This document shows, one piece after another, positions 1 through 53,802 of a stretch of DNA of 53,802 nt. This DNA comes from Octopus sinensis (Eukaryota). A model generated the notes under the pieces. That model had not been told where the DNA came from and did not search any database. It worked only from the letters and a program-made list of their open reading frames with translations. The translations under genes were made by a program, and so were the position numbers. The DNA is taken from assembly GCF_006345805.1 (NCBI RefSeq), contig NW_021832633.1:1-53802 (forward strand), in the 5' to 3' direction. Each line of letters starts with the position of its first letter. Within the stretch, counting starts at the first letter, position 1.

Positions 1-142
1 AAAATCGAAAATTCAAACGAAATATATATATAGATATATGCTCGTGTATATATATATATATCCATACATACATACACACATACATACATACATACATACA
101 TACATACATACATACATACATACTACATACATACATACATAT

Positions 143-320
143 ATGGTTCAAATGTACAAAAAGCAAACAACAAAGACAGATGAAAGAACAAGCAGGTGTA
201 TTAGTTTCACGCTTGGGAAGAAAGAAAAAGTCTTTGACATTTCGAGCCTACGCTCTTCGACAGAAAAGGATTCGAGATATAAAAAAATAACAATACAGAG
301 ACAGAGAGAGAATAAGTCTG
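143..320. repeat. Dispersed repeat fragment, related copy at ~19321-19458
   Basis: Shared core gtattagttt(c/g)acgct(t/c)ggga(a)...aagtcttt...tttcgagcctacg at both sites; family not identified. Confidence 0.55.
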
Positions 321-395
321 GAGTAAGAAAAAATATGTCGGGATTAACGGCTTAACGGGCACACACATGTGTATATATGTGTATATGTGTGTGCG

Positions 396-478
<83 letters not shown>

Positions 479-480
479 GA

Positions 481-568
<88 letters not shown>
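396..568. repeat. (CTAT)n microsatellite, no LINE insertion
   Basis: Long ATCT/CTAT run read directly from the sequence. Confidence 0.97.
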
Positions 569-1426
569 GCATGCATGCACAACATATACTTTTTTTTACA
601 TGTAAAACAAGATAGAAAGAAATATAGGTTACTGCAATATACATATATAAATGGAAATGTACAAAAATAGAAAACTAGAATAAGAAATATAATAAGAGAA
701 ATCTGGGAGAGGAGATATTGAAATACACAGAGGCAGTAGATTGTCTGGTGTTTGAATCGCAGTGACCATAGAATATTCACAAGTACTGCTATATTCAATG
801 TTGGCTTTATTATATTTGTACAATAGTAAATATTGATTCCCATCATTGGTTCATAGGGAACAGGTATAAGTCGTTTTTCTTTCTTACTGTATGTGATAGT
901 CAGTGCTTTCGACGACCTCGGAAAACTATATACATAATACGACTTTAACTGAAAAATATATTAGCGATCGGAATCGTTTCGTCCGGTACTCTACAAGATT
1001 GAGTCATTCCATAAGTTGTAGAATCTGTGTGTGCGTACATGTATGTTTGTATGTATACATACTGCATAGTACCATTAGGTGTTCGTTTACCTTCTTTAAT
1101 CGACCTTCACTCGAAGCAAAGTTAGACAATGCAAGAATTCATCTTGTATGGAATTCAATATGCCGTTACTCGTCTTCATAGACCCTTTTCGGGACTGTAA
1201 CTTCTCAGAGTTCTTCCTCTTAGACCATTGTATATACATTCGCACATACATACACTCATGTTTGTGATATATATAATATAATTTTCTCAACCTTCAGATT
1301 TTAATATGCTACACCACTAGTTTTAAATTGATATTAATCAAATTAATATTCAATTATTTACCCTCATTATTTTAAATTTAAATCTATATAACTATGTTCA
1401 CTCACCGGTAAAATTTACTGCCCACT

Positions 1427-1992
1427 AGTAATAGTGACGTTATGTCTCCATTCATCTCTCCCACACGGCCTCACACTCAACATGGAGGCCTTCATCAATT
1501 GCCTGAAGGAGGTAGTGCTACCCAGGGTCAAGTGGGTGGCTGCTGGAAGGCCATATACCTGGCAACATGACTCTGCACCATGACACACAAGCAGGAGAAC
1601 CTAGTCATGGCTGTCAGTCAGTTTCTGCAACCTTATCACCCCTAACATTTAGCCACCTAACTCCCCAGACTGCAACCCCCTTGATTATTATATGTGGGGC
1701 TCAGTTGAGCAAGAGACCAACAAAACTTCTTGTAACACCAAAGATGAACTGAAGGCAAGGAATATGACAGCATTCACTGACTTAAGCAAGGAGACCGCCC
1801 AGAAGAGTTGCAGGAGGTTTCAAAGTCGTCTAGAGGCTGTGGTTGAAGCCAGTGGCGATTTTATTGAATAAAATTACTCTTGAGTATTTAAAAATATTTT
1901 TATGTAATTTTAGTAAATATATCTGTTAAAATGAGATGTCTGTGTTATTTTCATTTTTGCGTAATTTAGACGACAGCTTATTCACTGCACTG
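1427..1992 (+). mobile_element. Decayed DD37D (maT-type) Tc1/mariner transposase, C-terminal part plus 3' end
   Basis: Frame from 1569 reads D-SAP*HTSRRT*SWL...*PPNSPDCNPL-D-YYMWG...RRFQSRLEAVVEASGDFIE* (stop 1869-1871). There are 37 residues between the 2nd and 3rd catalytic D, with internal stops. Confidence 0.85.
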
Positions 1993-2009
1993 TGTGCATG
2001 TGTGTGTGT

Positions 2010-2052
<43 letters not shown>

Positions 2053-3050
2053 TGCGCGCATGTATGTATATGTGTGTGTGCGTGTTTGCATGCGTTTGTG
2101 TGTATATGTGTGTGTGCGTGTGTTATATAGTACTTGCAATCATATCCTATTATTATTCTGATTCACACAATCAAAATGCTTTAAGACATTAGCATTATCT
2201 TACTTTCAAACCGCAATTGAGAATCACCTCTCATTCCAAGTTACAAAGGTAGATATGCAAACATGAACAGACAATAATGTGTACGTGATAATCTTGTCGA
2301 ACACTTACTTATTCCTGAATATACTTGTCCATATAATGCAACATTTTAGGAATATATATTGTTTTCAATCCTACATTTATTAATCGCACATACATAGTGT
2401 GTGCGTTTAATTTATACACCCATTGCTGCAGGATAGCGTCCTGGGAAAGCTACCAACATGACGCCGAGGGTTAAAGAACACTGAATGTTAGATAAACTGA
2501 CTAGAGATGATTGTTAGAGTTGCTTAATTTCGTAATTTAATTTTCTCATACATGTACTACGCCGCAACACATCAGCAAATAGACTTCATACTATTTGCAT
2601 ATTACCCTGCAGACCGGCGATTTGTTGCGTTTCGAGGTGTTTCATGTACATAGTCACAATAAAGGAAAAATATCGTGACCTATCGTTCTTGATCATCTCA
2701 AGGCAAGTTGTCTCGCTTCATCAAGGACATTCGGTGTTCATTAACACCCAGCGTCATACAGGGAGCTATCCCAGTACCTTCTTCCTCAGCAAATGGATGT
2801 ATATACACCATGTGTGTGCGACCGGTAATGATTGCATTATGAGATTACTTGTAATTCGTAACTTAAATTTTTTTATATCCATGTTACCACGTACAAGATT
2901 TAGTTACAAAGGGGATGGTTGATAGCATTCACTGCTATAATTGACTGGAATTTTTTTTATATCGAAAGCAAAGGGGTGAAAGGCAAATTTGACATCGGCG
3001 GGATTTGAAATCAGAATATACAGAGCAAAAGCATATACTGCGATATATAA

Positions 3051-3245
3051 GGTGGCGAGCTGGCAGAAACGTTACGTTCTGAGTTCAAATTCCGCCGAGG
3101 TCGACTTTGCCTTTCGTCCTTTCAGGGTCGATAAATAAAGTACCAGTTACGCACTGGGGTCGATGTAATCTACTTAATCCCTTTGTCTCTTCTTGTTTGT
3201 CCCCTCTATGTTTAGCCCCTTGAGGGCAATAAAGAAATAAGAAAC
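3051..3245 (+). mobile_element. tRNA-derived SINE, family A (ggcgagctggcagaaacg head; OK-like octopus SINE), internally deleted
   Basis: Head ggtggcgagctggcagaaacg, B-box gagttcaaattcc, body gcctttcgtcctttcagggtcgataaataaagtaccag, tail taaagaaataag; many copies in the window. Confidence 0.85.
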
Positions 3246-3548
3246 ATATCGCGATTTACTTTCTCGACCCTCTAACAATTTTGCTTGCTCGACCCCTTGT
3301 GTTTCTCAAAATTTATCATATATATATACTTAATCTAGACTCTCTTAAACACTTCTGTTTATTATTGAATTACGAAAGATTATTGAAATCAGGATGCTAT
3401 TTTAATAAATTTACCAAACATAATTTTAATGCTACAATTCGTTTTAAGACACAGTTGCATTTCAACCCCAAAACCAATTCCTCTATTTTCATTCTTGCAC
3501 AGAAACATATCTCTTTCACTCCATATATATAGATATATATGTGTGTGT

Positions 3549-3580
<32 letters not shown>

Positions 3581-4259
3581 ATGCCACTTTGTATATACAG
3601 ATCCCACCTTCACAGGCGCACGTATATTTGTATAAAAAGAAAGCGAGAGAAACTGATATAAACATGTAATGTGCATGTGCTTATCTGTTATTAAAATGTT
3701 GCCCGTTTCGGTTATATTAACAAAGACTACTTCATAATAGTTGCTTAGCAATCCTTTATGCTTTGTTTGGAACCATAAATTTCCTATGTGCATCGACTAC
3801 TTCAGATGTTCCCTGTCTTATCTCCTGGATGAAAGAATTTTAGTAGCATTCCTTATTGCTGTTTTATTGAAGCCAGGAATCGCAGAAACATAGTTGTATC
3901 TGTTACTTATTTAGATTTTTCATTTTCCACTCGTTGACGTTAGATTTACTTCGGCAATTAGCAATTATGTTTTACTGTGATTTTCTGCAGTAGCTTGTAA
4001 CTGGATGCACCATCTGTGAGTTAGATTTTGCGTTATATATATCTATTCATATAACTTATGTGAGTAATCATGGATTTGTCTGTATTTTGTATTAGATTGT
4101 TTTGCTATCAACTAGTGAAGTTTTGTTTTCCTGCATTTTGTTTCTAGAATGTTATACGTCCCACTTTATCCTTTTCGTAGATGCTTAGTCAGCCAGCGAT
4201 ATAATGTAGATGTATTTCCTATTTCTGTATCTCTGCTGCCTTGTAGATAGACTTTTTAG

Positions 4260-4600
4260 TCAAAGGCTCCGGGTAGGGTCTCCTAAGCTAACCCCCTACT
4301 CCGGCCTAGGCAACCGGGTAGTATACGCCTACTGAAAACCATGGATCCTTTTCTCTCTTTCGCCATGGTTTGGATGGAATGGACAGGAGGGGCTCGTCAG
4401 CCATGGTTGGCAACCCTCCGAGGAGAGGATAACTCCGACTTCAAACCTACGGTCCGAGGATCTTGCTGTTACAGTCCCAGCTCGCTAGGCCATGGCAGAT
4501 GAACTTCGTGCTTAAAGGGTGGGCCCAGTTTCCGCGCACTGCACTTCACCTTAAAAACTCCCTAGCGCAGGCCAAAGGACATGTCCACGTTCTGTGACCA
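4260..4600 (+). mobile_element. GC-rich segment resembling an RTE-clade LINE 5' leader
   Basis: gggctcgtcagccatggttggcaaccctccgaggagaggataactccgacttcaaacc resembles, from memory, RTE leaders of the ggcaacc...aggagaaggaaaactct...ttcaaacc type; not verified. Confidence 0.4.
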
Positions 4601-4619
4601 GCCATCATCTCCTATGTAA

Positions 4620-5990
4620 TACTTACTTGTAACATGAATGTAAAAGATACTTGCATTTCCAATATAATGTAAGAGATATGAATTCTATAACTGATTTTTT
4701 ATCACAATTTCTTAGCACTGTTAGTCATCTAAAGTGCTGTTGCAAAACTATTCTCTTCTACGATATAAAAGACAATAGCATGATGATGCTGAAGAATTCT
4801 AAAATGCACAAGGTCTCTGTTCATGGAAGTACAACGGGAGATGTTGCTAACGGAATAAAGGGAGTATTATCTTTATACAAGTAAGAGCTGCTAGAAGTGT
4901 CAGTAAATATATTTGATGTAGAGAAGGAAGAGTATGGAATACATTACCTTCAAGTACACCAAGTTTTGTAGAATGAAAGTTAAGAAGGTTTCTGTCAGCA
5001 AACGTTAAGATTATTGCGTTTTTGGCAGGAAGTTTCTTTTCAGTGAGACAAGGCTAGAGACGATAGGTTAGAAACATGGGTAGGAAATATTCATTCCAGA
5101 TGCAACCGAAACCACTGTTCGGGTCAAATGCGTCAAGATTGTTTTCTCGAAAGCTCTGAGAAAATACTGATGAATTAAATAAGAGAGCACACCTTGGATA
5201 GAGCCTTATCCGTGGAGGGGTCAATTAGGAGAACTGAAACTAATGGAATAAGAGATTATCAACATCTATTTCCATTATGTTTCAGATGTTGGTTGAGAGA
5301 ACAATATGTTTCTAGAAATCAGGATCAGAGGCTTTAACAGCGTTTCTTTTCTCTTTACCAAAAGTATGATTACTTTTCATGTTGAGAGAGTTAGGAGAAG
5401 TGAAAGAGATTGAAATTTTGCGATTAAGAAAGTTTGGTTTGAAGCGCAGTGTTTGAGAGTGATTCAAAATGCTCTGTAAGAATTATTCCTCTTGACGGGC
5501 TGGAGTTACGAATGAAAATTTAGCTTACAGATAGTACGTTGAGACTACGAGCGTGAAGAAAGAGAATTTGAGGTAAACTATGATTAATGTGTATATATAT
5601 ATATATTGAAGTAAAGCGAGCAACTCTTGCTGAAGTGTTCTCAATAGGAACTCTGCTAAAAGAGCCATCCTACTCGACAGAAGGTGGACAGGAAGATTCT
5701 CAAAAGTTAGCAAGGTCATTTTGGACAAGAGACCAAAAACCTTGGCAGCACCTTGAGGAAGGCAGAGCATATGGGTGTTCACTGCATGACACCATTCTTT
5801 GCATTTTTGATGCTCGCTTTGCAGACTTTTCAAGAAATCCTGCTGTTTTTGATATTAATATTGATGCTGGGGATGATATTCGACTTCTTACAGCTCGTAG
5901 GTAGTATCCTTGTCCAAATGTCTGTCTCAAAAGTGTGGGAAAATGATTTGAGGTTTCGGGTATAAGGGCTTTGATTTTATAAAAAGAAAT
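4620..5990 (-). pseudogene. Highly decayed CR1-group (Zenon-like) LINE ORF2 fragment
   Basis: Minus-strand remnants in the expected order: FWSLVQNDLANF*ESSCPP...DGS (~5740-5670); GVLEGNVFH/TLFLLYI (~4960-4915), matching GVPQGSVL.PTLFLLYIN; LYKDNT (~4880-4863), a degenerate YADD. Confidence 0.6.
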
Positions 5991-6121
5991 GAAGGTTATC
6001 TTGGAGGAGAGGTTTCAATACCCCGCTGAGTTGTCGGACGGCTTGGAGAGAAAAACATATTTACTGCTTGAAGTGGTCGGCACAAAACTATCGAAGCCTG
6101 TACCAGTAAATTAACTTAAAT

Positions 6122-6391
6122 GGCACTCCGTCGGTTACGACAATGAGCATTCCAGTTGACCCGATCAACGGAACATCCTGATCATGAAATTAACATGCAA
6201 GTAGCTGATCACTCCACAGACTCACATACATTAAACGTAGTTCTCCTACAGATAAAACACATCTTTGTTCGTTGTGTGAACTGGAGCGACTTGAAATAAA
6301 GTAACTCGCTCAAGAACACAATGAGCACTTGAGAATCGATTTCACGACCTTACGCCGTGAGCCGTATTCTCTAACCACTGAGCCACGCACC
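6122..6391 (-). mobile_element. tRNA-derived SINE with family C head/core and the family D tail
   Basis: Head ggtgcgtggctcagtggttagag, core ttgtgttcttgagcgagttactttatttca, tail ...tcgtaaccgacggagtgc shared with 44073-44447. Confidence 0.7.
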
Positions 6392-6599
6392 GTCACAAAT
6401 TACGGGTAATCTGCATTGATTAGACAGTGATTAAATATCCGATAAATACAAAAAAGTTGATGATTGGGTAAAAGCCGACGGGGGTGAGCAAGACAACAAA
6501 ACTATTCCTGCTGAGTGCTTATGAGCGATACGGGTGGGTAGAGGTGAATAGTAAGACGGACAAATAGAAGTGAATAAAATTTACTGATAATATTGGTTT

Positions 6600-7020
6600 C
6601 AATTTTTGGCACAAGGCCAGCAATTCTGGAGTTGAAGTAAGTCGATTACATCAACCCCCTACCGGTACTTATTTTATAGAGCCCCGAAAGAAAAAGTCGA
6701 ACTCCGTGGAAATTCATTCCTAAAGTAAAAACAAGCGAAATATCGCTAACCATTTTGCTCGGCGTACTAAAGGTTCTGCCAGATCGCTGCCCTGTTTGGT
6801 AATAGTGGTTCCATTGTCCTCTCTGTGTTTATCCCCTTGTGGGTAGTAAAGAAATAGGTAAAAGTGGTTCCAAATTTCAGCACAACTCTAACAATTTTGA
6901 ATGAGTGAGATAAGTCGATTACATCGACTCCAGTGCTCAAATGGTACTTATGTCATGTACCTCGTAAGGATGAAGGGCAAAGCCGACCTCAGCAGAACTT
7001 GAATTCGTAAGGTAAATACT
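6600..7020 (-). mobile_element. Two decayed family A SINE fragments
   Basis: aagtcgattacatc(a/g)acccc, gttctgccagatcgctgcc and ggcaaagccgacctcagcagaacttgaa motifs. Confidence 0.6.
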
Positions 7021-7283
7021 TGGTAATATTGATATTAATAGGAGTTCGTTGTTAATGTTGTTGCTATGGCACACTCACGCGCGCGCACACACACTTGCTC
7101 TCTCTCTCTCTATCATTCTCTCTTTCTCTCTCTCTCACACACACACGCAGAGACACTCACACAGAGAAGCACACACACGTACAAACAGATATGTGTTAAC
7201 ACAGGCATACATATATTATGAATACATTGCGTATTTATTTATCTATCTATCTGTCTGTCTGTCTGTCTGTCTGCCTGTCTGTA

Positions 7284-7357
<74 letters not shown>

Positions 7358-7451
7358 CCTAGGTATCTATCTATATAGCCAGTTAGCTGTCTCTCTGTCT
7401 ATCTCTCTGTCTGTCTGTCTATGCATCTAGGTATCTATCTGTTTCTGTCTT

Positions 7452-7832
7452 AGGCGCCGGAGTGGCTGCGTAGTAAGCAGCTTGCTTACCAGCCACATAG
7501 TCCCGGGTTCATTCCCACCGCGTGGCACTATGTGTGAGTAACTTCTACTATAGCCTCAGGCCGACCAAAGCCTTGTGCGTGGATTTGGTAGACGGAAATT
7601 GAAAGAAGCCCGTCGTATATGTGTGTGCATGTGTATGTTTATGTGTCTGTGTTTGTTTCCTCATCATCACTTGATAACCGATGTTGGTGTATTCCCGTCC
7701 CCGTAACTTAGCCTATTCGGCAAAAGAGACCCAACGAATAAGTAGTAGGCTTAGAAAGATTAAATCCTAGGGTCGATTTGTTCGAATAAAGGCGGTACTC
7801 CAGCATGCCCGCAGTCAAATGACTGAAACAAA
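7452..7832 (+). mobile_element. tRNA-derived SINE, family B (aggcgcaggagtggctgtgtggtaag head, internal microsatellite)
   Basis: Head aggcgccggagtggctgcgtagtaagc, B-box gggttcattccc, body ggatttggtagacggaaattgaaagaagcccgtcg, tail gtcaaatgactgaaaca. Confidence 0.85.
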
Positions 7833-7859
7833 TAATAACATAATGGAATATAAAACTAT

Positions 7860-8238
7860 ACATGAAAACATACATACACGCATACATACATACATACATA
7901 CATACATACATACATCATACGTACATACGTACATACATACATTCATACATACATACATACATACATACATTCATACATACATACATACATATATACATAT
8001 ATATATAAATATATATTACATACAAACATACATACACATACATACATACACATACATATATATACATACATACAAACATACATACACATGCATACATATA
8101 TACATTCATACATATATACATACATAAAAACATATATATATACATACATATATACCTACATACATATATACATACATACATATATACATACATACATACA
8201 TACATACATACATACATACATACATACATACATGCATG

Positions 8239-8272
<34 letters not shown>

Positions 8273-8426
8273 TTCGTGTATAAGTTTATGTACATCTCTG
8301 CATCAAATACGACAATCAGTATTTTACTAACCACAAGAATACGAGCACTTGCTTCTTCGAAGCTGTTTCATTTCTTTATTTCTATATTCTTTCGTTATTT
8401 ATTCTTTTGTTTTTATTGTGTGTATA

Positions 8427-8467
<41 letters not shown>

Positions 8468-8563
8468 TACATACATAAATACTTACATACATGCATACAT
8501 ATATATACATATATACATACATACATGCATACATATATATATAATATATATATATACATACAT

Positions 8564-8608
<45 letters not shown>

Positions 8609-8620
8609 TATGTATGTATG
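7860..8620. repeat. Compound (CATA)n/(TA)n/(CA)n microsatellite blocks
   Basis: Read directly; the overlapping ORFs are repeat artefacts. Confidence 0.95.
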
Positions 8621-8938
8621 TATTATTTATTTGTCTTTATGTCTTTATTTCTCTTCGTTTGTGTTTCTATGTTCTTGTACACGTCTGTATATTTTCATGT
8701 TCCTCTTCCAATGCTCTGTCTCAAATTTTCCATTCGATTATCTCACTCACTCACTCACTCACTCACTCCCTCCCTTAATCGTTCGCTCTTCTCGCACAAA
8801 ACCTCTCGTTATTCTCCTCTCCTCTCCTTCTTACTCTCCCGCCCATTCTCTGCCCGTTATCGCCCTGTAATCTAAACGGCATCTTTATGAAGTAAACTAT
8901 CCCTTGTTCGCTCCCATACTCAATAACTGAAGACAAAC

Positions 8939-9200
8939 CTGAGCTTTACGATCGAATGCACGAGATAAGAGAGCGTCCATTACTTTCATTATCTCTTCCC
9001 AGTTTGTCAGACAAGATTCTTTTTCCGTCTCTCATTTTCACTTCCAACCACTGTCACTACATTCTCTACGCACGCTTCTACGTCCTCCACGTTTTCTCCA
9101 CCGCCCTTTTAATTCTGTTACTGCTTTCCCGCCATTTTGTGCATTGTACTCTCCGCCATCTTCTTCTTCTTCTGCTCCGTCGTTCGCCCTAAACAACATA
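8939..9200 (-). promoter_or_regulatory. Candidate promoter and first exon of a minus-strand host gene
   Basis: CpG-retaining unique island with AAGATGGCGG (9162-9153) and AAAATGGCGG (9138-9129) YY1-type motifs, a short ORF MKVMDALLSRAFDRKAQ (8989-8939), then a CAG|GTTTGT donor. Confidence 0.4.
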
Positions 9201-9309
9201 AGCGCACAAAGGCAACGAAATCGGACGCAGAAAACTTGAAATATCGCCTCACACGCACACGAATATAGATAGACAGCTATCAAACGAAAGCAGATATATG
9301 CACATATGC

Positions 9310-9372
9310 AAACGCATACACATACACCACGTACATCATATACATATATATATATATACATACACACACACA

Positions 9373-9428
<56 letters not shown>

Positions 9429-9576
9429 ATGTGTGTGTTGTATATATATATAGTATAATATACAACATATGTGTGTATATATACATATATATATATGTGT
9501 GTATATATATATATATATATTATATACATATATAAATATAGATACATATATATATATATATATATATAATATATAT

Positions 9577-9611
<35 letters not shown>

Positions 9612-10096
9612 CATATATATATAATATATATATATATATATAATCATATATACATATACATATATAGATATTATATACGCACGCACACACAGACACACCA
9701 CAGCACACTCAAGCACACACCACACACCCCACACATACACGAACACACACACACACTCAGAAATACATTTCGCAAGATGTCTATCTATTTGTCTGAACGT
9801 TATACGAATGCCCTTTTACCAGCCGGCACTGAGTTATTCGCCGAATCTATACGAATGTATGACACACAGACATTGTTTAACCAGTACACGTGCTCACGCA
9901 AGCACACACACACACACCACACACACCACCACACACCACACACACGTACACACACACGCGCGCACAAACACACAATCAAGCACGCACACGCACTCATATG
10001 CAAAGCTATTATATAAATATATGTGTGTATGCGTGCGTTCGTATGTATGCGTTAACGTATCTCTATCATTTGACTATGTATGAATGCGTGTATATT

Positions 10097-10136
<40 letters not shown>

Positions 10137-10271
10137 ATACACACACAAACACGCACAGACTCACACACATGTATGTGTGTATATATACATATGTATATAT
10201 ACATACATACATACATGCATATATATATATATATATATATATCACATTCGTACATATATATACATATATAC

Positions 10272-10313
<42 letters not shown>

Positions 10314-11062
10314 ATATTATATATATATATTATATATATATATATATATATAATACACATACATTGCGAGTATCGATATGTATGCGTATCGTGTATTTAT
10401 GCACAACTTAGAGACACATACGCAAATCTGGAAATCTTCCTCGGAAAAGTCGATACAAAGAAGACATCAAGTGTTTCGATATAGTCTTCATGACCTCCAC
10501 ATGAAGATATCAAATATGATCGCCTTTCTCATCCTCTTACATCCACGCCGACTGGATTTTATTATCTGATTCCCTAACCACACACACACACATACACAAA
10601 CATAGATGCACCTACAACAATGCATAGACGAAAATTTCACATGCTATCCGAAATATGAATACACACGAAACACGTTATACAATAGGCTATAAACTGCCCT
10701 GCCAGCAGGCCTCGATTTTAAGCTTAGAGCTATTTTCCTCCGCTTTCACAGTTAATGACCACGGGAAACTCATGAACGATATAACTCTTCCTTCCTTCCA
10801 TATCCAATGAAAGTAAATGGTGCTGAACGCCAGTTAATACAAACGCTTGCATCGTTACAATCTCTACAAGAATCTTCTTCATAAATCAACTTCCAGACAC
10901 AAATATATACATACATACATACATACATACATACGTATATATATATATATATGTATGAGTGTGTGTGTGTATATATATATTATACATACATATATATACA
11001 CATATATATATATACATATATATACATACATACATATATATATTATACATATATATACATAC

Positions 11063-11093
<31 letters not shown>

Positions 11094-11104
11094 CATATAT
11101 ATAC

Positions 11105-11136
<32 letters not shown>

Positions 11137-11200
11137 GTATACGTACATGTGTATGTGTGTGTGTTGTGTGCGTGTGTGTATCTATATGTATGTATGTCAT
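9310..11200. repeat. Multiple (TA)n/(CA)n/(CT)n/(CATA)n microsatellite blocks with short unique spacers
   Basis: Read directly. Confidence 0.9.
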
Positions 11201-11335
11201 TGATTAGTTTTGTTTCAAGATTTCTTGCAAAACCTAGATTCAAGGCTCCTTCATTGGAATTTCAACATTAACAGTAAGGTATTTTTGTTTGTACGTATGT
11301 ATGAATGTATGTATGTATGTATGTATGTATGTATG

Positions 11336-11368
<33 letters not shown>

Positions 11369-11860
11369 GTGCAGATTTTTATGTTTTGCTTTATGTATGT
11401 ATTCTCATGCATATAGTTGCATATCTAGACATGCTCGTATATATTTAAATGATAAACTCCTGGAAAATTTTACAGATTTTTACAGTATCAGTGATGGATT
11501 GGAACTGTAGTCTTCGAACTAGCTTTGTACTTTCTGGTTTTGAGAAGCCTAATTTCTCAAATGGAATGTAGACAGTCTGTTACATATCCCTGGGCCCCAA
11601 TAATTACAGATATACATCTGAACTTGTAATCTGGATAGAGTAACTTCAGATTTCTCAATAGTTCAACGTAGGTGTTCTATTTTTCACTGATCGTCAGCTT
11701 TATGCTAACATCCGCTGGGCAGTTAATTTCCACAACTGTGCAGTTTCTCTTCTCTATTCCAAATCATTATGTCAGGTCCGTTGTGCTTACATTATATTGA
11801 GGTTTTCACGAAGACATTCCACCAGTACTTCTTTGCATCGTGAGTGGCTATGGCTTCTAC
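11369..11860 (-). mobile_element. 5'-truncated R4/Dong-clade non-LTR retrotransposon 3' end (REL endonuclease remnant plus 3' UTR)
   Basis: Minus strand reads KKYWWNVFVKTSIICKHNGPDIMIWNREEK(fs)CTVVEINCPAD...EK*NTYVELLRNLKLLYPDYKF...IIGAQG, the PD-(D/E)xK REL pattern. It is flanked by (TATG)n at ~11295-11368 and 11862-11927. Confidence 0.72.
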
Positions 11861-12570
11861 CATGTATGTATGTATGTATGTATGTATGTATGTATGTATG
11901 TATGTATGTATGTATGTATGTATGTATGCTCTCCTCTTTGTAATTTAGAATAAATTTTGATCGGCCACCTACTTGTTAGCAAGGTTGCAAAGGAAAGTAT
12001 CTTGTATTAACCATCAGTCTTGAAATCTTAAGAATATAGATTTTTACAGCCCCATATCTCGTGATCGTTTGTAGTATATAAATTGAGGATTTGCATTCTC
12101 TCTCCAAGATCCCAGGTTCAGTCATCTTTTGCTCCAGACGGGTTTATGCATCTTGTTCCAATAATAATGAATATGAATGTGAAAGTCTAACTTGGATACT
12201 GGATTCGCAAACTCATTATCAATAGTCCATAGATTTTTTTTTTTCCAGTTTTCTAATCACATTCGTGTACAGGGGAAGGCAAGCATGCCGAAACTTCGAA
12301 GTCACTTTCAACAAATTCTTTGTACAAGTTAAAAAAAATATGCTCATTGCTAAAATTATTTAGTAATCCTTCAGTTTAATTATAAATCGCTTACAAGACT
12401 TGACATATAAAAAAACAAACATTAATATGCATATATATTCACATATGTATACATATAAACACATACACGCACGCACACACACACACACACACTCACACAC
12501 ACACACAAACACACAAATACATGTATATGATATATGTATATTATATAAATTATATTATATAATATATAAA

Positions 12571-12945
12571 AGGTGGCGAGCTGGCAGAAACGTTAGCACG
12601 CCAGGCGAAATGCTTAGCGGTATTTCCTCTGCCACTACGTTCTGAGTTCAAATTCCGCCGAGGTCAACTTTGCCTTTCATCCTTTCGGGGTCGATTAAAT
12701 ACGCACTGGTTCGATATACTCAACTTAATCCATTTGTTTTTCCCCTCTGTGTGTAGTCCCTTGTGGGTAGTAAAGAAATAGGTATTTCGTCTGCCGCCAC
12801 TGTCTGACTTCAAATTCTGCCGTGGTCGGCTTTGCCTTTCATCCATTCGGGGTCAATAAATTAAGTACCAGTGAAATACTGTTGTCAATGTAATCGACTA
12901 GTCCCTTTCTCCCAAACTTCAGGCCCTTTGCTTTCAGCATAAAGG
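12571..12945 (+). mobile_element. Family A SINE dimer (one head, two bodies)
   Basis: Head at 12571; the body restarts at the aaagaaata|ggtatttcgtctg junction (~12781). Confidence 0.85.
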
Positions 12946-13209
12946 ATTATATTACATTATATATATATATATATATATATACAGAAAGAGAGAGTGGGGT
13001 GAGACAGCAAGCACACGTCATTGGCCAGGCCTAAGAAGGCCGAAGCACAGGGGCTATTTTTTATGCCCCACACCTACATATATTTATGTTTCTTTTTTAA
13101 AACACAGCGCTTCTATAACATAATCCAAGGCGAAAACCGTTGTATTTGGCCTGACAACGGTATATATATGCTACAAGTATGTTACAAAGTGTGCTACAAA
13201 GATGGCTAT

Positions 13210-14617
13210 TATATATCTAGATCCATCTATCTATGTAACTATCTCTCTGTTTGTTTATCTATCTGTCTATATGTGTCTCTGTCTCTTTATCTCTCTCTCT
13301 ACATATATGTACATACATACAAACACACACACACCACACACCACACACACATATATATATAGATATATATATATATAATATATATATATATACACACACA
13401 TATATACGTACAAATATATATACATACATATACACACATATATGCATATATATATATATATATACACATATACATGTATATATAAGTATATAAACACACA
13501 TACTCACCACACACATACATACACACGTATATACATACACACATACATAGACAGATACATACATAGACACATTCATACATTCATGCAAACATTCATACAT
13601 ACATACATACATGCATACACACATACATACACGCATACATGCACACATACATACATACACACACACATACACACATACATACATCATGCATACATACTAC
13701 ACACATACATACATACATACATACATACCTACTACATACATACATACATACATACATACCTATCAAACATACATACATACATACATACATACATACATAC
13801 TACATACCTACATACAACATTACATACAAAATATAGATGTTTGCGGTGATTATGTGTCCTCACTTTTTTTATGTTACGAGTCTATCTATCTTTGTAGTTA
13901 ATTTTTGTCCACACACATATTATTATCAACGTTTGCTATTCTGTGGTGGATTTAAAATCTGAAAATTTCATTCCCACGTGAAAATTAATAAATAAGTAAA
14001 TAAATAAATAAACAAATAGATAAATAAATAAATTACAAAGACACAACTGGATGCCATATAACTTCACCGTTTGATCCTAATGTTTGTTGGAAAAACAAAA
14101 TTGCTTCTGAATATCACTCTATAGGAACACACAAACAAACCCCCACCATTACCATTTATATAGATGTGAGTGTGAGTCTGTAGGAATAAATATTATATGT
14201 CTAGTCGCATAATTATATTATATATATATACTATGTTAATAAAATAAACATATGCATCTACATAAACATATACATGTACGTACCTACCTCTACATGTACA
14301 TATTACACGCATATATGTGTACAGGACACCAAAAGACGTCGAACACATAGATAGACGAAACACATAGACAAAACCAACGGAACAGACAAGCAAAAAAGAG
14401 AGAGATACAGCCAATAAGCACAACGAAAAAAACCCTCTTCCTTGCCTAAGATTTCATCTACTAAACGTTCGAAGGATAATATATATATATATATATATAT
14501 ATGCATGTATGTATGTATGTATATATATATATAGAGAGAGAGGGAGAGAGATGCATACTATATATATATATATATATATATACATACATATATATATATT
14601 ATACATACATATAATAT

Positions 14618-14657
<40 letters not shown>

Positions 14658-15330
14658 CACCTACATTCCTATATATCTATATAAATTTTTATATGCATGT
14701 TTGTGTGTGTGTGTGGACACATACATATATACATGCATACATACATATATACGTATGTATATAGACACACACAAACATACATACAAAGAAAGAGAAATAG
14801 AAAAAGGTAGATAGAGAGAGAGGGGGGGAGAGATATATACATACATGCATGCATGCATGCATACATACATACACACTATTTCTTTATTAACATACATACA
14901 CACATACATGCATACATACATATATATATATAATATATATATACATACATAAATGCATACATCCATACATACATGCATACATACATAGATAAATACATAC
15001 ATACATAAATACATACATATATACATGCATGCATACATACATACGTACATACATACATAGATAAATACATACATAAATGCATACATAGATACATGCATGC
15101 ATACATACATACGTACATACATACATAGATAAATACATACATACATACATACATGCATGCATACATACGTACATAGAGGCGTACATACATACATACATAC
15201 ATACATACATACAATACATACATAGATGCATACATACATACATACATGCATGCATGCATACATACAATACATACGTACATACATACAATACATACATACA
15301 TACATACATACATACATACACACACATACA
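13210..15330. repeat. Compound (CATA)n/(TA)n microsatellite blocks (13210-13830, 14470-15330)
   Basis: Read directly. Confidence 0.9.
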
Positions 15331-16269
15331 GTGCAAAATCAAACAAATTATGATTCCAATAATGAATAGATTATCGCTTGGAGCAAATAATTAATGTACA
15401 TTCAAACAGACAATTTATGCTTTGTCTCTTTGTGTATTTAATAATAACACCGACAAGTCATTTTAATTCTATTCGATATTTTTTCTTATTTTTAATCTAT
15501 TTTTTTTTTGTACCACGCATGGCAATTGCGCGCGACTTCCTTTTGGAAAACGTAAAAATCTGTTTAATGTTTCTAACTTTCTTCCGCTGCTCCACCACAG
15601 ATTCTTGCAACAAAACGATGCCTTGAAGAAGATATTAAATACATTTATTCGCTGTCATTTATCTTCAATGTTATTTATTTACTCGACTAAACGGAAGGCT
15701 ATAAGTATGTATTATTTTTTCCTGTGCAGGAGAAGCAAAAATCACAAGACACACACAGTACAGCAAGCATACAGACATGCACATAACAACACACACACAG
15801 ACAGAGGCTAACATAGAAATATTACACACAAGCGTACATTCATACATGCATTCATACAAACAGACACGTGAATTTAAATGTGATATATATTGTTTAAGCA
15901 CGTCTGCTATTCTAATATTAACTTCAATTACACGGGCTTAATTCAATATGAAAAAGTCATAAAGCTGTCGTTAATTCAATTTCATCGTTTTTGTTTATAA
16001 ATTTTAGCCAGCTTAGCCGTTTCTGTACGGCTCTGTAAAAGCATTTCGAGGCAAGACATTAACTAACACACAGACCATGTTATCCTTAAAACGCTGCTAT
16101 ATAGGATTACCGTACAAATGTACCAGCAACGAAATTGCAGAGTCGTTACAGCGTCGTATAAAAAACCCTGCTGTATTTATCCCACTTCTTGCGTTCTATG
16201 TTTAAACCAGCTGAGATCAACTTTGACTTTCATCATTTAGGAGATGAAGTACAAAACTTTCAGGGCTGA

Positions 16270-16503
16270 AGGCGGCGAGCTGGCAGAAACGTTAGCACGT
16301 CGGGCGAAATGCGTAGCTGTATTTCGTCTGCCGCTAGGTGCTGAGTTCAAATTCCGCCGAGATCGACTTTGCCTTTCATCCTTTCGGGGTCGATTAAATA
16401 AGTACCAGTTACGAACTGGAGTCGATATAATTGACTTAATCCGTTTGTCTGTCCATGTTTGTCCTCTCTGTGTTTAGCCCCTTATGAGTAGTAAAGAAAT
16501 AGA
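16270..16503 (+). mobile_element. Family A SINE, full-length monomer
   Basis: Runs from aggcggcgagctggcagaaacgttagcacg to gtaaagaaatagaaa. Confidence 0.9.
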
Positions 16504-16557
16504 AATACAAAAATGGGACTTGTGGAGTGGATTTGTCGAGTTTATTTGTTTCGAGTG

Positions 16558-17101
16558 CAGTAGTTCTCAACCGGAGTCCATATGGTTCTTGGGGGTCCAT
16601 ATAAGATTTTGTTATTAAAATTAATCTGCAATAAACTGATTATTCTTCTACAATACACAAAATATTTTAACAATTTTTATATAATTCCTAATAATATTTA
16701 ATAGTGGAGGCGCAGTGGCCCAGTGGTTAGGGCAGCGGACTCGCGGTCGGAGGATCGCGGTTTCAATTCCCAGACCGAGCATTGTGTGTGTTTATTGAGT
16801 AAAAACATCTAAAGCTCCACGAGGCTCCGGCAGGGGGTGGTGGCGACCCCTGTTGTACTCTTTCGCCCCAACTTTCTCTCACTCTTTCTTCCTGTTTCTT
16901 GGGTAACGCTGCGATGGACTGGCGTCCCTTCCAGCTGAAACAGGGCCCATGAGCCTGGCTAGGCTTGAAAAGGGAAAAAGAAAAGAATGATATTTAATTA
17001 TAAATAATATAATAGGATTTTTTTCTAAACATTGAATGGCTAGGAGAATCCATTCGCGTAAAATAATAATCAAAAGGTTTCATAGGTGAAAAATGGTTGA
17101 G
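16558..17101. mobile_element. hAT-like non-autonomous element (MITE) interrupted by a SINE
   Basis: Left end cagtagttctcaacc (Charlie/hAT-type TIR) and a partial right end ggttgag at ~17095-17101, with an AT-rich interior. Confidence 0.5.
16704..16978 (+). mobile_element. tRNA-derived SINE, family D head, nested in the MITE
   Basis: A-box tggcccagtgg, B-box ggtttcaattcc; atatttaat is duplicated at 16694-16702 and 16990-16998 (likely TSD). Confidence 0.85.
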
Positions 17102-17449
17102 CGTCGGATGAAATGATGACTTGCAGTATTTATTGCGATCTTGCAGTATTTATTCAAATTCCACTGGATACTACTTGGGCGCTAGACTTAATCAATCATT
17201 CGATTTGGTCCTTCGGTGCCCACCTGTGTTAGAGGCCATAAAAGGTTCATGAACACTGTCTTCCCTCTTGGTTAAAATAAAGATAGTTACTCGACTTGCT
17301 AATGATTGCAGCTAAATCTTCCTCAAAATTCACATTAATATATTAAATAAGGTAAGGATGCATTAAATATTATATTCCTACACTTTCGGTAAGGTCACGG
17401 CTGGAACACCTTTGATCATAGCTAAACTCGAACAGGGAAGACCTGGAGC

Positions 17450-18712
17450 TTTACACTACAACTACTGTCCGAATTTAGGGTAAGGGAAAAAGTCATCTCA
17501 TTCTACATTTTATTAAAATTTAATCCGGTCTAAAATTCCCATCATTATCAATGAATTCTTTCCATCTGCTCATCAGTTTTTTAATTTCATTTTTAGAAAA
17601 CTCATTTGGTTTTGATGAAATGAAGGAAGAGAGGTCAGTTTCGACCTTTTGGGGGCTTTTGAGTACTAATCCATTTAAATGATTCTGCAAGCTTTGAAAC
17701 TAATGGTAATCAGAAGGAATGAGGTCATAGGAATAACGCGGGTGAGCGATTTTTTCCCATCCAAATTCTTCGATATTTTCTTATGTAATCTTTGCAATGA
17801 GGGACCTTGCATTACCATGATGAAAGGCCACTCCCTTGCGATTCGCCAAAGCAGGCCTTTTTTTTACTTCAAAGCAGCGTCCAAATGCTCTCATTATTGG
17901 CAACAGGTGTAAGTAGTAACTGTTGCATGAGTTGGTAGCAGCTCAAACTGGACGACTCCAATGCAAATCCACTATACAGAAAGAAGAATCTTTGTTACAT
18001 GGACGTCCTTTTTGGGTTGTGGTTTAGCCTGTTCTCAACAACTAAGTCATTGACTGCACCGCTTAATATTTTCACAAAATATCTGTTTATTGTCGCCAGT
18101 CGAAAAATGGTGAGATACATTCATGAAAGTGAAGAGATGCGCATATTTTCACTCGTGATTTTTGGCTGGCTTCTATCAAGTCATTGGAAACTGATTTTTC
18201 AGTTTGAGCGCTTTTCCAAGTTTGAGCGCTTTTCCAAGCTGTTGAAGATAGCAGTGAACAGTTGAATGGCTTGACTTGAGTTTGCCTGCTAATTCTTCAA
18301 CTGACACAGCATTATTCTTCTCAAGCTCAGATGTCAAATTCAAGCTCATCGTCAACAGGGCGTCCTGTTCGTGGCCTCTCCCTTAGACTGAAATTAACAC
18401 TTTTGAACTTTTCAAATCATCTTCCGCAACGTATTTCGTTCAAGCTCTCTCCTCATAAGCAGAATGCATATTTTAGGTTACTTCTGCTGCATTACTTCCC
18501 TTTTTAAACTCATGAAGCATCTATCTTTGAGGGATTAATATTAGCTATTAGTTCTGTCTGATTATCCCGCAAAACGAAATTATATTAACTTAAAGGATTC
18601 CAAATTCATATGGGTATCAATCAAATACCATTTGATATTTTAGAAGAATGCAGAATCTGATTGAAATTAGATATATGACATTTCGGACATTATTTATGAG
18701 ATGACCTGGTAT
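17450..18712 (-). pseudogene. Decayed near full-length mariner (DD34D-type) transposon
   Basis: Minus strand has HTH region ...RTGRPVDDE...VEELAGKLKSSHSTVH, FHHGNAR and HPRYSYDLIPSDYH (17743-17701, equivalent to HPPYSPDLAPSDYH), and C-terminal RWKEFIDNDG. TIR remnants are tgtccgaa (~17466) and ttcggacattatttatgagatgacctgg-TA (18682-18712). Confidence 0.85.
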
Positions 18713-18713
18713 A

Positions 18714-18831
18714 TACGAGGGGTGTATGAAAAGTCTTGAGCCTAAAAAAAAAACAAAAAAAAAACATGGTACGAGACTTTTGATGAAGGTATAAGACTTC
18801 AAGGCTCAAAACTTTTCATACAGCCCTCATA
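18714..18831. mobile_element. 118-bp mariner-type MITE
   Basis: 30-nt inverted termini including TA (18714-18743 vs 18802-18831) match at 27/30 positions and start TACGAGGG. Confidence 0.75.
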
Positions 18832-18870
18832 TATTCATATATATAATTGAAAAATGTGTATGAAATATAT

Positions 18871-18905
<35 letters not shown>

Positions 18906-18927
18906 CTTATATATATATATTATACAT

Positions 18928-19222
18928 ATAGAATGGTTTGTATACTGTCAATCTACCAAAACGGACAGTAGTGGGTACACCACCGTTGTATAGCCCTAGG
19001 AGGCATCGAACGCCTCCTGACAGCTTCGACACTTTTTTTTCCCTGTGTCCTTATCTACATATACGAAGGGGGGTTTGTCTCCACTTCGTATATGTATATA
19101 AGGACCACAGAAAAAATGTGTCAAAGCTGTCAGGAGGCGTTCGATGCCTCCTAGGGCTATACAACGGTGGTGTACCCCCTACTGTCACGTTCTTGTAGAT
19201 TGACAGTATACAACCATTCTAT
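18928..19222. repeat. 295-bp foldback palindrome (MITE-like)
   Basis: Arms of ~140 bp around a 15-nt loop (19069-19083), including a 54-bp perfectly matched block. Confidence 0.92.
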
Positions 19223-19515
19223 CGCCCCACCACCGTACATGTCTCTACGAGAGATTTAGAAATTCATATTTCTTATATATATTATATATATAGATATATA
19301 TATATATATATATATATAGTTGAAATTTATGGGAAACAAAAAACGTAAACAGTGTGATGAACATCAAGCATCTGTATTAGTTTGACGCTCGGGAAAATAA
19401 AGAAAAGTCTTTTACGTTTCGAGCCTACGTTCTTTAAAAGAAAGGAGTAAGAGAAATATCTATATGTATATATATAAACATACGCACGCACATATATCTG
19501 AATGTGTGCGTGTGT

Positions 19516-19552
<37 letters not shown>

Positions 19553-19760
19553 TTGTGTATACATATATATTAGTATGTAGTCTTACATGGATATCAACAT
19601 TTTTTCATGTATATACATCATAAAGGATAGACATACATACTACACACATACACACACACACACATACATATATATATATACATACACACATATGTGTGTC
19701 TGTGCAGAAAGAGAAGGCAAGCAGACAGACAGATAGATAGACAGACAAACAGTCAGGCAA

Positions 19761-19761
<1 letters not shown>

Positions 19762-19855
<94 letters not shown>
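19762..19855. repeat. (GATA)n microsatellite
   Basis: Read directly. Confidence 0.95.
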
Positions 19856-20490
19856 TTGAAACATCTGAAACATCTAGAAGAAGTATAAAGTGGTAATAGA
19901 AACCATTGTAATATGCGTGGCTTTCATTTTCCAACCCCTTTCGTGGAAGTGTCTTTCGTTTGAAATAATTTCTACAATAACAAAGAAGTTAAAACGCACG
20001 TCATTATCATTTCCACGTGACTGGAAATAGAAAGAAACATCAATCCACAATCTTTTACAAAGTTTAATATTATAGTCTTTACGTTTTCACTTTGAAATTT
20101 AACGTGAATTACTCGAGAAAGTTTTCTATTATTCGTCAAGACAATTGTTTCTTTATTTAACGTAGGCCGGACATTGATATCAGCAGCCATTTTACGCTAT
20201 CGCCCGCCGTAGCATATCGCTTTCTAAACCCAACTACGCGGTACCACTTCTTTACTTCAACATCTGTCAAATTAGTTTTAATGTCTTCGTTCACTCTATC
20301 AAGATTTATATCAGAAGCAACAGTACCACCACAACCACCACCACTGCCACCGCCGCCGCTTTCGCTGCTGCACTCCACCACCACCACACCACATCTATTA
20401 TATAAAATCCATTCTGTGTGTGTGTGTGTGTCTTCTAAGATCTCGGGCATCCTCCATCCGATTGCACTCAAATTTGATATGTAGATACAT

Positions 20491-20720
20491 ATTTCTTTGC
20501 TACCCACGATGGGCTAAACATAGAGTAGACAAACAACGACAGACAAAAGGATTAAGTCCATTACATCGACCCCAGTGGGTAACTGGCACTTAATTTATCG
20601 ACTCCGAAAGGATGAAAGGAAAGTCGACCTCGGCGGAATTTGAACTCAGAGCGTAACGGCAGATGAAATACGGCTACGCATTTCGCCCGGCGTGCTAACG
20701 TTTCCGCCAGCTCGCCATCT
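20491..20720 (-). mobile_element. Family A SINE monomer
   Basis: Reverse complement of the head (gctaacgtttccgccagctcgcc) and of the body. Confidence 0.88.
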
Positions 20721-21179
20721 TGATATGTAGGTACCGACGGTATCAAGGCATGTATAAGTCTTGATAAAATTACAAAAATCGATTCCAGGTGAGAATGCGA
20801 TCGATAAAGCCATGGGAACGTGTATTTGTACGTGCAAGTACATCAGCTGTTGCGATCGATACTACGCGTACGTGAGAAAAATGCATGTGCAGTTTGTGCA
20901 AAAAAAGCCGGCTGGCTTGAAATAATGCCACAAAATGCAGTATATTTAAGAGACCAAAAAAGTAAGATGCCAAAGAGTTATTTTCTTCAAATTTGGCATG
21001 AAGGAAGGAAGGAGTTTTTTTTTTTTGCCTTAATTTTGTTTAACAAAAATTTTATTGAAATAAAGGCATGCATAATTATTTTTTAATGAAAATAAAACAC
21101 TGGCTGCTTTTTATTCAGCAGATATGATTCAGCACCGTCCATTAAACGGGGGTGGGTGGGGGGTGCTCGTATATATACG

Positions 21180-21400
21180 TTTTCATTTATTTTCTGATTG
21201 TTTTACTTGTCCCAGTCATTTGAGCACCGCCTTATGGAATTTTAGTCGAAGAACTCGACCCTAGGACTTATTCTTTGTAAGCCTAGTATTTATTCTATCG
21301 GTCTCTTTTGTCGCACTGCTAAGTTACGGGGACATAAACATACCAGCACCAGTTATCAAGCGATGGCGTGGTGGTGGTGGTGGGGGGACAAACACAGACA
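21180..21400 (-). mobile_element. Family B SINE, 3' half
   Basis: gacttattctttgtaagcctagtatttattctatcggtctcttttg...ctaagttacggggac. Confidence 0.75.
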
Positions 21401-21454
21401 TACACATATAATACATACATACATACATATATACATGCATACATACATATACAC

Positions 21455-21489
<35 letters not shown>

Positions 21490-21500
21490 TATTATATATA

Positions 21501-22178
21501 TAAATCGTGGTTTTGGCCGTGTTGGCTGCTATTTCTAGCATGTAAAACTTACCTGTTAAAGGGTAGTTTTCTTTTGTGTTTAAATGTACACTATTTTAAA
21601 ATATGAATACGTTGTCTTTTGACTATTTATACATGCTAGGTGATATTTATAACGAATATTCGCTACCCTATGTATGTATCTTATGAATATGTTCTTAGCA
21701 TTCTCGAAGATTCAGCTCGGCATTGTATTCATTGCTCACATGAAAATGCGCCTGCGCGTGGAATTTTGAAAAATTATAACATATAATGACGGGACACGTG
21801 TTATCTTGTCTCTGAATTATAAGTTAGTTATTGAGCCCGGTTTCTGACAAGAATTCGCCTGGCGGATAATATTGTTTTGCTAAATTACCTATTGAAGGAT
21901 GGCAAATAATCTTATTTGCAAAAAAAGAAATTCGAAACCATGTGTAACAGCTAATAAAAATAACAAGGTAAAAGTTTTTATTTTTCATTTACTACGAAAA
22001 TTGCCATTAAATCGTGGTTTTGGCCGTGTTGGCTGCTACTTCTAGCATGTAAAAAAATAACTGCTAAAGGGTAGTTTTCTTTTATGTTTAAATGTACAAC
22101 TATTTTATAATATGAATATGTTGTCTATTGACTATTTATACATGCTAGGCCACTGGTGGTGATATTTATAACGAATAT
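21501..22178 (+). repeat. Pair of ~160-170 bp direct repeats (21501-21659, 22008-22178), each containing a 10-bp inverted repeat
   Basis: Both start taaatcgtggttttggccgtgttggctgcta. Each has CTAGCATGTA...TACATGCTAG (21535-21639; 22042-22148). Confidence 0.85.
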
Positions 22179-22574
22179 ATATATATATATATATATATAC
22201 GACGAGTTTCTTTGAGTTTCTGTCTACCAAATCTTCTTGTTTGCACCTTAGCATTTCGGCAAGAAGGTCGATAGAATAAGTATGGGTTTTTAGAATTAAG
22301 TAATGGGGGCAGTGCATTTAAGAATGTATAATTAAAACGTGTAAGCGGAAAGAAAATTTGAAGTCGAGAAAGAATTAAAAGACAGGTTCAGATGAATGAA
22401 TTACCTCTGTCACATATGCTCAATTCTCCTGCTACTATCTCTTTAAGTACACATACATACACACACACAAACACTTACGCACACACACACACACACACAC
22501 ATATACAGGTACATATATATAAGCATATATACAAATACATACTTACATACACATACACACATGCATAAATACAT

Positions 22575-22615
22575 ATATATAGATAGATAATAGATGGATA
22601 GATAGATAGATAGAT

Positions 22616-22675
<60 letters not shown>

Positions 22676-22676
22676 C
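22575..22676. repeat. (GATA)n microsatellite
   Basis: Read directly. Confidence 0.95.
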
Positions 22677-22812
22677 ATAAAATTCGAATTCTGAAATTAC
22701 ATACCAGGCCCTAACTACATAGTCAAGTAGATATAAAGTTTTGGGGCATTCATTCACAGAACTTTTTTTTTCATTTTTAAAGCACTGACGAAATAAGATA
22801 ATCTTTTCTACT

Positions 22813-23328
22813 CTTGGCACAAGGCCAGAAATTTTGGGCGAGGGGCAGTCGATTAGATCAACCCCAGTACGCCACTGGTACTTAATTTATCGACCCCGAA
22901 AGAGGGAAAAGCAAAGTTGATCACGGCGGAATTTGAACTCAGAACGTAAAGACAGACGAAATACCTATTTCTTTACTACCCACATGGACAAACAAGGACA
23001 GAGAGAGGACAAACAAGGACAGACAAACATATTAAGTCGATTATAACGGCAGACGAAATACGGCTACGTATTTCGCCCGGTGTGCTAACATTTCTTATTT
23101 CTTTACTGCCCACAAGGGGCTACACACACGGCAGACAAACAAGGACAGAAAAATTGATTAAGTCGATTATATCGACACCAGTACGTAGCTGGTACTTATT
23201 TAATCGACCCCGAAAGAATGAAAGGCAAAGTTGACCTCGGCGGAATTTGAACTCAGAGCGTAAAGACAGACGAAATACCGCTAAACATTTCGCCCTGTGT
23301 GCTAACGTTTCTGCCAGCTCGCCGCCTT
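22813..23328 (-). mobile_element. Family A SINE multimer
   Basis: Head at 23328 followed by repeated bodies joined at gacgaaatac(c)tatttcttt junctions. Confidence 0.8.
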
Positions 23329-23727
23329 CGAAATAGGATTATGTGAAACGATTGCAATTGAGATGCAAGACAAGTTGACTGTGTTGGTGATGGTACTTTC
23401 TTACTCAATGACACTAATGATGAAGAAACAAAGAACAATAACCAATAAGCAATTCAGAAAGTAAAAGAAAAATCAAATATTACACTGTCGGATTCAGTAC
23501 ATTAGAAAGGCTGATAAAATGTCTGATCTTGTTTATGAGAGAAAAGAAAAAAAATCAACATAGACTGTCTCTTTGTTGCATTTTCTAATCAATGCATTGT
23601 ATTAATTTCATGATGTTAGATTTACAGACATGGCAATATCGAACGTGTATTTATTATGTCGTGGTATAAATATTCAAGACTTCGTTAATTATGCGTGAAT
23701 GAGGTTGAAGATGGTGACAATGAAATT

Positions 23728-24141
23728 CTCTTTTACTCTTTTACTCTTTTACTTGTTTCAGTCATTTGACTGCGGCCATGTTGGAGCACCGCCTTTAGTC
23801 GAGCAAATCGACTCCAGGCCTTATTCTTTGTAAGCCTAGTACTTATTCTATCGGTTTTTTGCCGAACCGCTAAGTTACTGGGACGTAAATCGGTTGTCAA
23901 GTGATGTTGGGGAGACAGACACAGACACACAAACATACACACACACACACGTACACATATACAAATATACATACATACGACGGGCTTCTTTCAGTTTCCG
24001 TCTACCAAATCCACTCACAACGCTTTGGTCGTTCCGAGGCTGTAGTAGAAGATACTTGCCCAAGGTGCCCCGCTATGGGACTGAACCCGGAACCATGTGG
24101 TTTGTAATGAAGCTACTTACCACACAGTCACTCCTACGCCT
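23728..24141 (-). mobile_element. Family B SINE, full length
   Basis: Head ...cacacagtcactcctacgcct, CORE-like cttgcccaaggtgcc, (ttttactc)n tail. Confidence 0.9.
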
Positions 24142-24296
24142 ATGGTGAAAGTTATTTGTTGACATCGATAGTGAAGATGATTATAACAATAGTTGTTATT
24201 AGGAGATAGCTAATGATGAAAGTTTTATCTGGAGGAAGGCGACATTGACCACAACGATGACATCGAAAGACAATGATGACGACGACGACGACGACC

Positions 24297-24347
<51 letters not shown>

Positions 24348-24428
24348 TTGGTGGTGATGGTGGTGATGGTGGTCCTGGTGCTGATGGTGTTAACGGAGTA
24401 TTTATAGTTGTAGTGATGTGGTAAGTGA

Positions 24429-24748
24429 AGGCGCATGGCTCAGTGGTTAGAGCGTCGAGCTTACGATCGTGAGGTTGTGAGTTCGAATCCCGGACCGAGC
24501 TGCGTGTTGTGTTCTTGAGCAAGACACTTTATTTCACGTTGCTCCAGTTCACTCAGCTGTAGAAATGAGTTGAGACATTACTGGTGCCAAGCTGTATCGG
24601 CCTTTGCCTTTCCCTTGGATAACACTGGTGGCGTGGAGAGGAGAGGCCGGTATGCATGGTCTTCCATAAACAACTTTGCCCGGTCTTGTCCCTGGGAGGG
24701 TAATTTTCTAGGTTCAATCCCATGGTCAGTCATGACCGAAGGAGATCT
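24429..24748 (+). mobile_element. tRNA-derived SINE, family C
   Basis: A-box tggctcagtgg, B-box gagttcgaatcc, CORE-like gtgttcttgagcaagacacttt. Confidence 0.88.
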
Positions 24749-25215
24749 CAGCAGATGTGGTAAGTGATGATGATAATGTTTGTTGCCGTGACAACGATAA
24801 CAGGACTATCAGGCTGATAATAGTTATAACAATAAGAACAAGACTATTAAGCTGATTATACTGATGGAGCTGGTGATAATGTTTGTTACCATGGTAACAA
24901 TGACAAGAGATCTATCAAGCTGATAGTAATGACTATTTTGCATCTTAGTTATGATCATGAGGTTAAGAGTGATGTCTTTGGCTGAAATGATGGCGAAGGT
25001 TTTTGTAGCTGTCGTGTTAATAACATTAGTATATGCTTGAATTGTTGCCGGAACTCCCTTATCACGTGATTCTATTCAACCGGAAATCATCAGTGGTTTC
25101 TACATTAGAGGATGATACTCCAGAATTATCAAAAGTACAAAAGTGGGTAAATGAATATACATAAAATCTTATCAAACTTCACTAACACCAACTAATATTA
25201 CCAGAAACATTGCAA

Positions 25216-25940
25216 GGCAGTGAGCTGCCAGAATCGTTAGCACAGCGGGAAAAATGCTTAGCGGTATTTCGTCTGTCTTTACGTTCTGAGTTCAAATTCC
25301 GCCGAGGTCAACTTTGCCTTTCATCCTTTTGGGGTCGATTAAATAAGTACCAGTTATGCACTGGAGTCGATATAATCGACTTAATCCGTTTGTCTGTCCT
25401 TGTTTGTCCTCTCTGTGTTTAGCCCCTTGTGGTATTTCGTCTGCCGTTACGTTGTGAGTTCAAATTCCGCCGAGGTCGACTTTGCTTTTCATTCTTTCGG
25501 GTTCGATTAAATAAGTACCAGTTACTCACTGGGGTCGATATAATCGACTTAATCCGTTTGTCTGTCCTTGTTTGTCCGCTCTGTGTTTAGCCCCTTGTGG
25601 GTAGTAAAGAAATAGGTATTTCGTCTGTCTTTATGTTCTGAGTTCAAATTCCGCCGAGGTCGACTTTGCCTTTCATCCTTTCGGGGTCGATTAAATAAGT
25701 ACCAGTTACGCACTGGGGTCGATATAATCGACTTAATCCGTTTGTCTGTCCTTGTTTGTCCTCTCTGTGTTTAACCCCTTGTGGGTAGTAAAGAAATAGG
25801 TATTTCGTCTGTCTTTATGTTCTGAGTTCAAATTCCGCCGAGGTCGACTTTGCCTTTCATTCTTTCGGGTTCGATTAAATAAGTACCAGTTACGCACTGG
25901 GGTCGATATAATCGACTTAATCCGTTTGTCTGTCCTTATT
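25216..25940 (+). mobile_element. Family A SINE tetramer (one tRNA head plus four tandem bodies)
   Basis: Bodies restart at ggtatttcgtctg at 25263, 25431, 25615 and 25799 (periods 168, 184, 184). Confidence 0.92.
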
Positions 25941-26523
25941 TAGCGGCATTTCGTCCGCCTCATTATTACTGTTAAAGCGGCGAACTAACAGAATCGTTGG
26001 CAAAATGCATAGTGGCGTTTTGTTGGTCTCTATGTTCTGAGTTCAAAACCCACCGAAGTCGACTTTGCCTTTCAACATTTCCGGGTCGATAAGATAAGTA
26101 CCTGTTCTGCACCAATATTATCACACGCATAACCACAAAACGCTACCATAAATGCTTCTAGAAGTACCGCAAGTACCACCACAAAAGAACTTCACAATCA
26201 CAAGAGACAACCCTAGAAATTTCGTTGACACACACACACATCAATACATGCAATCCCTATTTCTCTTTTCCCATTGCCACAAACCTACTAAAGTCGCCAC
26301 AATCTGAATTCCGATCAACATAGACATCTCCACGAACAAGACCACAATCGCCATTAATATCACCACAAACACCGCCACAAACACTTCCAAAATGGCCACG
26401 AACATTTACCCGAAGCATCATCACAATCACCATCGCAATCATCAGTAACATCACACGAAACACCATCACTACACACACAACAGCAGTCGATCCCTTCTGT
26501 CTCTATCACTATCGTCATCATTA

Positions 26524-26568
<45 letters not shown>

Positions 26569-27119
26569 TTCATCATCATCATCATCATCGTTGTCGTCAA
26601 TGTCGTCGTTGTCGTCGTCACCGTCACGTCTTTTAACAGGTCCGATAACCACCAACACACCCCATACGTCAGTAGATCTTTAACGAGACAGAACAATAGC
26701 ACTGGCTAAACTGCATAATGAAATTATCGTGGTCATAAATCTATCACATGATTGATCACACTTATACCCGGATGTCGACTGCATGAAAAGTAGACAACGA
26801 ACAAAAGGCGCAGTTAATAGCGAAACGTGCACAGACAGTGCTGGAAACAGTGGAACGAGATGTGGAAGAGAGAGAGGGACGAAAGGAAATATCGGAAAGA
26901 GAAGGGAATGGTGAATGACGTAGCAATTATCAAAGTGGGAGAATAAACGATTTTTGGAATGAACAGCAGTTTGTCTTTGTTTCTTTTCGTTCCTTTCTTT
27001 TTGTTCTTTTTTGTTTTGTTCTTTTTGCGGTCAGCTAGATAACCTGTGTAGAGGAACGTAAAGAGGTTTTATGTTAGGGACAATGTCAAACGAAGGAGAT
27101 AAGAAATAAATGGGACTGA

Positions 27120-27446
27120 TCAGAAAGAGAGAGAGAGAGTGAGAGAGAGAGAGAGGGAGAGAAAATGAAGAGAGAGAGAAAGAGAAGTGGGAGAGAGAGA
27201 GAGAGAGAGACAGATAGAGGAAGAGAAGAATCAGAGACAGAAAAGGAAAGGAATAAAGTGTACACGTGTGCGCCCTAATATGTGTGCCTGCGTATGTATA
27301 TATATAAAATACATACACACGTACATATGTATATATGTACAATATATATGTATGTTTTCATGCAAGTATGGAATGCATGCATATGTGTACACACAAACAC
27401 AACACACACATATATATATATATACACGTATACACACATATATACG

Positions 27447-27518
<72 letters not shown>

Positions 27519-27553
27519 TATATATGTATATATATATATATTATATATATACG

Positions 27554-27631
<78 letters not shown>

Positions 27632-27660
27632 ATATATAATATATATATATCATGCACACA
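27120..27660. repeat. (GA)n and (TA)n microsatellites
   Basis: Read directly. Confidence 0.92.
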
Positions 27661-28000
27661 CACACCACAAACAACACATGCGCACACGCACACACGTATA
27701 TTTGCATAATTAAGTGCGAACGTACAATACATGCACCATACATAAAATCACAGTACAAATTTGTTAGCGGGACAGGAAAACCGCATGAAGTAGCATTTTC
27801 AGTTTTTGTCGAGTTGACAAACGATATTATTATTAACGGAAATAACAAGAACAGCAACATTATTAACAAAACAAAAACAACAACAGCAACAGTAGCAGCA
27901 ACAACACAAACAACAACAATACCAGCAACAGCAACAACAACACAAACAACAAGCAGCAGCAACAACTGCATTCAAGTCATGTATACTCTTTTTTTTTTAA

Positions 28001-28402
28001 TTCTTTTACTTGTTTCAGTCATTTGACTGAGGCCATGTTGGATCACCGCCTTTAGTCGAAGAAATCGAACACCAGGATTTATTCTTTGTAAGCCTAGTAG
28101 TTATTCTATCGGTCTCTTTTGCCGATCCGCTAAGTGACGGAGACGTAAACACACCAGCATCGGTTGTCAAGCGATGTTGAGGGATGAACACAGTCACACA
28201 AACATATATATATATACATATACATATATACATATATACGACGGGTTTCTTTCAATTTCCGTCTATCAAATCCACTCAAAAGGCTATGGTCGGCCCGAGG
28301 TTATAGTGGAAGACACCTGCCTAAGGTACCACGCAGTGGGAATGAACCCAGAACAATGTTGTTGGTAAGCAAGCTACTTACCTCACAGCCACTCCTGCGC
28401 CT
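28001..28402 (-). mobile_element. Family B SINE with a short head duplication (~28403-28430)
   Basis: Same body as 23728-24141; cacagccactcctgcg occurs twice. Confidence 0.88.
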
Positions 28403-29355
28403 GGCTATTTACCACACAGCCACTCCTGCGTATAGTCATTATCACTACCAACTCTACTTAGAGCAATGAAATTCACCAACACCATTAAGATAACCGATTT
28501 CTATAACTCCACACTGTCAGACCAGCATAAACCCCCTCACTAGATCACACTCAGAAGATCAACCACCAACCAACACTTAAAAACAATTGTCATCTGACGG
28601 TAGTAAGAACGTCATGATCAGAGAAATGAAACAGCCATCGCCAATCACAAACATGAAACGATCGCAAAGGCAAGTCATAGTAACAATAACAATAACAATA
28701 ATTATAGTGACAATAGCAACTATGCGGGCAGCAGAGAGAGCAACAATAAACATGAAACTGTTGTAAAGACCAATAGCAACAACAAGGGCTAGCAACAATA
28801 ATATTAACAGCAACAATATTTTAGTAAATGTAACAAATACACTTTCTGCTTCCAAAATGGCAGTCGGTGGTAGGCAATTGTTTAAAATAAAATTGAAGTG
28901 ATTACTACGCAGTCTGTAAAACTCAAAAATTGGCCTACCCCATTCTCAGAGATACTCATTTGCACATACACACATACGCAAATACACACACACACTTGCA
29001 CAGGAACACACAGAAATACATACGCACATAGATGCAAAATAGACACACACGCAAAAGTTCACATGCCGATATTTTATTGTCAAAAGCAAATCGACAGACT
29101 ACCGAAGATTTGTCGGTAATTTGTGAATTTCCAATAGTGCAGAGAATATTACAACATATTTACAGCGAGAGATTTCACCCCAAACTGACCTTCTTAGATG
29201 TCCTACAAAGTCAGATTAAGCAAGAGCATGAATGAGAGTAACCAAGGCTAGTTTTATCAGAAGTATCGTTTTAACTCCTTCAAACTTAATGCAATTCATG
29301 CAGCTTTTCGAAAAACAAATTATTTTCCTTCTCACTGCGCTTTCGGAATACACAC

Positions 29356-29419
<64 letters not shown>

Positions 29420-29436
29420 CTCTATCTCTCTATTTC

Positions 29437-29481
<45 letters not shown>

Positions 29482-29492
29482 GATCTATTGTC

Positions 29493-29526
<34 letters not shown>

Positions 29527-29590
29527 ATATCTATCTATCTATCTATCTATCTAATTCTATATATCTATCTATCTATCTATCTATCTATCT
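29356..29590. repeat. (CTAT)n tract 1, left flank of LINE copy 1
   Basis: Read directly; abuts ctcgacatgg. Confidence 0.97.
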
Positions 29591-29812
29591 CTCGACATGG
29601 ACGGACGCTAGTCAAATGGGCTCCACGTAAGTTGGTCATTTTGTACGTTGAAAATTGTTTATTGTGAAATATTTTGTGTTTAAAAGTTGTGCAACAACAT
29701 CCACTGCAAACCTTGATTAATATCTACACAAAATTTTGCCCCTTGTGGGCAAAATTTAAAAGAAAAAATTCTCATAGCCTTCGTGGTTTCATTTAGCCAT
29801 TTTATTTCCAAA

Positions 29813-31670
29813 ATGGCCACTGGTCACCACGAGGCTGAGGTGCAAGTCAAGCGTGACGCAGAGGCAGAAAAACAGGATGCTCTGTTACCTTACGCTGAAC
29901 CTGACAACTCCGCCACCATCAACATCGACAACAGCAACAAATACAAAACAAAGGTCGCAAGGCCAAGCACCGTCAACACATCAGTGAGTCCACCACCACC
30001 ACCAACACCGACAACAACACCATGGCAGAATCTGCTACTAAAACTGCTATCCCTACTAAAGACGTCGCCACCAATAACAATACCAACATCACCATCACCG
30101 CCACCAAAGACCGTGCCGTCAATGCTACTAATACTACTAACACCACCGCCGTCACCAAGAACGATACAACAACAACAACAAAACAACAACAACGACGACG
30201 ACAACAACAATTCCCTTCAACCACTGCTCACTCCATCACCAACAAGTGAAAAACAAATAACGACACAAGCAAACGAAATGCCGAAATTTGCGCTAATGCA
30301 GGACTAAATTACGCAGGCAATTTTCCACCCCTTGCTAGTTGCATAATCAGCAACCACAAACCTACAACCCACACCCCTGCCATCAACACCAACACACCGG
30401 CAGTAACAACAATAACAAAACAACAACAAACTTCGCCGAGGCGATAAAAGAAAAGGTAACAAAAGTTTCGTTTACTACACAACAGATTAAAGATTGCAGA
30501 AACCTTATTACAAATCAAAACGGAAAAATACTCTTACACATACCTCAGCACATACTGAATGAGAGAAAAAAAAGACAATTGTATATAAAATCACAAATAA
30601 AAAAACAAAAAGTCCAGAAAAGGCAAGCACAGACAAAGTCGAAAAGTGCTTACGCCCCATCTGGGGATACAAGGATTGTGTGACTTGGGCGAACAAGTTC
30701 GCACACGTACAGGTGGTTTTTCAGAATGAAGAGTTGGCGAAGAAATTCTCAACGATAACCCTTCATTCTGATGAACTAACGTTGACACCGAGTTACCTCG
30801 GCCAGAAGGTGACGAAAGTCATTATCAGTGGTGTCCCCCAAGTGACTACAACACTGTGGATTACATCCGCCTTAACATCCGAAATGGAGGACTTAAACAT
30901 CCTAGATATCGGTGTTTCGGAAAACAAGGACTGGCTGGGAAAGAGAATAGAGTTCCTCTTCCACATAAGTCAAGAGGACATAAATAAAATCCCCACCCAC
31001 GTACATCTTGAGGATGGCCGCAAGTTATACGTAGTAGTCGAGGGCAGAAGGCCACGATGCTATACATGTGGCAGTGAGGCACACCTCAAAAAGGAGTGCA
31101 AATCTGCCGCAAAATACAACAACAACAACAGCCACAGGAAAAATCACAAAAGCCAGGATTATTGCCCACACCACAATATGGACAGCTAGTCAAGAAGCTG
31201 TATGCGGAAATGCAGGAAAAACAACAAAGAACAAGCCAACCCAACCAAACAACACCAACACCAGCGCCAAGAACAGAATCATCACCACCAACAACAAATA
31301 AACCAATTCCAACACCAAGAATAACAACGAAGAAGACAAGCACCAAGGATGTAGGAGAGACAATAACCACAACAACCCCCCAGCAACACCCTCCCCGCGC
31401 ACCACAACAATATCTACAACCGCACAAACACACCCAGACGCTTTACCCTTGCCCCCTGCTGATTCGTCAGACTTTTCATCTAACGATGAAAGTTCGACAG
31501 AATGGCAAATAGCCACAGGGGGTAAAAGAAAAAGATCAAGAAAAACCAAACAAGAAATCGCAACCAAAGCAGGGAGATACCTGAACCCTGAAAACTCCAT
31601 ACACAACAAAACAAGCACCAACACCACAAAAACAATGCTATCAGCGATAGACACAAAGACTCCAAACTAA
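29813..31670 (+). CDS. ORF1 (Gag-like nucleic-acid-binding protein), frameshifted in this assembly
   Basis: ATG at 29813, T/N/Q-rich N-terminus, RRM-like HVQVVFQNEELAKKF, zinc knuckle CYTCGSEAHLKKEC (CX2CX4HX4C, 31058-31099), EWQIATGGKRKR, stop TAA 31668-31670. Confidence 0.8.
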
Positions 31671-31918
31671 TGGAGTACATCACAGGATACACAAACATTT
31701 GTGAAGATGACTTTAAAAATAGCAATCATCCACGCACTACACCACCCAAACACATCAAAATACTACACATCACACAAACACAACACCACAAACTCAAAGC
31801 CCTCTTCCCAAATGCTGTAGGGGGTTTCCAGAAATATCTGTCCCAAAAACTATATAGAAACCTCCTCGAAAACACATCAAAGAACGAGGAAGCCAAAACT
31901 TTCGACACAAGTAAGTAA
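31670..31918 (+). CDS. 82-aa ORF overlapping the ORF1 stop via TAATG (separate small ORF, or the ORF1 C-terminus after a frameshift)
   Basis: MEYITGYTNICEDDF...KLKALFPNAVGGFQKYL...; open in both copies. Confidence 0.5.
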   Translation: MEYITGYTNICEDDFKNSNHPRTTPPKHIKILHITQTQHHKLKALFPNAVGGFQKYLSQKLYRNLLENTSKNEEAKTFDTSK

Positions 31919-31966
31919 CTCTCTGTACTTTCATTTGTGTTTTAAAGCACACACCCCAATAGAATC

Positions 31967-34900
31967 ATGGTCAAGATTGGTTGTGTGAATGCGCATGGCT
32001 TGGGGTCTCCTTGGAAACAAGGATACCTCCTAAATGACATCAAGTCACATGATTTGGGAATCATAGCCATAAGTGAGACCAGACTCCACGAGCCACGGGC
32101 CCTAAAGTCCATGTTTGGCGGACAGTTAACATTTATTTCGCTCCCTGTCTGCCGAGGATGGGCGGTAGTGGCACCGCGGTACTTTTTCACAAGAGCCTGG
32201 ATCTCGAAGTCAAGACGATATTCGTAGACCCGGAGGGTAGACTGATCGTTCTGGATGTTGACGGCAGCAATGGGTGCGCTTTTCGACTCGTATCAGTCTA
32301 CGCACCGCCCTTAACAGGTCGGGCGGATTTCTTTCGACGTCTAGAAGTATTCTTGGGAACGTCTCGTCCTTTACTCTTAGTGGGGGATTGGAATGCTACC
32401 TTGGACACGCATGTAGACTACGTGGGTAGAGACAGAAACAGAAGGGGATGCAAATGCCTCAGAGACCTGCTCAGACGATTCCAACTGTCTGACAGGTACC
32501 GACTCGACCACCCAAATGCACCAACGTGGACATGGAGCAACCGCAGTGGGTCGTCGAGATCGTATCTAGATAGGATACTGTGTAGGACAGTAGACAAGGA
32601 TAACTTAGGATGTCCACAATTCCACACAGTCAGCTACACGGATCACAAATTGGTGACGTGTACGCTAGACTTAGATAAGGCACATAGACAGGGTCCTGGG
32701 TACTGGAAACTGAACGCATCATTCCCGTCCAGACAAGTTTTCAGAGACCGGATTAGCACACTAGTAAAGAGGGCTTTGACGGGAGCCATCATCAACAACA
32801 AATGGTGGTTTGCCCTCAAGAGAGCAGTAAAAGCAGAAGCGATTAGGTACAGCAAAGCACTAGCCATAGATAGAAATAGAGTAGAGGTGAGCTAGTTAAG
32901 AAGCTAGAAGAGGCAATTAGAAGCGGCATCGCATCCGACGTTTTGGCGGCGAGGTTGGCCCTCGACCAACACTTCAACGCCAAACACGAAGGATGTGCTG
33001 TCAGAGCTAGGATGCGTGCTCTAAGGAACGAAGGTGTTGGAGCCGCGAGAGAGGCCCGGGTGGCAGAGGCGCAACAGGGCAACAAAGCCACCATTCGGTC
33101 ACTGGTAGATGAACAGGGGCGCGAATTGCTCGAGCCAAGTAAAATGTGTGAGGCCTTTCAGCAGCATTTTGCCCGACTGTTCGGGACGAGTGGAGGGCAA
33201 GAACGTAGGGTAGACTTCAGTGCCTACCTACATAGCCTGCCACGACTCTCGACAAGAAAGGCAGGGTGCTGCGAAGGTGCCATCACGGCGGCGGAAGTGC
33301 GGGAAGCGATGGCAGAATGCTCGAGGGACAAATCACCGGGTTTGGATGGTCTACCCTACGAATTTTACTATTGTATGCCAGACTTGTTTGGAGACGTCTT
33401 GGCAGCGGTATACTGCAACTGGCAGCAAAACGGGAGCATACCCGGTTTTGTGAGTCGAGGAGCTGTAACTCTGCTGAAGAAAGATCCAAACAAGGGAAAC
33501 ATTATAGATAACTTTAGGCCAATCACTCTGCTCAATGCAGACCTGAAAATTTTGACAAAGGTGTTAGCCAAGAGGTTGGCGCTTGTCATGGAGAAACTGG
33601 TCGACAACGCACAAACGTGCGCCGTGCCGGGCCGGAGCATCCATGACAACCTCCATCTGATGCGCTACATCATAGACAGGGTAGTTAACGAACCTGGCAT
33701 GGGTGGGGCCCTGATCAACTTGGATCAATCGAAAGCCTTTGATAGGGTAGACCATCGATACTTGGAGGCAGTCCTGAGAGCGGCTGGTTTCGGTCCCGTC
33801 TTCCGCGGCTGGATAGCTGCCTTGTACAGAGGCATCCGTTCGGTAATTCGCGTAAATGGACATCTATCGAGACCCTTCGACATTGCACGTTCGGTCCGTC
33901 AGGGATGCCCCCTCTCGGCGCTTCTATACGTATTGACTCTTGAGCCACTACTGCGGAAGCTGGCGACTCTGAGGGGCATCCCGCGAGAATTAGGATGCGG
34001 GACGAGCGTGTCTGCATACGCGGACGACGTCACCGTCATAGTGTCAAGCCACGAGCAGATCGAGCGGGTCGGCGAGACACTGAAAGACTACGAAGCAGTG
34101 ACAGGAGCAAAAATCAACCGGGAAAAGTCAGTGGGCTTGCGGCTCGGCACCTGGAGAAGCAAGCCCATGCCGTCCACCAGTACCTCCGTCGTGGGACGCT
34201 CGTTGAGTTGCTCGGGGTCTGGTTCGGTCCGGACCTCCAAATGGAGAAGAACTGGAACGAGATAACGAGTAGGGTGGTCACTCTCGCCCAGCAATGGGCC
34301 GAGAGGAAACTGTCCCTAAAAGGTCGGGCGGAGGTGGTGAACGCGTACATCGCGTCCATCATCTACTACCGCCTGACCGTCGTACCTTGTCCCGACCCTA
34401 CCATCACCAAACTAGAACGCATCCTCTTCCGCTTCTTGTGGAAAGGATGCGTCCCGATGGTCAGGCGATCCATTTGCTGTCAACACCCGTTAAAAGGAGG
34501 GCTGGGCATGCCGTGGTTGATGATGCGCAGACACGCGCTGAGACTGCGACATCTCCGGCTCTATGTAGACGACGGTGAACAGGTGTGGTCGCCGTTTGTG
34601 AGGCACGCATTCCCGCAACTCGTCTCCATGACCGAACTACAGTCGTGGATCAAAAAGAGGCCGAAGAAGGGCGAATGGCACCGCGAGTGTCGCGTTGCTC
34701 TCAAGCAACTCTGCCGTCCCGGGTCGACCTTGAGTGACTTCAACACAACCAAAGCATTCTATAGGGGATTAGTGGAGGGGAGGTACGACGACGAGCTCGG
34801 GGCAAACCTGGGCGTCGACGAGGAATACCTGACCCGCCTGTTTCAAACGACTTTCGGCCCGGGACCTATGGACAACTTCCAGAGATCCCTGGCCGGCGGT

Positions 34901-35387
34901 GCTACCGAGAAGCGCTACCCGTTCGGGATAAGCTCTATAGGCATGGCTCGAGAAACACGGGGCCGACCTGCCCGAGATGCGGGCAGAGCGACGAAACCGC
35001 TCTGCACGCAATCGTGCAGTGTCCAGCAATTTCCCACCTGTGGGCTTATGTCGAACGACTGCTGTCACGTGTGGGACGTGTCGGTTTATCAGCCGAGTCT
35101 ATCGTTAATATCGTCACGCCTCCTTCCTTCAAACGGGAAGGAAGAGCTATTTTTATCATACTTGTGGCTATGGCGAAAGAATGTATCTGGTGGACGCGTC
35201 TGAAAGGATTAGAGACAAACACTTTCCTCTCTGGTCAATCTCTCATCAACTTCTTCAAGTATTACTTGAAGAAGAAAGTGAGAGTAGAGAGGCAAGTTTT
35301 GTCTAGTGAATGTTTTAAAAAAATGGGGTGAATGTAGCAAGGATGGCACGTATGAATGACGAAGCCACCTTGACTATGATTCTATGA
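31967..35387 (+). CDS. ORF2: APE endonuclease, reverse transcriptase and C-terminal CCHC zinc finger, frameshifted
   Basis: APE motifs IGCVNAHGL, ISETRL, VYAP, GDWNA, YLDRIL, TDH. RT motifs SPGLDGLPYEFY, FRPITLLNAD, QTCAVPGRSI, LDQSKAFDRVDH, RQGCPLS, YADD (34017-34028). C-terminal CPRC-X8-H-X4-C at 34969-35022. Confidence 0.93.
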
Positions 35388-35799
35388 ACCGTAAAATTAA
35401 TACAGAGAGTTGCTTATTTGCAAAAAAAAAAAAAAAAAGAAATATAACATGTGACTTCATTGACCGAGGTTACCGTGGTCTTTTCCGTAGGCTTTCTTTC
35501 CACGGGTAAACCTCACCTGTCCTCCCCTTTACACTTCATATTGACATTTCTGTGATAACGATCCCTATTGATCAATTTTTTTCCTCTCCCCCTTTTTTTT
35601 AAACCCCCCCTTTTTGTCCTCTTTCTCTCCTTTTACGATCCCTTTTGATCGACCCCCCCTTTTTTATTTTACTTTTATTTTATTTTTTTTTTTTTTTTAT
35701 TTTATTTTTTATTTTTTAAACCTTCAAAAGAAAAGCTCTACCTTGTAATTTGTTCTATCTGTGTGCAGCCCTGTGTGGCTAATAAGAAAACATAAAGAA

Positions 35800-35862
35800 T
35801 CATATCTATCTATCATCTATCTATTTATCTATCTATCTATCTGTCTGTCCATCTATCTGTCC

Positions 35863-35916
<54 letters not shown>

Positions 35917-35927
35917 ATATCTATCTC

Positions 35928-35998
<71 letters not shown>
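35800..35998. repeat. (CTAT)n tract 2, between the two LINE copies
   Basis: Read directly. Confidence 0.97.
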
Positions 35999-36219
35999 CT
36001 CGACATGGACGGACGCTAGTCAAATGGGCTCCACGTAAGTTGGTCATTTTGTACGTGAAAATTGTTTATTGTGAAATATTTTGTGTTTAAAAGTTGTGCA
36101 ACAACATCCACTGCAAACCTTGATTAATATCTACACAAAATTTTGCCCCTTGTGGGCAAAATTTAAAAGAAAAAATTCTCATAGCCTTCGTGGTTTCATT
36201 TAGCCATTTTATTTCCAAA

Positions 36220-38065
36220 ATGGCCACTGGTCACCACGAGGCTGAGGTGCAAGTCAAGCGTGACGCAGAGGCAGAAAAACAGGATGCTCTGTTACCTACG
36301 CTGAACCTGCAACTCAACAAATCACAAACACAACAATACAAAACAAGGTCGCAAGGCCAAGCACCGTCAACACCATCAGTGAGTCCACCACCACCACCAA
36401 CACCGACAACAACACCATGGCAGAATCTGCTACTAAAACTGCTATCCCTACTAAAGACGTCGCCACCAATAACAATACCAACATCACCATCACCGCCACC
36501 AAAGACCGTGCCGTCAATGCTACTAATACTACTAACACCACCGCCGTCACCAAGAACGACAATAACAACAACAACACAACAACAACGAACGACGGACAAC
36601 AACAATTCCCTTCAACCACTGCTCACACTCATCACCAACAAGTGAAAAAATAACGACGACAAGCAAACGAAATGCCGAAATTTGCGCTAATGCAGGACTA
36701 AATTACGCAGGCAATTTTCCCCCCTTGCTAGTTGCATAATCAGCAACCACAACCTACAACCACACACCCCTGCCATCACACACCACACCACCGGCAGTAA
36801 CAACAATAACAAAACAACAACAAACTTCGCCGAGGCGATAAAAGAAAAGGTAACAAAAGTTTCGTTACTACACAACAGATTAAAGATTGCAGAAACCTTA
36901 TTACAATCAAAACGGAAAAATACTCTTACACATACCTCAGCACATACTGAATGAGGAGAAAAAAAAGACAATTGTATATAAAATCACAAATAAAAAAACT
37001 AAAAGTCCAGAAAAGGCAAGCACAGACAAGTCGAAAAGTGCTTACGCCCCATCTGGGGATACAAGGATTGTGTGACTTGGGCGAACAAGTTCGCACACGT
37101 ACAGGTGGTTTTTCAGAATGAAGAGTTGGCGAAGAAATTCTCAACGATAACCCTTCATTCTGATGAACTAACGTTGACACCGAGTTACCTCGGCCAGAAG
37201 GTGACGAAAGTCATTATCAGTGGTGTCCCCCAAGTGACTACAACACTGTGGATTACATCCGCCTTAACATCCGAAATGGAGGACTTAAACATCCTAGATA
37301 TCGGTGTTTCGGAAAACAAGGACTGGCTGGAAAGAGAATAGAGTTCCTCTTCCACATAAGTCAAGAGGACATAAATAAAATCCCCACCCACGTACATCTT
37401 GAGGATGGCCGCAAGTTATACGTAGTAGTCGAGGGCAGAAGGCCACGATGCTATACATGTGGCAGTGAGGCACACCTCAAAAAGGAGTGCAAATCTGCCG
37501 CAAAATTACAACAACAACAACAGCCACAGGAAAAATCACAAAAGCCAGGATTATTGCCCACACCAACAATATGGACAGCTAGTCAAGAAGCTGTATGCGG
37601 AAATGCAGGAAAAACAACAAAGAACAAGCCAACCCAACCAAACAACACCAACCACCAGCGCCAAGAACAGAATCATCACCACCAACAACAATAAACCAAT
37701 TCCAACACCAAGAATAACAACGAAGAAGACAAGCACCAAGGATGTAGGAGAGACAATACCACAACAAACAAACCCCCCAGCAACACCCTCCCCGCGCACC
37801 ACAACAATATCTACAACCGCACAAACACACCCAGACGCTTTACCCTTGCCCCCTGCTGATTCGTCAGACTTTTCATCTAACGATGAAAGTTCGACAGAAT
37901 GGCAAATAGCCACAGGGGGTAAAAGAAAAATTCAAGAAAAACCAAACAAGAAATCGCAACCAAAGCAGGAGATACCTGAACCCTGAAAACTCCATACACA
38001 ACAAAACAAGCACCAACACCACAAAAACAATGCTATCAGCGATAGACACAAAGACTCCAAACTAA
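36220..38065 (+). CDS. ORF1 of copy 2, frameshifted
   Basis: ATG at 36220, CCHC knuckle at 37449-37490, TAA at 38063-38065. Confidence 0.78.
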
Positions 38066-38316
38066 TGGAGTACATCACAGGATACACAAACATTTGTGAA
38101 GATGACTTTAAAAATAGCAATCATCCACGCACTACACCACCAAAAACTACACCATCAATACTACACATCACACAAACACAACACCACAAACTCAAAGCCC
38201 TCTTCCCAAATGCTGTAGGGGGTTTCCAGAAATATCTGTCCCAAAAACTATATAGAAACCTCCTCGAAGACACATCAAAGAACGAGGAAGCCAAAACTTT
38301 CGACACAAGTAAGTAA
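38065..38316 (+). CDS. 83-aa TAATG-overlapped ORF of copy 2
   Basis: Equivalent to 31670-31918. Confidence 0.5.
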   Translation: MEYITGYTNICEDDFKNSNHPRTTPPKTTPSILHITQTQHHKLKALFPNAVGGFQKYLSQKLYRNLLEDTSKNEEAKTFDTSK

Positions 38317-38366
38317 CTCTCTGTACTTTCATTTGTGTGTTTTAAAGCACACACCCCAATAGAATC

Positions 38367-41300
38367 ATGGTCAAGATTGGTTGTGTGAATGCGCGTGGCT
38401 TGGGGTCTCCTTGGAAACAAGGATACCTCCTAAATGACATCAAGTCACATGATTTGGGAATCATAGCCATAAGTGAGACCAGACTCCACGAGCCACGGGC
38501 CCTAAAGTCCATGTTTGGCGGACAGTTTAACATTTATTTCGCTCCCTGTCTGCCGAGGATGGGCGGTAGTGGCACCGCGGTACTTTTTCACAAGAGCCTG
38601 GATCTCGAAGTCAAGACGATATTCGTAGACCCGGATGTTGACGGCAGCAATGGGTGCGCTTTTCGACTCGTATCAGTCTACGCACCGCCCTTAACAGGTC
38701 GGGCGGATTTCTTTCGACGTCTAGAAGTATTCTTGGGAACGTCTCGTCCTTTACTCTTAGTGGGGGATTGGAATGCTACCTTGGACACGCATGTAGACTA
38801 CGTGGGTAGAGACAGAAACAGAGGGGATGCAAATGCCTCAGAGACCTGCTCAGACGATTCCAACTGTCTGACAGGTACCGACTCGACCACCCAAATGCAC
38901 CACCAACGTGGACATGGAGCAACCGCAGTGGGTCGTCGAGATCGTATCTAGATAGGATACTGTGTAGGACAGTAGACAAGGATAACTTAGGATGTCCACA
39001 ATTCCACACAGTCAGCTACACGGATCACAAATTGGTGACGTGTACGCTAGACTTAGATAAGGCACATAGACAGGGTCCTGGGTACTGGAAACTGAACGCA
39101 TCATTCCCGTCCAGACAAGTTTTCAGAGACCGGATTAGCACACTAGTAAAGAGGGCTTTGACGGGAGCCATCATCAACAACAAATGGTGGTTTGCCCTCA
39201 AGAGAGCAGTAAAAGCAGAAGCGATTAGGTACAGCAAAGCACTAGCCATAGATAGAAATAGAGTAGAGGTGAGCTAGTTAAGAAGCTAGAAGAGGCAATT
39301 AGAAGCGGCATCGCATCCGACGTTTTGGCGGCGAGGTTGGCCCTCGACCAACACTTCAACGCCAAACACGAAGGATGTGCTGTCAGAGCTAGGATGCGTG
39401 CTCTAAGGAACGAAGGTGTTGGAGCCGCGAGAGAGGCCCGGTGGCAGAGGCGCAACAGGGCAACAAAGCCACCATTCGGTCACTGGTAGATGAACAGGGG
39501 CGCGAATTGCTCGAGCCAAGTAAAATGTGTGAGGCCTTTCAGCAGCATTTTGCCCGACTGTTCGGGACGAGTGGAGGGCAAGAACGTAGGGTAGACTTCA
39601 GTGCCTACCTACATAGCCTGCCACGACTCTCGACAAGAAAGGCAGGGTGCTGCGAAGGTGCCATCACGGCGGCGGAAGTGCGGGAAGCGATGGCAGAATG
39701 CTCGAGGGACAAATCACCGGGTTTGGATGGTCTACCCTACGAATTTTACTATTGTATGCCAGACTTGTTTGGAGACGTCTTGGCAGCGGTATACTGCAAC
39801 TGGCAGCAAAACGGGAGCATACCCGGTTTTGTGAGTCGAGGAGCTGTAACTCTGCTGAAGAAAGATCCAAACAAGGGAAACATTATAGATAACTTTAGGC
39901 CAATCACTCTGCTCAATGCAGACCTGAAAATTTTGACAAAGGTGTTAGCCAAGAGGTTGGCGCTTGTCATGGAGAAACTGGTCGACAACGCACAAACGTG
40001 CGCCGTGCCGGGCCGGCATCCATGACAACCTCCATCTGATGCGCTACATCATAGACAGGGTAGTTAACGAACCTGGCATGGGTGGGGCCTGATCAACTTG
40101 GATCAATCGAAAGCCTTTGATAGGGTAGACCATCGATACTTGGAGGCAGTCCTGAGAGCGCTGGTTTCGGTCCCGTCTTCCGCGGCTGGATAGCTGCCTT
40201 GTACAGAGGCATCCGTTCGGTAATTCGCGTAAATGGACATCTATCGAGACCCTTCGACATTGCACGTTCGGTCCGTCAGGGATGCCCCCTCTCGGCGCTT
40301 CTATACGTATTGACTCTTGAGCCACTACTGCGGAAGCTGGCGACTCTGAGGGGCATCCCGCGAGAATTAGGATGCGGGACGAGCGTGTCTGCATACGCGG
40401 ACGACGTCACCGTCATAGTGTCAAGCCACGAGCACATCGAGCGGGTCGGCGAGACACTGAAAGACTACGAAGCGGTGACAGGAGCAAAAATCAACCGGGA
40501 AAAGTCAGTGGGCTTGCGGCTCGGCACCTGGAGAAGCAAGCCCATGCCGTCCACCAGTACCTCCGTCGTGGGACGCTCGACGAGTTTTGCTGCTCGGGGT
40601 CTGGTTCGGTCCGGACCTCCAAATGGAGAAGAACTGGAACGAGATAACGAGTAGGGTGGTCACTCTCGCCCAGCAATGGGCCGAGAGGAAACTGTCCCTA
40701 AAAGGTCGGGCGGAGGTGGTGAACGCGTACATCGCGTCCATCATCTACTACCGCCTGACCGTCGTACCTTGTCCCGACCCTACCATCACCAAACTAGAAC
40801 GCATCCTCTTCCGCTTCTTGTGGAAAGGATGCGTCCCGATGGTCAGGCGATCCATTTGCTGTCAACAACCCGTTAAAAGGAGGGCTGGGCATGCCGTGGT
40901 TGATGATGCGCAGACACGCGCTGAGACTGCGACATCTCCGGCTCTATGTAGACGACGGTGAACAGGTGTGGTCGCCGTTTGTGAGGCACGCATTCCCGCA
41001 ACTCGTCTCCATGACCGAACTACAGTCGTGGATCAAAAAGAGGCCGAGAAGGGCGAATGGCACCGCGAGTGTCGCGTTGCTCTCAAGCAACTCTGCCGTC
41101 CCGGTCGACCTTGAGTGACTTCAACACAACAACCAAAGCATTCTATAGGGGATTAGTGGAGGGGAGGTACGACGACGAGCTCGGGGCAACCTGGGCGTCG
41201 ACGAGGAATACCTGACCCGCCTGTTTCAAACGACTTTCGGCCCGGGACCTATGGACAACTTCCAGAGATCCCTGCCTGGCGGTGCTACCGAGAAGCGCTA

Positions 41301-41767
41301 CCCGTTCGGGATAAGCTCTATAGGCATGGCTCGAGAAACACGGGGCCGACCTGCCCGAGATGCGGGCAGAGCGACGAACCGCTCTGCACGCAATCGTGCA
41401 GTGTCCAGCAATTTCCACCTGTGGGCTTATGTCGAACGACTGCTGTCACGTGTGGGACGTGTCGGTTTATCAGCCGAGTCTATCGTTAATATCGTCACGC
41501 CTCCTTCCTTCAAACGGGAAGGAAGAGCTATTTTTATCATACTTGTGGCTATGGCGAAAGAATGTATCTGGTGGACGCGTCTGAAAGGATTAGAGACAAA
41601 CACTTTCCTCTCTGGTCAATCTCTCATCACACTTCTTCAAGTATTACTTGAAGAAAAAGTGAGAGTAGAGAGGCAAGTTTTGTCTAGTGAATGTTTTAAA
41701 AAAAGATGGTGAATGTAGCAAGGATGGCACGTATGAATGACGAGCCACCTTGACTATGATTCTATGA
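38367..41767 (+). CDS. ORF2 of copy 2 (APE+RT+CCHC), many frameshifts and a 21-nt in-frame deletion
   Basis: Same motifs as copy 1; YADD at 40394-40405. Confidence 0.9.
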
Positions 41768-42171
41768 ACCGTAAAAATAATACAGAGAGTTGCTTATTTG
41801 CAAAAAAAAAAAAAAAAAAAATATAACATGTGACTTCATTGACCGAGGTTACCGTGGTCTTTTCCGTAGGCTTTCTTTCCACGGGTAAACCTCACCTGTC
41901 CTCCCCTTTACACTTCATATTGACATTTCTGTGATAACGATCCCTATTGATCAATTTTTTTCCTCTCCCCCTTTTTTTTAACCCCCCTTTTTTTTTTGTC
42001 CTCTTCTCTCCTTTTACGATCCCTTTTGATCGACCCCCCCTTTTTTATTTTACTTTTATTTTATTTTTTATTTTTTATTTTTTATTTTTAAACCTTCAAA
42101 AGAAAAGCTCTACCTTGTAATTTGTTCTATTTCTGTGCAGCCCTGTGTGGCTAATAAAGAAACATAAAGAA

Positions 42172-42223
42172 CATCTCTATCTATCTATCTATCTATTTGT
42201 CTATCTATCTATCTGTCTATCCG

Positions 42224-42315
<92 letters not shown>
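42172..42315. repeat. (CTAT)n tract 3, right flank of copy 2
   Basis: Read directly. Confidence 0.97.
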
Positions 42316-42316
<1 letters not shown>

Positions 42317-43239
42317 ATAGGCATCTGTATGTCTAGCTATATATATATATATATATATATACACGCGCACACACACAAACACACACACATACATATATCG
42401 ATGTACTAAAATAGCCTTCTACATAGAAAGTTCCTTACTTTTAACCTAATAGACGCATTGGACCTTAGACGCCAGTTGTATACCCTTTCTTCTTTCGATT
42501 TTAGTGGAAATTAAAACACTAATTCTATTTTACAACAAGCTTAGTAAAGGATGCATAATTTAAATAGTGGTTTGCAAACACTCACACACTCCCATGCACA
42601 CACACACACACACACACATACATACATATAGATATCTATGCAGAGGGAGAGAGAGAGGGAGAAAGGGAGGGAGAAAGTGAACGAGCGAGCAAAAAAGAGA
42701 TCTAAAAAGGAAAGATGGAGAAATTTAGCATAGGGACATACAAACGAAAATATGGAATGCATCAATACATGTCAGAGTGACAAAGAAACAAGGAAGGTGC
42801 CAGGTGGTTGTGGGATATGCTAGAAACAATAGCTAAATCTCCCTTAAATCACATACGTTTTCGTCACAGAAAATTATTTCGAAATTATAAACCGAAACAA
42901 ATTGCAAATTCGAACTATCTGTATTTTAGAATTATGATTGCAAAAAATAAATTAGAAACAAGCAGAAATTTTGGGATCTATAAGTAGGGAGGGGGAGGCG
43001 GGGTCAATGGAAAAACTTCACTATTATTTTCTAATTACGTCTCAGTTTCTGTTTGAAAATAAAAGAATTGGGGGTTGTAATGGCAATCGCCAATTTTCAA
43101 AACCAAGTTTTTTAACCGACGAGGCTTCTCCCATCGTTTTTATGTGCGTAGTACGAACAAAAATAAAGAAAAAAACCAAAACGAGTGGGCAAAGTCGGTA
43201 CTGAGAGGTGGAAGGGATGTAGAAAATCTCCCTTTCTCT

Positions 43240-43654
43240 CTTTTCTCTCTTTTCTCTCTTTTACTTGTTTCAGTTATTTGACTGAGGCCATGCTGGAGCA
43301 CCACCTTCTGGTCGAGTAAATCGACCCCAGGACTTATTCTTTGTAAGCCTAGTACTTATTCTATCAGTCTCTTTTGCTGAACCGCTAAGTTACGGGGACA
43401 TAAACACACCAGCATCGGTTATCAAGCAATGGTGGGGGGACAAACACAGACACACAAACATATACACACATACATATATATACATATATACGACGGGCTT
43501 CTTCCAGTTTCCGTCTACCAAATCCACTCACAAGGATTTGGTCGGCCCGAGGCTATAGTAGAAAACACTTGCCCAAGGTGCCACGCAGTGGGAATGAACC
43601 CGGAACCATGTGGTTGGTAAGCAAGCTACTTACCACACAGCCACTCCTGCGCCT
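43240..43654 (-). mobile_element. Family B SINE, full length
   Basis: Head ...cacacagccactcctgcgcct at 43654; (ttttctctc)n tail. Confidence 0.9.
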
Positions 43655-44072
43655 TTTTCCACCATAAAGCCATCTCCCATTGTTTGTAAGTGCGTAATGC
43701 AAGAATGAAGAAAGGGACAAAATCGGTCAAGAAAGGATAAAAGTGGGGATTCATGAATTTTCTAAAGTTTCCTTTCATTCAAAGCTTCCCCTTATCATTT
43801 GAAAGGGTGTGGTAAAAATATTTAAAAATTCTCGTCAAAACGGAGAATGTCCAACTTATGTGAGCGGGCTGTTCCAGAAGTCTGACAAGGCATTCTACTG
43901 TGAAAATTGCTGGGCAACGACGTGATATTCAGCAAATACACACACACGGGGACAAACACCGCTGCGTGGTCGATTTGCTTATTAGAAATTGGAGTCAAAT
44001 TTCTTCCAAATATATATCTATAACTGAAACAAATTTGAACGTAGGTCTACTATAACTAGATGGTGGATGGAA

Positions 44073-44447
44073 GCACTCCGTCGGTTACGACGATGAGGGT
44101 TCCGGTTGATCCGAATCAACGGAACAGCCTGCTCGTGAAATTAACGTGTAAGTGGCTGAGCACTCCACAGACACGTGCACCCTTAACGTAGTTCTCGGGG
44201 ATATTCAGCGTGACACAGAGAATGACAAGGCCGGCCCCTTGAAATACAGGTACAACAGAAACAGGAAGTAAGAGAAAGTTGTGGTGAAAGAGTACAGCAG
44301 GGATCACCACCATCCCCTGCCGGAGCCTCGTGGAGCTTTTAGGTGTTTTCGCTCAATAAACACTCACAACGCCCGGTCTGGGAATCGAAACCGCGATCCT
44401 ATGACCGCGAGTCCGCTGCCCTAACCACTGGGCCATTGCGCCTCCAC
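44073..44447 (-). mobile_element. Family D SINE, full length
   Basis: Head gtggaggcgcaatggcccagtggttagggcagcgg, the same head and body as 16704, tail ...cgtaaccgacggagtgc. Confidence 0.9.
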
Positions 44448-44697
44448 TATTATAATTAGATATACCTGAAGCTAAACAACAACGTCAAAGCCATCGTGGA
44501 AGTTCCATTTGTCTTTCCAAATCTGTCTCAGGCGACAACCTTGTGTTTTAAACATGGAATGATATATTGGATATTTTTGTCGTAGATACTATTTAGAGAA
44601 CATTTCGGCGATGATAGTTATGAGTGGAATGTCTTTGGTCGTAGGCTTGTTCGTTCAAAGTCGACGACTAAATAACAACGATGAGGATGAGGATGAT

Positions 44698-44755
<58 letters not shown>

Positions 44756-44934
44756 CTAAAACAAGAAATACGCTGCAAAAGAACGAGAGCAACAATAAGG
44801 TTGCCAACAAAATGACAATAAATAAAGCAACAGAAATATTTAAATTGACATGAGGTCGCGATCAAAGAAAAAGAAAGATAGAATAGTACAATTAGAGAGA
44901 GACAGAGAGAAAGAGACAGACAGACAGAGACAGA

Positions 44935-45002
44935 GAAATAGAAAGAAAGAAAGAAAGAAAGAAAGAAAAAGAGAAAAAGAAAGAAAGAAAGAAAGAAAGA
45001 AA

Positions 45003-45034
<32 letters not shown>

Positions 45035-45172
45035 AAAAGAAAGAAAGAAAGAAAGAAAGAAAAAAAGAAAGAAAGAAAGAAAGAGAAAGAAAGAAAGAAG
45101 AAAGAAAAAGAAAGAAAGAAAGAAAAGAAAGAAAGAAAGAAAAGAAAGAAAGAAAAGAAAGAAAGAAAGAAA
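44935..45172. repeat. (GAAA)n microsatellite
   Basis: Read directly; the K/E/R-rich ORF over it is an artefact. Confidence 0.97.
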
Positions 45173-45752
45173 TATAAAATAATAAATAATATATAAAATG
45201 ACAGTTGGAAACAGAGATCATTTTGTGAGAATCTATTGATCGCATTTTCGGTGTATATTTTTAGGTGGCCATCATAAATTTTGTCAGTCTCCGATTCCTT
45301 GTGAGTTATGTTTTCATAAGTAGGTATCAGACTTGTTCTGATGCACTGAGTTCATCGCCTTCGCCGCCAACATCGTAGTTACTCGCTTTTCCCTCATTTT
45401 TCCTTTCTATTTTCGATTTTCATTGTTATTTACTTCCTTCACATTTGCCTCACGTTTACAATAAAATTGTCTCAGTGCTGCATTATACAAACCTGTTTGA
45501 GACAGTTGTAAACGCATTGAATGTATTGTATTTTACGAAAAGCGACGAAGTATTTACGTGGTAACTTGACCTACAAGAATAAACAATTCAATCTCTTTCA
45601 AACCCTACCCTTATTGTCTTTAGATAAAAACACTAGATTATATTGTCCTTCTTGTCCTAAAATACGAAGAAGCTTACTGTTAAACAAATTTATTTGTACA
45701 GGTCTGGTTAATCAGAATTAAAATGGAGCTAAGTAGTATCAATATCTTTTGT

Positions 45753-46325
45753 AAGGCGGCGAGCTGGCAGAATCGTTAACATGCCGTGCAAAATGTGGCA
45801 TGTCCGTCTGTATTTTCTGAGTTCAAATTCCATCAATATCGACACTGTCTTTCATTCTTGTGGTGTCGATAAAAAAAATATCAGTTGAGCATAAGGGTCG
45901 ACTTAACTCCTCTACCAAAATTTCTGACCTTGTACCAAAATTTGAAACCAAAGGCAGTGAGCTGGCAGTATCGTTAGCACGCCGGACAAAATGCTTATTT
46001 CGTCCGTCTTAACATTCTGAGATCAAATTCCGCCAAGGTCAACTTTCATCCTTTCATCCTTTCGAAGTCTATGAACAGGGGTTGATGCAGTCAATATATC
46101 TCCTTCTCCGAAATCACTGACCATGAGTCACAATTTGAAACCAATACTTTATCTTTCGTTAACACGGCGAGTTAGCAGAATCGTTAGCACACCCGGGAAA
46201 AATGCTTAGCAACATTTTTTTTGTTCTTATTTACGTTCCGAATTCAAATTCCGCCGAGGGTCGATGTAACCGATTTCCCACTCCCCGGAAAATGCTGGCC
46301 TTGTTCCACAATTTGAAACCAATAT
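45753..46325 (+). mobile_element. Three decayed family A-related SINEs in tandem (heads at ~45753, 45951, 46164)
   Basis: Repeated ggc(g/a)g(c/t)gag(c/t)t(g/a)gcag heads and caaaatttgaaacca tails. Confidence 0.7.
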
Positions 46326-47801
46326 CTTATTATTCGTTACAATTTCATTCACATCAAAGAAGTATTAAAAGAATTCGCATTGGCTCTAGGACTTCTCTGG
46401 TACTTTTTATTGCGACCAGAAATGATAACAAGCCAAGTTGACTTGGGAGAGATTTCAACTCAGAATATAATTAAATATCCAAGGAGTTTTCTCCAACACT
46501 TTATCGACTCTGCCATCTAAAATATGATGAAATATATAGAGAGAATGGGGTGTGATACATTGATCGTTTTCAACACTTTAGTCTTTCTTATATGTTTCCA
46601 GTAGAAAAAATTACGCTGTGTCCTTTTTTCTCTGTTCCGTTCCTTTATAACCGTTGCTAAATATTATTCTAATTTCAGTTTGCTAACAAATGAATGCAGG
46701 AATATCAAATATTAGCTACTGAGAGAGTGTAGTAATTCTACATATAGTGCTGGGGTCACGATCATAAATTTATAAGTTCATTTCCTGGCCGGAGCGACGC
46801 GTTGTGTCCTTTAATCAAGGCGCTATATTACACGTTGCTCTATTGTTGGTGCAACCATCTCTCCCTCCATATCACGCCGGAGTAATGTGTGTGAATATAG
46901 CGAGGGTATTTATGTTTGCTCGCCACTATATAAGAACCTAAGCAAAAGAAAAAAAAACAGTTTAAGTATAATACATGCAACTAGACATACTCACTTGCGA
47001 GTGACGGCAATGGTTTGGGTGCTTTAGTATCATAAGAGATTACTGAATTTAATGTTCCCTCTATGCTATTTAGTTATGTTTCTATCTATAACGTATCACA
47101 AAACCCACTAAATGCAGAAGGTCGTTCATATTGTTATGTGCATAAAGAAATTCACTGTATCAAACACACATACAGAACATTAGTAATAACTTGTGATATA
47201 GAATGTATTTTCCGTAATGCGGTGTATTCTCAAATAGTGACGGGTCTCTTGGTAAATAGTACGGCTAACATCCAAACAAGTTGCTTCTGAGCAAATACTC
47301 TACCCTTACAGTACCTCAACCAAAGAGAATGCACGTTTGGGTGCTATCTCCGGTCTCCAAATTTATCAGCTGGTCTTTGTGTTCTGTACCTAGAAAACTT
47401 TTAGTTAAGGGACCTTGATCTGTTAGAAATAACTGCTAAGTAGTCCATAATTTTCATTATTGTCTTGTGAATCGTTTTGAACGAAGCATAGGGGATAGTC
47501 CCAGATACACTGCCTAAAGAATGCATTTGTTAATATAGTTCTAAATCAAAAGCATAGGCTGGACCTGATTTGAATATCTTTGAGAATACACCTACACGAT
47601 CAGTCGTGTCCAGGGATTGAACAAGAACGGATCTGAAAACATCAAATTCCCTGCAATTTGAACTATAGTCTCTAAACAAAGATTTGCTGCCAGCTGATTA
47701 ACCTCAAGCCATTACTGCATTATATATATTATATATATATATCTCATAGAAATAGGTTTCAAAGAAAAAAGACTACACGTGCTGACATACACGCACGCAC
47801 A

Positions 47802-47832
<31 letters not shown>

Positions 47833-47950
47833 GATATCCTCATTATTAATATTTCTGCGAGCTATCTCTGACCTGTCACTTCCATTCTGAAACTGAAAAT
47901 ACGGCAGCATGTGAATCATTGATATTATATATATATATATACATATATAC

Positions 47951-48014
<64 letters not shown>

Positions 48015-49057
48015 TATATATATAATATATATATATATATAACAAATGGAAATGGCGGGCATGTGTATCTTAACATTGATGCTTATTCATCATGGCGGAT
48101 GGAGGCCATAGAACCTCTTCTAAGGCAACAAAAAAAAACCCTCTATTGACATCATTTACCCATTGTATTAATAATTCTTTGTTTCTTTTCTTTTTGAGCA
48201 AAAAAGTACGAATAAACAATATAGAATAAAGAATGGTAACGAATTCTTGTGTTAAATAAATGAAAACCTTTGATTATTTTTCTTACTCAGTGGAAAAAAC
48301 AAACCAGAATATAGATCTCTCTCTCTCTTTCTTGCTTTTATTTATTTTGTTATATTTTGAGGTTCGTTTAATTTTGTGTGTTTATCATTATGTTTATCTC
48401 ATGTTTTCTTATTTATTTATTTGTTTATTTATTTATTATTGTTGGTATGATTTGCTCATTAAATGGAGCAAGTAAAAAAAAGATAGCTAATGAAAAAGAA
48501 AGTAAAGAAACGTGAAAAATCAATACAGTTTGAGTCTAGAAAGGAGAGAAAGGCGAAGAATAAGTTAGCGGAGTAACAACATGAGCCAGTGAGAGAGTGA
48601 AAAAATGAGAGAAAGGGACAGACAGGAGTAGAAAGAGAAGGAAAGGGATGATGAGGAATAGGAGAGTTATGGGAAGGAATGATAGAGAAACAGACAGCTG
48701 GACGGACATCGTGTGAAAGGAAGTGGAACAGAGACATACCCAAATAAAGAGGGAGGGAAGGAGAGAGAGCAAGAGTGAGGTAGACAGGCAGAGAGAGAGA
48801 GAGAGAGAGGAGGGTGAGACAGAGACACAGAGAAAGAGAGAGTGCATAGAGAAAGTACAAAGTAAAGAAAGACTAAAATGAAAACTGTACGAAACTACGA
48901 AGCTAACCGAAGAGGGATCCTGCATCGTCCGTGGCTACGAGCTCAACTCGACAATTATTTATCTATTTATTTATTTATTTATTTATTCAATGATTCAAAT
49001 TTTCCTGTAAGTACGTCTATTATTAAATGTTATTATCAGCAATAGTATTATGCATTA

Positions 49058-49458
49058 CTAGCAGTATCGCCCGGCGTTGCTCGGGCTTGTAAGGGAAATA
49101 ACTATATAAGCATTTTTAGAGAGTTATAGCCAAAAGATAGCAAAAAAATGCATTAAAAATGGAAAAAAAATTATGGTAAATTGTTTTAAAAATCGTTGAC
49201 TCATCGTAGACATTTTTAGAGAGTTACTTCCCTCATATAATAGCGAAAAAAATGCATTAAAAGGGAAAAAAATGATGGTAATTTTTTTTTAAATCGTAGA
49301 CTCATCGTAGACGCGCGCTAATAACCCAGAAGGGCTCGATATGAATCACGACTATAAGATACCCGGTTTTGTTAAAAGCTGCACCGCAAAAATGTGGGAG
49401 TAGTTAGGAATCTAAATCGTAGGAGACAGACACACAACTTGACTTCTATATATAAAGA
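49058..49458 (-). mobile_element. Non-autonomous Helitron (401 bp)
   Basis: Minus strand has 5' TC (49458-49457), a 3' hairpin gcccg-agcaacgc-cgggc (49086-49069), terminal CTAG (49061-49058), and insertion between A and T. Confidence 0.85.
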
Positions 49459-49567
49459 TAATTAATACTATTACAATCAGTGTTATTTGCATTGTCGTTT
49501 TTGCTGTTATTTTCATCACACTGCTGTTGTAGGGTTTACTGTCTTGTTGCTCCAGAAGCAAATAAGA

Positions 49568-49705
49568 ACTTCTTCTTCTTCTTCTTCTCCTTCTTCTTCT
49601 TCTTCTTCTTCTTCTTCTTCTTCTTCTTCTTCTTCTTTCTCTTCTTCTTCTTCCTTTTCTTCTTCTTCTTCTTCTTCTTCTTCTTCTTCTCCTCCTCCTC
49701 CTCCT
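49568..49705. repeat. (CTT)n/(CCT)n microsatellite
   Basis: Read directly. Confidence 0.97.
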
Positions 49706-49944
49706 CCACATCCTCCTCCTACCTCAGAAACCTCAGCACAAATACCTGGCAGCAGCCCATCCGCCTTTACGTTCTGATTTCAAATTTCAACATGGTCGAC
49801 TTTCTCTTTTATCCTTTCGAGAGGGATAACATGTGTATCAACTGATTCACTGGGGTATATGCGATAGACTACCCCCACCCCACCCGAGAATTTCGAGTCT
49901 TGCGTCCCTAGTAGAAAGGACTATTCATTTCTATGTTTACGCCC

Positions 49945-50032
49945 TCGGGCATATGGCATAGTGGTTAAGAGTACTGGCTACTAACCCCAGGATTCCGAGT
50001 TCGATACCAAGCAGTGACCTGAACAATAACAA
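49945..50032 (+). mobile_element. Short tRNA-derived SINE head
   Basis: A-box tggcatagtgg, B-box gagttcgatacc, followed by an (AAT/AAC) tail. Confidence 0.6.
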
Positions 50033-50151
50033 TATTAATGATGATGACAATAATAATAATAATACTAACATCGAAATATACCTTAGGAATTGTGCCTATA
50101 TTAGAAAGGGTTATTATTATTATTATTATTATTATTATAATTATTATTATA

Positions 50152-50221
<70 letters not shown>

Positions 50222-50222
<1 letters not shown>

Positions 50223-50680
50223 AGGGCGGTGAACTGGCAGAATCGTTAGCACACTGAACGAAATGCTTAGCGCTATTTCTCCCGTCGCTACGTCCTGAGT
50301 TCAAAATTCGCCGAGGTCAACTTTACCTTTCATATTTTCGAGGTCGATAAATTAAGTACCAGTTACGCACTGGGGTCGATGTAATCGATTAACCTCCCTC
50401 CCCCAAATTTCTGTCCTTGTGCCTATAGTAGTAAGGATCATTATTATTATTATTATTATTATTATGAAGGCGACCTGCTAGAATCATTAGTGCATCGAAC
50501 AAAACGCTAAGTGTATTTCTTTCGGCTCTTAACGTTCTGAGTTCAAATACCTAGACGGCTATCTTTGCCTTTCATCTTTTCGGGGTCGATGAAATAAAGT
50601 ACAGGCCAAATAGTGGAGTCGATGTAATAGACTTACCCCCTCCACTCAAAATTCTTGGCCTTTGTCTCAAAACTGGAAGG
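50222..50680 (+). mobile_element. Two family A-related SINEs separated by (TTA)n
   Basis: Heads at ~50222 and ~50466. Confidence 0.75.
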
Positions 50681-50809
50681 AATTATTATTGTTATTGTTA
50701 TTGCTGTGTTCTCTTCTTGTTATTGCTGTATCTTGTTTTGGAGTCATCCTCATCATCGTCATCGCCTCACCGCCATTATTGTGGTTGCTGCTCCTGCTGG
50801 CCCTGTTGT

Positions 50810-50851
50810 TGTTGTTGTTATTATTATTATTATTATTATTACTATTATTAC

Positions 50852-50895
<44 letters not shown>

Positions 50896-51022
50896 TATTA
50901 TTATTATATTATCCATTCATCATCCTCATTATCATCATTATTTATTATATTATTATTATTATTATTATTACTATTATTATATTCTTTATTATTATCATCA
51001 TATTATTATCAATATTATTATG

Positions 51023-51070
<48 letters not shown>

Positions 51071-51246
51071 GTTATTATTACTATTATATTATATTATTAT
51101 TATTATTATCATTATTATTATTACTATTTTTAGTATTATATTATTATTATTATTATCATTATTATTATTACTATTATTATTATATATTATTATATTATTA
51201 TTATTATGCTGTTGTTGTTGTTGTTGTTGTGTTTGTGTTGTTGTTG
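50810..51246. repeat. (TTA)n/(TTG)n low-complexity block
   Basis: Read directly. Confidence 0.95.
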
Positions 51247-51968
51247 TCAGCGATTGATATTTCTTTGACATTCTTCGACCTGCCAATATCATCAAGGCAG
51301 CTCATGACACAGATTCAGAAGATCAGGAGGTGAATTGAAAACGCATGGTTACACACACATACGCAGACACACACACACACACACACACATGCACGCACAC
51401 ACGCACGCACACACACACGTACGCACGCACATGCACGCGCATACACACATACACCCAAACAGCACACACACACACACACACGTGTGTATAGACAACGCAT
51501 TCACATACACGCTTGCTCATGCAATTTTACACATATACAGACAAAAGTGTGTGTGCGGGTGTGCGCGCACGCGCTTATGTGTCTCTACAGTGTGTAATTT
51601 ATGCGTACAAACACACACACACACAAACACACAACCACGCAACACACACACATACACACAACACACAAACACACATACACATCCAAACAGCATACACAGA
51701 TATTTAGTCACAACACACTTACAAACATGCTTACACACGCAATTTAAACTCTCGCGCGCACACATATACCCACAAAGGTGTGTGTGTGTGTGTGTGTGTG
51801 TTACGTGTCTCTACAGCGTGTAATTTATGCGTGCAAAAGATATGCGTATGTGTTTCTGTGTCAGCATGTTTATATGTAGTTTTGTGTGTATGCCTGTTAG
51901 CAGAAACGCTTCAGTGCGTGTGTATGCGTGTGCTGCCTGATATGTGTTACTGAATTTGTGCAGTATTT

Positions 51969-52006
<38 letters not shown>

Positions 52007-52330
52007 ATGCGTGTGTTTAGTAGATATGGGCATTGTGTCTCATTCACTGATATGCGACCCTCTGTACGTATGTTGGTGTGTGTGTTGTGAGTTTGCATGT
52101 GTGAATCTGTGTGTATGTATGTTTATATGAGTGTATATGCAATTTGCAAGGTGTTTAATTTGTTTAACTCCAAATTTGTATCTTTGTGCGTATGTTTGCA
52201 TGCATGTTATTACACACACACACTCACACATACACACACACCCAAACATACACATATACCTACTCAGATACATAAACACGCATACACGCACTTGCGAGCA
52301 CTCACACAGACACAAACACACACACACATA

Positions 52331-53095
52331 GCGGTTGTCCTAAAAGTCACTGATGGGTTTCAATTTTTAATAACTTCCTTAACTCTACAAATAAATGCAT
52401 GAAATTTTGATACAATATAAAGGACATAACGGAAATTAGTATGCCCAAGTCAAAATTTGCAACACCGCTACATCACATATGAAAAATGACATTGCTTAAA
52501 TGGCAGCTATTTTCGGCTTCGCACGCCCATGCTCTTTCAAAAACTTGCATCATAACACCCTCAAGAATTTCAGACCCTACCTCTCTATTGATGTTTTCCT
52601 TCAGTTGCATAAGGGTCCCCTATTTGTTGACGTAAACCCCCTCTTTCAGATATCCCCACAAGAAAAAAATCCAGGCGAGTCAAGTCTGGGGAATGTGAAG
52701 GCCAGTTGACATTGCATTAGGAGAGATTATTCGCTCTCCAAAGCACTGCCGTAGCAACTGCATTGTTTTTCTTGTGGTATGAGCAGTTGCACCATCTTGC
52801 TGGAACCATGTGTGAGGTCTACGTTGAATGGCTATCACGTTCCCCACACTTGATTAGCCCTGAATTTTTCTTGTGGGAATAGCTGAAAAAGGTCAAAAAA
52901 CAGGAGACCCTGGTGCAACTGAAGAACATCAATAGAGAAATCAGAGAAGTGGGGTCTCAGAGAAGTGGAGTCTGAAATTCTTGAGGGTGTTATGGTGCAA
53001 GTTTTTGAAAGAGCACGGGCGTATGAAGCTGAAAATGGCTGCCATTTAAGCGATGGCAAAAATTGAAACTCATCAATGACTTTTGGAACACCCTG
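52331..53095. mobile_element. TA-flanked DD41D (rosa-type) Tc1/mariner derivative made of two inverted 3' ends
   Basis: The left arm (minus) reads WFQQ-D-GATAHT...WPSHSPDLTRL-D-FFLWGYLK, with 41 residues between the D's after one frameshift. The right arm (plus) repeats the same C-terminus. TIRs of ~38 nt (cagggtgttccaaaagtcattgatgagtttcaattttt) lie at both ends, with TA at 52329-52330 and 53096-53097. Confidence 0.85.
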
Positions 53096-53109
53096 TATTT
53101 GCATGGTTA

Positions 53110-53802
53110 TGCAGTCTCCAGAAGTTTTAAAAGTTTTTCAGGAAAGACATTTATTAACAGTAAATTATAACAAAATTCTGATCTACTTCAATGTATGATT
53201 CTCTGACTTCACTTGCAGTAGCGCTCCAGTCAGTTCGTGAAGACCCCATGAAAGTCTTCCAAAGTTAACTTGTCCAAGACACCTATCACACCCTCCTTCA
53301 TCTCCTTCATCTGGGTGAAACCAAAAGGATTCTTGAAAAGGTGAAGAATACTTTTGATGCCTATCTCTGTCAAGTAGTTGGTTACCGTGTGAACTGCAGC
53401 ATTGACCCAGTCCAGGTGCTATGGCCATTTGATTTTAACGCTCATGGCTCGAATGATATTCGCTGTCCACTCACATTAGATGTACTCTTTTACACCACTT
53501 TTCTCATCAGACGCAGTCGTGTGTTGAACTTCGGGTCTCCGCCCATGACTGCTAATCCATTTCTTTATGTCGATGGCTACCTTTACCTCTGTCCACTTCT
53601 TTCTCTTTCTACAGTTCCTGAAATGATTGTTTTTTGAAGGTCATTGGATGTTTTTGCTTAACCATAATGTTTCAGCTTTATTTCCACCTTATTATCTTGA
53701 GAAAATTTTCATAGAGTCAAAAGCGTTTTGAATGTTTTGTCCATTCACTCATTCCTGGTATTGTTCAAGCACAAGCTGTCTCAAAGGTTACGGGAGAAAA
53801 CC
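53110..53802 (-). pseudogene. Decayed, internally deleted mariner-like transposase
   Basis: Minus strand has NAAVHTVTNYLTEIGIKSILH and VLDKLTLEDFHGVFTN*LERYCK, typical of mariner C-termini. Confidence 0.6.

What the first reader, a model, noticed from the sequence alone, without database searches (positions are those of the whole stretch)
29356..42315. Tandem full-length Tx1-clade retrotransposons apparently targeted to the (CTAT)n microsatellite
Seen: (CTAT)n - 6.2-kb LINE - (CTAT)n - 6.2-kb LINE - (CTAT)n. Both copies have the same orientation and the same junctions: 5' ...ctatctatct|ctcgacatgg and 3' cataaagaa|(t)cat(a/c)tctatc. There is no poly(A) tail at the 3' end. Established: Tx1-clade elements use an APE endonuclease and include sequence-specific families (Kibi at TC repeats, Koshi at TTC repeats, Keno at U2 snRNA, Dewa at tRNA-array spacers). 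Inference: this family cleaves the (ATAG)n strand and primes reverse transcription there. I do not know of a described (CTAT)n-specific Tx1 family or a cephalopod example, but cannot search. Tetranucleotide targeting in a microsatellite-rich genome would give a large safe-harbour niche, and the APE domain would be a candidate new site-specific nuclease.
Basis: partly seen in the sequence, partly recalled or inferred. Interest (0 to 1): 0.88.

Follow-up and report, generated by a model that had tools for sequence, protein, structure and literature searches.

The report
Octopod LINE pair inside (ATCT)n microsatellite
Two near-identical 6.2-kb copies of an L1/Tx1-type jumping gene sit head to tail inside an (ATCT)n microsatellite, and related elements in another octopod form the same chains, so this lineage seems to home to repeats that match its own tail: a new example of a known habit, not a new kind of element.

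Summary
The layout is (ATCT)n, a 6,209-bp LINE, (ATCT)n, a 6,173-bp LINE, (ATCT)n. Both copies have the same orientation and the same junctions, and neither has a poly(A) tail.

The element has an ORF1 with a CCHC knuckle and an ORF2 with APE, RT and a C-terminal CCHC. Human L1 ORF2p is its best solved relative. Tx1 membership is likely from the literature but was not resolved here.

Both copies are frame-broken as assembled. One frameshift is shared. The other 55 indels are mostly 1 bp and mostly sit in short base runs, which looks like long-read noise. The pair could therefore be two insertions, one insertion duplicated, or an assembly doubling.

The targeting idea is supported from outside the window. 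In Argonauta hians, three LINEs of this lineage sit head to tail with (ATCT)n between them, and two of them are only 67-70% identical. Sister elements carry (ATT)n tails, and partner SINEs sit inside (ATT)n.

I favour homing by pairing of the RNA tail with the target. A sequence-specific APE is not shown. Tetranucleotide-targeting Tx1 families and cephalopod Tx1 elements are already published. This is a new member of a known kind, of moderate interest.

The parts
29356..29590 (+). Tract 1: free-standing (ATCT)n microsatellite upstream of copy 1. It reads (ATCT)16 ... (ATCT)10 ... (ATCT)8 ATAT (ATCT)6 AATTCTATAT (ATCT)7.
   Evidence: TRF, direct reading and unit parse. No LINE or SINE 3' box lies upstream of it, so it is not the tail of an older copy.
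29591..35799 (+). LINE copy 1 (6,209 bp), from CTCGACATGG... to ...CATAAAGAA.
29813..31500 (+). ORF1 region of copy 1. It starts MATGHHEAEV at 29813 and has long A/C-rich low-complexity stretches. A CCHC zinc knuckle (CYTCGSEAHLKKEC) lies at 31058-31099. The frame is broken as assembled, and the 3' limit is approximate.
   Evidence: ORF list, weak Pfam zf-CCHC hit with E=8e-4, three-frame translation and coordinates. An ORF1 of the same type (RRM-like region plus ...RRPSCFLCGTKGHIKSAC) occurs in Argonauta copy B.
31967..32886 (+). ORF2 APE endonuclease domain of copy 1. One frameshift near 32128-32146 is specific to copy 1. Another at about 32886 is shared with copy 2.
   Evidence: Pfam Exo_endo_phos, E=1.3e-11. 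Frames, shared frameshift.
32886..34217 (+). ORF2 reverse transcriptase domain of copy 1 (YADD at 34017-34037).
   Evidence: Pfam RVT_1, E=1.1e-32. Best solved relative is human L1 ORF2p at 3.6e-35, against R2 at about 1e-21.
34193..35328 (+). ORF2 C-terminal region of copy 1. The CCHC motif CPRCGQSDETALHAIVQC lies at 34969-35022. There are frameshifts near 34200 and near 34870-35060.
   Evidence: Homologues carry Pfam zf-RVT (PF13966) here.
35759..35799 (+). Conserved 3' box of copy 1 (CTGTGTGCAGCCCTGTGTGGCTAATAAGAAAACATAAAGAA). It includes AATAA-type signals and is not followed by poly(A).
   Evidence: Alignment A2. The box is shared with LINEs in L001, L002, L010 and L011, and with tRNA-SINEs of Argonauta and of the window.
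35800..35998 (+). Tract 2, between the copies. It reads TCAT (ATCT)2 ATC (ATCT)2 ATTT (ATCT)4 GTCT GTCC (ATCT)2 GTCC (ATCT)13 ATAT (ATCT)2 CTCT (ATCT)17. Its left ~135 nt mirror the whole of tract 3.
35999..42171 (+). LINE copy 2 (6,173 bp). It is 99.1% identical to copy 1 at aligned bases. Its ORF2 has at least 8 frame changes and a 21-bp in-frame deletion near 38632.
42172..42316 (+). Tract 3. It reads C ATCT CT (ATCT)4 ATTT GTCT (ATCT)3 GTCT ATCC GTCT (ATCT)8 ATTT (ATCT)13 ATAT, then the unique flank AGGCATCTG.

Best explanation
This is a young L1-group (probably Tx1) LINE. It belongs to an octopod lineage that ends in a conserved 3' box followed by a short microsatellite instead of poly(A). 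Here the microsatellite is (ATCT)n; in sister families it is (ATT)n.

The lineage, and the tRNA-SINEs that carry the same 3' box, integrate preferentially where the DNA already carries the repeat found at their own 3' end. That can be a free-standing microsatellite or the tail of an older copy. The result is head-to-tail chains of the form repeat-element-repeat-element.

Proposed mechanism (inferred): the APE nicks the (AGAT)n strand. The (AUCU)n end of the RNA pairs with the freed DNA end, and reverse transcription starts there. The target is then chosen largely by complementarity between tail and target, as L1 and Alu favour A-rich tails. Any sequence preference of the nuclease would act on top of this.

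Shown: the anatomy, the junctions, the shared 3' box, and the recurrent chains in two species.

Inferred: the priming step, and the relative roles of tail and nuclease.

Whether the window pair is two insertions or one insertion later doubled cannot be decided. I lean slightly towards one insertion doubled.
For: - Domains and L1-group affinity.
- Identical junctions and no poly(A).
- Tract 1 is a free-standing microsatellite with no element upstream.
- The 3' box CTGTGT..GCCCTTGTGGCTAATAAAGAAA is shared by LINEs of the window, L001, L002, L010 and L011, and by SINEs in both species.
- Tails: (ATT)28+ in L002; (ATT)5 and (ATT)18 in L010; (ATCT)5 and (ATCT)14.5 in L011.
- Independent chain in Argonauta L011: copy A, (ATCT)5, copy B (full length, with ORF1 and ORF2), (ATCT)14.5, then the first 158 nt of a B-like copy C. 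A and B are 67-70% identical. Other perfect (ATCT)n/(AGAT)n runs make up only about 0.13% of the 54 kb of Argonauta DNA held.
- Chain in L010: a 3' end with (ATT)18, then three SINEs, then a LINE with (ATT)5.
- Array in L003: full-length relatives abut directly, period 7,547 bp.
- In the window itself: (ATT)37, SINE, (ATT)9, SINE, (TTA)n, with the two SINEs only 73% identical. SINE-SINE tail-to-head junctions at 12784/12785 and about 23048-23096, plus the array at 25214-25941.
- Tail type does not follow ORF2 similarity. The window's closest relative with a visible 3' end, L002, has (ATT)n, while the more distant L011 copies A and B have (ATCT)n.
Against: - Only one locus of this exact family could be examined. 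No other copy was found in any collection.
- The shared frameshift and the shared ~135-nt tract pattern mean the window may record a single insertion.
- Other relatives show no long microsatellite at the 3' end: the L001 LINE and a 3' fragment behind it, and a box-bearing SINE in L010. The habit is therefore a preference at most, or tails decay.
- Four other (ATCT)n/(AGAT)n tracts in the window are empty.
- Nothing here measures nuclease specificity or RNA-DNA pairing.
- The assembly is noisy.
Confidence: 0.55

Rival explanations
1. One reading: a strictly sequence-specific Tx1 family whose APE recognises and cleaves (ATAG)n/(AGAT)n, as proposed for Kibi and Koshi. The two window copies would be two independent targeted insertions.
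For: - Both copies have the same 5' junction, with the upstream tract ending in a whole ATCT unit.
- The 5' ends of copies B and C in Argonauta also follow ...ATCT.
- Published Tx1 families target (TC)n, (TTC)n, (TTCC)n and (TTTC)n (PMC4494074).
- APE identity of the window element is marginally higher to the (ATCT)n-tailed Argonauta copies (50-51%) than to the others (48%).
Against: - Relatives with the same architecture use (ATT)n or no microsatellite.
- Tail type is not monophyletic on RT or C-terminal similarity.
- APE domains of the (ATCT)n-tailed elements are only 50-59% identical, and the 2-3 point difference is within noise.
- The identical 5' junction, the shared frameshift and the shared tract pattern are equally well explained by descent from one insertion.
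- Junction phase is ambiguous by 1-3 nt, because the element starts with CTC and the Argonauta copies with AG.
- No biochemical data exist.
Confidence: 0.2
2. The window records only one insertion. The unit of LINE plus downstream tract was then doubled, either by unequal exchange between the flanking (ATCT)n tracts or by an assembly error such as two haplotypes or reads joined through the microsatellite. This is compatible with targeting or with a chance landing.
For: - Both copies carry the same 1-nt frameshift in the APE-RT linker (AGAGTAGAGGTGAGC; homologue P0003 reads ...RVEGDVVEKLEE).
- Both are disrupted at the same site near 34200 / 40576.
- The left ~135 nt of tract 2 reproduce tract 3, including ATTT, GTCT, RTCC, (ATCT)13 and ATAT.
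- The 5' junctions are identical.
- In the 2-kb core the copies differ at 0-0.2% of aligned bases.
- The 55 indels are mostly 1 bp and mostly in short base runs, which marks a noisy long-read consensus.
Against: - The right part of tract 2, (ATCT)2 CTCT (ATCT)17, does not match the right part of tract 1, (ATCT)6 AATTCTATAT (ATCT)7, as a simple exchange would predict.
- Shared indels could be systematic consensus errors in GG/GGG runs.
- Chains of clearly independent copies exist in Argonauta and among the window's own SINEs, so sequential insertion is a demonstrated habit of this lineage.
Confidence: 0.5
3. There is no targeting at all. A non-specific LINE landed in an abundant microsatellite by chance, and it was noticed only because the flanking repeats allowed it to duplicate.
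For: - (ATCT)n is common in this window, with seven tracts making up about 2% of the sequence.
- Four tracts are unoccupied.
- The finding was picked from a scan of many windows.
Against: - The same arrangement appears in Argonauta L011 with divergent copies, where free (ATCT)n is about 0.13% of the sequence held.
- The element's own 3' end in relatives (GAAATCTATTT) runs naturally into ATCT.
- Partner SINEs with (ATT)n tails sit inside (ATT)n.
Confidence: 0.1

Closest known systems
Microsatellite-targeting Tx1-clade LINEs: Kibi (TC)n, Koshi (TTC)n, and crocodilian Tx1 families at (TTCC)n/(TTTC)n (Kojima & Fujiwara 2004; Kojima 2015, PMC4494074)
   Same: These are APE-plus-RT LINEs of the L1 group that are flanked on both sides by one microsatellite in a fixed orientation and lack poly(A). 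Tetranucleotide targets are already documented among them. Octopus L1-superfamily LINEs were placed in Tx1, sister to a Tx1_XT plus KoshiTn1 group, by PMC10294476 (Table S5 and tree file).
   Different: The repeat unit here is (ATCT)n and the host is an octopod. Neither is in the literature I could search. The specificity of this family rests on very few insertions. Close relatives use (ATT)n or none, which points to a labile, tail-linked preference and not a fixed nuclease specificity. Tx1 membership was not resolved here.
Microsatellite-specific LINEs of other clades: Waldo (ACAY)n and Mino (AC)n in R1, Dong (TAA)n in R4, Togen (TG)n near NeSL (PMC3812793, PMC4640811)
   Same: They show the same genomic picture, with the element embedded in one microsatellite type, and follow the same safe-harbour logic. 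Dong's (TAA)n equals the (ATT)n used by the sister families and SINEs seen here.
   Different: They belong to different clades. Dong and Togen use a restriction-like endonuclease and not an APE. The element here is closest to L1 ORF2p.
L1/Alu integration into A-rich tails of older copies (L1 endonuclease TTTT/AA preference plus poly(A) pairing); stated from my own knowledge
   Same: The target resembles the element's own tail, so new copies land in old tails and form head-to-tail clusters. This is the mechanism I propose for the present lineage.
   Different: The tail here is a tetranucleotide or trinucleotide repeat and not poly(A). Recognition also seems to involve a specific 3' box shared with SINEs (a stringent-type feature), unlike mammalian L1.
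Stringent LINE/SINE pairs with repeat tails, for example eel UnaL2/UnaSINE1 with (TGTAA)n (Kajikawa & Okada 2002); stated from my own knowledge
   Same: LINE and SINE share a conserved 3' box followed by short tandem repeats that serve in priming or template slippage.
   Different: Those are L2-clade elements and are not reported to home to matching microsatellites or to build chains.

Membership tests
APE-type non-LTR retrotransposon (LINE) | Apurinic/apyrimidinic-like endonuclease domain N-terminal to a reverse transcriptase in ORF2 | tested here: met
   Pfam Exo_endo_phos E=1.3e-11 and RVT_1 E=1.1e-32, in the right order. Colinear ORF2 homologues occur in L001, L010 and L011.
APE-type non-LTR retrotransposon (LINE) | No long terminal repeats; 5' UTR, ORF1, ORF2, 3' UTR layout | tested here: met
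   No repeats internal to a copy were found beyond the copy-to-copy match. ORF1 with a CCHC knuckle lies upstream of ORF2.
L1 group (L1 plus Tx1 clades) | RT most similar to L1-type ORF2p; C-terminal CCHC motif after the RT | tested here: met
   Best PDB sequence match is human L1 ORF2p at 3.6e-35, against R2 at about 1e-21. Most other LINE clades have no solved structure, so this comparison is limited. CPRCGQSDETALHAIVQC lies at 34969-35022. Homologues carry zf-RVT PF13966.
Tx1 clade | RT-domain phylogeny places the element with Tx1, Keno, Kibi, Koshi and not with L1 proper | tested here: inconclusive
   The RT scores 131.7 bits against a labelled bivalve L1-Tx1 consensus (T. granosa_5, PMC10294476 Data S4) and 124.9 bits against human L1, which does not discriminate. 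Indirectly, every mollusc L1-superfamily cluster in PMC10294476 Table S5, including three from O. sinensis, was classed as Tx1. No Repbase references were available for a tree.
Tx1 clade | ORF1 with an RNA-binding region plus a CCHC knuckle, not the L1-type Transposase_22 ORF1 | tested here: inconclusive
   There is a weak zf-CCHC hit only (E=8e-4, below the curated cut-off) and no Transposase_22 hit. ORF1 is frame-broken. That this ORF1 type marks Tx1 is from my memory, not checked here.
Target-specific (microsatellite-specific) LINE family | A large share of independent copies flanked by the same repeat (more than 20% of flanks in Kojima 2015, PMC4494074) | not testable with these tools
   The source genome is not in any searchable collection. 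The 24-mer of the 3' end gave 0 hits in the metagenome, viral and prokaryote collections, and the protein-based scan confirmed nothing.
Target-specific (microsatellite-specific) LINE family | Independent insertions with the same repeat on both sides, in the same orientation | tested here: inconclusive
   The window holds 1 or 2 events. Argonauta L011 holds two 5' junctions on (ATCT)n, involving copies only 67-70% identical. That is suggestive for the lineage, but the numbers are small, and there the repeats are tails of older copies.
Target-specific LINE family | Endonuclease that cleaves the target sequence specifically | not testable with these tools
   This needs a nicking assay with recombinant APE.

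The most novel reading that the evidence does not exclude
In this octopod LINE lineage the integration site may be set mainly by the RNA's own 3' repeat. A slippage-born change of the tail, from GAAATCTATTT to (ATCT)n or to (ATT)n, would then retarget the whole family and its SINEs to a different microsatellite class without any change in the protein. That would amount to a naturally RNA-programmed choice of safe harbour, and it would also seed and extend the very microsatellites it uses.
Probability: 0.22. Interest if true: 0.65.

Novelty: new member of a known kind. Interest (0 to 1): 0.4.

Why it matters
If a genome-wide census confirms it, this would add a tetranucleotide (ATCT)n class and a cephalopod host to the short list of microsatellite-homing LINEs.

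It would also identify the autonomous partner of the very abundant octopod tRNA-SINEs, because both share the same 3' box.

It offers a natural comparison for asking whether the tail RNA or the endonuclease chooses the target: sister families with (ATT)n, with (ATCT)n and with no repeat. That question bears on how LINEs find safe harbours, on how microsatellites and retroposons feed each other in repeat-rich cephalopod genomes, and on why microsatellite markers in molluscs so often sit in repeated flanks.

The idea of the APE as a ready-made site-specific nuclease is not supported by anything measured here.

Tried and rejected
1. Other copies of this exact family. A 24-mer from the 3' end (TGTGCAGCCCTGTGTGGCTAATAA) gave no hit in metagenome contigs, viral contigs or genome contigs. 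A protein-profile scan of the metagenomes matched 118 stretches, but none was confirmed.

2. Closer relatives by protein. The best are 81% (P0125), 77%, 75% and 72% identical. Their contigs (L004-L009) are 1.2-2.3 kb and stop before the 3' junction. Only L002 reaches it.

3. Fragments of the element elsewhere in the window. None were found. The other (ATCT)n/(AGAT)n tracts are not preceded by a 3' box.

4. Tx1 versus L1. The alignment supplement of PMC10294476, as stored, does not contain the reference sequences. A labelled bivalve L1-Tx1 consensus was typed in and compared, but it scores about the same as human L1.

5. Tract 1 as the tail of an older element. Rejected, because no 3' box or element lies upstream.

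6. LTR element or endogenous virus. Rejected, because there are no LTRs and the architecture is APE plus RT.

7. 5' end of the Argonauta LINE in L001. It could not be defined, because it shares no 5' similarity with L010.

8. Literature searches for an (ATCT)n/(GATA)n-specific LINE or a described partner LINE of octopus SINEs found nothing specific. Repbase and Dfam could not be searched.

For searching only, I joined the in-frame pieces of ORF2 from the two copies into a conceptual protein. It is a search query, not a claim that an intact gene exists.


Full report
**Observation.** The described layout is present. TRF reports (ATCT)n-type arrays at 29356-29590, 35803-35998 and 42176-42316. 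Direct-repeat families with spacing of 6377-6407 bp tile the interval between them. Read base by base, copy 1 runs from 29591 to 35799 and copy 2 from 35999 to 42171. Both begin ...CTATCTATCT|CTCGACATGGACGGACGCTAGT. Both end ...GGCTAATAA(A)GAAA(A)CATAAAGAA, followed by TCAT-(ATCT)n in copy 1 and C-ATCT-CT-(ATCT)n in copy 2. Neither has a poly(A) tail. Outside this locus, (ATCT)n in the same orientation occupies about 0.6-0.9% of the window, so a random landing in such a tract is roughly a 1% event.

**Anatomy.** Each copy has four parts:
- a 5' UTR of about 220 nt;
- an ORF1 that starts MATGHHEAEV at 29813, is rich in A/C-coded low-complexity sequence, and carries one CCHC knuckle (CYTCGSEAHLKKEC, 31058-31099; weak Pfam hit);
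- an ORF2 with an APE domain (Exo_endo_phos, E=1.3e-11), an RT domain (RVT_1, E=1.1e-32) and a C-terminal CCHC motif (34969-35022);
- a 3' UTR with a pyrimidine-rich stretch and a terminal box.

Among solved structures the RT is closest to human L1 ORF2p (3.6e-35), ahead of R2 proteins at about 1e-21. There are no LTRs. The element is an APE-type LINE of the L1 group.

**State of the copies.** The copies align with 6085 matches, 54 mismatches and 55 indel events. Most indels are 1 bp, and most sit in short runs of one base. In the 2-kb core the copies are 99.8-100% identical at aligned bases. This pattern is typical of an unpolished long-read consensus. As assembled, ORF2 has 4 frame changes in copy 1 and at least 8 in copy 2, so neither copy is intact on paper. 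One frameshift, in the APE-RT linker, is identical in both copies: AGAGTAGAGGTGAGC, where the homologue P0003 reads through as ...RVEGDVVEKLEE. A second site near 34200 / 40576 is broken in both copies but by different indels. These are either real shared lesions or systematic consensus errors.

**The three tracts.** Tract 1 is a free-standing microsatellite with no element upstream. Tract 3 reads C ATCT CT (ATCT)4 ATTT GTCT (ATCT)3 GTCT ATCC GTCT (ATCT)8 ATTT (ATCT)13 ATAT and then meets unique DNA. The left ~135 nt of tract 2 show the same order of interruptions: ATTT, GTCT, GTCC, (ATCT)13, ATAT. They are followed by (ATCT)2 CTCT (ATCT)17 and then copy 2. So a unit of LINE plus about 135 nt of degenerate repeat occurs twice. 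There are two ways to explain this. The degenerate tail may be copied from the master RNA at each insertion, or the whole unit may have been doubled by unequal exchange between tracts or by the assembler. The right part of tract 2 does not match the right part of tract 1, which a simple exchange would predict, but microsatellites in a noisy assembly are poor witnesses. I cannot decide between the two. The shared frameshift and the identical 5' junction tilt me slightly towards one insertion doubled.

**Relatives and the 3' box.** No protein above 81% identity exists in the 5.8-billion-protein collection. The nearest named relatives are from the octopod Argonauta hians. An alignment of 3' ends shows a conserved box, CTGTGT..GCCCTTGTGGCTAATAAAGAAAT. 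It is shared by:
- the window LINE;
- a metagenome contig, L002;
- the Argonauta LINEs in L001 and L010. The box also recurs at both LINE 3' ends in L011.

The same box ends the tRNA-derived SINEs of Argonauta. With a G for C it also ends the SINEs of the window itself: GCCCCTTGTGGGTAGTAAAGAAATAGGTA. This LINE lineage is therefore the likely autonomous partner of the abundant octopod SINEs.

What follows the box differs between elements:
- (ATT)28+ in L002;
- (ATT)5 and (ATT)18 in L010;
- TATTT or nothing much in several Argonauta elements;
- (ATCT)n in the window and in two LINEs of L011.

The common ending GAAATCTATTT already contains ATCTAT, a plausible seed for (ATCT)n by slippage.

**Head-to-tail chains elsewhere.** This is the most informative result.
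- In Argonauta locus L011, LINE A ends ...GGCTAATAAAGAAATC(TATC)4T and is followed at once by the 5' end of LINE B (AGTATTTACTT...). B has its own ORF1 with a CCHC knuckle, an ORF2 and a 3' box. It ends ...GAAACAT(ATCT)14.5 and is followed by the same 158-nt 5' end at 99% identity. That third copy is then interrupted by an unrelated APE-encoding element.
- A and B are only 67-70% identical in ORF2, so their adjacency is an independent insertion and not a duplication. Other perfect (ATCT)n/(AGAT)n runs make up about 0.13% of the 54 kb of Argonauta DNA held.
- In L010 the order is: a 3' end with (ATT)18, SINE, SINE, SINE, then a LINE with (ATT)5, all in one orientation and abutting.
- In L003, a 26-kb contig of unknown organism holding a 56%-identical relative, full-length copies abut directly with a period of 7,547 bp and no microsatellite between them.
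- In the window itself, two SINEs only 73% identical lie as (ATT)37, SINE, (ATT)9, SINE, (TTA)n. SINE tails are also followed directly by 5'-truncated SINE heads at 12784/12785, at about 23048-23096 on the minus strand, and throughout 25214-25941.

**Explanation.** Elements moved by this machinery tend to integrate where the DNA looks like their own 3' end. I therefore read the (ATCT)n association as real and as a property of the lineage. The simplest mechanism is target-primed reverse transcription started where the (AUCU)n RNA end can pair with a nicked (AGAT)n strand. This is the same logic by which L1 and Alu favour A-rich tails. It accounts for the (ATCT)n cases, the (ATT)n cases and the chains without a repeat.

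It also fits the pairwise identities. On the C-terminal region, the window element's closest relative with a visible 3' end is L002 (69% identity), which has (ATT)n. The (ATCT)n-tailed Argonauta copies are more distant (57-58% C-terminal, 58-61% RT). APE domains of the (ATCT)n-tailed elements share only 50-59% identity. A nuclease preference may well contribute, but nothing here measures it.

**Rivals.**
That regularity is ambiguous by 1-3 nt and partly explained by common descent.
- A pure chance landing followed by duplication explains the window alone, but not L011 or the SINE cases.
- Doubling of one insertion, real or by assembly, remains a live reading of the window pair. It is independent of the targeting question.

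**Comparison with what is known.** Microsatellite-homing LINEs are well established:
- Kibi (TC)n, Koshi (TTC)n and crocodilian Tx1 families at (TTCC)n/(TTTC)n in the Tx1 clade (PMC4494074);
- Waldo (ACAY)n and Mino (AC)n in R1, and Dong (TAA)n in R4 (PMC3812793);
- Togen (TG)n near NeSL, and some HERO families (PMC4640811).

L1-Tx1 families are routinely annotated in cephalopods. Thirteen recently active families are reported in O. vulgaris (PMC13282606). O. sinensis and O. bimaculoides clusters were classed as Tx1, sister to a Tx1_XT plus KoshiTn1 group (PMC10294476). L1-Tx1 is also part of the ancient coleoid repeat set (PMC8967140).

Neither tetranucleotide targeting nor a cephalopod Tx1 is therefore new. 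What I did not find described is an (ATCT)n-associated family, the 3' box shared with the octopod SINEs, or the chains. Repbase and Dfam could not be searched.

Tx1 membership itself stays unresolved by direct test. A labelled bivalve L1-Tx1 consensus scores 131.7 bits against the RT, and human L1 scores 124.9 bits. The indirect case is that every mollusc L1-superfamily cluster in PMC10294476 was Tx1.

**Verdict.**
The microsatellite association is real at lineage level. Two insertions in the window are not shown. The APE mechanism is not shown. The novelty is narrower than claimed.
- It is a new member of a known kind, with moderate interest.

The decisive work is a flank census in the source genome and in Argonauta, checks of long reads and empty sites, a proper RT tree, and tail-swap versus APE assays.

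Noticed in passing
window 25214-25941: There is a tandem array of about 3.8 units (184-bp period) of a tRNA-derived SINE. One full-length copy is followed by units that all start at GGTATTTCG, directly after the previous tail ...GTAAAGAAATA. The first junction is different (..CCTTGTGG|TATTTCG). The array could come from repeated tail-directed insertion with microhomology, or from tandem duplication.
   Followed up: partly
window 50111-51207: Two SINEs (50222-50440 and 50466-50688, 73% identical) are embedded in the same orientation in a long (ATT)n/(TTA)n region: (ATT)37, SINE, (ATT)9, SINE, degenerate (TTR)n, (TTA)131. This has the same architecture as the LINE pair but a different repeat.
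   Followed up: partly
window 12569-12947 and 22801-23328 (minus strand): There are SINE-SINE head-to-tail junctions in which a 5'-truncated SINE starts right after the previous SINE's ...AAAGAAATA tail, with 4-5 nt of shared bases at the join.
   Followed up: partly
window 29590-42175: The two LINE copies differ by 55 indels, mostly of a single base and mostly in short base runs, but by almost no substitutions in the core. This suggests the assembly is an unpolished long-read consensus, so reading frames anywhere in this window should be treated with caution.
   Followed up: yes
L003 (ENA ERZ26052130, contig ctg11195c, 26.3 kb): A 56%-identical relative forms a direct head-to-tail array with a period of 7,547 bp. 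The contig name ends in 'c', which in some assemblers marks a circular contig, as collapsed tandem arrays often appear. The source organism is unknown.
   Followed up: partly
L010 2780-9205 (Argonauta hians BAAFZT010000007.1): Five retroposons form a chain in one orientation: a 3' end with (ATT)18, three tRNA-SINEs with a spacing of about 157 bp, then a near full-length LINE ending in (ATT)5.
   Followed up: partly
L011 18075-19485 (Argonauta hians BAAFZT010000021.1): The third LINE of the (ATCT)n chain is cut after 158 nt by unrelated sequence that encodes a different APE-type endonuclease ORF (18401-19243). This is presumably another LINE inserted into it.
   Followed up: no
protein P0124: A 466-aa protein 63% identical to this LINE's C-terminal region is deposited as 'MAG: zinc-binding domain-containing protein [Herbaspirillum sp.]' on a 1.8-kb contig. 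It is almost certainly host (cephalopod) DNA binned into a bacterial genome.
   Followed up: no
window 23927-24141, 28188-28402, 43440-43654: A further dispersed repeat family has three copies of about 215 nt at 81-87% identity. It starts in AC/AT-rich simple sequence and was not identified.
   Followed up: no
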